This document shows positions 1 to 64,000 of a DNA stretch of 64,000 nucleotides, one piece after another. Within the stretch, counting starts at the first letter, position 1; each line of letters begins with the position of its first letter. The stretch is taken from the NCBI GenBank assembly GCA_965140585.1, contig OZ223268.1:32001-96000 (forward strand), read 5' to 3'. Both the position numbers and the translations under genes were made by a program. A model generated the notes under the pieces. That model made no database searches. It was not told the DNA's origin and saw only the letters and a list, made by a program, of their open reading frames with translations. The stretch is from Spirochaetia bacterium (GTDB lineage Bacteria; Spirochaetota; Spirochaetia; UBA9216).

Positions 1-487
1 TAACAGTAAGCTGAAGCTGCCCTTCACCGGAAAGACCAAGCAGATAATCGCGGCCTTCTGCCGTAACACTTAAGAGCTCTGAATAATATCCCAATGTCTC
101 CGGAGAAAACTGAAGGACAAGATCTTCTTTTGATACACCGGCTTTAAGGGTATACGGGAATTCAGGCAGCCCTGAGCTTATACTGAAGGCACTGTCTTCA
201 TCGACAAGAATGCTTTCAATCACGATATCTGATTCAGTTGTATTTTCAATAACAAAGGAAGCTTCTGTTGTTTCGCCGAGGATTATTTCACCAAAATCGA
301 GCTCTCCGATGTAACCCTTAATGACACTTTCCGAAGTACCATCATCATAGCCTAAGAATGTAAGCCCAATCGATTCACCCGGGGCAAAAATTTCACATCC
401 GTGAAGCAACAGGCTTAACATCAGAATACCGGACAAATAGGCTGATATTGATTTATAATTTCTTACTGTACTTTTTTTCACTTTCAT
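1..487 (-). CDS. Lipoprotein with choice-of-anchor D/ASH-type Ig-like domain (runs off window; not in ORF track)
   Basis: Manual translation from ATG 487: MKVKKSTVRNYKSISAYLSGILMLSLLLHGC (lipobox), then LDFGEIILGETTEASFVIENTTESDIVIESI...FSPETLGYYSELLSV; open to position 1; starts 2 nt after the prsW stop. Confidence 0.8.
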   Translation of the reverse strand, partial: MKVKKSTVRNYKSISAYLSGILMLSLLLHGCEIFAPGESIGLTFLGYDDGTSESVIKGYIGELDFGEIILGETTEASFVIENTTESDIVIESILVDEDSAFSISSGLPEFPYTLKAGVSKEDLVLQFSPETLGYYSELLSVTAEGRDYLLGLSGEGQLQLTV

Positions 488-489
488 TT

Positions 490-1149
490 TTATTTTCTCC
501 TTACTCCGCCTGAAACTCTTTTTCTTCCAAAAATGTTGAACAAGTAGTGCTGAACGAAAAACAGAAAAACCGGAATGATAATTCCCAGGACCTGCAGAGA
601 TTCAGTTAATCCTGATAAATTGTAAATTGAATGAATTGTAGATGAAAGAATGAACATTCCCGCCAGCAGAGGCAGAGATAAAAATTCATAATCCATCATA
701 ACCTGAATTGCATAGCCGACAAGGGCTGTCATTGACCCATGCAGAACACAGGCTGTCAGGCTCCTTGTTATGATAAAAAAAAGGCTGTCACTGATCCCGT
801 TTGAAGTGGTGATTGTAAGATAGAGATAATTCTCAAGAATCGAAAAACCAATTCCCACAGCCATTGCATACCTGACTATATTATACCGGGAAGTACTTTT
901 GTTCTTTCTCATAAAAATCAAAAGGGGTAAAAACTTGATAACTTCCTCCATGACGGGGATTATCTGACTCAGCAGTAAAGTTTCATCCGGAATGATATAG
1001 GTATCAATAAATATATTTATAAAATAAACCAGTATTGTAGAAGTAAGCCCCCAGGTGAAAAATACTATGAGCCTTCTATACTCTCCCTTAATTACCATGA
1101 TAAGAAAAAAAAGCGGAAGCAGTGTTCCAATGTACAGAGCTTCTATCAT
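490..1149 (-). CDS. prsW: PrsW-family glutamic-type intramembrane protease
   Basis: Multi-TM protein with EExxK (MEEVIK), GIGFSILEN, and two His motifs (VLHG, IHSIYN). Confidence 0.9.
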   Translation of the reverse strand: MIEALYIGTLLPLFFLIMVIKGEYRRLIVFFTWGLTSTILVYFINIFIDTYIIPDETLLLSQIIPVMEEVIKFLPLLIFMRKNKSTSRYNIVRYAMAVGIGFSILENYLYLTITTSNGISDSLFFIITRSLTACVLHGSMTALVGYAIQVMMDYEFLSLPLLAGMFILSSTIHSIYNLSGLTESLQVLGIIIPVFLFFVQHYLFNIFGRKRVSGGVRRK

Positions 1150-1871
1150 ATTAATTTCTCCTCATTGAATACGAAAATACCGCAGGTAAAATATATTATT
1201 ACAAATGGCATCAGCATATAATTCAGCAGAGGCGGAAGGTAGGCGGATATTCCCGTGTTATCAAAAAAGCATGTCATATCTATTAAACCGGAGGCCGATA
1301 CCGTCCATGTATACCATGAGAAGTATTTTGCATTTTTTGCGGGAGAGATTGATACCGACATAGCCCTTGCAATTATAAAAACAAGAAGCAGAGCGAAGCC
1401 TGATGTAACCCAGCCTTCCTTGTTGTAAAAATGAAGTCCAGAAGGAACAGCCAGCAGCATATAGGGAAGCAGCCGCCTTGCTCCGGACTTTTGTTCCCGC
1501 TTCCAGATTCCTGTTTTTACAAAGTATCTGCTTAAGCCCGTTATAAGCAGATAATACAGGTAGATGCCAGGATCTCCGAAGGGAAGCCGGTATGCCGGAA
1601 ATCCTGTTATGTGCCGGAACATTCTGTCTGCCGTAAAACCGAGAAGTCTGCCGCTTAGAATAAATACCGGGATAAGAATGAAAGGGCCGTATTTAAATCT
1701 TTCAATATTTGATGCCGCAGCTATAACAGCCGGCACGGCGGCAAAAGAAAACAGAATCAGAACAGCGTATTCTACCGGAAGAGGACTCAGCTTCAAATAA
1801 TAATCGGTGATTAATCCAGCAAGGAGTACAGAATAGATTATTATCAGTACCGGCAGAGCTTTCTGCTTCAT
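1146..1871 (-). CDS. Hypothetical polytopic membrane protein
   Basis: 241 aa, about 7-8 hydrophobic segments; 4-nt overlap with prsW. Confidence 0.75.
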   Translation of the reverse strand: MKQKALPVLIIIYSVLLAGLITDYYLKLSPLPVEYAVLILFSFAAVPAVIAAASNIERFKYGPFILIPVFILSGRLLGFTADRMFRHITGFPAYRLPFGDPGIYLYYLLITGLSRYFVKTGIWKREQKSGARRLLPYMLLAVPSGLHFYNKEGWVTSGFALLLVFIIARAMSVSISPAKNAKYFSWYTWTVSASGLIDMTCFFDNTGISAYLPPLLNYMLMPFVIIYFTCGIFVFNEEKLI

Positions 1872-1887
1872 AGGCTTAAATACATTC

Positions 1888-3594
1888 CTAAAGTCTAATC
1901 ACGAATGCAGCGTTAACCTGAAAATCGATTCCGCTGCTGTCGGAAAGATCTCCGCTGTCATCTGTTTCGCGGCCGAGGTCGATATCCCATGGTCTTGTTT
2001 CACCTGTTATAACAGCATTCCCTATAGTTGAGAAATTCTGCATATCAATTACGAAGTTTAATTTTTCACCCATCGGAAGAATAACTCCGGCCTTTGTTCC
2101 AATCTCCCAGGTTAAATCTCCGGACGCATTTTTCTCTTCCCATACACTTCTGGTATCTGTGTTATATGCCCGGTATACTTCAACTGAATACAACGCCGAT
2201 ACAGAAGCATCAAAGAAGAACCTGAAATCTTTACCGGGATTAACCGTATATCTTGCAAGCAGGTCTGCGCTGTGGATATAGGTTTCGGAGGGGTAGAGAT
2301 CATTGTCCGCACTTAGACTGTCGTCTGCCGGATCTGTTCCAAGACTGAGTTCGGTATAGTGATTTGTGTTAAGACTGTTATATGCACTGACACCGGCCGC
2401 GGTATCCGCATTCTGTGAATATCGCTCTGCAAAAAGTGAATAGCCAAGCCCGATTCTAAACCTGGACTTTTTTTCCTGATTAATAAATTCCAGTGCCAGC
2501 ATAGCATCAAAACTGCTTAATCCGGCATCATAGATATACTCAGAATAGCTGTCATCTGTTTCAGATTCAGCAAGCTCATGTTCCAGGTAGTAATAATATG
2601 TGTAGTCAAGCGGTGTATAACCGGCTTCTGCAATAAAGGAAAACGTCTTTGATAATGGCATCACAATGGCTGCTTTTACATCAACATTATTGTTTACCGC
2701 ATATTCCTGATGTTCATAGGAGGACAGCTGATACAGTTCACTTGCCTCATTGTAGTACTCCGGCCCGCCGTCAGCTGCCGGGAGCAGGTAGTAATCCTCG
2801 AGGGTATAGATGGTATCAAGATACCCGTCAGCATCAGTATCGACAGCCTTGTATTCCCGGTTCAGATCATCATAGTACCCGCTGTAAAGAAGGCTGAAAT
2901 AGAGTCTGTTTTTTTCAAGCGGCATATTAAAACCAAGAGTACTGCTGTAGGTATGCATATACTCATCAGTGTTATCCTGCCCCGATAATAATTGTGTGTA
3001 TGCGAATGCCGGACTGTATGAGCTGTCAGTTACCCAGTTGTAAAACTTCGGATCATATGTAAGACCGTATCCGAATGACAGACCGCCCTCTCCGTCTTCT
3101 CTCGAGAGAAAGCCGAAGTAGATATCAGCCGAACCGCTGTAATTATTTTCATTATACTTATCGATTACATCTTCGGTAGAACTGTTGTAGTTAATGCTTT
3201 CAGTTTTTTCACCCCGGTGTTCTGAGTTGTAGGACAAATCCAATCCGAAAACTCCCGGTTTATCTTCATTCTTTTTAAGTATGGTGAAGTCAGCATATGG
3301 AAGAATTTCATAAGAACTGTATGTTTCAGTTCCGCCGTCTGCCCCTATCGAATCATCAGAACGTTCATCACCCGTTCCGGATAGATTAAAATCCGTATCA
3401 AGATTTCCAAGAATCATATCACTTGTAATTCCCATAAGAATTGATGGATTATCTATATAATCGAATTCCGGATATAAGGCCGACGTACTTTCACCCTGAA
3501 AAAGAAGATTTGTTTCATCTAAATCTTCACCGGCGACAGAAAAGACAGCAGCTCCGAAGATTAAAAACAAGAAGAATATTTTTTTCATATACAA
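1888..3594 (-). CDS. Secreted acidic protein, probable outer-membrane beta-barrel
   Basis: Signal peptide; alternating amphipathic strands (FGLDLSY, FRIGLGYS, LTWEIGTKAGV); C-terminal strand FQVNAAFVIRL. Confidence 0.65.
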   Translation of the reverse strand: MYMKKIFFLFLIFGAAVFSVAGEDLDETNLLFQGESTSALYPEFDYIDNPSILMGITSDMILGNLDTDFNLSGTGDERSDDSIGADGGTETYSSYEILPYADFTILKKNEDKPGVFGLDLSYNSEHRGEKTESINYNSSTEDVIDKYNENNYSGSADIYFGFLSREDGEGGLSFGYGLTYDPKFYNWVTDSSYSPAFAYTQLLSGQDNTDEYMHTYSSTLGFNMPLEKNRLYFSLLYSGYYDDLNREYKAVDTDADGYLDTIYTLEDYYLLPAADGGPEYYNEASELYQLSSYEHQEYAVNNNVDVKAAIVMPLSKTFSFIAEAGYTPLDYTYYYYLEHELAESETDDSYSEYIYDAGLSSFDAMLALEFINQEKKSRFRIGLGYSLFAERYSQNADTAAGVSAYNSLNTNHYTELSLGTDPADDSLSADNDLYPSETYIHSADLLARYTVNPGKDFRFFFDASVSALYSVEVYRAYNTDTRSVWEEKNASGDLTWEIGTKAGVILPMGEKLNFVIDMQNFSTIGNAVITGETRPWDIDLGRETDDSGDLSDSSGIDFQVNAAFVIRL

Positions 3595-3600
3595 TTTCCT

Positions 3601-4929
3601 TTATTTAAATCTGTGATTATTTTTCATATCAACTAATTTTACGTCTTCTTCAGATGAATTGATTCTGGCAGATATTCCTTTAAGCATCCTGCTTCCCGCT
3701 TCTTCATCATCAACTTCATAGTCGTAGTATTTATAAACGTACTTGGTTTCAATTTCATAATACACATCGTTAATATACTCTTCCGAATACCTGATGGATG
3801 TCCGGTCATACAGCAGTGTTCCTCCTTCCGTATAACGGCATTCTTCAAGCAGATTCGAATCATCATCATAACTGTAGCTTGTATATTCGGTGACAGAGCC
3901 GTAGAGACTGCGAGTTTCCTTTGTGATGTTGCCGAGAGAATCGTACTCGATATTAAGAACAGTATACTTGGAACCGATCTCATCTATATCGATATCATAG
4001 GTAAAGGGATCCGTATCGCCGGTATTGAGATCATCAAATGACAGATTGTCGTAAGTTCCGCTTGAGATCTGCGGAACGCTGTCCACTGATTCTCCGTCAG
4101 CGAGAAGATCATAAAGATAATCAGCCTGTTCATATACGTTACCGTCTTCATTACGTTGGTAGCGGGTCAGGTAGTAAAACTGGTCATCAGCTTCAACAAA
4201 GGGGTTGTAGGATGAGTGGTAGAGCTCATACAGATATTCCCAGGATTCATCATCATACCAGCATGCATATTCCTCCGTAAGAAAAAGATCATAATCGCCG
4301 TTGTCGGGGGCTTCAGCCGCGAAGTATTTTTCAGTACGGTAATACAAATAATCATAGTCATCTTCCAGATAGGTTACTTCCTGCCGGGCAATTATTTCAT
4401 CACCTGAGCCGGTGACTTTATAATCTATAATCTCTGTATATTCACTGTAATTTATCGTATCAGAGTCTGTTCCTTCAGAATTAATGTTTGTGTAAGCAAC
4501 TGTGTAATATAATCCGAGTTCGCCGTCATCGGAGGTATCTGAGGGCGCACGTGTTTCAGCACCGCTTAGCAGGTAGTCATATACAGTCTCTCCGTCATAG
4601 AGGTAAAAATCTTTCACATAGCTGTAAATATAAAACTCGACAAGAGTCTCTTCACCTTCTGTTACGCTGTATACATCAGTTTGTGTATTAAGATAAACCC
4701 CGTCGGAATCTTTATATGTGTACCTGTAAACCGCACTCAAAATTCCGTTTTCATCATAGACTCTCGTTTCAACCGGTTCCAGATCGTACTGTTCGGGATC
4801 AACATATTTGCTGAATGTAACTTCTTTCGAATAATAATCAATTGTTCCTTCTGATCCACTGTCCAGATCGCAGGAGACAAGGATTATCAGTATAATTGTA
4901 ATAATTAGATAAATGTATTTACTTTTCAT
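3601..4929 (-). CDS. Tyr/Asp/Glu-rich lipoprotein with YD-like repeats
   Basis: Likely start MKSKYIYLII at 4929 (ATGA overlap with upstream stop); lipobox LVSC; motifs YDENG, EYDSLGNITKE, YSYDDDSNLLEE. Confidence 0.75.
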   Translation of the reverse strand: MKSKYIYLIITIILIILVSCDLDSGSEGTIDYYSKEVTFSKYVDPEQYDLEPVETRVYDENGILSAVYRYTYKDSDGVYLNTQTDVYSVTEGEETLVEFYIYSYVKDFYLYDGETVYDYLLSGAETRAPSDTSDDGELGLYYTVAYTNINSEGTDSDTINYSEYTEIIDYKVTGSGDEIIARQEVTYLEDDYDYLYYRTEKYFAAEAPDNGDYDLFLTEEYACWYDDESWEYLYELYHSSYNPFVEADDQFYYLTRYQRNEDGNVYEQADYLYDLLADGESVDSVPQISSGTYDNLSFDDLNTGDTDPFTYDIDIDEIGSKYTVLNIEYDSLGNITKETRSLYGSVTEYTSYSYDDDSNLLEECRYTEGGTLLYDRTSIRYSEEYINDVYYEIETKYVYKYYDYEVDDEEAGSRMLKGISARINSSEEDVKLVDMKNNHRFK

Positions 4930-6446
4930 ATTTCCAGACTTCCATCCCAGTTCCAGAAGGGCCACTTATCATCCCAGATATCTATAGGGATAGTGAGTAT
5001 CTTGAGTCCAACTTCGGCATATGCCCCCGCTTCGGCATAGGCTGCAATAATCCAGTCATCGAAGTTGCCGTAAAATCCGTCATCGGTGTTATAGCCCATT
5101 ATACCAAGCGGCTCGACATATCCGCCTACAGTCAGGTAGATTCCTCCGCCGCCTTCCAGTTCGACAAGATCGATACCAAGCAGTCCGAGGCTTCCGCCAA
5201 TGTACAGACCGGCCTTTGTTGTGACTTCTGCGGCAATTGTAGGCCGGAAGGCAAAGTTCATATAATTATTATCAAATGCAGGTTTAAGCTTGTATGGAAT
5301 ATAGGCCATGGATAGTTTGCACTCTCCGCCGAGTGTCATTCTGGAGTATTCTGAAACCTCAGCTGTCAGCGAGACGTTCCCGTCCACACTAATTTTTGCA
5401 GAAATCCCAACGGAAATTTTTATTGTCGTATTCGGATCAAGGAATATAACCTCAAGCAGAGGAACCGAAAGCTCGGATGCAAGCGAGGCAGTTCCTATCA
5501 GTTTGAAGTCAAACTCCTGGGCTATGGTTGCAATACATTTAACTGATCCGCTTTTAAAATGGAATTCAGGATGATAAACAATCCACCAGTCATGAACCCA
5601 TGACACCGTACAGCTGGGCTTATTAAGTCCACCTTCAACTCTCAGCTGCTTAAGGTTCAAAGTTCCTTTCAGCTTGATTTCACCCGAAGCGCTTATTTCA
5701 AGTTCAGTCTCAGAAAACTCATTATCGTCATCTTTATCGTCATCTTTATCATCATCTTTATCGTCATCTTTATCATTGCTGTCGGAGTTCTGGTTGTTCT
5801 CTTTTTTCTTCCCCTCTTTAGCAATCTTCTTAAGCCCTTCAATGATCTCTTTTTTAACTTCCTTTTTCCAGAGAGTTATATCAACATTAAATGAACGCAG
5901 GGTATCAAGATCATCAACCTCAGGATCTGTGTCGTACCATAGAACCGATCTTAAATCTGCAGTTGTCTGTTTAAAAGACGAAGAAAGCTTATCAGCCTCA
6001 GCAGCATTCTTAGGAAGAAGAGTGACTCCCTTTGAAAGCGATGCTCTGCCGAGGCTGTCCTCAGTACAGCTTATATCAAACTCGGGAATAGATACTCCGT
6101 TGAACACCTCTTCGGGTCTGGGAGCAGTGGTTTCTATTACCGTTTTGCCATTGTATTCATATATGTCGACTACCTTTCTGGCTTCATTATCTGCTGTAAT
6201 AAAAATGGAGCCGATTTCCAAATCATCAGGAGTTGAAGACCTTTTCGGAGTATTGGCTGATCTGGAAAATAGAGTTCCGATAGGTCTCAGATCTATTATA
6301 CCGTCAGTAAATATTGCGTTGATGCCGGACATCGGGACATCGGCAGATACAGAAAAAGCTGTGAAAAACAGAAACATAATGAAGGAAACCAAGCCCTTCT
6401 TCATTAAACCGTAATTATTACTATACATTTTAACATCCTGATTCAT
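4926..6446 (-). CDS. Secreted hypothetical protein with DKDD low-complexity linker and Gly/beta-rich C-terminal domain
   Basis: 506-aa ORF; signal peptide from MKKGLVSF (alternative start 6404); (DKDD)4 tract. Confidence 0.75.
   Translation of the reverse strand: MNQDVKMYSNNYGLMKKGLVSFIMFLFFTAFSVSADVPMSGINAIFTDGIIDLRPIGTLFSRSANTPKRSSTPDDLEIGSIFITADNEARKVVDIYEYNGKTVIETTAPRPEEVFNGVSIPEFDISCTEDSLGRASLSKGVTLLPKNAAEADKLSSSFKQTTADLRSVLWYDTDPEVDDLDTLRSFNVDITLWKKEVKKEIIEGLKKIAKEGKKKENNQNSDSNDKDDDKDDDKDDDKDDDNEFSETELEISASGEIKLKGTLNLKQLRVEGGLNKPSCTVSWVHDWWIVYHPEFHFKSGSVKCIATIAQEFDFKLIGTASLASELSVPLLEVIFLDPNTTIKISVGISAKISVDGNVSLTAEVSEYSRMTLGGECKLSMAYIPYKLKPAFDNNYMNFAFRPTIAAEVTTKAGLYIGGSLGLLGIDLVELEGGGGIYLTVGGYVEPLGIMGYNTDDGFYGNFDDWIIAAYAEAGAYAEVGLKILTIPIDIWDDKWPFWNWDGSLEI
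5728..5775. repeat. 12-bp tandem repeat x4 (TCATCTTTATCR) encoding DKDD
   Basis: Units at 5728, 5740, 5752, 5764. Confidence 0.9.
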
Positions 6447-6447
6447 C

Positions 6448-6906
6448 CTAATAATCTTTCATAAAAACACTTTCATCATCATGCTGCTCAACCACACCGC
6501 GAAGTTCACCATCCTCGTCATACCCGAAGTATGTATTCATTTCAGTTCCGTCCGATGCACTTCTGCTGATTTGGATAAGCTTGTCATTATCATCATAGAC
6601 TTCTTCGGTATACCAGGTAACGGCGGTTTCAGAACCACCTGTCGGAGTAGATACTGTCCTGGCCAGGTAGCCTGCCTCATCATATTCGTAGGTGACTGTT
6701 TTACTTATTTTCTGATTAGAATCATAGCTGAGCGTTTTTAACAGTGTCTTTCCGTCGGAACTGTATTCATATTCGTTGAGAACATCATTTGTATCCTGAT
6801 CGATTATGACAAAACTTTTGCTCTCCTCTTCATCAGCAAAGAGCCCGCAGCCCCATACTGATAAGACAGCTGCAGCTAATAGAGCTGCTGGTATCACATT
6901 TTTCAT
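6448..6906 (-). CDS. Small lipoprotein with YD-like repeats
   Basis: Lipobox VWGC; YEYSSDG, YEYDEAG, YDDNDK, YDEDGE; RBS GGAGGAG. Confidence 0.85.
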   Translation of the reverse strand: MKNVIPAALLAAAVLSVWGCGLFADEEESKSFVIIDQDTNDVLNEYEYSSDGKTLLKTLSYDSNQKISKTVTYEYDEAGYLARTVSTPTGGSETAVTWYTEEVYDDNDKLIQISRSASDGTEMNTYFGYDEDGELRGVVEQHDDESVFMKDY

Positions 6907-6920
6907 ATTTTCTCCTCCGG

Positions 6921-7088
6921 CTACCTTCTTATATGCTGAGAAGGCGGTCTTCTTGCGGCATCCAGGAAATTCATATCATCAAAAACCGGAAAATGGAAAA
7001 ACTGACCAATAACAAACCCTAACAGCAGAAAAACAATCGGAAAGATTATTGCTCCGGCTTTTAAACTTTTCTTTTTCTTTTTAGCCAT
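6921..7088 (-). CDS. 55-aa single-pass membrane protein (missed by ORF track)
   Basis: MAKKKKKSLKAGAIIFPIVFLLLGFVIGQFFHFPVFDDMNFLDAARRPPSQHIRR*; RBS AGGAG upstream; first gene of the operon. Confidence 0.75.
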   Translation of the reverse strand: MAKKKKKSLKAGAIIFPIVFLLLGFVIGQFFHFPVFDDMNFLDAARRPPSQHIRR

Positions 7089-7131
7089 AGTTTTGCTCCT
7101 GAAACTGTTGAATTTTGTATTTACAGTTATT

Positions 7132-7189
7132 TTTATATACCCGGTTCACAAGTAATTCGTCCGGCTGTATCCAGTGAGACTTTTTTTTT
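7132..7189 (-). promoter_or_regulatory. Putative activator box overlapping -35, plus -10 hexamer (shared motif, copy 1)
   Basis: Minus strand: A9-GTCTCACTGGATACAGCCGGACGAA-18 nt-TATAAA; same spacing as copies at 21451, 37913, 40353. Confidence 0.55.
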
Positions 7190-7238
7190 AATTAATGACA
7201 ATTTTTTTTATAATCATTACAATGAATAAGTGAAATAA

Positions 7239-8357
7239 ATGAATACAAGGTTTATTTATCCTACAATTACAGCCATCGCAATATTTCAGTCCTTCTTTTA
7301 CTTTCTGCTTCTTCTTAAAGAAAAGAGTAAAAACAGGAGCAATCTGTACCTGGGATTCCTTGTTCTGTCTCTTGGTTTAAGCTTGACATTTGAGATAATC
7401 TATCCGACAGACTGGTATGAATATCTGCATTTTCTGATTAAGAGCTATGTCCCATGCCAGTTTCTGATTGGCCCCTTCCTCTTCTTTTATATCAGATCTC
7501 TGACCAGTGAAACTCCACGCTTCAGAAGGATAGATTTAATCCATTTCCTTCCGTTTATAGCTGTTATGATTTACCTTGGTCCGTTTTTTCTGTCACCGGT
7601 AGAGGATAAAATCGAATATGCCAGAGCATATGTTATCCAGGGGCGCGATAACTTTATCGAAGAATGGGTAATCTGGCTGGGTATGCAGACTTCATTATGG
7701 GTGTACGGTATTAAAAGCCTGCTACTAACTCACCCGGTTTTTCAGGAACTTAGGAAAAAGAAAGATATCAGAATGTTCCTGAAGAACTGGCAGCTGCTGC
7801 TTTATTTTGCAATATTTCTTACACTGGTTCTATATCTGGCCGGCAGTATAATGATGCTCGCCGGATGCAAGCTCTGCGAATTCAACCACACAATAACCCT
7901 CATGTTGACTATAATGATCATGGGTCTCGGTCTTGTAGGAATGAACCGTATGGACAGGGTAACAAAACCCCTTGTACTGAAAAGAAAGGGCAAACCGCTG
8001 AGCAACAGCGAAATAATGAATCAGATTACAGAAATACTTAATCAGCACAAATACTACCTGGACCCCGAGCTGACACTTGAGGGCCTGGCTAAAAACCTTG
8101 AAATTTCACGTACTGAACTCTCAAAAATAATTAATCAGAACTGCGGTAATAATTTTTACGATTATATAAATTCCTTCAGAACCGATGAGTTTATCAACAG
8201 ACTGCGGCTTGCTGAATACAAGAACAGAAATATTCTGGACATAGCCTTTGATGCCGGTTTCAATTCAAAATCAACGTTCAACCGGGTATTCAAGGAACAA
8301 ACCGGAAAAACGCCTCTGCAATATAAAAAAGACCTCGCAAAAATCAATGCTGAATAA
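7239..8357 (+). CDS. Membrane-anchored AraC-family transcriptional regulator
   Basis: N-terminal multi-TM domain; C-terminal YLDPELTLEGLA...NFYDYIN...IAFDAGFNSKSTFNRVFKEQTGKTP. Confidence 0.93.
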   Translation: MNTRFIYPTITAIAIFQSFFYFLLLLKEKSKNRSNLYLGFLVLSLGLSLTFEIIYPTDWYEYLHFLIKSYVPCQFLIGPFLFFYIRSLTSETPRFRRIDLIHFLPFIAVMIYLGPFFLSPVEDKIEYARAYVIQGRDNFIEEWVIWLGMQTSLWVYGIKSLLLTHPVFQELRKKKDIRMFLKNWQLLLYFAIFLTLVLYLAGSIMMLAGCKLCEFNHTITLMLTIMIMGLGLVGMNRMDRVTKPLVLKRKGKPLSNSEIMNQITEILNQHKYYLDPELTLEGLAKNLEISRTELSKIINQNCGNNFYDYINSFRTDEFINRLRLAEYKNRNILDIAFDAGFNSKSTFNRVFKEQTGKTPLQYKKDLAKINAE

Positions 8358-8382
8358 TACCTCCGGCTATGTCCGTACCGTT

Positions 8383-9456
8383 CTACTGCTCAAGAATATG
8401 AATTGAATTTGGATCCATCGAGAATGAAAGATTCTCACCTACTCCGATAGTCACCTTCCGCATTGGATTGTTCTCTGATATTTCATATGTCTGTCCAAAC
8501 AGCTCAACCTCATATTCATGATGCGATCCCATAAATACACTCTTCGTAACAGGGGCGCTGAAACCCTTTCCGCCGATTATGAAAGATTCAGGGCGAATCA
8601 TAAACTTGACAGTTTCGCCGACGGCATGGCCTGTGGTTTTTTCAGTTTCATATACAACACCATGTATATCCAGTGATACTTTATCTGCCTTTTCAGAGAT
8701 TATCTTTCCTTCGAGGATATTTGCACGTCCGATAAACTGTGCGACAAAGTCATTAACCGGTTTCTGGTATATTTCATGCGGGGAGCCGACCTGCTGAATG
8801 GCGCCGTCTTTCATTATTACGATCTTGTCTGAAAGCCCCATCGCCTCTTCCTGGTCATGAGTAACATATATGGAAGAAATCCCGACCTGTTTCTGAATTT
8901 TACGTATTTCATCTCGCATATGAAGCCGAAGTTTAGCATCAAGGTTTGAGAGAGGCTCATCAAAAAGAAGAACTCCCGACTCCATTATCAGAGCTCTTGC
9001 CAGAGACACCCGCTGCTGCTGGCCTCCGGACATTTCAGACGGAACCCTGTCTGCAAAATCTTCCATTTTCATCAGGCCGAGTATTTTTGCCACTCTCTGC
9101 TTAATCTCAGATTTGGGAAGCTTCTGCAGTTTCAGCCCGTATGCAATGTTATCATAGACATTCATATGCGGAAAAAGCGCATAATTCTGGAAAACCATGG
9201 CAGTGTCGCGCTTATCCGGGGTCAGGTTAGCTACATTCTTATCACCGATGTATATTTCCCCGGATGTCGGGATCTCAAATCCCGCAAGCATTCTGAGGGT
9301 TGTAGTTTTACCGCAGCCTGAAGGCCCCAGCAGACAGACAAACTCGCCGGGTTCGATAATCAGATTAACATTATCTACAGCTTTTACCTGTTCATTTTTA
9401 TTTGTAATGAAGGTCTTGGTAAGATTCTTCAGTTCTACTTTAATCTTGTTATTCAT
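8383..9456 (-). CDS. ABC ATPase, FbpC/AfuC/PotA family
   Basis: GPSGCGKT, MSGGQQQRV, LLFDEP, YVTHD, C-terminal TOBE-like region. Confidence 0.93.
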   Translation of the reverse strand: MNNKIKVELKNLTKTFITNKNEQVKAVDNVNLIIEPGEFVCLLGPSGCGKTTTLRMLAGFEIPTSGEIYIGDKNVANLTPDKRDTAMVFQNYALFPHMNVYDNIAYGLKLQKLPKSEIKQRVAKILGLMKMEDFADRVPSEMSGGQQQRVSLARALIMESGVLLFDEPLSNLDAKLRLHMRDEIRKIQKQVGISSIYVTHDQEEAMGLSDKIVIMKDGAIQQVGSPHEIYQKPVNDFVAQFIGRANILEGKIISEKADKVSLDIHGVVYETEKTTGHAVGETVKFMIRPESFIIGGKGFSAPVTKSVFMGSHHEYEVELFGQTYEISENNPMRKVTIGVGENLSFSMDPNSIHILEQ

Positions 9457-9474
9457 TATGCACTAACTCCATAT

Positions 9475-11175
9475 TTATTCGGTACTGATATTTTTCACAA
9501 AGATCTTTATTACAAGCATTGCCGCACTGACTATCACGATCAGCAGTGTACAGTATGCTGATGCTACTCCCATTTTACCGACATCAATCTGAGCCATAAT
9601 GGTTGTAGTCAGTAGCTTGTATCTGGCTGAAATAAGAAAGATAACTGTACTAACCAGGGTCATACTTCTGGCGAATGTAAAGATAAGGCCGTTGAGAAAG
9701 GCGTTTTTAATCATCGGGATTGTAATGCTCGTAAAAACTTTCCGGCTGGAAGCGCCGAGGACATTGGCGGCTTCCTCTATGGAAGGATCAATCTGCTGCA
9801 GAGAAGTGATTCCTGAACGAACACCGACTGGGAGACTTCTTATAATGAATGCCATGATAATTATAAAGGCCGTACCCGTGATAGGCGGTATAAGCGTCAG
9901 GCCGAATATACTGTAGGTTTTATTGTAGCTGATAACATACCCCAGACCAATAATTGTTCCGGGAATGGCAAGGGCCATTATAGTTGTAAACTCTATAAAC
10001 GATTTTCCGAAGAATTTTTTCCTGACAATCAGGAAGGCTATAATCATTGCAAGTATTCCCGACACCGGAGTGGCTATTGCCGACAGCATAGTTGTGGTAA
10101 GAACAGGCTGAAAGAGTTTCGGTTTAAAAACATACCTGTAATGATCGAGTGTAGGCGTATAGTTAACACCCCATAGTTTTACAAAGGAACCTATGGGAAT
10201 GAGTACATACATGAGTATTACAAAGAGAGTAACTATCAGCAGAATTATTGTTGCAGGTAGGGTGACGTTCCGGCTTGTCACAAGGTCGCGGTGTCTTGAA
10301 ACCTTGCCGGTAACCGTAACATATGACTTCTTGCTTACATAGTATTTCTGAAGGACAAAGATGGATATCGAAATTGAAAGCAGAACCATTGCAAGCGCAG
10401 TTGCCGTCCCGAACTGATAATTACCGATTCCCTCCTGATAAATCTTCACAGCTACAGTCGTAAAGTTTCCGCCGATAACTACCGGATTTGCAAAATCGGC
10501 AATCGACTGTATAAAAACAAGAAGAAAGGCGTTTGCAAGTCCCGGGACAGTAAGCGGAAGAGTAACTGATGTGAAAACCCTGAAACGTGATGCTCCCAGA
10601 TCCCTGGAAGCCTCCTCTACTGAGGGGTCAATCCGCTGCAGAAGAGCTACCAGCATCATGTATGCAATAGGAAAGAAGCTTAGCGACTGTACAAGCACCA
10701 GGCCGTGAAAGCCGTAGATTTCGGCATCCTTGATTCCGAACAGGCCGCGGGTTATAAGACCGACACGTCCGAAGAGAAGAATGGCGGAGAGAGCTACAAC
10801 GAAGGGCGGAGAAATAATTGGCAGAACGGCTATAAAATCGAAAATCTTTTTAAACCTTATTTTCAGGTAGGTCGTCGCATACGCAAAAATAAAGCCTACA
10901 ATTACTGAAATTGTAGATGTGACAGCACCCAGGAAAACTGTATTTACAAGGATGCGGACGTTTCCGTACATTGAAAATACAGCCTTGTAGTTTTCAAAAA
11001 TATTAGCTGTCTTTGTTGTCAGACTTTCGACAATGATATTGTACAGAGGGATTATTATAAAAAAGGTTACCAATGCAAGGGTGAATATAATAACAGCAAG
11101 CAGCGCCGGATCGTTTTTCAGACTTGCAAGGATCTTGAGTTCACTCTGAAGTTTCAGTTTTCTGGAGTTTTTCAT
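9475..11175 (-). CDS. ABC permease, FbpB/AfuB family (fused duplicate)
   Basis: Two EAA loops (EEASRDLGAS, EEAANVLGAS); about 12 TM. Confidence 0.93.
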   Translation of the reverse strand: MKNSRKLKLQSELKILASLKNDPALLAVIIFTLALVTFFIIIPLYNIIVESLTTKTANIFENYKAVFSMYGNVRILVNTVFLGAVTSTISVIVGFIFAYATTYLKIRFKKIFDFIAVLPIISPPFVVALSAILLFGRVGLITRGLFGIKDAEIYGFHGLVLVQSLSFFPIAYMMLVALLQRIDPSVEEASRDLGASRFRVFTSVTLPLTVPGLANAFLLVFIQSIADFANPVVIGGNFTTVAVKIYQEGIGNYQFGTATALAMVLLSISISIFVLQKYYVSKKSYVTVTGKVSRHRDLVTSRNVTLPATIILLIVTLFVILMYVLIPIGSFVKLWGVNYTPTLDHYRYVFKPKLFQPVLTTTMLSAIATPVSGILAMIIAFLIVRKKFFGKSFIEFTTIMALAIPGTIIGLGYVISYNKTYSIFGLTLIPPITGTAFIIIMAFIIRSLPVGVRSGITSLQQIDPSIEEAANVLGASSRKVFTSITIPMIKNAFLNGLIFTFARSMTLVSTVIFLISARYKLLTTTIMAQIDVGKMGVASAYCTLLIVIVSAAMLVIKIFVKNISTE

Positions 11176-11197
11176 TATTGCTCCTGATATATTGTAT

Positions 11198-11229
11198 GGA
11201 AAACCGGAAGCCCGACTGGAGCCTCCGGT
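11198..11229 (-). terminator. Hairpin between binding-protein and permease genes (partial terminator/mRNA stabiliser)
   Basis: Minus strand ACCGGAGGC-9 nt-GCTTCCGGT followed by a short T run. Confidence 0.55.
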
Positions 11230-11249
11230 AAATCTTTTTATTGAAAATC

Positions 11250-12293
11250 CTACTCGGTAGGTGCTGTTGTGCTTGTTTCAAGACTGAAACGCTCAACAAG
11301 ACGTTTTTTGTTTTCACCTGCCCACTGGAAGTTGTAGTCAATAAGCTTGGTATCCTTTATCGGCATGGCTTCTTCAGGCGGAAGAGCATCCTTATTTGTA
11401 AGGAACTGGAAAGATCCTACAGTCTTGCCCATTTCCTGAACTCTTTTTGTAAGAACCCAGTCTATGAACATCTTTGCATTTTCCTGATCAGGTCCGTTCT
11501 TAAGAAGTGCAACACCTCCTATTTCATAACCTGTCCCCTCAAGAGGAGCAGAAATTATAATATCCTTGTATCCTTCCTTTTTATACTTGATAGCATCATG
11601 CAGGAAGGTAATTCCAACAGTTGTTTCACCAAGACCGGCCATTCTGCCCGGTGCAGTACCTGATTTGGTGTACTGTCTTACATTCTGGTTGAATTTTTTA
11701 AAGTATTCCATTGCCTGGTCCTCACCCATCATCTGAACGAGTGTAGCAAGCATAGTATAAGCTGTTCCTGATGAACCCGGATGTGCAACTACAATTTCCT
11801 GATTGTATTCAGGCTTTAGCATATCCGCCCATGAAGTCGGCATTTTAAGACCTTTCTCGGCAAGCATTGCCTGGTTTCCTACGAAGCCGAGGTAGCCGAT
11901 GTAGATACCGGTCCATACACCGTTGGGATCCTTGAATCCGTCGCGTATGTTTACAGCTTCAGGAGAAATATAGTGTTCAATTATACCTTCCTGATCTGCA
12001 GCAACAATACCGTCAACCGGACCGCCGTACCATACTGAGGCTGTCATATTGTCTTTTTCAGCCTTAAGTCTGGCAAGAATTTCACCGCTGCTCATTCGGA
12101 CAAATTCGGTCTCGACACCGAATTCAGCTTCGAATTCCTCAGCAATCATAGCGGCATGGTCTTCCTGAAGACCCGCATAGAAAACAAGTTTTCCTTTATC
12201 CTCTGAAGCTGCTTCCTGTGAACCGCCTGCAAATACGGCAGCAGAAGCCATAATAAACAGCACAAGGGTAAGAGCTGTCATTTTTTTTAACAT
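11250..12293 (-). CDS. ABC substrate-binding protein, AfuA/FbpA-like (Fe3+ or sugar-phosphate class)
   Basis: Signal AVFAGGSQE; RMSSGE, HPGSSGTAY, YTKSG, GTGYEIGG; RBS AAGGAGG. Confidence 0.9.
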   Translation of the reverse strand: MLKKMTALTLVLFIMASAAVFAGGSQEAASEDKGKLVFYAGLQEDHAAMIAEEFEAEFGVETEFVRMSSGEILARLKAEKDNMTASVWYGGPVDGIVAADQEGIIEHYISPEAVNIRDGFKDPNGVWTGIYIGYLGFVGNQAMLAEKGLKMPTSWADMLKPEYNQEIVVAHPGSSGTAYTMLATLVQMMGEDQAMEYFKKFNQNVRQYTKSGTAPGRMAGLGETTVGITFLHDAIKYKKEGYKDIIISAPLEGTGYEIGGVALLKNGPDQENAKMFIDWVLTKRVQEMGKTVGSFQFLTNKDALPPEEAMPIKDTKLIDYNFQWAGENKKRLVERFSLETSTTAPTE

Positions 12294-12366
12294 TTCATAT
12301 CCTCCTTAATGATATTATAAATACTATAAATCAGGAGTATCGAATTGGAAACTGCAGGGAATCAAT

Positions 12367-12405
12367 TGTAACCATACTGTTACGGCATTGTAACCCTATT
12401 GTAAC
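12367..12405. promoter_or_regulatory. Four direct repeats TGTWAC at 11-bp period (OmpR/PhoB-type boxes)
   Basis: TGTAAC 12367, TGTTAC 12378, TGTAAC 12389, TGTAAC 12400. Confidence 0.8.
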
Positions 12406-12489
12406 TTGCAAAAACAGCTTATCCGTGTTCAGACAGCATCAATAAAAAAAATATAGACATAGAAACAATTAACTGTACAATAATAGATA

Positions 12490-13737
12490 ATGTTCAGCCG
12501 GTTCAATCAGCAGGATAAGCTGCGTACAACTGTAAATATAAGCCGCCTTGCAAGGCTTCCGCTCCAGACTTCAGCTGCAGCTCTTTATTTTTATGCGGTA
12601 CTCAGTCAGCAACGAATAATCTATGCAGTCCTTGTAATAGTCAGCGCCGCATACTTTACCTTCTATTTATTCTGCAGCCTGACCAGACAGTATCACCTGC
12701 TTAACAGTCATGCGACATCTATTCCGGACATGCTTATTACCGGAGCTTTAATGCTGTTCATTTCACCCTTTTTAATGCTGCCCTTCGTATATATCCTCAC
12801 TGCCGAACTGGTTCTTGAGAAACAGCACCGGAATGTCATTATAATTTTTACAGTGCTTACATCAGCTGCAATGATTTTTCAGCTGATTTACGGAGGCCGG
12901 TTTTTATTTCTCGCCTTTCTGCTGCCGGCAGTCTGCGCGCAGATCGGTGTCGCTATAATTCTTTACATTCAGAACAGCACAAATAAAACTAAATATGAAT
13001 ACATGAAGAAGCTTGTAGACAATAAAAACAAGCTGCTTTCAACGCTCACACATGAACTCAGAACTCCCCTCTCTGTGATAAAAACCTCAAATGAGCTGAT
13101 AATGGAGGAGAGACCGGGCCCCATTAACGATACGCAGAAAGCGCTTATTCATTCATCCATCGAAAATACCAAAAGACTTAACGCTCTGGTGGAAAACATC
13201 CTCTCACAGGTAAAGGTTGAGTTCGCCTGGTTTTCGATGAAGCATCAGCCTATTGATATTAGAAATATAATCAGGAAAACAGTACTGGATATTAAACCCT
13301 ATCTCGATACCAGAGGGCAGAAACTGAAATATAATTATCCCTCACTGATGTCAAAGACAATCGGAGACAGAAAATGGCTTGAACAGGTACTGCTTAATCT
13401 TATCCATAACGGAAGCAAAAACAGTCCCGAGGGTTCCGAACTGCTGATTTCCGTTCAGGAAAACGAACAGTGCATTGTCGTTTCTGTTCATGACAGGGGG
13501 TCGGGAATAGAAAACAGAGAGATACCGCATGTGTTCAATGAGTTCTACCAGTCAACTGATCCCTCAAAAAACCTGAACGACGGTGCAGGACTCGGTCTTA
13601 CAATAGTAAAAGATATAATAGAACGCCATAAGGGCGAGGTATACATAAGTTCCATGCCGAATGCCGGAACAACTGTCTCATTCACCCTCCCCCTCTATAA
13701 AGGAGTATTCTCTGGAACAGTCAATCCTGATAATTGA
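12490..13737 (+). CDS. Sensor histidine kinase, multi-TM without large periplasmic domain
   Basis: H-box THELRTPL, N-box NLIHNG, DRGSGI, GAGLGL. Confidence 0.93.
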   Translation: MFSRFNQQDKLRTTVNISRLARLPLQTSAAALYFYAVLSQQRIIYAVLVIVSAAYFTFYLFCSLTRQYHLLNSHATSIPDMLITGALMLFISPFLMLPFVYILTAELVLEKQHRNVIIIFTVLTSAAMIFQLIYGGRFLFLAFLLPAVCAQIGVAIILYIQNSTNKTKYEYMKKLVDNKNKLLSTLTHELRTPLSVIKTSNELIMEERPGPINDTQKALIHSSIENTKRLNALVENILSQVKVEFAWFSMKHQPIDIRNIIRKTVLDIKPYLDTRGQKLKYNYPSLMSKTIGDRKWLEQVLLNLIHNGSKNSPEGSELLISVQENEQCIVVSVHDRGSGIENREIPHVFNEFYQSTDPSKNLNDGAGLGLTIVKDIIERHKGEVYISSMPNAGTTVSFTLPLYKGVFSGTVNPDN

Positions 13738-14398
13738 AGACGACCCGCACCTTGTAACAATTCTGGACTTTCTGATGAAGGATGAGGGATACAGCACCCT
13801 TACTGCCGGAAGCGGAGAAGAAGGCCTTAAAATAATCCGGGAGAATATTGTTGATCTTGTGATACTGGATATTAATCTGCCGGGGATCAACGGCCTTGAA
13901 GTCTGCGACCGGATAAAGGAAATGACTCAAATTCCGGTAGTCTTTCTAAGCGCAAGGGATCAGGACAGCGATGTTGTTTCAGGGCTGGAAACCGGAGGTG
14001 ATGACTATATCAGAAAGCCCTTCAACCACCGGGAGCTGATACTAAGGGTGAAAAAGCTGCTGAAAAGATCCCGGCCGCAGAATGATCAAAGTATTATTGA
14101 AACCGGACTTCTGACGATTAAGACAGACAGAGAACAGGTATTCTTTGATTCAAAAGAAATAAAACTGACGCCCATGGAATACCGGCTTCTTGAAGTACTT
14201 GGAAGGAAGCTGGACTGGGTAATATCATGGCAGGTTCTTCTTAAGGAAGCCTGGGGATATGAAGACTGGGACGGCGGGCGTGAGATAATCAAGGTTAATA
14301 TACGCAGACTGAGAATTAAAATTGAGCCGGATCCGGCTCAGCCTGTATACCTGCTGACCGAACGCGGCCGCGGATATAAACTTGCGAGGATTAAATGA
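13661..14398 (+). CDS. OmpR/PhoB-family response regulator (true start possibly CTG at 13712)
   Basis: IIEDD, LDINLP, DDYIRKPF, winged-helix VNIRRLR...RGRGY. Confidence 0.93.
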   Translation: MPEQLSHSPSPSIKEYSLEQSILIIEDDPHLVTILDFLMKDEGYSTLTAGSGEEGLKIIRENIVDLVILDINLPGINGLEVCDRIKEMTQIPVVFLSARDQDSDVVSGLETGGDDYIRKPFNHRELILRVKKLLKRSRPQNDQSIIETGLLTIKTDREQVFFDSKEIKLTPMEYRLLEVLGRKLDWVISWQVLLKEAWGYEDWDGGREIIKVNIRRLRIKIEPDPAQPVYLLTERGRGYKLARIK

Positions 14399-15480
14399 AA
14401 GACTATCTTCAGCTTAGCGGCATCACAAAGGTCTTTAATCCCGGCAAACAAAACGAGGTGACAGCCCTTGAAGATATTGATCTGAGAGTCAGAGAGGGAG
14501 AGTTTGTAACTATACTCGGACCTTCAGGCTGCGGAAAAACTACAGCCCTCCGAATAATTGCCGGTTTCGAAATACCCACAGCTGGGGATGTCTTCATTGA
14601 CGGCGATAATGTGGCAAAGCTGACCCCCGATCGCAGGGACACATCGATGGTTTTTCAGAACTATGCGCTTTTTCCGCACCTTACAGTATTTGAAAATATT
14701 GCGTACGGCCTGAAGATTAGAAGCCTTTCCAGAGATGTAATCCGCAACGATGTGGCAATGGCCTGCCAGGTGGTTAATATGGTGGGGATGGAAAAGCGCT
14801 TTCCGGGAGACCTGTCCGGTGGTCAGCAGCAGAGGGTTGCCCTTGCCCGGGCCCTTGTGATGAAGCCGAAGATGATTCTTTTTGATGAACCATTATCCAA
14901 CCTTGATCTGAAACTGAGACTACAGACCCGGACCGAAATAAAACGTATACAGCAGCTGCTTGGAATGACAATCCTGTATGTAACTCATGACCAGTCTGAA
15001 GCCTTAAGCATGTCTGATCATGTAATAATCATGAACCATGGGAAAATCATCCAGACAGGGACTCCGGAGGAAATCTACAACAACCCGGCTAATTCCTTTG
15101 TAGCCGATTTTATCGGAAACGCGAATTTCATTTCTGCAGTAGTTGAAGAAACCGAGGGCCGAAGGGTGACCGTCCGACTTGGGAAGAGACTCATCATCAT
15201 AGAACAGGAAACCCCAGCGGAATCATTCTCGGAAGGCGAAGAAATATATCTGGCAATTAAGCCTGAAGCTGTGCATTTTTCAGATTCAAAAACAGATTTT
15301 TCAGGAATCGTAGAAGTAAAATCATTTATCGGACCGTACACCGAGTACAAGATTGAATTTGAGGGTTCATTTATAAACGTCTACCTGCCTAATCAGGGCG
15401 CAGATATGAAGATTTACCGGCCCGGGGACAGAGTATATATGGTTTTCGATAACAGCCGATTCCATATCTACAAGAAATAG
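14395..15480 (+). CDS. Second FbpC/AfuC-family ABC ATPase, in the two-component operon
   Basis: GPSGCGKT, LSGGQQQRV, ILFDEP, YVTHD; ATGA overlap with regulator. Confidence 0.93.
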   Translation: MKDYLQLSGITKVFNPGKQNEVTALEDIDLRVREGEFVTILGPSGCGKTTALRIIAGFEIPTAGDVFIDGDNVAKLTPDRRDTSMVFQNYALFPHLTVFENIAYGLKIRSLSRDVIRNDVAMACQVVNMVGMEKRFPGDLSGGQQQRVALARALVMKPKMILFDEPLSNLDLKLRLQTRTEIKRIQQLLGMTILYVTHDQSEALSMSDHVIIMNHGKIIQTGTPEEIYNNPANSFVADFIGNANFISAVVEETEGRRVTVRLGKRLIIIEQETPAESFSEGEEIYLAIKPEAVHFSDSKTDFSGIVEVKSFIGPYTEYKIEFEGSFINVYLPNQGADMKIYRPGDRVYMVFDNSRFHIYKK

Positions 15481-15547
15481 AATACACCCCCTTGCATCAA
15501 ACAGGTTCTGAAGTTACAATTTCATTTTAACATTTCATGCAATAGAC

Positions 15548-17032
15548 ATGATGCATTTTCAAAGTTCAGTAAGATCTCACAGCAGACACCATCTTGAACT
15601 GAAAACGGATTATCCGCTCGACAGGACTTCCGGAATAACAAGATACAGAACAGATTTATACTTTTTTTTTCCTAATCAGTTGAATATGAATGAAAAAGTA
15701 TTCGGGATCGGACGCATTTTAAGAAATATTAAAATGTACACCCGATTCTCTACTCCCAAGATGTCTCTGAAGATGCTCTCTGATCATACAAATGAATTAA
15801 GCCCGATACACAGAATAAGGGCTCTGCTTGAAACTCCTGAAACAGAAATGCCCAGGCAGAGAGATCCGCTGATCTATGAGCTTCAGGTTCTCTCCAATAT
15901 CTACCGTGCAGAGCTGGAAAATACCGTAGAACTCATCTCACTGGAAATCCAGAAGCAGAACAGAGAAAATACGTGCAGAAAAAAGATTGAAGATTTCATA
16001 TCTGAAATAAAAGATTTTCTGAGTGAATTCAGAAAACTGCACACCCTGTTCCTTTCGCCGAGACTCACTGATATGCAGCGCACGGCTCTTGCCTGGTGTG
16101 ATGAATCGATAAGCATTATATCAGAACGCTCTATGAACAGGTTATTTTCATCAGCTGAACTTATTGAAAAATCGGACAAAATACTTCCTGCTATTGAGAA
16201 ACTTGCAAAGAACGAGACTGCATACCGGCGCTCGATGGATTACAAATATCTGTATGACGAGTCAAACCCCAACATGGGCGAACTTCTGGCATACCGTGAA
16301 AGCATGCTCAAGAAATGGGCTCAGTCCGCTATGTATATGACCAGGGAGGAAAATCCAAACCAGAGACGCGTCGGTCATATTCTTGCGGGAACGGCCGCCG
16401 GGGTGGCAATGCTTTTTGCTGTAATAGCAACCATTTTTGCCGGTAAAATCTTTATTCCGAATACTATTCCATGGGTCCTTGTTATTATTCTTTCTTATAT
16501 CTTCAAAGACAGAATCAAGGAAGTGCTCCGTGAAGGACTTAGAAAACTCTTTCCAGTCTTCACCTCTGACCAGCATTCATTCCTCTATGATAAATACGAT
16601 GATACCAGAGTCGGTTCGGCAAGCTCGCTTGCCGAGTTTACGAAGGCCGGCAGAGTTCCGGAAGATATTCAGCGTGAAAGAAATACCGACCCCAATCCTT
16701 TTCAGTCCATCCTGCCGGAACAGGACGTTCTGCACTATCGGCGTATAATAGATTTAAACTCTAAGAAGCTTGAAAAAAATCATACCAGACTGACAGGCAT
16801 AACAGAAATATTACGATTTCAGATTGCAGACTGGCTGCGGGAAATGGATGATCCCAAAGATATTTTCTACCGCCTGGACGGACTGAAGAAAATCAAAATA
16901 AAGGGAGACAGGGTATATAAGATTCATCTTGTCATGAGTCTGAACGCCGACTTATATCATTACAGTGTCATTATGAACAGGGCGGGAATTCTGCGTATCG
17001 AGGAGCTTTCTTTACCGTCACAGTATATGTAA
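15548..17032 (+). CDS. Hypothetical protein with two adjacent TM helices between soluble domains
   Basis: 494-aa ORF; hydrophobic hairpin around aa 278-319. Confidence 0.75.
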   Translation: MMHFQSSVRSHSRHHLELKTDYPLDRTSGITRYRTDLYFFFPNQLNMNEKVFGIGRILRNIKMYTRFSTPKMSLKMLSDHTNELSPIHRIRALLETPETEMPRQRDPLIYELQVLSNIYRAELENTVELISLEIQKQNRENTCRKKIEDFISEIKDFLSEFRKLHTLFLSPRLTDMQRTALAWCDESISIISERSMNRLFSSAELIEKSDKILPAIEKLAKNETAYRRSMDYKYLYDESNPNMGELLAYRESMLKKWAQSAMYMTREENPNQRRVGHILAGTAAGVAMLFAVIATIFAGKIFIPNTIPWVLVIILSYIFKDRIKEVLREGLRKLFPVFTSDQHSFLYDKYDDTRVGSASSLAEFTKAGRVPEDIQRERNTDPNPFQSILPEQDVLHYRRIIDLNSKKLEKNHTRLTGITEILRFQIADWLREMDDPKDIFYRLDGLKKIKIKGDRVYKIHLVMSLNADLYHYSVIMNRAGILRIEELSLPSQYM

Positions 17033-17033
17033 T

Positions 17034-17708
17034 TCAATTCTCGAAGCGGAGACTCACCTGGGCATTGGATTTGTGGACTTTTCCAACCAGATCATTACCC
17101 AGACTCTGCTGTATTTTTATCCAGAAGGCGTTATTACTGACTTTCAGCTTTGAGAGATCACGGCTGGTCCAGAATTTGAGCCGGATCGGCATATCGGATA
17201 TTACATCGGCGGATGTCGGCTTTCCGGAGAGAAAACTCATCTCACCGATAAAATCACCCCGGCCGAGTATTGCAACGGTATTTATTCCGCTTTGTACATA
17301 TGCCTTTCCATCAATTACGATAAACACAGCTTCAGCCTTCACATTCTTTCTGAGTACATATCCGCTTTCGATGCTTTTATCCTGACCCATTTTCCAGAAT
17401 TTCAGAAACTCACGATGTGTCATATGAAGAAAATTGGAATTGTATATATCTTCCAGCTCTGCCGGTATTTTTACATCCCTTCTCTCAAGCAGCAGCAGGA
17501 TAATACGGTAGAGGTTTATGACAAGAAAAACACAGTTCCAGAATACAACTATAGGGTTTCCCTGTTTATTTCCGGTATAGATGAGCAGAATCTGTGCAGA
17601 TATCATAAGTATTCGCAGAATAAGAATATTTCGAACTGCCAGTCCGATTAGAGTACAGAGGTAGGCAATATTCATGATAATCAAAGTAGCTGAAAGACTG
17701 AAATCCAT
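17034..17708 (-). CDS. Popeye-like membrane protein with cyclic-nucleotide-binding domain
   Basis: 3 TM (NILILRIL...WNCVFLVINL), then cNMP fold with FIGEMSFLSGKPTSADV. Confidence 0.8.
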   Translation of the reverse strand: MDFSLSATLIIMNIAYLCTLIGLAVRNILILRILMISAQILLIYTGNKQGNPIVVFWNCVFLVINLYRIILLLLERRDVKIPAELEDIYNSNFLHMTHREFLKFWKMGQDKSIESGYVLRKNVKAEAVFIVIDGKAYVQSGINTVAILGRGDFIGEMSFLSGKPTSADVISDMPIRLKFWTSRDLSKLKVSNNAFWIKIQQSLGNDLVGKVHKSNAQVSLRFEN

Positions 17709-17711
17709 ACT

Positions 17712-19628
17712 TTACTTATCGGAAATTGGCTCTAAGTATTTACTTTTCACCGGTATTGTAAAATAAAAATCAGACCCCTTATTCTCGGTACTTTCCACTC
17801 TCAGCATCCCGCCAAGCTTTTCTGTAAACTCCCTGCACAGAACAAGCCCCAGTCCGGTTCCATGTTCATTCCCTGTACCAATGGTTGAATGATTGCGTTC
17901 GACATTGAAAAGTTCGTTAATGGCATCCCTGGACATTCCGATTCCCTTGTCACTGACACAGACGGTTATTTCTGTTTCATTTTTCTCAGCAGAAATAAAC
18001 ACCGTACCATCAGCAAAGGAAAACTTAATAGCATTTGAGATAAGGTTCCTTAGAATAGTCTTTAGCATTGATAAGTCTGTATTAACTTCAATTTCCTGTT
18101 CAGCCTTGTAGATTATCCGGATACCCTTCTGAACCGCAGAAAGTCTTGTAAGCTCTATAACATCTGCGATAACATTATTGAGGATAAGGTTCTCGGGCTC
18201 AATGCTGATTCCTCCGGTTTCAGTCATAGCCCAGTCCAGAAGATTGGATAAAAGATCCATAACCTGCCGGGATGACTGCTGAACCATCTTAACGATAGAT
18301 CCGACATCTTCTTTTGGTTCACTTTCAGTCTTCAGAGCCAGCATATCGCATATACCCACTATCGAGCTTACAGGGTTTCTTAGATCATGTGCGATAATAG
18401 AAAAAAAACGATCCTTAAGCGCATTCATTTCACGAAGCTTTTCTCTGCTTGAAATGATTTCTTCCTCATACTTTTTGAAGACTGTAATATCCTGATTTAT
18501 GCCGAAGATCTTGATTGTATTACCGGCGCTGTCCTTCTCAACCGATATTCGTACATTTATACTGCCAGGTTTTCCATCCGCATACACCATCCTGTGAACA
18601 ATCTGCGCGGTATAGTCAGCTTTATCGGTATCCAGCGCTTTTTGAATCTCGGTCATCACAAGGTATCTGTCTTCAGGATGTACAAATTTTTCTGCATACT
18701 GTTCCGTCGAAAGGGTGCTGCTGCCTGCTCCCTTTGTGTCTGTTTTAAACAGGGAATAGAAGGTATCGTTAAAGTGAAAAAGATTTTCCTCAACATCATA
18801 GACCCAGGGCCCCAGATGCGCAATCTTAAGCGCCATATCAAGCTTGTTTTGAGCATCAATCCTGGCTGATTCAGATTTTTTCCTTTTAGAGATGTCATGA
18901 GCTACACCTATTATCATTTTAGAATTATCATCACCATCCAGAGCCAGAGAGAAACTTGATTCATACCAGACCCAGTTACCATGTTTATTACAGATACGGA
19001 ATTCTATTGATGAAATTTTCCGGCCATTTTCAGCGACCTGCTGTATTTTTTGCATAAATGCAGGATAATCCTGTTCGTGAATAAATTCACTTACATTGAT
19101 TCCTATAACTTCATGAACAGAGTGCCCCAGTTTTTCCTTCCAGTTAGGGCTTACATAATCAAAAAAACCATCCGTCGTAATCGAACAGATAATGTCATTT
19201 GCGTATTCCACAATCGATCTGAACTTAATTTCTTTAGCAGAAAGGCTGTTTTCATCCTCCTTTATGCTGGTTATATCAATGATAGTAGTTATTGTCTTTT
19301 TAGAGGCTGCGGTAACAGAAGCCGATATTATACAGTAACGCAGTTCGCCGCGCTTATTTATGTAGGAGGTTTCGTATTCAGCAGGAGCCCCGGTTTCAGA
19401 TTTAGACCTTGCCTGATTATACTTTTTAAGCCTGCTTGTCTCATTTACAGGCATCAGGTCTGTCCATTTCCGGCCGGTTAGCTCAACCTCGGTATATCCG
19501 CTCAGAACACAGAATGCTTCATTAGCCAGGGAAATTGTAAAGTCCTGTTCCAGGACGGCAATAGCAGCAGCACTATTTCTAAAAATTTCCCTGTAGAGTG
19601 AATTGTCAAACTCGAGATTACCGCTCAT
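17712..19628 (-). CDS. Cytoplasmic triple-PAS histidine kinase
   Basis: Three PAS/PAC units; AHDLRNP, RNLISNAIKF, GTGLGL; likely start MSGNLEF at 19628 after GGGGAG. Confidence 0.9.
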   Translation of the reverse strand: MSGNLEFDNSLYREIFRNSAAAIAVLEQDFTISLANEAFCVLSGYTEVELTGRKWTDLMPVNETSRLKKYNQARSKSETGAPAEYETSYINKRGELRYCIISASVTAASKKTITTIIDITSIKEDENSLSAKEIKFRSIVEYANDIICSITTDGFFDYVSPNWKEKLGHSVHEVIGINVSEFIHEQDYPAFMQKIQQVAENGRKISSIEFRICNKHGNWVWYESSFSLALDGDDNSKMIIGVAHDISKRKKSESARIDAQNKLDMALKIAHLGPWVYDVEENLFHFNDTFYSLFKTDTKGAGSSTLSTEQYAEKFVHPEDRYLVMTEIQKALDTDKADYTAQIVHRMVYADGKPGSINVRISVEKDSAGNTIKIFGINQDITVFKKYEEEIISSREKLREMNALKDRFFSIIAHDLRNPVSSIVGICDMLALKTESEPKEDVGSIVKMVQQSSRQVMDLLSNLLDWAMTETGGISIEPENLILNNVIADVIELTRLSAVQKGIRIIYKAEQEIEVNTDLSMLKTILRNLISNAIKFSFADGTVFISAEKNETEITVCVSDKGIGMSRDAINELFNVERNHSTIGTGNEHGTGLGLVLCREFTEKLGGMLRVESTENKGSDFYFTIPVKSKYLEPISDK

Positions 19629-19735
19629 GTGCTCCCCTATGTCATTAATAAGGATAGGCTGTTGCACGTTCAGAGTCAAATAATTGGATAGACTTTAATT
19701 GGACTTACATTGAAGCTGAACTTATAATTGATTAT

Positions 19736-21443
19736 ATGAAGAAGTTTTCAGTAATTATTATTTTCCTGTTCTGCATTAATTCTGTGCTGCCCGCTCAAAA
19801 TGAATCTCCCAATATACTTGTGATACATTCATATAATCCGGATTATCCATGGACTTCAAATCTTGATAGAGGTCTTACAAATACACTTATTGAACGATAT
19901 CCCTTTATCTCACTGGATAAGGAATTTTATGATTCCAAAAGATATCCTGCTGAACTTGTTGAATCTCCTTTTTATAACCACATAAAGAAAAAGTATGAGC
20001 ATAAGGATTTTGATATAGTCCTGACATCTGATGATAACGCTCTTAGATTTTATCTGAAATACAGAGAAGAGCTTTTTCCAGACACTCCCTGTGTTTTCAG
20101 TGGGATAAATAATATTGATTTATATGATTTAAAAAAAATGGACAAAATTACAGGGATATCAGAGGATTCAGATTTTGTTGCAAACCTTGAACTGCTCGAG
20201 AATATCCCGCTCAACATAGATACTATTGCCGTTATTTCCGATCCGACAACTACAGGCTCTGCAGATTTGATTAAGTTCAGAGAAATTTCAGAACCTTTTA
20301 AATCCAGATTTGATTTTATTGAACTGGTTGACCTCTCAATTGAGGAGCTTCTTTCTGCACTTGAAGAACTATCTCCGACAACAGCCATTTTTTTATAAGT
20401 TTCTGGAGAGATATCAATAATAAACCGCTGGAACCTGCTGTTATAATTCCAAAGCTGGCAGAAGTAAGCCAGCAGCCTGTAATTGGCGCCTGGGATTTTT
20501 TTATTACCGGGGGGGGCTTTCGGCGGAATTGCAATTAATTCATATGATCACGGAGTCCTGCAGGCTGAATATGCCATTAAAGTTCTGGATGGAGTACCAC
20601 CGGGCAGTATCCCCATATTCCGGGGTGAAATTACCACTCCGTATTTCAATTATCAGGCTGTTAAAAAATTCGGACTGAAGATTTCAAACCTTCCGGATGG
20701 TACAGTATTATTCAATACTCCGGACACTCTCTATTTCAATAATCCGCAAATGTTCAGGGTTATCCTTATTGTTATTGTGGTTCTTACCTTCATGGTTAGC
20801 TTTCTTACATTCAATACTTTTAGAAAAAAACAGATAGAGACGGCACTCAGGAAAACGCTTAAAGAGAAACAGATTCTGCTTCAGGAGATACACCACAGGG
20901 TAAAAAATAATCTGCAGACCATTTAAACCTCCAGTTGTATAATATTTCGGACGAAGAAGCTGCAAAAGCTATCATGGACAGCCAGAACCGTATCGAGGCT
21001 ATGGCGCAGGCTCATAAAAAACTTTATGAATCTGACTCGCTGAATGATATTGACTTTGGAGATTATATTCGAAGTCTCAGCCGTATACTGGCTGCACAGG
21101 GACCTGAAGATCTGATAGTTGAAACGAATTGCAGCGAAGTCTCTACCAGCATAGACATATCAGTTCCTGTTGGATTGATTCTGAATGAACTTATAACAAA
21201 CAGTCTTAAATATGCCTTTAATTCAGTTAGCGAAAAAAAATCATGATCACTTGTTCAAGGATAGGAGAAAATAATTTATTACTGACATACACAGACAGTG
21301 GACCGGGATTTGACTTTGAATCAGAGAAGCACACATCATTGGGACTGCAGCTCGTTGAGGCACTGTTGATCCAGCTGCGGACTGAAATGAAATATGACAA
21401 TTCTGACCACTCCAAATTTCTAATGGACATAAAATTAAATTAA
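19736..21443 (+). pseudogene. Frameshifted sensor kinase (ABC-SBP-like sensor + HisKA_2/HATPase)
   Basis: Fragments join into one protein (ILVIHSYNPDYPWT...EIHHRVKNNLQ...NELITNSLKYAF...SLGLQLV); breaks at T7 20388-20394, G8 20509-20516, ~20923 and A8 21233-21240. Confidence 0.85.
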
Positions 21444-21499
21444 AATAAAGGTACAGATTTGCAAGGTCGGTCGCCGGATCCTGAAAGCGGACATAGAAT
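21443..21499 (+). promoter_or_regulatory. Shared motif, copy 2
   Basis: A-rich tract, GTACAGATTTGCAAGGTCGGTCGCC (21451-21475), 18 nt, TAGAAT; box starts 80 nt before ATG 21531. Confidence 0.5.
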
Positions 21500-21530
21500 T
21501 AACCTAAATAATAATTAAGGGAGATATTCT

Positions 21531-22497
21531 ATGAAATCCCTAAAATCCGCCGTAACGGCTCTTCTGCTGGCAGGAGCTGTATTATGCTCTTTTTCATGTG
21601 CCTCATTTGAGATGCCTGGAGCGAAGCCGATTTAAGTCTTTATGAAGATATACAGGAATGGCTATACGGAAGAAAAGGCGAGGTATTGTTCATGACTCAG
21701 AACAAGGTAAGAGCGACAAGCAACCTCACCTACATCGCAGCAGAAGGCAGCGGTGCTGAGGTTGAAGCCTTCTACAAGAACATAAACGGAACTGATTCTG
21801 AACCTGAAACAGGAGTCTTCGTTAACAGCAGTTTTCCCCTGAAAAGGGTTATAGTTCAGAGCTCAGGCAGTAAACTTACAAAATCAACAGTAAACAAAGC
21901 CTGGGATGAACTTTTCAGTGTCACAGCCGAGAATAATACAATTGTTATGCAGATCCTGGATTATGCTTTGAAAACATACCCTGTTGACGAAAGCCGGATT
22001 TATCTCACAGGGTTCTCTATGGGCGGAGTTATGTCAGGATTTGTCGGACTGCAGAATACAGATAAAATTGCCGCAATCGCTATAATGGGTTCACAGGCTA
22101 TTATGATGATAACTTTGTAAAACTTGTTGAAGAAAAGAAAGCAGATACCGACCTTCCATTCCTGCTGCTTGTAGGCAAGAAAGATATGCTTAACATTACA
22201 CCTGATGAATCGGGAAATCCTGTAATTGGAAACATCTATCCGGGAAGCATTGATTTACTCATGAAGTTTAATGAGATTGAGGTATCAGAACGGGATTACG
22301 CATCCTACCCTTTCTGGGGATTTAAGACTGAAGATTCCAGGACTGTTGAAGATAAAGATCTGCATTATGATTTCAGTTATCTTTACAAAAATGGAAAAAC
22401 AGCTGCAGAGTTTATCCTTTTCGAAGAAGCAGGCCACACTCACGCTGATTATTATGCAACCATAGGCTGGGACTTCCTTTCCGGATATACCAGATAA
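21531..22497 (+). pseudogene. Disrupted lipoprotein esterase (PHB depolymerase/peptidase-like alpha/beta hydrolase)
   Basis: MKSLKSAVTALLLAGAVLCSFSC lipobox then early stop; later fragments carry VDESRIYLTGFSMGG and EEAGH in different frames. Confidence 0.75.
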
Positions 22498-22510
22498 AAC
22501 GGATTAAATA

Positions 22511-22540
22511 AGGCTGAAAACCTGTAATAGTTTTCAGCCT
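22511..22540. terminator. Bidirectional hairpin between convergent genes
   Basis: AGGCTGAAAAC-8 nt-GTTTTCAGCCT. Confidence 0.7.
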
Positions 22541-23697
22541 TTTCTCTGAAGTTCCTTTCTGTAAGCGGTGGGTGTTTGCCCTGTCTGTTGTTTAAAAACA
22601 GTATTAAACGTAGATTTTGAATTAAACCCGCATCGGAAAGCAATATCAATCAGTTTTACATCCGGGTCAATTTCTTTTTACAGAGCTTTTATCACCTCTG
22701 AAACTCTGTAGTAATTTATATAGTTATAGAAATTCTTACCATATATATTATTTATAACTACTGAAAGATGGTAATAGAGAATTTTCATCTGCTCGGAAAG
22801 GTCCTTGATATTAAGTTTTTCATCAAGATAAGGTTTTTCTTTTTCCATATATTCTTCAAGCCTGCCTGCATACAGTTTCTGAAGGGGCAGATCGATATTC
22901 AGCCTGGAATACTTCGGACTTTCATCAGTCCGATTTGATAAACGGCTGTTCATGAGACTATACATATCTCTGTTCTGGTTAACAATCAACGGCTGATTTA
23001 TTAAAAGGCTTAGAATTATAAACATACTAACACACAGCGTAGTAAGAATAATAATGGCAACAAGCGGTGTCGGTCCTTTAAAAAAAGCATACCAGAACCC
23101 AGCATTTGAAATGGTAAAAAAGATTAGGGGTGTGATTAGTATCCTCAAAAACCAGTTAATATCTCTTTTTTCAATCTCGGAGAAGTAATCCCTGATATCG
23201 ACAGAGTATTTTTTCATTTTAATAAATGCCAGACATACATAGATCAGGGAGTTTATCATCCCTATACCAACGATATAGAGAGTATTTTTAGTCAGCAGCT
23301 GTCCGTAAATTCTGGGTGAATCATCAATGATAAATGAAGTAATATGAAAAACCAGTAGTACAGCATAAACACTTAAATGAAGCATTCGGCTTCCGAGGCT
23401 GTTGTGTTTTTGACCCGTGAGCGTAATTGTATAAAAATAAATAAAAACACCGTGAAGTGCATTTGAAGGCAATAGTATAATAGAAAACAAATCACCGATT
23501 TTCCACATTCCTAAATTCCAGAAAAAAATGGTAAATAAGAGGCTGCAGAAATCAGAATAAACCATGATAAAAATGCATTTGCCTCACGATTCTGTTTGGA
23601 AACAGTGATGACAAAACCTGTAAGGACTGCCATAGAAATTGAAATGACCTGTGTGTGATGCATCAAACTGTTTAATATTTCCGTAAGTTTTCTCCAT
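22534..23697 (-). pseudogene. Membrane-anchored AraC regulator, disrupted
   Basis: In-frame TAA 22678-22680 cuts off the second HTH (KEIDPDVKLIDIAFRCGFNSKSTFNTVFKQQTGQTP, ending at TGA 22534); 5' part is in other frames. Confidence 0.85.
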
Positions 23698-23819
23698 ATT
23701 CCAGTGATAAGCAGTCAATATTAAAATTAATGCTGTCTGGTATCAATAAGGAATTCAAAACTATGCACTAACCTGTCGAGAAAATTAATATAGGTATAAT
23801 AAAGCTTGGAGTTAAGTTA

Positions 23820-24458
23820 ATGAACGATGAAAAAGATTATTCCGGACTTCTGAATCTGCCTGATAAGATCGGAGAGATATCAGAATATTATGACAGCTGG
23901 GCAAAAGAATACAATGACACACTGAAACAGTGGGATTATCATGCCCCTGAAAATGCAGCAGAAATAATCAGCAACAATGTACCTGTATCAGGAGAGATTC
24001 TGGATGCAGGATGCGGAACAGGACTTGTCGGCACTGCACTTGCAGCAAAGGGATTCACAAAAATAGACGGTATAGATTTATCGGCAGAATCACTCATTCA
24101 GGCATCTAAAGCCTCTGTTTATCGGAGCCTTCATGAGCTGAATATGAAAGAACTGCCGCTGCCTATTGACTCAAACACATACGACGGATTGCTCTGTGTA
24201 GGCGTCCTTACCTATCTGCCGGACAGTACCGACATTATTCGTGAATTCTCACGGATAGTAAAACCAGGAGGGATAGTAGCTCTTACACAGCGGGATGATA
24301 TATTCCAGGAAAGGAACTTCGATACAGTACTTGATACGCTGGTGGAGAATCAGGTAATCGCAGACCTTAAAATATCTGAACCTCTTCCCTATCTTCCGGA
24401 GAACGAGGAATTCGGTAATGATATTCTGGTACAGTACATAAGTTTCAGAGCCGCATAA
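23820..24458 (+). CDS. Class I SAM-dependent methyltransferase
   Basis: YYDSWAKEY, ILDAGCGTGLVG, GIDLS, VKPGG. Confidence 0.92.
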   Translation: MNDEKDYSGLLNLPDKIGEISEYYDSWAKEYNDTLKQWDYHAPENAAEIISNNVPVSGEILDAGCGTGLVGTALAAKGFTKIDGIDLSAESLIQASKASVYRSLHELNMKELPLPIDSNTYDGLLCVGVLTYLPDSTDIIREFSRIVKPGGIVALTQRDDIFQERNFDTVLDTLVENQVIADLKISEPLPYLPENEEFGNDILVQYISFRAA

Positions 24459-24564
24459 ATTATATAAAAATATGTTTCCATTATCTTTACAAATGCGGTA
24501 TAGTAACTTTAATGTAAAAATCAGAGTAATCGATTACAACCTTAGTATATAAGGAACGCGGCCG

Positions 24565-26130
24565 GTGAATACAGTATTTATTATAAAAACGTCTACTATT
24601 ATAGCTTCTCTACTATCAGCCGCTCTTTATATATACGTATTCAGACAGCGTAAACTGTCAAAACCCCTGTGGTATTATGCAGGTTTGATGCTTGCTAATA
24701 CGGTTTATGCAACTTTTTATTTTATAGAGCTTCATGTTCCTAATCTTAACGGTGCAATATTGTGCCTGAATTTTGAATATTTGGGATTGTCATTTGTTCC
24801 CTCGTTCTGGGTTCTGATTGCATGGTCCTATAACAACCGGGGAACCAGTACTGTAGGTATAGAAAATATATGGAGAGGAATCATTTTTCTGATTCCCGCT
24901 GTAATAGTATTACTGGTATGGACAAACCCGCTTCACCATTTAATCTATACTGATATTTCACTCACTCCCGGTTTACCATTAACGGTTTTACAGACGGAAA
25001 GAGCCCCTTTTTTCTGGGTTATAAATGCTTTACTTTCAATACTGCATGTACTTGGAACCGGCAGACTTATATACAGTCTGGTCTGCTTCAAGGGTAGATT
25101 CAAAATGCAGTTCAGCATTATGATTTCGGCAACAATCCTGCCGACTATTGCACATATATTTCTTTTAATGAAAAAAGTTCCGTATAACATGGATCTGGGT
25201 CCTTCTGCGTTCGGCATTTCGGGACTGCTGCTTTTCTGGGGAATGATCAAGATGCAGCTGTTCGATCTTATGCCTATCGCCAGAAACATGGTGCTTGAAG
25301 CTATTGATGATGCTGTTTTTGTAGTCGATTTAAAATATCGTCTGGTTGAATGCAACAAATCTGCCAAAAAACACCTAGCAAAAACAAAATATAAAGACCC
25401 CGAAAAGGTGATGGAATGGACCAACCTTGAACTATGGCAAAAACTGCTGCGAGTTGAGGATTCAGCTGAAATACAGCTTACAGTAGAAAGCTGTATTCAT
25501 TTTTTCAAAGTTTCAAGATCTTCAATTTCACACGGAGTTTACGGGACCCTTGGCTACCTCTACATCCTGCATGATATTACAGAGATAAAATCCTATGTAG
25601 AAAAGCTGGAAACACTGGCTTCGATAGACGGGCTGACCGGGCTGTTCAACCGTCGGCATTTTATGCAGCTTGCAAAGCTTGAAGTATCCAGAGTTGACAG
25701 ATATGACGGATTCTTCTCGATGATTATTTTCGATCTCGATCATTTTAAAAAAGTAAATGATAAATTCGGACATAGTGCCGGAGATGAAGCTCTGCAGATG
25801 GTTGGACGCCTGGTCATGGAGAATACAAGAGCCGGTGACCTCTATGCAAGATACGGTGGAGAGGAATTCGTCCTGCTTTACAGAGAGACAACACCCGAGC
25901 AGGCTGAGTTGTCTATTGAAAGGCTGCGGATAGCTATTGAAACTGCACAGGTTTATCATAATGATAAAAGGATTCCCGTTACCGCAAGTTTCGGAATTAG
26001 TTACTATAAGCCGGGAACCGGCATGACACTTGAAAAATGCCTGAATAATGCCGACACGGCAATGTACGAAGCTAAGCGCCAGGGTCGCAACAGAATATGC
26101 CATTTCGATCCGCTTTCAACAGTGCGATAA
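24565..26130 (+). CDS. Diguanylate cyclase with HisKA_7TM-type N-terminus and PAS-like linker
   Basis: 7 TM; WTNPLHHL; DGLTGLFNRR, DLDHFKKVND, RYGGEEF. Confidence 0.92.
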   Translation: MNTVFIIKTSTIIASLLSAALYIYVFRQRKLSKPLWYYAGLMLANTVYATFYFIELHVPNLNGAILCLNFEYLGLSFVPSFWVLIAWSYNNRGTSTVGIENIWRGIIFLIPAVIVLLVWTNPLHHLIYTDISLTPGLPLTVLQTERAPFFWVINALLSILHVLGTGRLIYSLVCFKGRFKMQFSIMISATILPTIAHIFLLMKKVPYNMDLGPSAFGISGLLLFWGMIKMQLFDLMPIARNMVLEAIDDAVFVVDLKYRLVECNKSAKKHLAKTKYKDPEKVMEWTNLELWQKLLRVEDSAEIQLTVESCIHFFKVSRSSISHGVYGTLGYLYILHDITEIKSYVEKLETLASIDGLTGLFNRRHFMQLAKLEVSRVDRYDGFFSMIIFDLDHFKKVNDKFGHSAGDEALQMVGRLVMENTRAGDLYARYGGEEFVLLYRETTPEQAELSIERLRIAIETAQVYHNDKRIPVTASFGISYYKPGTGMTLEKCLNNADTAMYEAKRQGRNRICHFDPLSTVR

Positions 26131-26133
26131 TGC

Positions 26134-27009
26134 TCAGCGGATTTTCTGCTCCAGCCAGGCCTTTGTGATCGCCCCGCTTCTGATAGTATCTATTATGCCA
26201 TCATCCCTTATAATTACTGTAATAGGAATTGAACTTATATCGAAGGCCTGCGAGGCCTCTCCCGTCCGATCAAAATAAACAGGAAAGGGCATTTTTTCAT
26301 CTTCAAGGTAGCTCTCCAGAGCCTCACGATTCTGTTCACTTGTTGTTAAATTAACTGACAGAAACACAACATCTTCGTCTTTATTTTCCGTATAAAACGC
26401 TTTCAATTCGGGCATCTCTGCTCTGCAGGGCGGGCACCAGCTGGCCCAAAAATTCAGGACTATAGTCTTGCCGGCAAAATCTGAAATATTATAAAGATCA
26501 CCGGATTCGCCGCTTATCGAAAAATCCGGAACCTGAGTATCGGAGGCTACCGCTCCCCCGGCCCTGCCATCCAGAAACCGTGAACCTGCAAAACCGGTAA
26601 TAAGCCCTGTTATTAAGATGATAAGAATGAGAACTGAGGCATTAAGACCTAAACTTCTGAAAAGCGGCGTTTTGCCCTCTTTTATCTTCAAAAACTTCCA
26701 GACTGTATATCCGGACGCTGTCACAAGCCCCAGAATTACTCCGGACGCACCGCCTGGAAGATAAAGAACAGCTATAGGATTGCTGACAACCGTTTTAAAC
26801 TGAAAAATCAGAGGAGATAATTTCCAGACGATTATAAGGATGAATACCGCATTAAAAAGTATCCCGTCAGCTAATTTAAGCTGTTCGGGGTTTTTCCGAT
26901 ATACCTGCCTGATAACAATTCTGTAAATCAGCCAGGACATAGCAAGCGCTATGAAATAAAGGGGCAGATTCAAAGGCCCAAGTGTAATTACTCTGCTAAG
27001 ACTTTCCAA
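26134..27009 (-). CDS. TlpA/ResA-family thiol-disulfide oxidoreductase with Lgt-like membrane N-terminus
   Basis: LNFWASWCPPCRAEMP, SIPIT; 4 N-terminal TM. Confidence 0.88.
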   Translation of the reverse strand: MESLSRVITLGPLNLPLYFIALAMSWLIYRIVIRQVYRKNPEQLKLADGILFNAVFILIIVWKLSPLIFQFKTVVSNPIAVLYLPGGASGVILGLVTASGYTVWKFLKIKEGKTPLFRSLGLNASVLILIILITGLITGFAGSRFLDGRAGGAVASDTQVPDFSISGESGDLYNISDFAGKTIVLNFWASWCPPCRAEMPELKAFYTENKDEDVVFLSVNLTTSEQNREALESYLEDEKMPFPVYFDRTGEASQAFDISSIPITVIIRDDGIIDTIRSGAITKAWLEQKIR

Positions 27010-27018
27010 TATATAACC

Positions 27019-28503
27019 TCACTGCAGAGTTATTATAACAGATCCGTCTCCCGTATTGCCACCGGCAGTATTCGACTGATTTGTTCCGGTGTTGTATGAA
27101 CCGCCGCCCCCGCCGCCGTAATAGACACTTGAATAATACTGACCGCCTGTACCGCCGGAGTATCCGCCGCCTGCACCGCCGCCGCCGCTTGTATTATGGT
27201 TTCCTCCGCCGCCTCCGAAGCCGCCGTATGAATCACCATCACGTGATGAACCGCCGGTTGCTCCGTTGAGAAATGAAAGGCCTGGATATCCGGAATTACT
27301 CTGCTGAGCGGTTCCGTCACCTATAAATCCGCCGCCGCCTCCGCCGCCGCTTGTATTATCAGTACTGCCTGAAAGACCTCCGCCGCCTGCAGCACCGGGG
27401 GTTCCGTATCCGCCGCCGTCCAGGGTTCCGTCAGTTCCGGTATCTCCGTCAACACCCGGGGCACTTCCGCTACCTCCGACACCGCCGCCTCCGCCTGCAG
27501 CTATAAGGGGGGTAACTTTGTAGGAGCTGGCTGCAATAGTATATGACGAACCTGAATCAACAAGGCTTACAAAAGACCCACCGCCGCCTGCACTTGAAAG
27601 AGTTGAAGCGGCAGACTGGGAGCCCTGCTGTCCGACAAGGATGATAAGCTGATCGCCGGAAGTCATGTTGAAATCACCGATTATAACCGCACCGTTTGCT
27701 CCTGTGTAGCTTGAGTCGTAGTTTTCAGCACCCTGAGCGCCTCTTGCTTCTATTGTGTATGTTCCGGTTGCGGGAACCGTCCACAGCTGATACCCGTCAT
27801 CAGCCGACGGATTGGTGACCGCACCGTCAAGTGATGTACCTGAATACGCTGATGTAAGCATACTCTGGGTTGGGCCGCTGGCCCCTGAAGCCCCCGCTGC
27901 CGTAAAAGTATAAGTCTGTGAGGTTAACCACTGGGCATACAGAGTCTGTCTTGTCATAGACTGTCTGGTATATGATGCTCCGCCTGCGTATGAATCACCA
28001 GAACCGTCTGCTGAGGTATTCCAGCCTGTAAAGCTGTAGCCTGATTTCACAAATACATTGGACGGCAGACTGATTGTTTCACCTACAGCAACCCGTAGTC
28101 CTTCCATACTGCCGCTGTCTGCAAAGTTTCCGTCAAAGAGCAGACTAAGAGTCCAGTCCATATTAAGAATAATCTCAGCCGTTTCTCCTGCTGCAAGATT
28201 TTCGGATGAGGTTCCTATATAAATTGAACTGCCGTCTGAATCGAAAGCTTCCAGACTTATTAGGCGGCTGTCACCTGCATTTACTTCGGCGGTAATTTCT
28301 TCTCCGGGAGCAAAGGACAAAGGAGAGAAGCTCACCCCCTCACCTTCTACAGAAAGCTTCAGACTTTGCACCGAGGTGGGTACAGTAAGCCCTCTTGAGG
28401 ATGCAGTGTATATCTTTATTACAGAATACTGGAGGCTATCATTATTTAGAGTGCAGGATATAACTGTAAGTATAATTATAAAAATAAAAAATAATCTTCT
28501 CAT
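27019..28503 (-). CDS. Lipoprotein with InlB B-repeat and ALK/LTK-type glycine-rich domain
   Basis: Lipobox VISC; FTGWNTSADGSG...LYAQW; FTAAGASGASGPT, YQLWTVPATGTYTIEARGAQG, LIILVGQQG, poly-Gly tracts. Confidence 0.85.
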   Translation of the reverse strand: MRRLFFIFIIILTVISCTLNNDSLQYSVIKIYTASSRGLTVPTSVQSLKLSVEGEGVSFSPLSFAPGEEITAEVNAGDSRLISLEAFDSDGSSIYIGTSSENLAAGETAEIILNMDWTLSLLFDGNFADSGSMEGLRVAVGETISLPSNVFVKSGYSFTGWNTSADGSGDSYAGGASYTRQSMTRQTLYAQWLTSQTYTFTAAGASGASGPTQSMLTSAYSGTSLDGAVTNPSADDGYQLWTVPATGTYTIEARGAQGAENYDSSYTGANGAVIIGDFNMTSGDQLIILVGQQGSQSAASTLSSAGGGGSFVSLVDSGSSYTIAASSYKVTPLIAAGGGGGVGGSGSAPGVDGDTGTDGTLDGGGYGTPGAAGGGGLSGSTDNTSGGGGGGGFIGDGTAQQSNSGYPGLSFLNGATGGSSRDGDSYGGFGGGGGNHNTSGGGGAGGGYSGGTGGQYYSSVYYGGGGGGSYNTGTNQSNTAGGNTGDGSVIITLQ

Positions 28504-28714
28504 TTCCGGCTCCTTGAGAATCCATTAACATCAATTACATTTTGGAGCTTACTTTGAGAAATTTATTTAGTAATGGTTAAATTATAGTAATAGAAAAAAC
28601 CAGAATCAAGAAAACTGTTATAGATATTTTGCCGGTTTTAATTCATTTTTTACAAATTTTACTATACATGATAAAATATTGTAAATTTACATTAAAAAAT
28701 ATAGGGAACTGAAA

Positions 28715-30532
28715 ATGAATAAAATCATGATAAAGGTTATTCTCTCATGCCTCATATTCTGTTCTGCGGCCATTCCTGGATTTTCTCAGGACAGCAATGA
28801 TGAATCATCCGGCAGTCAAACCATCTATTATAATCCATCTTCATCGAATGACGGCGTAGCCACAAAAGCGGAAATAAGATGGAAGATATACCGGTATATG
28901 ACAGAAGTTGTTTTCATGCTCAACCTCAGGCTTGAAATGACCGGAAGCGAGGTCTATGTAGAAGGAAAACGATACAGCAAAAATGAACTGGGAGAGGTAT
29001 GGAAAAAAATTAAAGTACAGAAATCGAGTTTTAAATTAAAAGCTGATCTGGCTGTTATGCACGGAAGAGCTCTGGGAACAGGAACCCTGACCATCTGGCA
29101 GGAAGGCACAATGACAGGTCTGGACGGATACTTTGGATTATCCAACAGTGATCTAAGGGGCTTGTATGACGGTGGCGGCGGGAATCTTGAGCTGAGAAAT
29201 TTTAAATTGACGGAATTAAGTTTTGAAGGCCTGTATGATGTTAAGCAGTATATACGACAGAAAGAAAGAGAAGAGCAGCAGGCTAAAGAGCTGGAACAGA
29301 AAGCAGATGCCGCTTATGAAAAGGCATCCAGGCTATACGGAAACCGGGAATGGGAAGCTTCAATCAAAGCATACGAGGAAGCCCTGAAATTATTTCCCGA
29401 CCATTATCAGGCTCCTATGGCAAGATTTAACATTTCCCAGGCAGAAATCAGAATCCGGAATATTCTGGAACAGCAGCAGAAAGCCGACAGTTTATACAGC
29501 CAGGCAGAAAATACTTTTAGAAGCAGGAACTGGCAGGCTTCAATCAATTTTTACAAAGAAGCCTTAAATTTTGCTCCCGAACACAGTAAATCTGCAGAGG
29601 CACAAAGAAATATTCGAACTGCCGAAGAAGAACTTGCTAAAATAGAAGAAAAGGAAAAAACAGAAGCAGAAGCTGCTGATAATGCTTTCCGGAGGGCTGA
29701 TGAATTATACAATGATAAATTTTGGGAAGAAGCTGTCAAAGCGTATCAATATGCCATCGAAAAGTACCCGGATGATTACCGGACTTCATCAGCAGGGCGC
29801 CGAATAAATTATGCAAGACAATACATTGCCAAAGAAGAAGCCGAAGAAAAAGCAAGGATAGATGCAGAGCGTGAACAGGCGGAACGTGAAGAACGGCTGG
29901 AAGCGGCAAGAATAGCCCAGCAGAATCAGCTGAATCAGGCCCAGATGGAAGCCAGACAGAGAGAAGCGGTCAGGCGCCAGCTTGCAAGCTCGATTACCGG
30001 GATTATTGATACCTTTGATTTCGGGTACATAGGCTTTTCCGGAGGGCTTATGTTTCGTGAGGATTATAATGAAGATTATTTTGCCGAATCGGAGTATTCA
30101 ATTATACCCGGAATCAACATAACCGCCCGTGGCGGTTGGCTTATGAACGAAGAGGGTTCCCTTATGAATATGGGCCTGGGACCTGTAATAGGTGCGGGAT
30201 ACTATTTCGGAGATGAACTTACATATCAGGAAATTTATCCGCAGGAGATGGTCACAGAAAATGATACACTTATGATCTATCGCGCAGGTTTAACCATGAT
30301 GGTAATACTGCCTTATATACGCATCGATACTGAATTTTCATACGGATGGGTACTTCCGTATGAGAGTCTATTCGACGGAGAAGCAATGATCATTTCCGTA
30401 ATCCTTGGTTTTGGCAATTTTAATATCGGGATGGATCTGATGTTTATGGAATTTGATGATGAATATTATGAATATGCTGATGAATATAATTCAGGCACAA
30501 GACCTGTAATCACACTGGGATTTGAATTCTAA
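28715..30532 (+). CDS. Secreted TPR-repeat protein with probable C-terminal beta-barrel
   Basis: Signal peptide; three repeats AD..Y..A..LY....W..SI..Y..AL...P; coiled coil; ends VITLGFEF. Confidence 0.8.
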   Translation: MNKIMIKVILSCLIFCSAAIPGFSQDSNDESSGSQTIYYNPSSSNDGVATKAEIRWKIYRYMTEVVFMLNLRLEMTGSEVYVEGKRYSKNELGEVWKKIKVQKSSFKLKADLAVMHGRALGTGTLTIWQEGTMTGLDGYFGLSNSDLRGLYDGGGGNLELRNFKLTELSFEGLYDVKQYIRQKEREEQQAKELEQKADAAYEKASRLYGNREWEASIKAYEEALKLFPDHYQAPMARFNISQAEIRIRNILEQQQKADSLYSQAENTFRSRNWQASINFYKEALNFAPEHSKSAEAQRNIRTAEEELAKIEEKEKTEAEAADNAFRRADELYNDKFWEEAVKAYQYAIEKYPDDYRTSSAGRRINYARQYIAKEEAEEKARIDAEREQAEREERLEAARIAQQNQLNQAQMEARQREAVRRQLASSITGIIDTFDFGYIGFSGGLMFREDYNEDYFAESEYSIIPGINITARGGWLMNEEGSLMNMGLGPVIGAGYYFGDELTYQEIYPQEMVTENDTLMIYRAGLTMMVILPYIRIDTEFSYGWVLPYESLFDGEAMIISVILGFGNFNIGMDLMFMEFDDEYYEYADEYNSGTRPVITLGFEF

Positions 30533-30556
30533 TTAACAGTTAAAAACTGAAAATAT

Positions 30557-30589
30557 AAAGCCCGAATCATATCTTATGATCCGGGCTTT
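30557..30589. terminator. Bidirectional intrinsic terminator
   Basis: AAAGCCCGAATCATA...TATGATCCGGGCTTT between convergent genes. Confidence 0.7.
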
Positions 30590-30624
30590 GGTTTCTAATA
30601 AAGTGTTACTGAAAATATTTCTGA

Positions 30625-30996
30625 CTATTTTCTTATTCCAAGGCTTCTGACATAGTGAATTCCTGAGTCTTTATCAATGGTCATTTCAAGGTTCATATCT
30701 GTCGGAGCTTTAACAAATTTATATTTTCTTCCGCTTTCAACACAGTAAAATTGAATATAGATACCGTCCATATTGGCACCGGCTTTAAAATCCTGGATAG
30801 TTTTCCCCTCAAAGTCATAATAGACATTTCCGTTCACATCGAGAATTCTAATATTGGTTGAGCTGAATTCCCACACAGCTCCGTATGTATCATCAATCCA
30901 TTTTCCAAGCGGAAACTCACCAAGTTCTATCCCCTCAGCAAAAAGTCCGCCGCCGATAAAAAGAAGAATCAGTGTAACAAACAGAATCTTTTTCAT
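30625..30996 (-). CDS. Small secreted hypothetical protein
   Basis: MKKILFVTLILLFIGGGLFA signal after GGGAG RBS. Confidence 0.8.
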   Translation of the reverse strand: MKKILFVTLILLFIGGGLFAEGIELGEFPLGKWIDDTYGAVWEFSSTNIRILDVNGNVYYDFEGKTIQDFKAGANMDGIYIQFYCVESGRKYKFVKAPTDMNLEMTIDKDSGIHYVRSLGIRK

Positions 30997-31074
30997 ATAT
31001 ACTCCCAAGTTTTGTATATTGTTTCTTTAATATACCATTAATGAGAGCCTAAAAGAATTCTTTTATTTTATATT

Positions 31075-32076
31075 CTAGCTGATACGGACCAGGGTCTTCA
31101 TTCTTGAGGGCTCATCGAAATGTCTTAGAGCCTCCCCAAGCTGTTCAAGGCTGATGCTTGACGAAACAAGTGAGGCGGTATCAATATACCCCTGTGTCAG
31201 AAGTTCAAGGCTTTCAGAGATTTCTGTTGTGTAGATCATGGATCCTTTTATGGTAAGTTCTTTTCTTACTATTTTCACAGTTGATACCGGATGTTCAAGC
31301 GCAGGCAAGCCGAGTGTAACAATCACTGCACCGGGGGCTGCAAGTTCAATGCATTCATTAAGTCCTGCAGGAGATCCGGTGGTTTCGAATATAACATCAA
31401 ATTCTCCCTGATGTGAATAAAGCTCATCACTGTCGCCGAAAACACGTGCGGCTCCCATGCTCCTCGCAAGTTCAAGCCTTGAATCCAGTAGATCGCTGCT
31501 TGTAATATTATCACTGTATGCCTTGGCAGTCTGAAGACAGAGCTGACCAATTACTCCAGCACCCAGAACAAGAACCCTGTCTGCTTTTTTTATTCCGGCT
31601 TTCTTGATTCCATGGAGACAAACGGCAAGAGGTTCAGCAAAAACCGCAACCTCATCCGGCATTTCCTCAGGGACCTGAAAGACCGCCGATGCTCGAACTA
31701 CCACATACTCCGCGAATACGCCGTTAATATCTACCCCGAGCCTGATTTTGCGGCTGCAGATATTTGTAAGCCCCTTCCGGCACATATCGCAGACGCCGCA
31801 GAAATAGTTCGGGTGAACAGTAACCCGCTGCCCCGGATTCAGATGTTTGACATTAACTCCTGCCGCATCGATAATACCGACAGCCTCATGACCGGGAATC
31901 AGAGGGAAGGGAGCTTCCAGTTTTCCATGAAACATGGAATTATCAGATCCGCATATTCCGCAAATTTTAACCTGAATACGAACTTCATCAGCTCCGGGAA
32001 CAGGAACCTGTACATCTTTTACTTCTATATTACCTATTGCTTTTATAACAGCAGCTTTCATTTTCATATCCTTCAA
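31075..32076 (-). CDS. Zinc-dependent alcohol dehydrogenase (sorbitol/threonine DH-like)
   Basis: CGICGSD, GHE, CGVCDMC...C, GAGVIG. Confidence 0.93.
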   Translation of the reverse strand: MKDMKMKAAVIKAIGNIEVKDVQVPVPGADEVRIQVKICGICGSDNSMFHGKLEAPFPLIPGHEAVGIIDAAGVNVKHLNPGQRVTVHPNYFCGVCDMCRKGLTNICSRKIRLGVDINGVFAEYVVVRASAVFQVPEEMPDEVAVFAEPLAVCLHGIKKAGIKKADRVLVLGAGVIGQLCLQTAKAYSDNITSSDLLDSRLELARSMGAARVFGDSDELYSHQGEFDVIFETTGSPAGLNECIELAAPGAVIVTLGLPALEHPVSTVKIVRKELTIKGSMIYTTEISESLELLTQGYIDTASLVSSSISLEQLGEALRHFDEPSRMKTLVRIS

Positions 32077-32096
32077 CGTGGCAACAGGGTATTAGT

Positions 32097-33017
32097 TTAA
32101 ACTCTGAAAATCAAGCCCGTATGTTTACTTCTCTGCATGATTGAATAAAACTCACTTATAATCCAGGCCATTTCAGGACATCTGAGATACCCGTATGATT
32201 TATGAGGATTTCGCTCTCCTTCAAATATATAATTATTCCATATAAGCTTATCCTGCGGTTGGACTCCATGACGGTTCGGCAGATAATCATCATATAGGAT
32301 ATAATTTATGGCAACAAGATCCTTGAAATCTGCCAGATTATACCAATTTCGTGTAATATTATCCGGAGTCCTCAAATCAGCTTCTGTTCCGGGATATTCA
32401 GAAATAAGTTTGCTTTTAACCACCGGATTACCAAGCGGAGATCCGATTGTAACCAGGGTATCAATATTTACATCAGAAATCCATCTTGTAAGAACATCCC
32501 AGGCTATTATCGATCCCATTGAATGAGCAACAAGCATAATCTTCTTTCTTCGGTTTTTATAAAGACTTTCAGCCAACCTTCCACAGATTTCATCACGTTT
32601 TCTGAAATCTTTTTTATTGAAATAGGCATCAAGATCCTTAAGGAAATGACGTATTATAAAATCTGTGATTCTAGAAAAATTGGGAGATCCATCATCTTCA
32701 ATGAAGATCTTTTCAAGCTGTTCGTTCAGCCTCTTTCTGAACACCGGATTTTGATCACAACTTTCATTTATCGGATATTCTCCAGCCCCCCGAACGTAGG
32801 GTTCTCTTAAAAAGAAATCACTGCCTTCATCTGTGATATCAGGATCTAAAGCCTGGGGATACAAAAGAGAAGCCCAATAAACCATACTGAAATTTATAAA
32901 TCTGTAACGGAAAGAATCACCCAGCCCCTCCAGGATAGCCGCCTTCCACCACTGCTCAAGCTGCCGGTACGGCGGTTTGTTTCCCAGACCGTGTATTCCT
33001 ATAATCATTCTGGACAT
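32097..33017 (-). CDS. Alpha/beta hydrolase-fold protein
   Basis: IHGLG, AHSMG, TIGSPLG, D..DLV, NPHKSYGYL. Confidence 0.8.
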   Translation of the reverse strand: MSRMIIGIHGLGNKPPYRQLEQWWKAAILEGLGDSFRYRFINFSMVYWASLLYPQALDPDITDEGSDFFLREPYVRGAGEYPINESCDQNPVFRKRLNEQLEKIFIEDDGSPNFSRITDFIIRHFLKDLDAYFNKKDFRKRDEICGRLAESLYKNRRKKIMLVAHSMGSIIAWDVLTRWISDVNIDTLVTIGSPLGNPVVKSKLISEYPGTEADLRTPDNITRNWYNLADFKDLVAINYILYDDYLPNRHGVQPQDKLIWNNYIFEGERNPHKSYGYLRCPEMAWIISEFYSIMQRSKHTGLIFRV

Positions 33018-33153
33018 TTAAGGAGAAATCCTCACTTTATATTATCTGTTAATCTGTGACTCTATATTGTAATAAAGCTGGAGGTTTTCTCAAGCAGTTT
33101 TAGATGGAATCGGCTCTTTTTAATCATTTATATGTATCAGTAATCTTAATATT

Positions 33154-34248
33154 TCATAAATCAGCCATTACCCGGTTCTTTCCGGCATCCTTCCCACGGT
33201 ACAGAAGATCATCAACCCTTTCAAATAGTGATTTCTGTGTATCACCCTCTCTACAGTGAGATACTCCGAAAGTAACTGTGACTTCAATTGCGTTCTCTGT
33301 GCACTGGATAGGCGTGGAAACAGCCTGCATTCTTATGCGTTCCATCGTATCAACGGCCTGCTCTGCGGTGGTATTTTTAAGGATAAAAATAAACTCTTCA
33401 CCGCCCCATCTTCCTATAAAATCATAGTTTCTTACGCAGCTGCGGAAACGGGAGGCCATTTCGGTAAGGACAGCATCACCGCACTGATGACCGTAAGTAT
33501 CGTTTACTTTTTTAAAATTATCGAGATCTCCCAGAGCAACAGTCACCCCCTTTTCTCCGTCCTTTGAGTTACATAACAGAATTCTGGAAAGTTCCTCCTC
33601 GACACTCCTTCTATTGGGAAGATCGGTCAAAGCATCGGTGTTTGCCATATGTACTACCCGGCCGTGATACATCTGCAGTTCAGATTCTGCATTTTTTAAT
33701 GCCAGATGATAACGGTAAAAACTCAATGAAAGAACTGTAAACGCCAGTACAATGTTAATCTCATGAAATACCGCACGATGATTTTCAGGGATTTCATAAA
33801 GAGAGTTTCCATTTCTGAATAAAACCAAAATGAGAATATAGAAAATGAGGATGGAAAAATTGATAATAAATCCGTGATTTCGTTTTATACTTGCACTTGC
33901 CGAAATCAATACATTAACGACAAGAAGATAATGATGTATTCCGACTGAAATTCCCAGAAAATATACCAAACCCGGAATATCTATGAGAAGTGCGATCAGT
34001 CCAAGGGTTATAGCAGAAATAAACAGTTCCCGTTTAGCAAGCATAAGGGCTGCGCTAAAAAGCAGAAGAATTCCCAGACTGAAATATAATGGAATTAAAA
34101 ATCCCATAACAAAAAAATAAATAGTATACGGCAGGGTGAAGAGCATCGCCATGAAATAAATTGTTGACTGGTAGGTATAGACAGGATCAAAGCGTTTCGA
34201 CAATGGATCATTGTTCATAATTAAATTATATGAACTGAACAGCAGCAA
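33154..34248 (-). CDS. Membrane diguanylate cyclase
   Basis: About 6 TM; DALTDLPNRR, DLDNFKKVND, RWGGEEF. Confidence 0.92.
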   Translation of the reverse strand: MLLFSSYNLIMNNDPLSKRFDPVYTYQSTIYFMAMLFTLPYTIYFFVMGFLIPLYFSLGILLLFSAALMLAKRELFISAITLGLIALLIDIPGLVYFLGISVGIHHYLLVVNVLISASASIKRNHGFIINFSILIFYILILVLFRNGNSLYEIPENHRAVFHEINIVLAFTVLSLSFYRYHLALKNAESELQMYHGRVVHMANTDALTDLPNRRSVEEELSRILLCNSKDGEKGVTVALGDLDNFKKVNDTYGHQCGDAVLTEMASRFRSCVRNYDFIGRWGGEEFIFILKNTTAEQAVDTMERIRMQAVSTPIQCTENAIEVTVTFGVSHCREGDTQKSLFERVDDLLYRGKDAGKNRVMADL

Positions 34249-34257
34249 TCAAACAGT

Positions 34258-35721
34258 TTATTTCATAATATCCAGAAGACTATTAAGGAGGAGAAATCCA
34301 TAGCTGAGCGGCGGGAGTTCTATCTGCCTTGCACAGCCCTCAGGAACCGGATCAGGTTCAGGTATTTCAGGAAGAACTTCCGGAGTCAGCGGCTGGCCGT
34401 TCATAAGAATGACCCTGCTGTAGATATCAGGGGAAGTCAGAAAAATCTTGTGCTTTATAAGAGGAAACGAATCATCAAGATTACATATTCCAGTTTCTTT
34501 ACTCAAATTTATATAAATAAGACAGTAACCTTCCGTTTTTTTTCCTGCAAGTGAGTGCAGATAAAACCGGAGACTTCGGGAAGTTCCCTGCACCACCGGC
34601 TCATAAACTTCGGGACCTACATACCTGCTCCATAAAAGTGTAGTATAAAAATCCGGCAGCGGATCATGTGTAAACTTATCAAGCAGACCGTAATCTCCGC
34701 CAGTCAGGGTTTGACGGACAACCTGACTCATCCCTTCCCTGGCCATTATGCCAAGCTGATCGAGCCACCAGAACCCCGAGTAGAATGTATCTGAAAGTCC
34801 GGGCTCACCGCCGCATTGGGCATGACCGGTTTCGCCAAGCCAGATTTCGACATCCGGCATGTATTGATCCCGCAAAGAGGTAATTTTTCCTGCCTGCCTG
34901 GCGGCTTCTTCAAGGTTGGAAGGTTTAAGCATGGTTTTACGCTTAGCCCTGCGTATAGCAAATGGCGATCTCGAACTCTGCTGGGGATAGTAATGCCAGG
35001 TAATGATATCAAGAGACTTCCCTGCCTTTCTGAGAAATCTTTTCAGAAAAGGCAGAGTTTCTCCTATAACAGGCCAGACTGCAAGCGCGGGGCCCGCAGT
35101 CATGGCACCGGCCTTTGATGATATTGTCCTTTTCAGGCGTTTCATATCACCGGCATATTCACGTGATGATATCCGGCTGCCTGAACCGTGGAAAAAAGGA
35201 TATGCGTTTACTTCGTTACCCAGTTCCCATACGGCTACATCATGTTTTTTATCCTCTGAATATTTAATAAGCTGTCTGGCATTTTTCCTGCGCCAACGCT
35301 GTTTTTCATGCCTCGGCCCAGGACCGGCGTTTACCGTAAGCATCAGTGAGGAACCGACCAGTCTGCAGAACAATTCCATAGCCTTCCATCGCTTCCTCCC
35401 CAGCGTGTAATGATATCCGTCCGTCAGTTCGCCCGTGCCGTTTTTTTTATTCAAAGCGTAATATACACGATCAGCCTCTGTTCCTCCGAAGCGGATACAT
35501 TTCGGGTGCAGTAGTTTTGTATAAAAAACAAGTTTTTCGTTTTCCAAATCAAGAGGTTCAGTCCTGGCCTCACCCAGCCCATTTTTAACCATTCCCGAAT
35601 TGTCCCACCAGTATCCGCCCATAATCTGGGAAGTATCAAGTGCTACTGATATATATTGTTCAGGTATTCTGTGTACAGGCTGTGGTGATTCTAGAAACAG
35701 CTTAGATGCAGGTGATTTCAT
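34258..35721 (-). CDS. Glycoside hydrolase family 79 (heparanase/beta-glucuronidase-like)
   Basis: RFGGTEAD, WELGNE (acid/base), TWHYY, IWLGET (nucleophile), FWWLDQLG, RQTLTGGDYGLL, PLPDFY. Confidence 0.9.
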   Translation of the reverse strand: MKSPASKLFLESPQPVHRIPEQYISVALDTSQIMGGYWWDNSGMVKNGLGEARTEPLDLENEKLVFYTKLLHPKCIRFGGTEADRVYYALNKKNGTGELTDGYHYTLGRKRWKAMELFCRLVGSSLMLTVNAGPGPRHEKQRWRRKNARQLIKYSEDKKHDVAVWELGNEVNAYPFFHGSGSRISSREYAGDMKRLKRTISSKAGAMTAGPALAVWPVIGETLPFLKRFLRKAGKSLDIITWHYYPQQSSRSPFAIRRAKRKTMLKPSNLEEAARQAGKITSLRDQYMPDVEIWLGETGHAQCGGEPGLSDTFYSGFWWLDQLGIMAREGMSQVVRQTLTGGDYGLLDKFTHDPLPDFYTTLLWSRYVGPEVYEPVVQGTSRSLRFYLHSLAGKKTEGYCLIYINLSKETGICNLDDSFPLIKHKIFLTSPDIYSRVILMNGQPLTPEVLPEIPEPDPVPEGCARQIELPPLSYGFLLLNSLLDIMK

Positions 35722-35788
35722 TACTGAAATTTACCTGCCGGAACTAAGCTATGCAATGAAATTTATGTATATCACTGTTAGTTTTTGG

Positions 35789-36709
35789 TTAAACAAAATA
35801 TGATTTAGCTATTTCTGCGCCCACCCGGGCGTTATTGAAAACCAGCTCTATATTTGTATTCAGTGATGCCTTTCCGGTGATCGTCTTAATTGCATCAAGC
35901 AGAAAGGGAGTTGCATCTTTTCCCGATATTCCCTTTGCCTCCATATCTGCAAGTGCCTTTTCTATTGCGCTGTCAATTGTCTTTTTATCTGCTTCAAATT
36001 CCTCGGGTACCGGGTTTGCTACAACCATCCCTCCCTTAAGACCGAGCTCTCTTTTTACACGGAACATATCGGCGATATCCTTTGCGCTGTCGCAGGATAT
36101 CTCAACAGGGTAACCGCTGTCACGTGTAAAAAATGCCGGAAAATTCTTTGTTCCGTAGCCGACAACCGGAACACCGTATGTCTCAAGATATTCAAGTGTA
36201 AGTCCGATATCGAGTATTGACTTGGCGCCTGCACAGACAACTGCAACAGAGGTATTAGCCAGTTCCTGAAGGTCGGCAGAAACATCAAAGGTCTTTTCTG
36301 CCCCGCGGTGGACACCGCCGATACCGCCTGTAACAAACACTGGGATTCCCGCAAGGTCGGATATGATCATGGTAGCAGCAACAGTGGTAGCTCCGCAGAG
36401 TTTCTGAGAAACAACCCAGGGAATATCTCTTCTGCTCACCTTGAGAATATCACCGCTGTTTCCAAGTCTCTCAAGCTCATTATCCTCCAGCCCGACAGTG
36501 AGCACACCATCAAGAATGGCGATAGTAGCGGGGATAACGCCTTTGTCACGTACGATCTTTTCAACCTTCAGTGCAGTTTCAACATTATCCGGATAAGGCA
36601 TGCCGTGAGATATAATAGTTGATTCAAGACTGAGAACCGGTCTGCCCTCTGCCAGAGCCTGTTTAACTTCTTCTTTGATTTTAATGTAGCTGCTGATATT
36701 GTTTTCCAT
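35789..36709 (-). CDS. psuG: Pseudouridine-5'-phosphate glycosidase
   Basis: LESTIISHGMPYP, KVSRRD, ATTVAATM, TGGIGGVHRG, DVSADLQEL, TPFLL. Confidence 0.96.
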   Translation of the reverse strand: MENNISSYIKIKEEVKQALAEGRPVLSLESTIISHGMPYPDNVETALKVEKIVRDKGVIPATIAILDGVLTVGLEDNELERLGNSGDILKVSRRDIPWVVSQKLCGATTVAATMIISDLAGIPVFVTGGIGGVHRGAEKTFDVSADLQELANTSVAVVCAGAKSILDIGLTLEYLETYGVPVVGYGTKNFPAFFTRDSGYPVEISCDSAKDIADMFRVKRELGLKGGMVVANPVPEEFEADKKTIDSAIEKALADMEAKGISGKDATPFLLDAIKTITGKASLNTNIELVFNNARVGAEIAKSYFV

Positions 36710-36726
36710 TTGTCTGTAAACTCCTG

Positions 36727-37806
36727 TTATTCGATTATTTCGATTATTTTTTCAGTTGATAGTGACGGATTAACTGTTTCATTGCACAGGACCGTCAATG
36801 CCGATGCGGCTGATGCAAATTTGACTTTTTGATGCACGTTCATGTCATTCAATGAACTATAAACCAGACCGGCCATAAACGCGTCACCGGCACCGTTGGA
36901 ATTCGCCATTTTATAAGGCTCCCTGTTGTAGAAAAATATTCCATCGATGTTTCCATAGCACGTTCCCTTGCTGCCCCTGTTGATAAAAACTTCTTTAACC
37001 CCAGCATTAAGCAGATTTTTTACTGCCGACTTATAATCCTCTTCAGTTTCTATTTTTATCCCGCCCAGGATTTCCGCCTCCCAGCGGTTGCAGGTTAATG
37101 AGTGGATGCTGCCAAGAAGGTGCTTGAGCTTTTCCGCCTTTGTAGTTGAAACGGGGTCGGCAAAAAAGAGGGTATTACGAAAGTTGCATAGAAGGTAATC
37201 AAGGGCTTCCGATGACAGATTAGCCTCAACCACCACAACCTTCGCATATTCGATCAGGCTGCTGTTTCGTTTGATGTAGTCTATGTTTATCTTTTCGCTT
37301 ATATCCATATCTGATAAAGCAAGAATCATCTCTCCTGAATCATCCTGTATCGACAGATATATTGATGTCCGGCCGTCTTCGACAACCTTGACCGAGTCCA
37401 TGTCGATTTTAAAACTACGGCAGTCAGTAATAATTTTTTCGCCGTAAACATCAAGTCCTATTGCTGACAGCATTTTAACCCGGACGCCCATCCTTGAAAG
37501 ATTTTCAGCGATGTTCCGGCCTACGCCGCCCATGGAAAGCTGCACTGAACCGGGGTTACTATCATTGAATATAAGAGTCTTATGAGGAAAACCGGAGATA
37601 TCCATATTGGCACCGCCGATTACAAGAGCATAATCTTCTTCACTCAGAATGTATTTTTTCCCCTTAATCATCCCCTTCTTGGTCAGATTAAGAATATGGA
37701 CACCTACTGATGAGCGGGTAATGCCAAGCTGCTCCGCTATTGTTTTCTGAGTAATCCAGGGGTCTGCTTTAATCAGATCGAGTATTTCCTGTTCCCGCTT
37801 TGTCAC
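36727..37806 (-). CDS. psuK: Pseudouridine kinase (PfkB family, N-terminal wHTH)
   Basis: HTH (ITRSSVGVHI), IGGANMD, SNPG, GGVGRNIAENL, GAGDAF; directly upstream of psuG. Confidence 0.9.
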   Translation of the reverse strand: MTKREQEILDLIKADPWITQKTIAEQLGITRSSVGVHILNLTKKGMIKGKKYILSEEDYALVIGGANMDISGFPHKTLIFNDSNPGSVQLSMGGVGRNIAENLSRMGVRVKMLSAIGLDVYGEKIITDCRSFKIDMDSVKVVEDGRTSIYLSIQDDSGEMILALSDMDISEKINIDYIKRNSSLIEYAKVVVVEANLSSEALDYLLCNFRNTLFFADPVSTTKAEKLKHLLGSIHSLTCNRWEAEILGGIKIETEEDYKSAVKNLLNAGVKEVFINRGSKGTCYGNIDGIFFYNREPYKMANSNGAGDAFMAGLVYSSLNDMNVHQKVKFASAASALTVLCNETVNPSLSTEKIIEIIE

Positions 37807-37903
37807 AGCAACTCCTTTACCTAAATCTTTATTTATTTTATAAACACATATTTATATTGTCAATAATCTATCATCAAGTTTTGAATATTATTTGATTTTT
37901 TTT

Positions 37904-37961
37904 AAAAAAAAAGTCCAGAAATATATTTCTGGACGACAGCGGAATCATTTTTCTATAAATT
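37904..37961 (+). promoter_or_regulatory. Shared motif, copy 3, containing a perfect 22-bp palindrome
   Basis: A9-GTCCAGAAATATATTTCTGGAC(37913-37934)GAC-18 nt-TAAATT. Confidence 0.75.
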
Positions 37962-37994
37962 TATCTGATTCTATTTTCAGGAGATTCAAAATAT

Positions 37995-40223
37995 ATGAAA
38001 AGATTAATGCTCCCATTTTATTTTCTTGCAATTTTACTTGTTATCAGCTCTTCCGGATGTAACCCGGATATTGCAGCAGGAACAGGAACATCTGACACCG
38101 GAAGTACAGAGACCACAACCTACTCGGTAACATATTATTCAAACACGGCTGACTCCGGTGCCGCTCCGGTGGACAGCACTGAATACGAAGAAGGCGCCTC
38201 TGTCACCGTTTCCGGAAATACCGGCAGCCTTGTAAAAAGCCACTATACCTTTGCAGGATGGAACACTGCAGCTGACGGATTCGGCACAACATATACTGCT
38301 GGAAGCACTTTCACAATGGGTACCGCCGATGTAAGCCTATATGCCGTATGGACAGAAATACCACAGACCATCAGCTATAATGCTAACGGCGGAAGCGGCA
38401 GCATGGCTGACAGTACTGTTCGTGAATATTCCGATGTAACACTTCCCATAAACACATTTACAAAACCGAATTACAATTTTGCAGGCTGGTCAACGACGGC
38501 AGACGGAGCTGTAGAATATACCGATGGGGCCGTTCTTTCAATTACTGATGCTGATGTTGAACTATATGCTGTATGGGTAGAAATAAAGACTATCAGCTAC
38601 AATGCAAACAGCGGAAACGGCAGCATGAATGACAGCAGTGTTAGTATTAATTCAGATATAACCCTTCCGGTAAATACTTTTACAAAACCGCATTACAGTT
38701 TTGCAGGCTGGTCAACATCGTCAGGCGGAGCTGTAGAATATACCGATGGAGCCGTTTTTTCGATGGGTAATGCTGATATAATTCTCTATGCTGTATGGCA
38801 GCTTGACATTAAAGCAGTCTATGCAGAGGTTGTTAAGGACGGTGGAGCAAACTCATGCCTGTATGGTGTGGCAGCTGATGATAACGGCAATATATATGCT
38901 GCCGGTTACCAGAATGGTAAAAACCAGTTCAACTATAATGGAGCAACAGCTGCTTCCAACATCAGCGCGAACAACTCTGTAATTATTAAATATGATGAAA
39001 ACGGCAACGGAATCTGGGCAAGAGTTGTAAATGACGGAGGCGCCGCATCTACATTCAAACGGGTGGCCGTTGATGCTGAGGGAAATATCTACGCTGCGGG
39101 TTTTCAAACCGGTACAGATACTTATGTTTATGGTCAGAGCTCTGGGGGAGCTGATGTAACAGCAAAAGCCGACAATTCAGGAACAAATGCAGTTATCGTA
39201 AAATACACATCCGCTGGAAATGTGGAATGGGCGAAGACTGTTATAGGCGGTGAAAATAAATCCTACTTCAATGCCGTTGCGGTTGATAAATACGGAAATG
39301 TCTATGCGGCGGGCTATCAGGCTGGAGCGGGTACCTTCGACTACGATAACGGTGTTACCGTTTCTGCATCAAATGATGTAAACAACTACAATCATTGTGT
39401 TCTGGTAAAGTACGACAGTGATGGAAACACCCAGTGGGCAAAATCTGAAACTGGAAAGAACTCAAAAACTGCTTTCAACGGTGTAACAACAGATATTAAC
39501 GGAGACGTGTATGTCGCAGGATACCAGTGGGTGACTTCTGACTACACAACAGTAAGTTACGGCGGAGTTTTGATTGATTCTCATGGAGCAGATAGACTCG
39601 CCAGCATTGCAATCAAGTATTCCAGTTCCGGAGTTCCTCAATGGGGAAAAATCGCATACGGCACAGGTTCTTCAGCTTTCTATTCAATAGTAACAGACGA
39701 TGACTGTAATGTTTACACTTCAGGTTATCAGTACGATGAGTCAGAATTTAATTATGGTGACTGGGTAACTGTAAAATCAACCAGCCGCAGCTGCTATAAC
39801 GGCACAATTGTAAAATACGACAGCACGGGAAAAACTCTCTGGGCAAAAATCCCAAGGGTTGGTTCAAATTCAGATTCAAGTTTCTACGACATAGCAATGA
39901 GCGCAGATAACTATATTTATATTTCAAGTATGCAGGAGTCTACAGATACTTTCACATACAGCACCGGGATAACTGCAAAAGCAAACTATAGCGGAAAAAA
40001 CTCTGTAATTGTTCGTTACAATACAGACGGAAAGGCTGAGTGGGTGCGGACTGTAAACTACGGCTCAGGCAACTCAAATTTTAAAAGTGTCTTCGCTACT
40101 AATGACGGAAGCATTCTCGTTGCAGGGTATCAGGACGATACCGGAACATTTTATTACGGTAGCAACGTTTCTGCTACGTCGAATACAGGAGCAAACAACT
40201 CTGTAATTGTTAAATACTATTAA
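37995..40223 (+). CDS. Lipoprotein with three InlB B-repeats and SBBP-like beta-propeller
   Basis: Lipobox SSGC; 3x FAGW.T.ADG...LYAVW; repeated VAVD..GNIYAAGYQ...IVKYD..G...WAK. Confidence 0.9.
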   Translation: MKRLMLPFYFLAILLVISSSGCNPDIAAGTGTSDTGSTETTTYSVTYYSNTADSGAAPVDSTEYEEGASVTVSGNTGSLVKSHYTFAGWNTAADGFGTTYTAGSTFTMGTADVSLYAVWTEIPQTISYNANGGSGSMADSTVREYSDVTLPINTFTKPNYNFAGWSTTADGAVEYTDGAVLSITDADVELYAVWVEIKTISYNANSGNGSMNDSSVSINSDITLPVNTFTKPHYSFAGWSTSSGGAVEYTDGAVFSMGNADIILYAVWQLDIKAVYAEVVKDGGANSCLYGVAADDNGNIYAAGYQNGKNQFNYNGATAASNISANNSVIIKYDENGNGIWARVVNDGGAASTFKRVAVDAEGNIYAAGFQTGTDTYVYGQSSGGADVTAKADNSGTNAVIVKYTSAGNVEWAKTVIGGENKSYFNAVAVDKYGNVYAAGYQAGAGTFDYDNGVTVSASNDVNNYNHCVLVKYDSDGNTQWAKSETGKNSKTAFNGVTTDINGDVYVAGYQWVTSDYTTVSYGGVLIDSHGADRLASIAIKYSSSGVPQWGKIAYGTGSSAFYSIVTDDDCNVYTSGYQYDESEFNYGDWVTVKSTSRSCYNGTIVKYDSTGKTLWAKIPRVGSNSDSSFYDIAMSADNYIYISSMQESTDTFTYSTGITAKANYSGKNSVIVRYNTDGKAEWVRTVNYGSGNSNFKSVFATNDGSILVAGYQDDTGTFYYGSNVSATSNTGANNSVIVKYY

Positions 40224-40245
40224 TTCTAATATCCGACGAAAAGTT

Positions 40246-40276
40246 AAAAAGGTCGAGCCGGAGGTTCGGCCTTTTT
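40246..40276 (+). terminator. Intrinsic terminator
   Basis: AAAAAGGTCGAGCC-GGA-GGTTCGGCCTTTTT. Confidence 0.8.
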
Positions 40277-40344
40277 AATTACTGAATGCTATATCATAGA
40301 TGTAAAAACCTTGTACGACGGCTTAAACCTTCATTTTTTTCTAT

Positions 40345-40401
40345 AAAAAAAAGTCCAGAAATATATTTCTGGACGACTGTATCTAACAAATCGAGTAGAT
40401 T
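40345..40401 (+). promoter_or_regulatory. Shared motif, copy 4 (identical palindrome)
   Basis: A8-GTCCAGAAATATATTTCTGGAC(40353-40374)GAC-18 nt-TAGATT. Confidence 0.75.
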
Positions 40402-40433
40402 TAGCTGATTTTATATTCAGGAGAATCAAAGAA

Positions 40434-42044
40434 ATGAAAAGATTCATGCACTGATTTTATTTTCTCTCAATTTTGCTCGTTATCAGCCTCTCAGGCTGCG
40501 ACCCGGATATTTTAGCCGGAGTTGAAGACGCAGACGGCACTGGAACAGTTGACACTGACAGCGGGGTATCAGCCGATGCATCAGCTGCTGCAGCAGACAT
40601 CGCTGCCCTTGATGAGTCGGATTTCACCTTCGCATCTGGAGACAGCAGGACAGGCGTTACCGGAGACTTCACAGTCCCAACCAGCGGTAGCAGCGGGACA
40701 ACCATCACCTGGACTGAGAAACAGGATGCGGGAGACAATGTAGCTGTAAGCTCCGGGACGGTAACAGTAACAAGACCGGCAGCCGGCAGCTTAGATGCGG
40801 AAGTAATTCTTACAGCAATGCAATCACATGGACTGAAACTACTGACAGCTCAAATAACATCAGCATTTCCGGAAATACTGTCACAGTAACACGTCCCGCA
40901 AAATTCTATGAGCATGCCTCTGTCACCATCACAGCCGCTCTAACTTTCGGCGGCTCGAGTGATACAAAAGATTTTCAATACTGATATTGGCTGACTACAT
41001 GGCCGGAATAGACTTCAGTACAAATGTATCATCCTTTACGTATGAAATACCTGCAGAAAACTCCGCAGCAAGGATATTCAGACTCGCAGAGGATTCAGAA
41101 ACAAACTCGGTAGCAATCGTTGGAAACTATGCCTATGTGGCTCACGAGTACGGGCCTGCGGGAGATCCTGTCTATGTTTTTGATATCAGCAACCCTGCAG
41201 TTCCTAAGGCGGTATGCTATTTTGATTTAAACGCAAGTTTTTACAACATTACTGCTTCAGAAAACTATCTGTATGCGGTATGGAACAAGCAAATCTATCC
41301 GATTGATGTATCCGATCCTGTTAATCCGGAGGTAATGCGACCGGTTGAAATTGCATCAACTGAACTTACATCGGTTCTTGACTTATATATTGACGGCAGC
41401 ACCCTGTATTACACCGGCTCCTACTCCTACAGCTCGTCAACTAGAGTTGGAGCAATCGATATTTCAAATCCAGCAGTACCGGTAAATATGGATTATATTC
41501 TTTTCAGTGGCCGTCCATTCAAGATGACCTGCAGCAACGGCTATGTCTACATTGCAAATGGGTATACTGCTGATGCATCCCTTGCTATAGTGGATGCAAC
41601 TGACCCAAAGGATCTAAAACAGATATATCTTGGTGTTCTTGATGATAACCTTTCCTATACCACCGGTATCAGTATCGATGATGATTACCTCTACGTTTCT
41701 GATGACGGGTATCAAATAGAGGTTGTAAATATCACAGCCCCGGCAGCACCTGTCTATGTTAAAACAGTAGAGCCAAGCGGGACTCGCAGCCTCGGAATTC
41801 TTTTGGTATCCGGTAACTCATTATACGGAGTAAACCGGGGGATAGTTCAATACTCAGGTTGGATATTTCAAGCACACCGGATATTGCTGAAAAAACAAAA
41901 GTAGTATACGGCGGAGATTTAACAGGAAGTAATGTAACAGGTACTGACTTTGAAGTAAATGGCGGCTATCTGTATGTTACAGGAGTCTATAACCCCACAT
42001 CAAACGATATTTGGAATGGTTTCGCGGTAATGCCGGATAATTAA
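40434..42044 (+). pseudogene. Disrupted lipoprotein: atrophied bacterial Ig-like domains + LVIVD repeats
   Basis: TGA at codon 7 (40452), where the 37995 paralog has CCA; frameshifts near 40820, 40975 and 41840; TITW...TVTVTRP twice; YAYVA...FDISNP repeats. Confidence 0.85.
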
Positions 42045-42063
42045 AAACAAAAAACTGCAATAT

Positions 42064-42097
42064 AAAAAGCCCGTCTGAAAAGTAGACGGGCTTTTTT
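42064..42097. terminator. Bidirectional intrinsic terminator
   Basis: AAAAAGCCCGTCT-7 nt-AGACGGGCTTTTTT. Confidence 0.85.
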
Positions 42098-42127
42098 ATC
42101 GCATAAGCTGTATTTGACTCTGAAAAA

Positions 42128-43339
42128 TCAGGTTCCGGTAAGGGTCCGGTTGAATGAGCTGACAAGCGCAAGCAGAATCATCAATCCGCCTGTAATTAAA
42201 AGCAGAAGCTCTATTGATACAGCCTCTGCAAGGGGACCGAAGAGCAGCATTGCAAGGGGCATCATCGATGTAAAGAGCATGGTTGAAACACTCATAACCC
42301 TGCCAAGGAATTCATCTTCCACAGTCTCCTGCAGCAGCACCATGCTCGGAGTATTGTAAAAACCGAAGCCTATTCCGAATATCCCCATTATTCCAAGATA
42401 AACCCAGAACGGCGGAGCGAAACCGAGAGCTACGGTGCACAAGGCCATGATATACACTGAAAGAAGCATTGTCCGGAACCTATGCCTGAAACCTCCCCAT
42501 ACAGCGAGAATACCGCCGCCGGCAAGCATCCCGGCCGAAAAGAAAACTTCTATTCCGGTAAGGCGCCAGACATCGGGTCCATAGGTTCTTGAAGCCTGAA
42601 GCGGTGTTAGAAAGGCTGCCGGTGATATCAGAAAGAGAACAAGTGCAATAAAAACAAAAAACGGAACAAGATAATGATGATTTCCGATATACCTGAAGCC
42701 GGCTGCCATGTCCCTGAAGTATGAGACTTCTCCTGGTGCCTCGTCACTTCGTGTATTATTAAGTTTTAGAAAGAAGGCAAGCAGGCAGACAGCAACTGCA
42801 GCTGTTACAACATCTATGAGAAATATAAAAAACAGCGGGGTAAAGGCCATCAGTATCCCGCTTATAACAGGCGAACCAAGGCCCACAGCAGACTGCATCG
42901 AAGCAAATATACCGTTGACCCGCATCAGCTTTTCCTTCGGTACAAATTGCGGAAGAAGCGCCCCGACAGCCGGGCCCTGAACTGCAGAGCCCACAGCACG
43001 GAGAGCGGCTGCGGCTATCAGAACCCAGACATTCTCACCGATGAAGATAAAAATCAGTGCTGCAATAAGAGTAACCAGTGCTATTCCGCTGTCACTGATA
43101 ATAATCAGTTTTTTCCGGTCATAACGATCCGCCCATACTCCGGCGAAGGGAGAAAGCAGAAATGTCGGAAGAAACCCGGCAACGATATATACTGTCATCA
43201 TCGTGCCCGATCCGGTTTTCAGGGTTACATACCAGATCATCGCATACTGAACAAGTGATGTTCCAAGAAGCGAAATTATCTGACTCGTAAGAAAGAGGGC
43301 TGCTCTGCCCTTCCATCCTGTCTGCTCATCTTTTTTCAT
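42128..43339 (-). CDS. MFS transporter, DHA3/MefA-like family
   Basis: SQIISLLGTSLVQYAMIWY, GVWADRYDRKKLII, FLGRVMS; 12 TM. Confidence 0.9.
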   Translation of the reverse strand: MKKDEQTGWKGRAALFLTSQIISLLGTSLVQYAMIWYVTLKTGSGTMMTVYIVAGFLPTFLLSPFAGVWADRYDRKKLIIISDSGIALVTLIAALIFIFIGENVWVLIAAAALRAVGSAVQGPAVGALLPQFVPKEKLMRVNGIFASMQSAVGLGSPVISGILMAFTPLFFIFLIDVVTAAVAVCLLAFFLKLNNTRSDEAPGEVSYFRDMAAGFRYIGNHHYLVPFFVFIALVLFLISPAAFLTPLQASRTYGPDVWRLTGIEVFFSAGMLAGGGILAVWGGFRHRFRTMLLSVYIMALCTVALGFAPPFWVYLGIMGIFGIGFGFYNTPSMVLLQETVEDEFLGRVMSVSTMLFTSMMPLAMLLFGPLAEAVSIELLLLITGGLMILLALVSSFNRTLTGT

Positions 43340-43383
43340 AGAAGCTGATTATAGCCTCACTTCATGCATCAGACAAGATCTCC

Positions 43384-45009
43384 TTAGTGCGGGCTGTGCT
43401 CAGTTTTTTCGAGGTAGTAATCGTACCCGCCCTCAAAGATCCGCATTGCTCCGTTATCTATTTCAAACACACGGTTTACCAGATGCTTAAGAAAGTAACG
43501 GTCGTGACTGACAATCATAACCGTACCTTCAAAATCCTGGAGTGCCTCAAGCAACACCTCACGGCTGGCGATATCAAGGTGATTAGTTGGTTCGTCAAAA
43601 ACCAGGAAGTTAACCGGCTGGGCAAGAATAGTAGCAAGAACAACCCTGCTTTTTTCCCCCCCGGACAGTACTGAAATTTTCTTGTCAGCATCATCTCCGG
43701 AAAACTGGAAGGACCCAAGCAGATTCTTGATATAGCCGATGCTTGCAAGCGGGAGCCTGGAGCTTACCTCTTCAAAGATAGTGTTTTCGGGGTTCAGCAG
43801 GTCCGATGAATATTGACTGAAGTAGCCGAGGTTTACGCTTGCCCCCAGTGTGCTGCTGCCCTCAGTTGCTTCAGTCATTTCGCAGATAACCTTCAGAAAG
43901 CTGGATTTTCCGGCTCCGTTAACACCGGTCACGGCAATCTTGTTAAGCCGCTCAACTGTTCCGGTAATACCGCTGAATACAGGAGTTTCACTGCCGTCCT
44001 CGTTGGTCCACTTCTTTCCAAGCCCGGTCATCTCAACGACCTTGTCGCCGCTGCGTTTGACTGAATCAAAACTGAACTTCATAACCTTAGGTTCAGGCGG
44101 AACAACAATACGTTCAATCTTTTCTATAGTTTTTATCCTGGACTGAACCTGAGCTGCGTGCGATGCCCGGGCGGCAAACTTGGCAATAAACTCTTCTTCC
44201 TTGGCAAGCATTGCCTGCTGCCGCTTCTGGGCTGCAACAAGCTGTTCCCGCCTGATAACCCGTTCACGCAGGTAGAAATCGTAATCCCCGGAATAGGTGG
44301 TTATAGTACCCGGTGAGACCTCAACAGTCTTTGAGCAGAGGCGTGTCATAAACTCACGGTCGTGGCTGGTCATCACCAGGATTCCCTTGAATGAGTTAAG
44401 CCAGGATTCAAGCCAGACTATAGATTCAACATCGAGGTGGTTGGTAGGTTCGTCCATCAGAAGGACATCAGGATTGAGCAGAAGGATTCTGGCAAGGGCT
44501 ATACGCATTTTCCATCCGCCGCTGAAGCTTTCAACCGGCTGGTCACGCCTTCCATCGTCTATCCCCAGACCGTCAAGAACGGTTTCAGCCCTGTTTTCAA
44601 GCTCGTAGCCGACCAGATCCATAAACTCCATCTGAATCTCACCGTAGCGTTCCATCTCTGAGTCGCTGAGTCCTCCGCTTTCAGGATCACTCATCCGGTG
44701 CTCGAGATCTGCAAGCTGTAGGCTCAGCTCATACACCCTGCCGGCACCTGCAAGGGCTTCCTCCAGGGCAGTCCGTCCGCTCATCTCTCCGACGTCCTGG
44801 GAGAAATAACCGATGACCTTACCGGGTTCAATATTCACTGTTCCTTCATCAGGAGTTTCCTCACCCGATATCAGCCTGAATATCGTAGTCTTTCCCGAAC
44901 CGTTGGGACCGACCAGACCGATTTTTTCACCGGGGTTTATCTGAACATCAGCCCCGGAGAACAGGGTTCTGCCTCCGTAACTCATGCGTATCTTTGAGAG
45001 GTTTATCAT
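43384..45009 (-). CDS. ABC-F family ATPase
   Basis: Two NBDs (GPNGSGKT/FSGGWKMR/DEPTNHLD; GVNGAGKS/LSGGEKSR), no TM. Confidence 0.95.
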   Translation of the reverse strand: MINLSKIRMSYGGRTLFSGADVQINPGEKIGLVGPNGSGKTTIFRLISGEETPDEGTVNIEPGKVIGYFSQDVGEMSGRTALEEALAGAGRVYELSLQLADLEHRMSDPESGGLSDSEMERYGEIQMEFMDLVGYELENRAETVLDGLGIDDGRRDQPVESFSGGWKMRIALARILLLNPDVLLMDEPTNHLDVESIVWLESWLNSFKGILVMTSHDREFMTRLCSKTVEVSPGTITTYSGDYDFYLRERVIRREQLVAAQKRQQAMLAKEEEFIAKFAARASHAAQVQSRIKTIEKIERIVVPPEPKVMKFSFDSVKRSGDKVVEMTGLGKKWTNEDGSETPVFSGITGTVERLNKIAVTGVNGAGKSSFLKVICEMTEATEGSSTLGASVNLGYFSQYSSDLLNPENTIFEEVSSRLPLASIGYIKNLLGSFQFSGDDADKKISVLSGGEKSRVVLATILAQPVNFLVFDEPTNHLDIASREVLLEALQDFEGTVMIVSHDRYFLKHLVNRVFEIDNGAMRIFEGGYDYYLEKTEHSPH

Positions 45010-45209
45010 TAAAAGTCCTTGCTTATGTTTTTCTGTGATTCTGTACTGAGAGGAAAGTTTAACTAAAAATAAGCCGGATTGTCAAAGGGCAGAAGTTTCA
45101 ATTCTGATAAGTTTAACAGAGGGAAGCATACCGGAAACAGAAATAATCATCTTCATCACCGGTTCCGTCAGCTGAGGTATTCCAGCCGTCAAATATGTAT
45201 CCTGTTTTT

Positions 45210-46802
45210 TCAAAATCCTGTGATTTCAACAGGTGATGTTCGGTTAGTCTGAGTGCCATCGCCCAGTTGGCCCGAACCATTGTATCCCCAAGTCCATAAC
45301 CCGGAATCTTCATCCAGGGCGATGGAATGATACCAGCCGGTTCCTATTGCTTCTATTGCACTTATACCATCAATTTTCCGGGGATAATGGCAAGAATCAT
45401 TTGTTCCATCTCCAAGCTGGCCGTAGTTATTGTAACCCCAGCTCCATAGCTCTCCGGCTTCGGTCAATGCAAGGCAATGCTCCAGGCCTGCGGAAATGGA
45501 AACAATGTTTTCAATATTCAGTACACTGACAGGAGTAGCACTATCATCAGTTGAATTATTACCCAACTGCCCATAGTAATTATAACCCCAGGCTTTAACT
45601 GTACCGTCGCCTTGAATTGCATAAACGGAAACCCAATCCCGGCTATTCATATATTGGCCACCGCTTGCAATGCCGATAACATCGGAGAGCCCGACAACCC
45701 GGGCTGCAGTGTTCCGGCTTGCTGTAGCAGTCGAAACACCCAGCTCTCCATCAGCATTCGCCCCCCAGGTCCATACAGTACCATCATCCTTAACTGCTGC
45801 GGAAAGATGTCCCGCACAGCTTATCTCTATGATTCCGGTAAGCGGTGTTTCTCCATCTGCGAGTAAAACTTCAACCGGGGTTGTTTCATCTGAGTAAGTT
45901 CCGTTTCCAAGCTGACCATCATCATTATCTCCCCAGGCAAGGACTGTCCCGTCAGACTTCAAAGCCATTGAATAATCATATGACATGCAAATAGAAATTA
46001 TTCCGCTTAGATCATCAATTTCTGTTGGATAGTTTTTATCATCTGTAGAATAATCCAGGCCAATCTGTTCATAGCCCATTCTGCCCCAGGTCCAGACTGT
46101 TCCATTGCTTTTAAGAGCAAGGGAGCCCCCGTTACACGCAGAAACTTCAGCAATATCTGAAAAACCGGAAATCAAAATCGGTATAAGGCTCTCGGTGGTT
46201 GAACCGTCACCAAGCATTCCATACATATTGTTACCCCACGATTTTAAGTAATCGGCATCTGTAACTGCAAGCGTATGGCTATAGCCTCCGGCTAATTCTA
46301 TGTATCTGGTTGTTTCGATGTAACGATTAAAACTTCTAATATCGCTTGTATATGCTCCATTTGTGTCTGTAACTGTTGCGGCCCAATAATAGGTAGTAAA
46401 GACAGAAAGAGCTTGCCCGCTTACTGAGAGGAAAAATGAAGGACTATCCAGCCCGTCTTTCGCGACTAACGGATCGGAAAGATTTTCATTTTCAGAAATA
46501 ATGAATCCATATGTCACATTAAGATCTGTTGATTTTGGCTTTATAGAAAAAGTCAGAATATCATCAACCACTATTGTCTTATCCTCCGGCTCAAGAAGGA
46601 TAATTTCATCAGCATCAAGATAGTCCCCTATTCCGTCGCCGTCTGTATCTGTTGATTCCTCCCCGCAGTAAAGAGAGCTCTGCGGGTCTACAGAATTTTC
46701 AAAAACAAATGAATCCAGGTTTGCAGGACTTATCACATCACAGGCTGTGAAAAATACCGGAACAGCGGCAAGCAGCAGTATTTTCATGAGATAGTTTTTC
46801 AT
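45210..46802 (-). CDS. RCC1-repeat lipoprotein
   Basis: Lipobox FTAC; DTDGDGIGD motif; repeated WG.N..GQLG.G. Confidence 0.9.
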   Translation of the reverse strand: MKNYLMKILLLAAVPVFFTACDVISPANLDSFVFENSVDPQSSLYCGEESTDTDGDGIGDYLDADEIILLEPEDKTIVVDDILTFSIKPKSTDLNVTYGFIISENENLSDPLVAKDGLDSPSFFLSVSGQALSVFTTYYWAATVTDTNGAYTSDIRSFNRYIETTRYIELAGGYSHTLAVTDADYLKSWGNNMYGMLGDGSTTESLIPILISGFSDIAEVSACNGGSLALKSNGTVWTWGRMGYEQIGLDYSTDDKNYPTEIDDLSGIISICMSYDYSMALKSDGTVLAWGDNDDGQLGNGTYSDETTPVEVLLADGETPLTGIIEISCAGHLSAAVKDDGTVWTWGANADGELGVSTATASRNTAARVVGLSDVIGIASGGQYMNSRDWVSVYAIQGDGTVKAWGYNYYGQLGNNSTDDSATPVSVLNIENIVSISAGLEHCLALTEAGELWSWGYNNYGQLGDGTNDSCHYPRKIDGISAIEAIGTGWYHSIALDEDSGLWTWGYNGSGQLGDGTQTNRTSPVEITGF

Positions 46803-48364
46803 TATTTTGCTCCTTCACTTAATGCAGCAATCTGCTCGTCTATCTTATTGATGGAAGGTCTGACAAAAAGAAAAGTCAGTCCGCTTGCAGCTCCGGTACC
46901 GGAACATATCAGGGCAATATTCCGGTATAACCGGTAGCTTTCCACTGTTGAAATATTTGCACTTACAGCGCTATGCAGGGACTCTGCCTCAGAGGAAATT
47001 GTTGCAGAGGTATAGGCAGAGTAATTGCTGTCGAGATCAGTTTTTTCAGATGCAATAAGAGCCTCAAAGATACCTGAGACAATTCCGGATGCCGCCGCAA
47101 TACTAAAAGAGGAAATCATGCTTATATTCAGACGCCTGCGCTTTTCTAAAGCGGCAGCTCTTTTCGCTTCCAGCTCTTCAACTTTTTCTCCGGTTAGAAA
47201 TTGTTCTGTGTGAATCAGAAGCGGTGAGATTTCATGCACCGTTCCGGGTTGAAGCGAAAGACTTTCCCTGTATGGCTGATAATCTTCATGAGTGAATTCA
47301 AGTATGTAAGTTCCGGGAGGAACTGTTATTAAATCTTCAATGAACTGATATTCTACGGCATCATCAGATATAAGTCTGGATGATGATTGCTCCGGCGTTG
47401 TAATTATTACATCGGCACCTTTAATTAGACTGAGACTTACGGCTGAAGTACGCCCGGTGTTTATTTCGGCATTTCCTTCGTAATACCAGCAGTTACCCTG
47501 AACTTTCAAACTATACGAACCTACAGGAAGATCTCTATTAAGGCCGGTTTTCAGCGGTATTGTACCTAGAGAGATAGTATAACCTTCCGCCTCTGTATTG
47601 TTTATCTTCACCATCAGATTCCCTCTCAGGAGGGAATTATCAGCAATGACTTCGGCAACATCGGTTGTATTTACATTTATCTGATTTTCAAAAACGTATT
47701 CATCTGATTCGGCTTTTATAACATGAACGCCGAAGTCCACATCATTTATCACTATAGGGGTTTGTCCAATTCTATTTCCGTCAAGATACACATATAGCTC
47801 CATACCTTCAGGAGCAGTTATATATAAAGAACCTTTTTCTTTAACTGATAGATCTGTACCTGCAATGTATTTCAAACCGCATAGATTATAGGCTGCTGTA
47901 AAAGACTGTCTTTGAAGGTTCTCGAGTTTATCAATATCAATAACCTCTGCTTTTTCAATATTTCCTTTTTCAACATCAACAAGCCTGATCGTAAGCACCA
48001 TTGCTTCGCCGATACCGTCGAGAGAGCCCACAACAATCTTCTCTGCAGACAAGAGTTCACCAATCTCTATCGCACAGGAATCATCAGTACAGCCTGACAG
48101 ACTGAATGCCTGAGCCTCAAGTATTTCTTCAACATCGGTATAGCTCATAACCGAATAAGCACCGGTCTTAATCAGTGCGGCTTCCAGAATATTTCTGCAG
48201 GTAGAAGCAATTGATTCAGATACACCTTTGGCCTCAATCGCCGGTACAGCAAGGACCTTTCTATCTTCTGAAAATAAAGCTGATGGAAGGCAGATACTCA
48301 ACAGAAGTAGAACCAGTATAATCTTTACTGATTTTATATTCCTTACAGGTTTAACTTTTTTCAT
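46802..48364 (-). CDS. Secreted protein with CsgG/DUF2380-like N-domain and PEGA domains
   Basis: ILEAQAFSLSGCTDDSCAIEIGELL; VYLDGNRIGQTP; PGTYILEF; hydrophobic C-terminal helices. Confidence 0.82.
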   Translation of the reverse strand: MKKVKPVRNIKSVKIILVLLLLSICLPSALFSEDRKVLAVPAIEAKGVSESIASTCRNILEAALIKTGAYSVMSYTDVEEILEAQAFSLSGCTDDSCAIEIGELLSAEKIVVGSLDGIGEAMVLTIRLVDVEKGNIEKAEVIDIDKLENLQRQSFTAAYNLCGLKYIAGTDLSVKEKGSLYITAPEGMELYVYLDGNRIGQTPIVINDVDFGVHVIKAESDEYVFENQINVNTTDVAEVIADNSLLRGNLMVKINNTEAEGYTISLGTIPLKTGLNRDLPVGSYSLKVQGNCWYYEGNAEINTGRTSAVSLSLIKGADVIITTPEQSSSRLISDDAVEYQFIEDLITVPPGTYILEFTHEDYQPYRESLSLQPGTVHEISPLLIHTEQFLTGEKVEELEAKRAAALEKRRRLNISMISSFSIAAASGIVSGIFEALIASEKTDLDSNYSAYTSATISSEAESLHSAVSANISTVESYRLYRNIALICSGTGAASGLTFLFVRPSINKIDEQIAALSEGAK

Positions 48365-48405
48365 ATATTTCCCTCTTGTACGTATAGAATGAGGCTACTA
48401 TCAGT

Positions 48406-48449
48406 ATGTAAATGCTGAATTAACAGAATGTTAACAGCATGTGAACAAA
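48406..48449. promoter_or_regulatory. 11-bp-phased direct repeats (core TTAACA)
   Basis: ATGTAAATGCT/GAATTAACAGA/ATGTTAACAGC/ATGTGAACAAA. Confidence 0.65.
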
Positions 48450-48489
48450 AAAATTTATAGTATTGACATGAAACGTTTAGAGTAAAATA

Positions 48490-49209
48490 ATGGATTCAAT
48501 TATGAAAAATAGAAATATCAGCGTTCTGCTTCTGGAGGATAATCCCGCCCAGTATGCCCTGCTTTCCGCATATCTTGAGAAGGAAAATTTCAAAGTTGTT
48601 CATGCCGGCTGCATTAAAACCTTTAAAAAACTTATAGAAACTGAAAACATCGATCTTGTCCTGCTTGATCTCAATCTTCCTGACGGTGATGGATTACAGC
48701 TGATAAAAAACATTAAATCAGTTCACAGGCTTCCGGTTATCATAATTACATCACGCGATACAATAGAAGACAGAGTTATCGGTCTTGAATCGGGTGCAGA
48801 TGATTATATCTGTAAACCCTACCATCCAAGAGAGCTCATTATCCGAGTTAATAAACTTCTTAAGTCTGAAGGAGAAATATACACTGACGCTCCTGATAAA
48901 ATTATGCTCAATGATTACATTTTTGATGAGGAAGCCCACTGCTTCCTGGATAAAGGCGGATACTGCATAAAGCTTACCCCGGGTGAATATACAATTATGT
49001 CATCACTTTTAAAAAATAACGGGCGCATATTATCCAGAAGCCAGCTTATTGATACCGCTTTCAGCAGAATTGAATATCCGACAGACAGAAGCATAGATGT
49101 TCTTATCTCCCGGCTTAGAAAGAAATTCCCGGTAGCCGCTGGAGAGCCTGAAATAATTGAAACAATAAAAGGCTTCGGCTACCGGATAAACAAGAATATT
49201 CTAAAATAA
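48490..49209 (+). CDS. OmpR-family response regulator
   Basis: LLEDN, LDLNLPDGDG, GADDYICKP, RSIDVLISRLRKK...GFGY. Confidence 0.93.
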   Translation: MDSIMKNRNISVLLLEDNPAQYALLSAYLEKENFKVVHAGCIKTFKKLIETENIDLVLLDLNLPDGDGLQLIKNIKSVHRLPVIIITSRDTIEDRVIGLESGADDYICKPYHPRELIIRVNKLLKSEGEIYTDAPDKIMLNDYIFDEEAHCFLDKGGYCIKLTPGEYTIMSSLLKNNGRILSRSQLIDTAFSRIEYPTDRSIDVLISRLRKKFPVAAGEPEIIETIKGFGYRINKNILK

Positions 49210-51120
49210 GTCTGCAAAAACACTCAGGAAGGGATATCCGCCGTTGGCTGAACTGTAGATATCCCAGATATCATCTGTACCTGTATCATCATCAGGATCC
49301 CCGGCAAAATCCCATGCTGTTTCCAGATCATCTCTTTCAGCTCCATCGCTGTCAGTCAGTTTTGTAAAGGTTGAATCAGTGGTCATTTCATCGCTTGTTT
49401 TTGCGGTCCCCTTCCCGGTATCAGCCATTCCGGTAGTTTCTGAATCATAAAAGCAATCCGTTACTGTACCTGAATTAAGTCCTACGACGCCTCCGGTATC
49501 ACTGCTGCCGGAGACTGCTCCTGAAGCATAGGAATAAGAAACTGTACTGTTGTTATTGTTACCGACAAGTCCACCTACTGAACCGTTCCCTGAGACAGTT
49601 CCGGCTGCATAGCAATTGGTCACAATACTGCTGTTTAAATTAAGACCGACGAGGCCGCCGACCTGAGTTAATGAACCTTTAACGGTACATTCAGAATAGC
49701 AACCTGATATCTCACCGCCGGAGTTATTCAGCCCTGCCAGACCGCCTATATAATAATATCCTTTACCTGTTACAGAACCGGCAGAACGGCAATACTCAAT
49801 GACTCCGTCATAGTTTAACCCGGCTATTCCTCCGCAGTACCCCGTACCGGTAATCGAAGAGTCAGAATATGAATATTCAATATTCCCCTTAGAGTTATAC
49901 CCAACCAGTCCGCCGCTGCGATACGAAGAACCGGTTACCGTTGCTGTACTGTAAGAGTTTGTAATTGTACCGCTATTATATCCGGCCAGACCTCCTGTAT
50001 TGTAAACCCCGGAAACGGTTCCTGACGCGTAACAGCTGCTTATCTTGCCGCTAAGATCTCCTGCAATTGCTCCTGTATTTTCACCGCCTTCGACATCTGC
50101 ATCAGTAAGCCCCAGCAAATATAGCTCACCGCTCAGCCAGCCGAAAAGTCCCTGATAATCGTCGCTTGAACTGATTTTCAGATTTGAAATAGTCCGGTTA
50201 TTTCCGTTTAACTTGCCTGAAAATTTTGAACTTCCGTCAGCACCGTAATTTCCCAGAGGGGTCCAGCTCACAGCGTCGAGATCTATATCGTTCATAAGTA
50301 TGTAAGCCCCGGAAAGTGAATTATTCATATTCTGCAACTCTTGTGCGGTACTCACAAGGGTATAACTGTCTGAGCTTCCGGAGGCCGAGGTCCTGATATA
50401 ATTGATAACTGCATCAGAGCTGGTTTTATCATCATACAGGCCGGACATACTGACAGTATAAATAGTTTCCGATTCCAGGCTGTCAAAAGAAAATGTCCCG
50501 TCACCGGGAGCAAACGAACCGCTTGAAATTGAATTACCATCAGTTAATTTAAAGACAATACTATACAATTCTTCATCCTGCAGATCTGCCAGCGTAATTG
50601 CAATGGCACTTGAGGTTGTTGATATACCGGTAATATTATCCTGAGTAAGCGAGTCTGAATGATCGGCAGCCGTTTGCGGAAAAATCGCTGTAATAATACC
50701 GGAATCAGCAGCATTGCTAACCGAAGAAGCCCCGCTAACTGTAAAAAAATCAGCAGACAGCCCTGTAAAAGTATAAGCATCTTTAGCGGTAAGTGTGATT
50801 GTCGCTGTGTATACTGTTTCAGCCTCAAAGGTTGAAGGTGAATCTGACCATACAATACTGCCGGTAAATTCATCAGTTGCCGTCACAGATGAAACCGGGA
50901 CCTCTCCATAAACCGGAACCGCTACACCGTTTATTTCATGGATTGTAATGAGAGTATCGCTACCATCATCTGTTGTAGAACTGTCAGTATCTGTATCTGC
51001 GTCTGTATCTGTCAGTTCTGAATCAGGGTCATCAATTATTAGACTGTCATCGCAGGCCATAAAGACAGCAGATAGAAACACTGCGAGTAAAAAATAAAAA
51101 AAACTACATTTTCTTTTCAT
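49201..51120 (-). CDS. GLUG-motif lipoprotein
   Basis: Lipobox FMAC; YILMNDIDL...WTPLG...ISNLKI...GLFG; repeated GGLVG.N...I...Y..G.V.G. Confidence 0.88.
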   Translation of the reverse strand: MKRKCSFFYFLLAVFLSAVFMACDDSLIIDDPDSELTDTDADTDTDSSTTDDGSDTLITIHEINGVAVPVYGEVPVSSVTATDEFTGSIVWSDSPSTFEAETVYTATITLTAKDAYTFTGLSADFFTVSGASSVSNAADSGIITAIFPQTAADHSDSLTQDNITGISTTSSAIAITLADLQDEELYSIVFKLTDGNSISSGSFAPGDGTFSFDSLESETIYTVSMSGLYDDKTSSDAVINYIRTSASGSSDSYTLVSTAQELQNMNNSLSGAYILMNDIDLDAVSWTPLGNYGADGSSKFSGKLNGNNRTISNLKISSSDDYQGLFGWLSGELYLLGLTDADVEGGENTGAIAGDLSGKISSCYASGTVSGVYNTGGLAGYNSGTITNSYSTATVTGSSYRSGGLVGYNSKGNIEYSYSDSSITGTGYCGGIAGLNYDGVIEYCRSAGSVTGKGYYYIGGLAGLNNSGGEISGCYSECTVKGSLTQVGGLVGLNLNSSIVTNCYAAGTVSGNGSVGGLVGNNNNSTVSYSYASGAVSGSSDTGGVVGLNSGTVTDCFYDSETTGMADTGKGTAKTSDEMTTDSTFTKLTDSDGAERDDLETAWDFAGDPDDDTGTDDIWDIYSSANGGYPFLSVFADLF

Positions 51121-51170
51121 CCCGAATACTCCGATTGTTATAAATTTCTATTCCTGAACGTACCAGCGGG

Positions 51171-51214
51171 GTGTAAACAGAAAGGCAACCGTATGTTAAC
51201 AGTAGGTAAATACT
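51171..51214. promoter_or_regulatory. 11-bp-phased direct repeats sharing ATGTTAACAG with 48428
   Basis: GTGTAAACAGA/AAGGCAACCGT/ATGTTAACAGT/AGGTAAATACT. Confidence 0.6.
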
Positions 51215-51221
51215 TATTAAA

Positions 51222-53426
51222 TTGATTGACATTGATAACAAGCTGAAAAATAATACTGATAAAAGAAAAGGCAGCTCTGAAATGACAGATAAAAACACGA
51301 CTGATTCTCTATACAGAATTAACAGGCTCACCGGGGAATTTACAAATCGGCAGATTGAAAGCAAGTTCACGGAAATCTCCTGGCCCGGGATTTCAAAAAA
51401 GCTTATTATTGCTTTTATACTCTGTGCTGCAAATTTCCTTCTTTCCAATAACATTCAGGGTCCCGGGGAATTTCCGCAATACCGGACACTCATTGTCCCT
51501 ATCACCAAAGGCTTTGCAGTATTCCTCTTAGCTGCTGCTGTCGCTGTAAAAAAAAGCAGAAAATATTACCTCTGGCTTCAGATAGTGGTCTCTCTGTCAG
51601 AAATTTTCATCGGACTGCAGTCAGCGGCCAACCATTATTTTTTTCTTACATACATCAACAAATTCTATGATATAGGCACATCATTTATTGTGTTCTATAT
51701 TCTTATCTTCTATATAGTTGTTCCGAACAGGCTCTTAACAATCCTGATTACAAATGTCACAATTGCAGTACTGTTCACCTTTATAACGAATCTCAGCGGG
51801 CTTACATCTTTTTCAGACATCTTTTCCATATCCATGTATTTTGCAATTGCAAATGCACTTGGCTATGTGATCACCCTATCGAATAACAGGGCAAGGCGTG
51901 AAGAATACCATCAGCGAATTCAGCTTAGAGCGGCTCAGGATGAAGCAATCGATGCCAGGAAGATGGCCGAAGAAGCAAATTCAGCAAAGAGCCGCTTCCT
52001 TGCAATGATCAACCATGAGATGCGGACTCCTCTGAATGTTGTTGTGGGCGGCATACAGATACTCGAAAATGACGGACTGAATGCCGGTCAGCAGGACACC
52101 CTGACCATGATAAAAAATTCGGGCGAACTACTGAAAGACCTCATAAGAAATGTGCTTGATTTCACCGATATGGAACGCAATCAGATCCAAATCAGAAGTG
52201 AAATCTTCTTACTTGATGATCTGTTTAAAGAGCTTCAGAATATCTACACCCTGATGGCCGAAGAGAACAAAATTGATTTTATACTGACAGATGAGCTGAA
52301 TGAGTTCAGACCGGTAGAGGGTGACCCCATGCGGCTTCGTCAGATTCTTACCAATCTTTTAAACAATGCATTTAAATTTACAAGGGACGGTTCGGTCTGT
52401 CTGAAGATTGCACCTGAAGCAGCAGATGATTCACAGTTATTATCAGTCAGGTTTTCAGTTATAGATACCGGAATCGGTATCTCTGAAGACCAATTCACAG
52501 AGATAATAAAGCCTTTCACACAGGTGGAACAGACAGCCACAAGGAATTTTGACGGCAGCGGACTGGGGCTGGCCATTTGCAGTGAACTTCTCAATGCAAT
52601 GGGAAGCAGGCTTGAAATATCAAGTAAGGAAGATTCGGGCAGTACATTCAGCTTCATTCTTAGCTTTAAAATATCAAAGCTTCAATCCGGTGCAGTATCA
52701 GCTATACCCGAAACGTCCTGCAAAATTCTGCTTATCGATGATATTTCAGCTAACTTGAAAATAGCCGGCAAACTTTTGGAGGCTCTGAATCAGAGTGTTG
52801 TATGCTGCAGCAGCGGACAGGAAGGAATAGAAAAGATTTCTAACGAAGATATTGATATTGTGTTTATTGATTTTCATATGCCCGAAATGGACGGCTTTGA
52901 AACACTGAAAAGAATAAAGCAGAAAAAGCCTGATATAACCGCCTTTCTGATGACTGCAGATACCAGAGAAGAAATTCTTAGACTGGGAGAAGAAGCAGGA
53001 TTCTCCGGCATAATAAATAAGCCGATTGATTCAGCACAATTGTATGAAGCAGTAGCAGAAAGGAACCTGAATTGTAATTCAAAAAATAATAAAATCAGAA
53101 TAATTTCAGGAGCCTCTAAAAGTATCGATACTGAATATCTTCTTCAGATAAAAAAAGATCTGGGAGAAGAGGTTTTTGCTGATGTAATAAAATCATGTAT
53201 TAAAAATCTGGAAGATACTGTAAGGCTACTGGAAGATAAAGAATCAGGATACGGGCCGCAGGAGCTCATTCATCAATTACTGGGTGTTGCCGGAAACTAC
53301 CGTCTTAATGCTGTTGTAAAAACACTGAAGACCTTCAGGAGTGAACCTTCAGATTTTAATCCTGAAAAGCTGACCGATCAGTTGAGAACTGCAGTCAATG
53401 AACTAAAAGAGCTGATACCTGAATAA
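51222..53426 (+). CDS. Hybrid histidine kinase (multi-TM, HisKA, HATPase, REC, short Hpt-like tail); start may be 51282
   Basis: NHEMRTPL, RLRQILTNLLNNAFKFT, GSGLGL, IDFHMPEMDG, LIHQLLGVAG. Confidence 0.92.
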   Translation: MIDIDNKLKNNTDKRKGSSEMTDKNTTDSLYRINRLTGEFTNRQIESKFTEISWPGISKKLIIAFILCAANFLLSNNIQGPGEFPQYRTLIVPITKGFAVFLLAAAVAVKKSRKYYLWLQIVVSLSEIFIGLQSAANHYFFLTYINKFYDIGTSFIVFYILIFYIVVPNRLLTILITNVTIAVLFTFITNLSGLTSFSDIFSISMYFAIANALGYVITLSNNRARREEYHQRIQLRAAQDEAIDARKMAEEANSAKSRFLAMINHEMRTPLNVVVGGIQILENDGLNAGQQDTLTMIKNSGELLKDLIRNVLDFTDMERNQIQIRSEIFLLDDLFKELQNIYTLMAEENKIDFILTDELNEFRPVEGDPMRLRQILTNLLNNAFKFTRDGSVCLKIAPEAADDSQLLSVRFSVIDTGIGISEDQFTEIIKPFTQVEQTATRNFDGSGLGLAICSELLNAMGSRLEISSKEDSGSTFSFILSFKISKLQSGAVSAIPETSCKILLIDDISANLKIAGKLLEALNQSVVCCSSGQEGIEKISNEDIDIVFIDFHMPEMDGFETLKRIKQKKPDITAFLMTADTREEILRLGEEAGFSGIINKPIDSAQLYEAVAERNLNCNSKNNKIRIISGASKSIDTEYLLQIKKDLGEEVFADVIKSCIKNLEDTVRLLEDKESGYGPQELIHQLLGVAGNYRLNAVVKTLKTFRSEPSDFNPEKLTDQLRTAVNELKELIPE

Positions 53427-53472
53427 ACCCCGGAGCCGGGCTCTCAGGATTTATCCGATATTCCAGCTATGC

Positions 53473-54642
53473 TTATTTCTTTTTTCTGTCTTTCAGCAGT
53501 GCTGCAAATGGATTATAGGTATCAGCATCAGATTCAGGCTCCATATATTTTCTGCTTTCCTCATCGTTGAGGATTGTTGAGGCAGGCTTTAATGATAGCC
53601 GTCTTTTGCCCTTATCGATACTGTTTATCAGTACTGTAAGGGTCTGTCCGGGCTTCAGTTTGGCTGCCGTCTTACCCGATCTTGAATCAGCCTCAAGTTC
53701 TGAAATGTGAATCAGTCCGTCCAGTCCGGGTTCAAGCGATACAAAAGCACCGAAGTTTGTCACACGTACAACAATACCTTCGTATTTGACTCCTCTGTGA
53801 TACCGTTCATCAACATCTTCCCAGGGATCAGCTAGAAGCGCTTTCATACTGAGGCTGATACGCTCGGACTTCCAGTCGATACTGAGAATTGAAGCCTTAA
53901 TTTCCTGGCCTACCTTCAGTACAGCGTTAATATCCTCTACACGGTCACGGCTTATTTCTGAAACCGGAAGAAGGGCCTGGAAGCCGTCAATATCAACGAA
54001 GGCTCCGAAATTCTGCAGCCGGGTTATTGTTCCGTTGACGGTCATTCCCTCTTCCAGATTCTTTTTAAGCTCTTCAATCTGCTTCTCATGCTCAGCCTGC
54101 AGAATTGCTCTGTTTGAAACCAGGATATTACGTCCGCCCTCTTTATACTCAATAATCTTAAAAGTAAGTGTCTTGCCAATCCAGTCCGCCGCGTTTTCAA
54201 TACGCTGCATGCCCAGTTGGCTGTAGGGACAAAAAGCCCTGGAATCACCTATAGTGATTTCAAATCCGCCCTTAATTTCCTTTTCAACAATGCCTTCAAC
54301 CGGTATACCGTTTTCATAGGCGGTTTCCATTACCGCTTTTGCAGCCTTGTCACCGCTGATTTTAGTTGTAAAATGCATCTCTCCGTTTTTTGCAGAGAGA
54401 AAAAAGACCTTTATTTTATCGCCGGCTTCAGCGGTAAGGTTTCCGTCTTTATCAATCAGTTCCGCCCGGTCCATCAGGCCTTCACTCTTGCCGTTCAGCT
54501 GAAGAAAAACCGTATCTCCGGAAATTGAAACTATCTCAGTCTCAATCTGCTCTCCGGGTCTCATTGATTTGCTTTCAGTAAAACTCTCCTCCAGCATTTG
54601 TGCAAAGTCATTTTCATAGTTTTCTGAGTCAGGTTTATCCAT
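53473..54642 (-). CDS. rpsA: Short 30S ribosomal protein S1-like protein (four S1 domains; probably a paralog)
   Basis: FAQMLEES, KSEG, RAFCPYSQL, NILVS.R, FGAFVD...LLPVSEIS, FGAFVSL...GLIHISEL. Confidence 0.8.
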   Translation of the reverse strand: MDKPDSENYENDFAQMLEESFTESKSMRPGEQIETEIVSISGDTVFLQLNGKSEGLMDRAELIDKDGNLTAEAGDKIKVFFLSAKNGEMHFTTKISGDKAAKAVMETAYENGIPVEGIVEKEIKGGFEITIGDSRAFCPYSQLGMQRIENAADWIGKTLTFKIIEYKEGGRNILVSNRAILQAEHEKQIEELKKNLEEGMTVNGTITRLQNFGAFVDIDGFQALLPVSEISRDRVEDINAVLKVGQEIKASILSIDWKSERISLSMKALLADPWEDVDERYHRGVKYEGIVVRVTNFGAFVSLEPGLDGLIHISELEADSRSGKTAAKLKPGQTLTVLINSIDKGKRRLSLKPASTILNDEESRKYMEPESDADTYNPFAALLKDRKKK

Positions 54643-54863
54643 ATTTGTTATTTACTCCATTTTCAGTGGTATTATACAGAATAATAAAATATTTTTAAAT
54701 CCTCTGCGGCGCCAAGTATCCATATCGGGCTTGAACATCTTTGCATATTCACATATAGTGACAGCTCAGAGCCGTGATACAGCCAAGGCTTATATTCACG
54801 GTCCCTTCTTTTCCATGTTGTCCGGCGGGTAGAGATTGATAAAAAACCCGGACCAGGAAATAA

Positions 54864-56261
54864 ATGAATAACAATAATTCTCACACAAAGACAAACAATC
54901 TGCAGGGTGTTTTCAATATGTTGCGCCCCGAAATACAGAAGGCTGTAGCCCTTAAGGGTTATACTGAACCCTCTCCGATACAGGAACAAGCAATTCCGCA
55001 TCTTCTTAAAGGCTGTGATCTGCTCGGCAGCGCACAGACCGGAACAGGTAAAACAGCGGCATTTTCGCTTCCCCTGCTTCAGAAACTTGCACAGAACAGC
55101 ATGAGGCCCCAGAAGAGCACTCCGAAAGCCCTTATTCTTGCTCCCACACGGGAACTTGCAGCACAGATTGGTGATAACATAAAATCATACAGCAGATTTC
55201 TGAGAGTAAGCCACGCCGTAATTTTCGGCGGAGTAAGCCAGCATCACCAGATAAAGGCTCTTAACCGCGGAGTTGATATCCTTGTGGCAACACCCGGAAG
55301 ACTTCTTGATTTGATGAACCAGGGCTTTATTCACCTGGAAAGTATTGAAGTCTTCATCCTGGATGAGGTTGATCGTATGCTTGATATGGGATTCATCCAC
55401 GACATAAAAAAGATAATCGCAGTGATTCCGGAAGAGCGTCAGACGCTGTTTTTCTCGGCTACAATGCCTCCGAAGATCATGACGCTTGCAGAAACACTTG
55501 TAAAAAGCCCTGTCATGATAGAAATTACACCCGAACAGCCGGCTGTCGAACGGATAGACCAGAGAGTGCTCTTTGTTGATGAAAAAGATAAGGATGATCT
55601 GCTGAAGCTTGTTCTCAAAGACAGTGAGATAAGCAAAGCAATAATCTTCACCCAGATGAAACATGTAGCAAACAGGGTTGTTGACAAGCTGACATCAGCC
55701 GGAATCGAGAGTGCGGCAATTCACGGAAACAAAAGCCAGGCAGCCAGGGTTAAAGCTCTGGATGGTTTCAAGAAAGGCCAGATCTCGGTTCTTGTAGCCA
55801 CTGATGTAGCAGCCCGCGGAATTGATGTAGAAAACATAAGCCATGTTATAAATTACGATATGCCGATGGAAGCTGAAACCTATGTACACCGTATAGGCCG
55901 TACAGCAAGAGCAGGAGCCGACGGCATCTCAATATCCTTCTGCTGTGCCGAAGACCGTGCTTATCTGAGGGCAATTGATAAACTGCTTGATGTTCCTGTT
56001 CCGGCCGACATTAATCATCAGTATCATTCCGATACCGCACAGAACTCAACCCTTCCCGCTCCCAAAAACTTTGGAAGAGGCAGAGCCGACCGCAGACCGG
56101 GCGGCCAGGGAGGACAGGGCCAGAGAAGACCCGGCGGTACTCCCGGCCAAAACAGCCGGAATGCCTCAGGAAGAAATTATTCAGGCGGCAGAAACGGAAA
56201 CCGTCCTTCCGGTAATTCCAACCGTTCAGGTAACCGAAGCCGAAGCAGAAATCAGGCTTAG
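54864..56261 (+). CDS. DEAD-box RNA helicase (RhlE-like; DEVD variant) with basic disordered tail
   Basis: PSPIQ, AQTGTGKT, PTRELA, TPGRL, DEVD, SAT, HRIGRTARAG. Confidence 0.95.
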   Translation: MNNNNSHTKTNNLQGVFNMLRPEIQKAVALKGYTEPSPIQEQAIPHLLKGCDLLGSAQTGTGKTAAFSLPLLQKLAQNSMRPQKSTPKALILAPTRELAAQIGDNIKSYSRFLRVSHAVIFGGVSQHHQIKALNRGVDILVATPGRLLDLMNQGFIHLESIEVFILDEVDRMLDMGFIHDIKKIIAVIPEERQTLFFSATMPPKIMTLAETLVKSPVMIEITPEQPAVERIDQRVLFVDEKDKDDLLKLVLKDSEISKAIIFTQMKHVANRVVDKLTSAGIESAAIHGNKSQAARVKALDGFKKGQISVLVATDVAARGIDVENISHVINYDMPMEAETYVHRIGRTARAGADGISISFCCAEDRAYLRAIDKLLDVPVPADINHQYHSDTAQNSTLPAPKNFGRGRADRRPGGQGGQGQRRPGGTPGQNSRNASGRNYSGGRNGNRPSGNSNRSGNRSRSRNQA

Positions 56262-56455
56262 ACAACTGAGGGCGGGTCATTTACACGGCCTGCCTGCATT
56301 AACCATACGGCGGGGATGAAAGTCTTTTCAGGAAGCAGTATAGAAGTTACTGTCAGGAATAGAAACAGCAGAGTTACAATAAGTTCCAAAGCCGGCCAAT
56401 TTTTTACTTTCATAAGTACAGCTTATCATGGAATACTTTCAAGCTGTACAAAATT

Positions 56456-57058
56456 TCAATCGGCCTTTAATCCGTACTTCATGAGCTCCACAAAATCATT
56501 CAGAAATTCAATAGACTGGTCCAGTTCCGGTTCTTCATCCCTGAAAAATATATCATCAAAAGATGCAAACAATGAACTCATAACCTTTTGAATAAATTCC
56601 GGTGAAAAGTGTTTTCTGAAACAGCCTGATTCATAATATTTTGCAATAAGCGAACTCAGCCCGGATTCCTCTGCAGCATCAAGATCTTTTAAAACCTGAC
56701 TATAAATCTCAGTCCCCTTTTCTCTTGAAAGCAGTATTCCCAGTTTATGATATCCCGGATGAGCAGCAGCGAACCTGACACCGCTTTCCGCCTGTTTGAG
56801 AAAAAACTCAAAGATGTCCCCGGCCCCGGAGTCATCACCAGTTTCAGCTTTTATGAATTTCCACTTTTGAGAACTTGCCTCCCTCAAAAGAAACAGGTAC
56901 AGTTCATACTTATTCTGAAACCGGTAGTAGAAGGACCCCTTTGCTATACCTGCATTTGAAATTATCCTGTTCACTGAAGCTTCTTCATAGCTGTGCACTG
57001 TAAACTCTTTCAGGGCCTCCTCCAGAAGCCTGTTTTCATCAATTTCCTTTCTGGCCAC
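56456..57058 (-). CDS. TetR/AcrR-family regulator
   Basis: ALKEF..HSYEEASVNRIISNAGIAKGSFYYRFQNK. Confidence 0.9.
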   Translation of the reverse strand: MARKEIDENRLLEEALKEFTVHSYEEASVNRIISNAGIAKGSFYYRFQNKYELYLFLLREASSQKWKFIKAETGDDSGAGDIFEFFLKQAESGVRFAAAHPGYHKLGILLSREKGTEIYSQVLKDLDAAEESGLSSLIAKYYESGCFRKHFSPEFIQKVMSSLFASFDDIFFRDEEPELDQSIEFLNDFVELMKYGLKAD

Positions 57059-57937
57059 TCATACCTCTCCAAGCTCCGGAATATATTTTTTAGTGAGAGT
57101 CATGACATCATCAATATTCCGCCTGCTTCTGCTGTATCCGGATGAAGAAACCTCTTTACATTTTTCATCAAAATATTTTCCCGTTATGCTGCGGTACTGC
57201 TCAGAAACTGCAAGTTCGGTATAGGTTTCAGCCATCTTTTCGGGGCTGATAGATTTTTTTGCTTTGGCTGCATACACCTTTTTCATGAACTCCGACAGTT
57301 CCGCATGCCGGGATATATCAACTTTCACCGCCGTTACACGTATACAGTTGACTCTTACATCTGTATTCTCAAGCCTTTCCGCCAGACGATAGGTGTACAT
57401 AACCTGTGCAAGCTTGGACTGATAATAGGCATTTACGATACTGAATTTTCTGCTTTTAAACTCCGGGTCTGCTGTATCAACTTTCATAAATGGTTTCGCA
57501 AGAAGGCCCTTTGATGAAACCATCAGAACCCTGCCGTTTTCACTTTTTTTAAGCTTCTCAAGCAGTAATTCAGTAAGCAGAACCGGGCCCAGATGGTTTG
57601 TAGCCCAGACGGTTTCAAGACCTTCAGAGTTTTCCTTCCGCTCTTTTTGTGTAACATTAAATACCGCAGCATTATGAATAATCACATCAAGCTACTCAAA
57701 CCGGCTTGAAAAATCAGCTGCAAACGATTTGATTGATTCAAAGCTGCCCATATCAATTATGGCAAGTTCCGCGGAAAGACCGGATTCCAATTCCATCAGC
57801 TCCCGCAGAGCCGCCTCTCCCCGTTCACGGCTTCGGCAGGCAAGAATTACATGCATGTTCTTCTGTGCTATCTGAAAAGCCGCCTGCCTGCCAATTCCGG
57901 CGTTGGCTCCTGTGATTATGCAAATTTTCTTTTCCAT
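57059..57937 (-). pseudogene. SDR oxidoreductase (retinol dehydrogenase-like) interrupted by a single in-frame TAG
   Basis: TGANAGIG...SRFE*LDVIIHNAA...TNHLGP...YYQSK in one frame; TAG at 57692-57694. Confidence 0.85.
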
Positions 57938-57954
57938 CAATTAAGCCTCCTTTA

Positions 57955-57984
57955 TAGACCTTCCGGTCTAGACTAATAGGCCTA
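57955..57984. promoter_or_regulatory. Tandem TetR-type operators
   Basis: TAGACC-TTCC-GGTCTA (57955-57970) overlapping TAGACT-AATA-GGCCTA (57969-57984), just upstream of RBS AAGGAGG. Confidence 0.75.
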
Positions 57985-58036
57985 ATATAATACAGCATTA
58001 CCACTTTATCAAATTTTAAAGGGGATTTCTGTTAAA

Positions 58037-58771
58037 TTACGACCAGAGAGAGGCAATAAATGGATTTGGAGTTCTGTTTTCCGACGAACCGCTCAGATTA
58101 TGAGCACCAATCTGCACTGCAGCAGCATTCTTCCATTCTGAGACTTCCTTTTCATTCAGATTGATATACTCAAGCCTGGTTTTATAATGAACCTCGGAAC
58201 AGCCGCCGGCTTCTTCCCATGCAGAATAAAACGGTTTACAGCTTCGGCGGGCAAGTTCACCCATATGCGTTCTGTTAATGGTAAACCAGTTCAGCTCTGT
58301 AATACAGGCATAGGACCATAAGTCTTTTGAGGACCCACCGCATGAGACTGAATGGATGTAAGCCATACGGCCGGCTTCAGCATCACCCCAGCCCTTTAGA
58401 ATAAACTGCAGCGGAATGCAGAAACGCCAGGTTATACCCTCAGGGAACCTGAATAACATCTGAAACTCGGCATTACCGGCCTTTGCCCCCTTGATACCCT
58501 GAAACTTTACAGCCCGGGTTTCAACATCATAATCCATTAAAACATTAATGGCTGAATTGCCGAGCCTTCTGAAACAGCTTACCCGGTTATTCATCCGTTC
58601 ATTAGCTGCAATCAGAAGATCAACGGCTCCGTTTTTTTTACTATCGCTGCTGTTTGCATGCTTTTCCAGATACTCATCCAGCATACGAAGAACCTGAATG
58701 GTGGGAATTAAAGGAAGAAGGGAGTTGCAGTTTCGACTGTCTAAAAATTTGAATTTCATAATTATTTCCAA
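58037..58771 (-). CDS. Hypothetical protein
   Basis: 244-aa ORF filling the gap; no confident family. Confidence 0.65.
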   Translation of the reverse strand: MEIIMKFKFLDSRNCNSLLPLIPTIQVLRMLDEYLEKHANSSDSKKNGAVDLLIAANERMNNRVSCFRRLGNSAINVLMDYDVETRAVKFQGIKGAKAGNAEFQMLFRFPEGITWRFCIPLQFILKGWGDAEAGRMAYIHSVSCGGSSKDLWSYACITELNWFTINRTHMGELARRSCKPFYSAWEEAGGCSEVHYKTRLEYINLNEKEVSEWKNAAAVQIGAHNLSGSSENRTPNPFIASLWS

Positions 58772-58794
58772 GTATATCCCGTAAATCTGTAATT

Positions 58795-59778
58795 TCAGAT
58801 GATGAAGCCTGAAGTAATAAGAAATGCCTTTAACCTGTCCCTGTACTCAGTATTTGCGAGCTCCCAGGCCCTGGCATGTTCGGCACCCTCTACAATAAAG
58901 AGCTCTTTTTCACTGCTGCAGGCATCATACAGACGGAAAACCATTTCAGTGGGGACAAAGGTGTCCGAACCCCCGTGAATGAAAAACAGCGGAACCGAGG
59001 CCTTTGCAACCTGAATCAGGGCAGAAGCTTCTTCAAAACTGTAGCCGGCCTTTTTCTTTGTATATCTGCTGGTTCTTTCGACAAGTCCGGGATTATCAAT
59101 ATTTCTGAAATGCTCAAGCTGATAGGTGAGTTCATCCTGAACACTGGTATAACCGCAGTCTTCAACAATACAGACTACAGTGTCCGGAAGCTGTTCGCCG
59201 CTGCTCATCATAACAGTTGCACCGCCCATGGATATTCCATGAAGAACAATAGAACAGTCGTCGCCGGTAAGCTTTGAAACCTCATCTGCCCAGTCTATAA
59301 TATCAAAACGCTCATGCCAGCCGAATCCTATATAGTCACCGCCGGAGGCTCCGTGGCCCCTGGCATCCACGGCAAGAACATTAAAACCGAGCTCATTAAA
59401 ATAGTACCGTGCAAAGCTGCTCATTGAAAAAGCATCCATCGAATATCCGTGAACAAGTATTACTGTATTCTTCGTAACTTTTCCGTCATCGGAAAGATAA
59501 GGCAGCCAGTAGCCTGCAAGTTTTAGACCGTCACCTGAGATAATCTCAATATTTACGTAAGGCATATCGCCGAACCAGTTACGGTCAGTGCTGAATATGG
59601 ATTCTCCGGCTTCTTCCTCATCAGCACTCCCGTTGCTGTCGGAAGCCGGGGCAACGACAGTGCTTTTATCATTACGCTTAACTGCCACAGAATAGTAGAA
59701 TCTTGCGCATGAGCTTAGTTCTGCGGTCAGAGTAAAAATTATCAATATAAGCAGGACAGATTTTTTAATACTTTTCAT
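58795..59778 (-). CDS. Exported alpha/beta hydrolase (YqkD-like)
   Basis: VHGY, DARGHGASGG.YIGFGW, GISMG, EDCGY, IHGGSDTFVP, GAEHA. Confidence 0.9.
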   Translation of the reverse strand: MKSIKKSVLLILIIFTLTAELSSCARFYYSVAVKRNDKSTVVAPASDSNGSADEEEAGESIFSTDRNWFGDMPYVNIEIISGDGLKLAGYWLPYLSDDGKVTKNTVILVHGYSMDAFSMSSFARYYFNELGFNVLAVDARGHGASGGDYIGFGWHERFDIIDWADEVSKLTGDDCSIVLHGISMGGATVMMSSGEQLPDTVVCIVEDCGYTSVQDELTYQLEHFRNIDNPGLVERTSRYTKKKAGYSFEEASALIQVAKASVPLFFIHGGSDTFVPTEMVFRLYDACSSEKELFIVEGAEHARAWELANTEYRDRLKAFLITSGFII

Positions 59779-59867
59779 AATTTGTATATACCACCCGGAT
59801 CAGATTAATAATTCCGGATTATTTAATCAACGGTAATAGATATATAAATAGAGGGAATATATCAGAT

Positions 59868-61910
59868 CTAAACCCTGAACTTAGCAGTCTGGATCGTAAG
59901 TTCCTCGATACTGGTTTTATTCTGCATGCTCAATTCCGCTACCGATTCCACGGCATCGGTTATCTGTCCGGCACCTACAGCCATCTCGTTCATGCCCGAG
60001 CTGATGCCCTCTGTGACCCTGCTGAGATTAGCCATTCCGGATAAGACCTCCTGAACTCCGAGCTTCATTTCATTTGATTTCTCATGAACTTCCCGCGATT
60101 CTCCCACCATTGCTTCAACAGCCTTCAGTACAAGCTTGTTGCCGGACATCTGTTCCTCCATGGCCGCACGGAGCATCTCCTCCTGCTGGGTCACAGATTT
60201 TATCTCATTGTCCATGACAGAAAAATTCTGCATAAGCGAATTTGTGGAAAAACTGATTCTGCCTACTGAATCTTTGATGCGGGAAAGAATTGCAGAAACC
60301 GTCTTCACCTGTTCTCCGGCAGATTCGGCAAGTTTGCGTACCTCATCTGCAACAACTGCAAATCCCTTACCTGAATCACCGGCATGGGCAGCCTCAATGG
60401 CGGCATTCATTGCAAGAAGGTTGGTCTGGCTTGCAATTCCTTCGATAACCTGACTAATTTCAAGAAGGCCATCAGATTCAGATTCGATCTGCCTGATATC
60501 ATCGGCCACAGCAGCAAGTCCGTTTTTACCGGCTTCTGAAGAACTCTGCAGATTATTGAAAATCTCGGTATTCCGGATAAGAGTTCCGGCAATGGAATTC
60601 AGGTTTTCGATCATCTCCTCTGTCGCAGAAGAGCTCTCCTCAATACTTATAAACTGCTTTTCAATAATATTATTTAGCGCTTCTATATTGGAAGTTATCT
60701 GTTTCATAGCCTCAGAGGTTTCATTCACGCTTGATGCCTGGTACTGGGTCTGCTCCTTTACACTTTCTATAGCCGCGGTAATTTGAGTAATGGCAGAGGA
60801 GGTTTCGTTCATATTCATCGCAAGCTTATCACCGATTCCGGAAAGTTCACCCGAATGCTGCTGGATTGAAATTACCAGGTTCCTGATATTGGTAAAGGTA
60901 CTGTTAAGAATACGCGTCATTCTGCCTATCTCATCATTTCTGATTTCCGAAAAGCTTATGGCCAGGTTGGTACTTGACTCCTGAACGACTTCGGCAAGAG
61001 AAGCTTCTGTTTTAGTAAGCGGCTTTGTAAGCAGGGCTCCGAATATCAGGGCGACTATAAAAATCATGACTGTTGAAACCGCAAGAACTATGATGGTAAG
61101 CATTCTTGAGGTATTAATAAGCTGTATCAGGCTGCTTTGATCCTGCCCTATCCGTATCATACCCTGAATCTTCTCACCGCCTGGACCTTTTAAAGGCAGA
61201 AAAGAGTACAGCGTCAGTCCCCGTTGTACATCAACCCTCTCTTCACCATCCTGAATACGGCTGTATATATCATCTTCTGGTTCCATTGAATCCCAAACAG
61301 GCTGTGCATGTGAATACAGGGCGATATCACCGAGAAAGACAGAACCAAGTTCCTCAAGAATATCACTGTCAAGATTTATTCCGGCCTGTAGCGTTCCAAT
61401 TATCTCTCCATCCAGCCGGAGGGGGGCAAAGGCTCTGATAGCAAGGCCGCTGCTTCCGAATTCAAAACCTCCAAGCTTATTACCCTCAAGCGCTTTTGCT
61501 ATGGAATCATTACCGCTTTTATCATCACCGAACTTTCCGGGATTATGACCGCGGTAAAATACTGCCCCGTCCGCATCACCAATCTCAAATACAGTAACAC
61601 CGTTATGAGCGTTCAGAGACTCAAAAACAGGCAAAACAAATCGGGCAGCGGCCTCACGGTCTTCATAATACAAGGCGTTAAGCAGTACAGCATTATCAGT
61701 ATAGCCGTCAATAATATTTTCAAGGTTTGATACCTTGCTGTGAAAGAAATACTCTACAAACTTCAGGTTCTGGGCCGATTTCTCACCGGATTGAATTGTA
61801 ATCACATTGTTTGTCTGAGTGATTAATATCAAAGATACAATTGCCAGCGGAAGCAGACTGATTGCAAGCATTGCAAAAAGAATCTGCAGGCGTAGTGATT
61901 TTTTATGCAT
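59868..61910 (-). CDS. Methyl-accepting chemotaxis protein with Cache sensor
   Basis: 2 [16 protein letters not shown] (NDEIG), [36 protein letters not shown]. Confidence 0.95.
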
Positions 61911-62049
61911 TTTGGAATCCCCTGATACTTTCTATAAGGTTTACTCATTAAAAGTATATGAGTTCAGATATCAAAGTCAAACAATGGTATAAAAAGCCGG
62001 AACCGGTTAAAATTGAAACAAAATTCCATTTAAAAACGGGGGAAAGTGC

Positions 62050-63021
62050 TTGAATATAATTGAAGTAGAAAATCTCAGTAAAAACTATGAAGATTTCAAG
62101 GCAGTTAAAGACATCAGTTTCACCGTCAGCAAGGGCGAAGTTTTCGGATTTCTCGGGCCTAATGGAGCCGGAAAAACCACGACTATAAACATGCTCACAG
62201 GACTGGCGCATCCTACAACCGGAAGAATAACTATTTCAGGTAAGGACGGGATAAAGAATATCAAAAAAGTTCAGAGGATAATTGGCATTGTACCGGATGA
62301 AAGCAACCTTTATGATGATATGAGCGGATTTGATAACCTGGTGTTCTGCGCATCGCTTTACGGCATAAAAAGACACGACAGGGAACAGAGAGCCCGGGAA
62401 CTGCTGAAGCAGTTTTCACTTGATGATACCGGCGACCGCCCCTTTAAAGCCTATTCCAAGGGAATGAAAAGAAAACTCACGATAGCGGCGGGCATAATCC
62501 ATAAACCTGAAATTCTCTTTCTTGATGAACCGACAACCGGTATTGATGTTGAAAGCGCAAGGCAAATTAGAATACTGATTAAAGAGCTTAATGCCTCCGG
62601 AACAACTATTTTTCTGACAACCCATTATATTGAGGATGCCGAAAGACTCTGCAACCGGATCGGGTTCATTGTCGGAGGAAAAGTCATTAAGGTAAGCGAA
62701 GTCGGGCAGCTGATGAGTGAGGCGCAGAAGGAGCATATAATTGAATTTAATTCTGCCGCCGAATTCCCGGAGATATCCGGAGCGCTTGAAAAGAGCTTTC
62801 CGGACATCAGTGTAAAAATTGTGAGTACAAGCAGTATACGTGTTATCAGCAGTGAGAAACAGGAACTGATGCCCTTTATGACATTCTTTGATGAGAGGAA
62901 GATCGGCATAAACGAAGCAAAAATAATCCGGCCATCGCTTGAAGAAGTCTTTGTTAAAATAACCGGAATTGAAATAGCAAAACTCAAAAAAGAAAAAGAA
63001 CGCGGAGGTAAAAATAAATGA
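62050..63021 (+). CDS. ABC-2 type exporter ATPase
   Basis: GPNGAGKTT, YSKGMKRKL, LDEPT, TTHY, PSLEEVF. Confidence 0.93.
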   Translation: MNIIEVENLSKNYEDFKAVKDISFTVSKGEVFGFLGPNGAGKTTTINMLTGLAHPTTGRITISGKDGIKNIKKVQRIIGIVPDESNLYDDMSGFDNLVFCASLYGIKRHDREQRARELLKQFSLDDTGDRPFKAYSKGMKRKLTIAAGIIHKPEILFLDEPTTGIDVESARQIRILIKELNASGTTIFLTTHYIEDAERLCNRIGFIVGGKVIKVSEVGQLMSEAQKEHIIEFNSAAEFPEISGALEKSFPDISVKIVSTSSIRVISSEKQELMPFMTFFDERKIGINEAKIIRPSLEEVFVKITGIEIAKLKKEKERGGKNK

Positions 63022-63752
63022 CAGCATTGATGGCCTATCTCAGTATCCTTAGAAAGGATATGAAAAACTATTATCTCAAGCCGCCTAATATCAGCTGGGG
63101 AATCATATTCCCCATTTCCTGGACCTTGATGTTCTTCATGAAATCAAATAGTGACGTCAGCATTCGCGGGATTCTTCCGGGAGTTATGGCTGTCTCAATT
63201 CTTTTCGGTACAACCTCCATGCTGGCTGTGACAATAACCTTTGAACGCAGGAGCCGTTCCTTCGAGAGGCTCCTGCTTGCCCCTATAAGCCTGAACCTGC
63301 TTATGATGGCAAAAACAACGGGGGCAATACTCTTCGGTATACTCAACGCGTTTATTCCCGTTCTGCTGGCATCATTTCTGGTTGATCTTTCAGGAACACA
63401 GTGGGCGACAGTGCTGGCCGGGGTTGTTCTGATTGCGGTAACTTCTACCTTTCTGGGGCTTTTTATTGCTGTTTCGGTAAGCGAGGTATTTGAAGCGCAA
63501 ACCTTTTCCAACTTTTTCAGATTCCCGATGATGTTTCTATGCGGACTGTTCATTCCAGTTGCGAACCTGCCTTTCTTCCTGCGCCCGCTCTCATACATCC
63601 TGCCGCTGACATACGGTGAGGATCTGCTCAAAGGCGCAATTAATTCAGCGTCCGTGATTCCATCATGGATAAGCCTTGCGGTCCTTATTGTATTCAGCCT
63701 TCTGCTGTTCGGAATAAGTACGCATAATATAAAAAAGAAGTGGATCTACTGA
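63018..63752 (+). CDS. ABC-2 type permease
   Basis: 6 TM; FERLLLAP, PMMFLCG, LPLTY; ATGA overlap. Confidence 0.92.
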   Translation: MTALMAYLSILRKDMKNYYLKPPNISWGIIFPISWTLMFFMKSNSDVSIRGILPGVMAVSILFGTTSMLAVTITFERRSRSFERLLLAPISLNLLMMAKTTGAILFGILNAFIPVLLASFLVDLSGTQWATVLAGVVLIAVTSTFLGLFIAVSVSEVFEAQTFSNFFRFPMMFLCGLFIPVANLPFFLRPLSYILPLTYGEDLLKGAINSASVIPSWISLAVLIVFSLLLFGISTHNIKKKWIY

Positions 63753-63761
63753 AAAACCGGT

Positions 63762-64000
63762 TTATACCAGCTCATCCTCAGGAACAGCCAGACCGCTTAA
63801 TGTCTGCTTAAGCTCGTTTAAAGCATTAAAAACATCTTCGGCAGGGAGAGTCCCTGATTCATAATTCCTGGTACTAAGCCGCAGTTCCTCTTCAATTTCG
63901 GTAAGCTTCTTTTTACTAACAAGATTGGCAAGCATTCCCGGAACCGGTCTGCCGGCGGCAAGTGCGGCAGCAAGTCTGGCGGAAGAGATGGCGGAGACCG
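63762..64000 (-). CDS. 3' end of an unidentified gene entering from the right
   Basis: Open frame ...VSAISSARLAAALAAGRPVPGMLANLV...AVPEDELV* with TAA at 63762. Confidence 0.6.
   Translation of the reverse strand, partial: VSAISSARLAAALAAGRPVPGMLANLVSKKKLTEIEEELRLSTRNYESGTLPAEDVFNALNELKQTLSGLAVPEDELV

Follow-up and report, generated by a model that had tools for sequence, protein, structure and literature searches.

The left end of the window, by which the whole analysed stretch of 64,000 nucleotides is meant, carries eight genes that form a real, conserved envelope gene set, and this set matches no described system; full-text literature searching returned no paper describing this combination of genes, in line with the statement of the original prediction that no such system was known. 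The locus is tentatively interpreted as a self-contained, vertically conserved envelope operon of the Spirochaetota that would consist of an exported module and an inner-membrane module, with PrsW possibly acting as a dedicated processing protease.

The genes and their products are listed in Table 1. The open reading frame listing and the read-out of the junctions bore out the eight tightly packed minus-strand genes reported previously: they occupy window positions 2..7088 with intergenic gaps of 16 nt or less (2, 16, 6-12, 1 and 14 nt) and two ATGA overlaps, at 1146-1149 (stop codon of g3 and start codon of the PrsW gene) and at 4926-4929. The products of all eight are predicted from their sequences to be envelope proteins. 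The start of g4 is more likely the ATG at 3588, which yields a protein of 566 aa matching the database entry P0002; for g5, an upstream GTG is an alternative start (454 aa versus 442 aa from the ATG). An AGGAG is located 7 nt upstream of the ATG of g8. The divergent intergenic region presumably carries the operon promoter; one sigma-70-like site was found in it on the plus strand (7195-7223), and promoter-like sites were not enriched over shuffles (22 found versus 22.3 expected). A search of window positions 1..13000 against Rfam gave zero matches.

Table 1. Features of the operon and its divergent neighbour (positions in the window)
Feature	Position	Strand	Description
g1	2..487	-	N-terminal 162 aa of a predicted lipoprotein; runs past the left window edge; last gene of the operon
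g2	490..1149	-	stand-alone PrsW-family glutamic intramembrane protease, 219 aa
g3	1146..1871	-	predicted polytopic inner-membrane protein, 241 aa, without family
g4	1888..3594	-	secreted outer-membrane beta-barrel (modelled), ~16 strands, 566-568 aa
g5	3601..4929	-	predicted Y/D-rich lipoprotein, 442 aa
g6	4926..6446	-	predicted secreted two-domain protein, <=506 aa
g7	6448..6906	-	small YD/RHS-repeat lipoprotein (predicted), 152 aa
g8	6921..7088	-	predicted bitopic membrane peptide, 55 aa; first gene of the operon
Divergent intergenic region	7089..7238		150 nt, AT-rich
g9 (AraC)	7239..8357	+	predicted membrane-anchored AraC-family regulator, 372 aa; neighbour of the operon

Conserved synteny, which had been named as a check on the original prediction, was found in nine Spirochaetota loci (L001-L009), in which the gene order of the operon recurs with protein identities of 24-64%. 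All nine loci are from MAGs, and several end at contig ends. The complete order from g8 to g1 is present in L001, L002, L003, L005 and L006, and in L004, L007 and L008 it is kept as far as the contig ends reach. The most divergent locus, L009, has g7-g6-g5-g4-g1 and jointly lacks g8, g3 and the PrsW gene at this position, which indicates that the inner-membrane module is separable; as the exported module occurs there without an adjacent PrsW module, the coupling of the two may be loose, although the three genes may sit at another place of that genome. Genes flanking the operon vary from locus to locus, and the conservation of the order while the flanks differ argues for the operon as a self-contained functional unit. 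Some relatives carry an extra lipoprotein of about 335 aa and a clostripain-type C11 peptidase lipoprotein (Peptidase_C11, added in L002 and L003, E 1e-61 to 3e-67). Compared with L001, a 90% relative (dS 0.23-0.66), dN/dS was 0.025-0.185 in every gene, and all eight operon genes are under purifying selection. The PrsW gene (0.030) and the gene of the 55-aa peptide g8 (0.025) are the most constrained of the operon, at the level of the flanking ABC transporter (0.003-0.030), whereas g3 and the exported proteins evolve faster (0.06-0.185).

Regarding g2, its designation as PrsW was supported by a Pfam match to PF13367 over residues 26-198 (E 1.2e-22, 80.9 bits versus a cut-off of 23.5); its score against the NCBIfam PrsW equivalog NF033739 was 31.8 bits, below the cut-off of 225. 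No other gene of the set is as well conserved (60-63% identity in L002, L003, L005 and L006), and the motifs E68-E69-x-x-K72, F102-x-x-x-E106, H137 and H173-x-x-x-N177 were invariant in the alignment of six orthologues (6/6). The catalytic motifs of B. subtilis PrsW are given in passages of PMC12943098 as EExxK, FxxxE, H and HxxxN/D. Sigma70 and anti-sigma domains were found neither in the 46 further ORFs of the window nor in the scanned flanking ORFs of L001-L009, which represent the neighbourhoods of these loci. In L001, the leftward extension shows g1 (610 aa) as the end of the operon, followed by a convergent LacI-type gene. The earlier observation that PrsW lacks an ECF sigma/anti-sigma partner thus holds for the window, for this extension and for the scanned flanks. 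In the present interpretation, site-1 cleavage of an ECF anti-sigma factor would not be the role of this PrsW; PrsW domains in several contexts besides RsiW cleavage are mentioned in PMC3482391.

The putative inner-membrane partners of PrsW differ in their conservation. The protein g3, with at least five hydrophobic segments, is only 24-31% identical to its orthologues; it gave zero Pfam and NCBIfam matches, and the ESM Atlas provided no lead. By hhalign, g3 is no paralogue of PrsW. The peptide g8 consists of a Lys-rich N-terminus, one predicted TM helix (residues 13-31) and a conserved 24-aa tail. Its orthologues in L001-L006 and L008 have the sequence G-Q-F-x-H-x-P-A-F-D-D-Y-N-L-L-D-A-M-R-R-P...H-R-R in common, and the orthologue in L007 has an apparent frameshift. 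As the cytoplasmic part of g8 comprises only about 12 residues, the output of a cleavage, if g8 is cleaved, cannot be the release of a cytoplasmic regulator.

AlphaFold2 modelling and Foldseek searches against the PDB were applied to g4 and g6. By fold class, g4 is confidently modelled as an outer-membrane beta-barrel (47 sequences, pLDDT 86.6, pTM 0.83, about 16 long strands), in agreement with its earlier description as a probable barrel. OM barrels made up all 50 PDB fold matches listed, three of them at E <= 0.001; among these 50 were the FadL homologue 3dwo (E 8e-4, TMt 0.39), the BamA barrel, TodX and TonB-dependent barrels. A sequence match was obtained neither in Pfam nor in the PDB. 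An N-terminal hydrophobic segment occupies residues 3-21, and the short helices at residues 27-55 of the model could be a plug. The g4 family, in which a VDTDGDGY motif is conserved, comprises 78 representatives among 1.84 billion proteins. The AlphaFold2 model of g6 is moderately confident (pLDDT 68.7), and its residues 248-505 consist entirely of long beta-hairpins; its fold search against the PDB yielded nothing at E <= 0.001 (best E 0.024, TM <= 0.14), and the g6 profile matched no PDB sequence. The protein comprises an N-terminal domain, an acidic linker and the C-terminal all-beta domain. The DKDD run after which g6 had been named is real, but it lies in the linker, which is variable and not conserved, whereas the C-terminus is conserved in 21/22 sequences (alignment A1). 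Every named organism among the 22 homologues is a Spirochaet*, and a segment of a Faecousia BspA-LRR surface protein shares 32% identity with the N-terminal domain (residues 75-200).

The lipobox cysteines of g1, g5 and g7 predict that these proteins are lipoproteins. The signal peptide of g1 ends in LLLHGC, and its earlier assignment as an Ig-domain lipoprotein found support in a match to PF22544 (E 9.9e-6); a further match, to NF012200 choice_anch_D (E 1.6e-7), was below the cut-off. The orthologue in L001 has 610 aa and 85% identity, and regions of right-handed beta-helix and NosD-like type occur among the orthologues of g1 (PF13229 Beta_helix in L002, L005 and L009, three of the five scanned). 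For g7, C20 is invariant in 10/10 orthologues, all of which end in MKDY plus 0-3 residues (LMKDY in eight). Its description as a YD protein was confirmed by PF05593 RHS_repeat, matched by 9/10 orthologues at E <= 0.1 (best E 4.3e-7), with the copy in the window just below the 22-bit cut-off (21.0 bits). The family profile also matches the YD-repeat part of TccC2 (6l7i_G, E 8.2e-5), YenC2 and Tse15. DUF4595 ('porin-like fold') was weakly matched by 4/10 orthologues, DUF3836 by 4/10 and PF08139 LPAM_1 by one. The same description of g5 as a YD lipoprotein was weak in its first part and stood in its second: the signal peptide ends in ILVSC and C20 is invariant in 8/8 orthologues, but Pfam matches, including PF05593, were obtained for 0/8. 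Against PDB sequences, phmmer found no match to g5, and a profile search found one at chance level (E 1.3). The nearest Atlas cluster (score 0.91) has RHS_repeat in 20% of its members, which is a lead only. One YD-like stretch of g5 (residues 340-383) aligns with g7 in BLAST, and in hhalign the signal peptide alone aligns with the g7 profile.

In the two-module reading, the barrel g4, the secreted all-beta protein g6 and the lipoproteins g7 (YD repeats), g5 (Y/D-rich) and g1 (Ig-like domain and beta-helix) would come together as a complex, located in the outer membrane or at the surface, that handles or binds an extracellular or periplasmic ligand. As g3, g5 and g6 have no family, the sole arguments for a complex are co-location and predicted export. 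The stand-alone PrsW, the translationally coupled polytopic g3 and the bitopic g8 would form the inner-membrane module, in which PrsW may be dedicated to processing a membrane protein encoded in the operon. The likeliest substrate would be g8, cut near the conserved juxtamembrane motif, with g3 as the alternative, and the cleavage might couple the inner membrane to the assembly, maturation or control of the exported module.

A nutrient-harvesting surface complex, in which a FadL-like g4 takes up a substrate that is hydrophobic or derived from a polymer and is caught or degraded by the surface lipoproteins while PrsW and g3 are co-located housekeeping genes, is considered unlikely. FadL and TodX gave the top TM-scores of g4 (TMt 0.38-0.42, prob 0.99-1.00), and the beta-helix and NosD-like regions of the g1 orthologues, the Peptidase_C11 lipoprotein of L002 and L003 and the weak DUF matches of the g7 orthologues would all fit such a role. 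However, TM values of 0.3-0.4 denote barrel-class likeness only, with no Toluene_X/FadL match of g4 in Pfam at E <= 0.1; the conserved set contains no inner-membrane transporter, TonB, ExbBD or catabolic enzyme, and the conservation of PrsW, which exceeds that of every other operon gene, speaks against a passive passenger.

The original prediction had included the divergent g9 in the system and named AraC, beside the small peptide and an exported subunit, as a possible PrsW substrate; in the corresponding model of signalling by regulated proteolysis, PrsW cleaves the membrane-anchored AraC (or a controlling peptide) and thereby switches on the operon. The description of g9 as a multi-TM AraC proved correct: an HTH_18 domain (PF12833, residues 283-364, E 2.3e-16; PF00165, E 5.3e-10) is preceded by at least five hydrophobic segments in residues 1-235, and the gene diverges from the operon over a 150-nt spacer, an arrangement also present in L001. 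Control of a divergent neighbour is common among AraC regulators, which would suit the proposal. In tblastn comparisons of the seven loci with upstream sequence (L001, L003, L005, L006, L007, L008 and L009), however, the AraC gene adjoins the operon only in L001, the 90% relative, and is missing beside it in the other six, where the upstream neighbours are an SDR, OmpA-like, RadA or Macro-domain gene or a gene with a weak cyclase match only. It is also the least constrained gene in the region (dN/dS 0.185 versus L001), and its role could just as well lie with the convergent ABC transporter operon at 8383..12293. AraC is a lineage-specific neighbour that does not belong to the conserved system and is at most a local regulator in one lineage. 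With linkage in 1/7 loci, AraC is unlikely as a PrsW substrate in any general mechanism, and the switch as a whole is regarded as highly improbable; of the original interpretation, the conserved envelope set without an ECF partner stands and the AraC component does not.

A toxin or competition system, in which the YD proteins carry or encase cargo, g6 is a beta-pore effector, PrsW releases or processes it and g3 confers immunity, appears equally remote. PrsW-dependent polymorphic toxins (Zhang et al. 2012, PMC3482391; Iyer et al. 2011, PMC3239186) likewise combine PrsW and YD/RHS-repeat protein(s) in one genetic unit, and according to the passages concerned, PrsW peptidase domains are linked to toxin domains, in some cases via RHS repeats, with the PrsW domain fused N-terminally to the toxin polypeptide in PMC3482391. 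Also in favour are the true YD/RHS repeats of g7, whose profile matches the YD shells of TccC2, YenC2 and Tse15, the best fold matches of g6, which are leukocidins, OlyA/PlyB and MAC components but non-significant (E 0.024-0.05), and the fast evolution and poor conservation of g3. In contrast to these toxins, PrsW is here a separate protein of 219 aa that consists of the PrsW domain alone. Pfam, NCBIfam and PADLOC, the last with zero matches, revealed neither toxin nor immunity domains among the eight products, and the C-termini are not polymorphic but conserved (g7 MKDY 10/10; g6 21/22). In addition, the 152 aa of g7 fall far short of an RHS shell, both g5 and g7 are predicted lipoproteins, and the fold matches of g6 do not exceed TM 0.14.

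Compared with FadL and TodX, the g4 model is likewise a large monomeric OM barrel whose first strand is preceded by short N-terminal helices, and FadL-family structures give its highest TM-scores, yet these reach only 0.3-0.42. It lacks a sequence-family match, exceeds the matched chains in length by about 120-190 residues, bears a conserved DTDGDGY-type acidic loop and has roughly 16 strands instead of the 14 of the FadL barrel. Dedicated intramembrane-protease sorting systems are exosortase/PEP-CTERM, rhombosortase/GlyGly-CTERM and archaeosortase, which share with the present locus a polytopic membrane protease gene in an operon with the exported proteins that the protease presumably serves; the exported proteins studied here are without a C-terminal TM helix or sorting motif, and PrsW belongs to a different protease family. 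With the PrsW-RsiW-sigmaW system of Bacillus subtilis (PrsW = YpdC), the operon has in common PF13367, a PrsW of similar size (219 aa), all four motifs listed in the passages of PMC12943098 cited above and a nearby gene for a predicted single-pass membrane protein whose tail is extracytoplasmic (g8). It differs in the absence of an ECF sigma/anti-sigma pair from the window, the leftward extension and the scanned flanks of the related loci, in a g2 score far below the NCBIfam equivalog cut-off, in a g8 that is almost devoid of a cytoplasmic domain, and in the partners of PrsW, which are outer-membrane and lipoprotein genes.

The eight tightly packed minus-strand genes g8 (first) to g1 (last) form a clearly real and undescribed unit, whose layout, according to the ORF listing, translation and junction read-out, is as originally predicted (see table). 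The intergenic gaps are 2, 16, 6-12, 1 and 14 nt, and ATGA overlaps occur twice (g3/g2 at 1146-1149 and g6/g5 at 4926-4929). Regarding the barrel gene g4, the ATG at 3588 has an AGGA 8 nt upstream, and the form starting there matches database entry P0002. In the related locus L001, g1 encodes a 610-aa lipoprotein, and beyond it lie a LacI-family regulator gene in convergent orientation, a gene for an oxidoreductase of the old-yellow-enzyme type and one further ORF; because the convergent LacI-family gene comes next, the operon ends with g1. An Rfam scan of 1..13000 yielded no matches at E ≤ 0.1, predicted promoter sites were no commoner than in shuffles, and a terminator scan gave 11 sites (5.8 +/- 2.6 expected), none convincingly placed to split the operon. 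PADLOC on nine proteins gave no defence-system match.

Coordinates of the features in the window and in related loci (from the ORF listing and translation for g1 to g9), with protein identities of L002 to L009 to the window
Sequence	Feature	Coordinates	Strand	Length	Identity
Window	g9, membrane-anchored AraC; 150-nt AT-rich spacer to operon, divergent	7239..8357	+	372 aa	
Window	g8, bitopic peptide	6921..7088	-	55 aa	37-58%
Window	g7, lipoprotein	6448..6906	-	152 aa	33-45%
Window	g6, predicted secreted all-beta protein	4926..6446	-	up to 506 aa	34-47%
Window	g5, lipoprotein	3601..4929	-	442 aa from ATG; 454 aa from upstream GTG	25-44%
Window	g4, predicted beta-barrel	1888..3594	-	568 aa from TTG; 566 aa from ATG at 3588	28-40%
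Window	g3, polytopic membrane protein	1146..1871	-	241 aa	24-31%
Window	g2, PrsW	490..1149	-	219 aa	60-63%; 43% in partial L008 copy
Window	g1, lipoprotein	2..487	-	162 aa, runs off left window edge	28-33%
Window	ABC transporter operon convergent with g9	8383..12293			
Window	ABC importer operon with the kinase/regulator pair and second ABC ATPase that follow it	8383-15480			
Window	short family-less ORFs	20483-22497		103-147 aa	
Window	large predicted surface proteins	27019-28503; 37995-41904; 45210-51120			
L002	extra lipoprotein genes	8291-10971			
L003	extra lipoprotein genes	17599-20275			
L005	extra lipoprotein gene	17732-18739			
L009	extra lipoprotein gene	7478-8512			
L009	g7-g6-g5-g4, g1, 335-aa-type gene	813-8512			
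L003	TraB/PrgY-family gene and RadA	158-2513			
L006	TraB/PrgY-family gene and RadA	6481-9068			
L007	TraB/PrgY-family gene and RadA	2842-5444			
L007	g8, split	5551-5663			
L010	Faecousia surface protein	9389-12367			
L011	Faecousia surface protein	9389-11158			

A scan of genome contigs with the g6 alignment gave 11 loci, namely L001 (a 90% relative of the window, on a 2.2-Mb contig of a Spirochaetia MAG), L002 to L009 (Spirochaetota MAGs), and L010 and L011 (Faecousia, with the g6 N-domain alone in common). When all window proteins were compared by tblastn, the order g8-g7-g6-g5-g4-g3-g2-g1 was found in L001, L002, L003, L005 and L006, and the same g8-to-g1 order was found in L004, L007 and L008 as far as the contigs extend, which bears out a neighbourhood conserved in relatives. 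Upstream of the operon are an SDR gene (L003), a divergent OmpA-like gene (L005), a divergent RadA gene (L006 and L007), a gene with a weak cyclase match only (L008) and a Macro-domain gene (L009); the flanking genes differ and the eight genes stay together, which are therefore kept as a unit. A TraB/PrgY-family gene accompanied by RadA was seen upstream in three relatives (in L003 about 6.6 kb further from the operon), and this pair may represent the ancestral neighbourhood. Between the window and L001, dN/dS of g1 to g8 is 0.025-0.185 at dS 0.23-0.66 (0.06 to 0.185 for g3 and the exported proteins), and all eight are therefore real genes, including the 55-codon g8. In the same comparison, identity is 99-99.7% for the proteins of the flanking ABC transporter and 85-93% for the exported operon proteins and g3, at similar dS; the lower identity of the exported proteins would fit a looser constraint on surface-exposed proteins. 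Co-occurrence statistics refer to nine loci, and the carriers so far are a few spirochaetes, all uncultured MAGs.

The gene set varies at its margins. A lipoprotein gene of about 335 aa without a family, 30-48% identical among the four loci, follows g1 in L002, L003, L005 and L009. In L002 and L003 there is then another lipoprotein, which combines an InlB B-repeat with a Peptidase_C11 (clostripain) domain; L001 and the window lack both genes. The most divergent locus, L009, carries g7-g6-g5-g4, followed directly by g1 (in a region that includes a run of N) and the 335-aa-type gene; g8, g3 and PrsW were not found at this locus, even at relaxed thresholds. The inner-membrane trio therefore behaves, in this single case, as a module that is separable from the rest.

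The reading preferred here, an exported complex combined with an inner-membrane proteolytic module, is tentative and, taken as a whole, plausible if somewhat short of probable. To the exported module would belong g4 (the barrel), g6 (secreted) and three lipoproteins, g7, g5 and g1; further lipoproteins, the C11 peptidase among them, would be optional. This module plausibly assembles as a complex in the outer membrane or at the surface. In the inner membrane, PrsW, g3 (translationally coupled) and g8 would make up the second module, whose plausible task is the dedicated proteolysis of a membrane protein encoded in the operon.

Regarding the exported proteins, an exhaustive profile search among 1.84 billion proteins gave 78 representatives of the g4 family at E ≤ 0.001, and an AlphaFold model built on 47 family members from this search is confident (pLDDT 86.6, pTM 0.83) and has about 16 long strands, with the DSSP string and the fold matches as the sole basis for strand count and barrel closure. 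All 50 of the PDB fold matches listed are outer-membrane barrels; the best comprise the FadL homologue 3dwo (E 8e-4, TMt 0.39), FadL and TodX (with TMt of up to 0.42), TonB-dependent transporters and the barrel of BamA. The model thus supports the outer-membrane barrel as the fold class of g4; the fold matches do not place g4 in a particular family, since it lacks a sequence-family match, and its profile matched no PDB sequences either. Of the ten distant family members in a cluster look-up, nine are labelled 'hypothetical protein' without organism names, and one is a Thalassospira repeat protein of 2356 aa, whose match is confined to one loop region. The family also has a conserved acidic loop, V-D-T-D-G-D-G-Y (residues 251-258), which we take to resemble calcium-binding DxDxDG motifs, and a conserved stretch at residues 401-422 around N409/E415/P422, N409 being the sole invariant column in the 47 sequences. 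The lipoprotein g1 has an Ig-like domain (PF22544, E 9.9e-6; NF012200 below its cut-off), gave no match in a PDB sequence search, and includes a right-handed beta-helix region (PF13229) in three of five scanned orthologues (L002, L005 and L009). A rival reading, nutrient harvesting by a complex of barrel and lipoproteins in which PrsW would be a bystander, suits the FadL-like fold of g4, the beta-helix of g1 and the C11 peptidase; it is considered unlikely, as the set includes no inner-membrane transporter and PrsW, the strongest conservation signal, would be left unexplained.

The lipoprotein g7 has genuine YD/RHS repeats (PF05593 at E ≤ 0.1 in 9 of 10 orthologues, best 4.3e-7), and its family profile matches YD-repeat regions of three proteins in the PDB, TccC2, YenC2 and Tse15 (E 8.2e-5 to 0.006). 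Of the two YD lipoproteins in the original prediction g7 is thus upheld, whereas the label is weak for g5, a Y/D-rich lipoprotein with a Pfam match in none of eight orthologues, which hhalign aligns with g7 in the signal peptides alone; one YD-like stretch and a language-model lead are what is left for it. No PDB sequence match was found for g5, and its profile gave one chance-level match (E 1.3). The g6 model, built on 22 sequences, has a pLDDT of 68.7, with long beta-hairpins predicted in the C-terminal half (residues 248-505). Foldseek gave no PDB match at E ≤ 0.001; the top rows for the model (leukocidins, OlyA/PlyB, MAC components and outer-membrane barrels; E 0.024-0.06, TM ≤ 0.14) are no evidence for any of those folds, and the g6 profile matched no PDB sequences. 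The g6 N-domain (residues 75-200) is 32% identical (pairwise E 1e-8) to a segment inside a 992-aa surface protein with BspA-type LRRs from Faecousia (Firmicutes) and appears to be a mobile extracellular domain. A toxin or competition system related to PrsW-associated polymorphic toxins (treated in passages of Zhang et al., PMC3482391, and of PMC3239186) would have PrsW, for which toxin release is one predicted role, and YD repeats in common with the locus; it is very unlikely here, where the defining PrsW-toxin fusion, a toxin or immunity domain and polymorphic C-termini are lacking.

The protein encoded by g9 carries a C-terminal AraC HTH (PF12833, E 2.3e-16), preceded by at least five hydrophobic segments. 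By tblastn, the AraC gene was found in L001 alone; among the seven loci with upstream sequence (L001, L003, L005, L006, L007, L008 and L009), six have other genes at this position, and L002 and L004, cut about 100 nt upstream of g8, are uninformative on AraC, which is therefore a lineage-specific neighbour. Its divergence from the operon stands as first described, but its place as a conserved system component is not supported; judged from these neighbourhoods, AraC, one of the PrsW substrates originally suggested, cannot be a general one. In this lineage it may regulate the operon, or else the convergent ABC transporter operon. Signalling centred on AraC fails on conservation and is highly improbable.

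The protease g2 belongs to the PrsW family (PF13367, E 1.2e-22); it scores 31.8 bits against the PrsW equivalog NF033739, below the cut-off of 225, and is no equivalog of the B. subtilis enzyme. A PDB sequence search gave no match. The active site is intact, with all PrsW motifs present (E68-E69-x-x-K72, F102-x-x-x-E106, H137 and H173-x-x-x-N177); these four motifs, which a passage of PMC12943098 gives for the B. subtilis enzyme, are invariant in six of six orthologues. In the comparison with L001, dN/dS is 0.030 for g2 and 0.025 for g8 versus 0.003-0.030 for the flanking ABC transporter genes, i.e. the constraint is equal. Sigma70_r2/r4 and anti-sigma domains were found neither in 46 further window ORFs nor in the scanned flanking ORFs of at least 90 aa of L001 to L009, and the check for an ECF sigma/anti-sigma pair just left of the window (made via L001) is therefore negative; the original observation that no such pair accompanies PrsW extends to these flanks. 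A passage of PMC3482391 already reports orphan PrsW homologues from a variety of contexts.

The peptide g8 has a Lys-rich N-terminus, a single TM helix at residues 13-31 and a 24-residue tail, with a conserved motif that begins at the outer TM end (G-Q-F-x-H-x-P-A-F-D-D-Y-N-L-L-D-A-M-R-R-P ... H-R-R). In L007 it was recovered by relaxed tblastn, split over two reading frames by an apparent frameshift (assembly error or pseudogene). Three features would make g8 the best candidate substrate among the membrane proteins of the operon, namely its topology, the conserved juxtamembrane motif and a constraint as strong as that on PrsW. Complex prediction of PrsW with g8, run without controls, scored 0.00 against a mark of 0.32 and speaks neither for nor against binding. 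A search for g8 as part of a larger protein gave P0105 alone (218 aa, on an ENA contig of 6261 nt), in which a proline/lysine-rich TonB-C-like sequence is joined to a full g8 at the C-terminus; this is probably an artefact of a run-on gene call, and it hints at a TonB/TolA-like gene directly upstream of g8 in that organism. For g3, no family was found by Pfam, NCBIfam or ESM Atlas (all Atlas clusters are unnamed), and Pfam on seven orthologues gave nothing below E 0.04; a degenerate PrsW was rejected (hhalign probability 0.06). In a more specific and decidedly unlikely form of the preferred reading, PrsW would cut g8 at G-Q-F-x-H-x-P-A-F-D-D-Y in a sigma-independent pathway, and a periplasmic peptide of about 25 residues ending in H-R-R would gate or nucleate the assembly of an outer-membrane machine made of the FadL-like barrel, the all-beta protein of new fold and the YD-repeat lipoproteins; if true, this would be a previously undescribed machine of the Spirochaetota.

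Elsewhere, the window is rich in envelope genes. The ABC importer operon convergent with the AraC gene encodes an SBP_bac_6-type binding protein, a fused double permease and an ATPase with TOBE; after it come a histidine kinase/response regulator pair and an orphan second ABC ATPase with a TOBE domain. Among the short family-less ORFs, one 103-aa fragment matches part of HisKA_2 only and may be a broken sensor kinase. The large predicted surface proteins (three stretches, see table) include Listeria-Bacteroides repeat proteins (one with SBBP beta-propeller repeats and DUF2690), an LVIVD-repeat protein, an RCC1-repeat protein beside a PEGA-domain protein and a GLUG-motif protein.

In agreement with the original prediction, no described system with this gene set was found in the open-access full-text literature searched (PrsW neighbourhoods, Spirochaet, RHS/toxin and YD-repeat lipoproteins). 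At least four protein families without annotation are defined by the locus (g3, g4, g5 and g6), plus the lipoprotein of about 335 aa of the relatives. The outer membranes of spirochaetes are poorly understood, and the two modules, if correctly read, would represent a new use of PrsW-type proteolysis in spirochaete envelope biogenesis. The locus is a natural case of a stand-alone, apparently active PrsW in an outer-membrane/lipoprotein operon of a diderm phylum, with no sigma factor found nearby, and offers g8 and g3 as candidate PrsW substrates that would lie outside sigma-factor control. It is a member of neither the PrsW-RsiW kind nor the PrsW-toxin kind, and its likeness is to the known arrangement in which a dedicated intramembrane protease is encoded together with exported envelope proteins.
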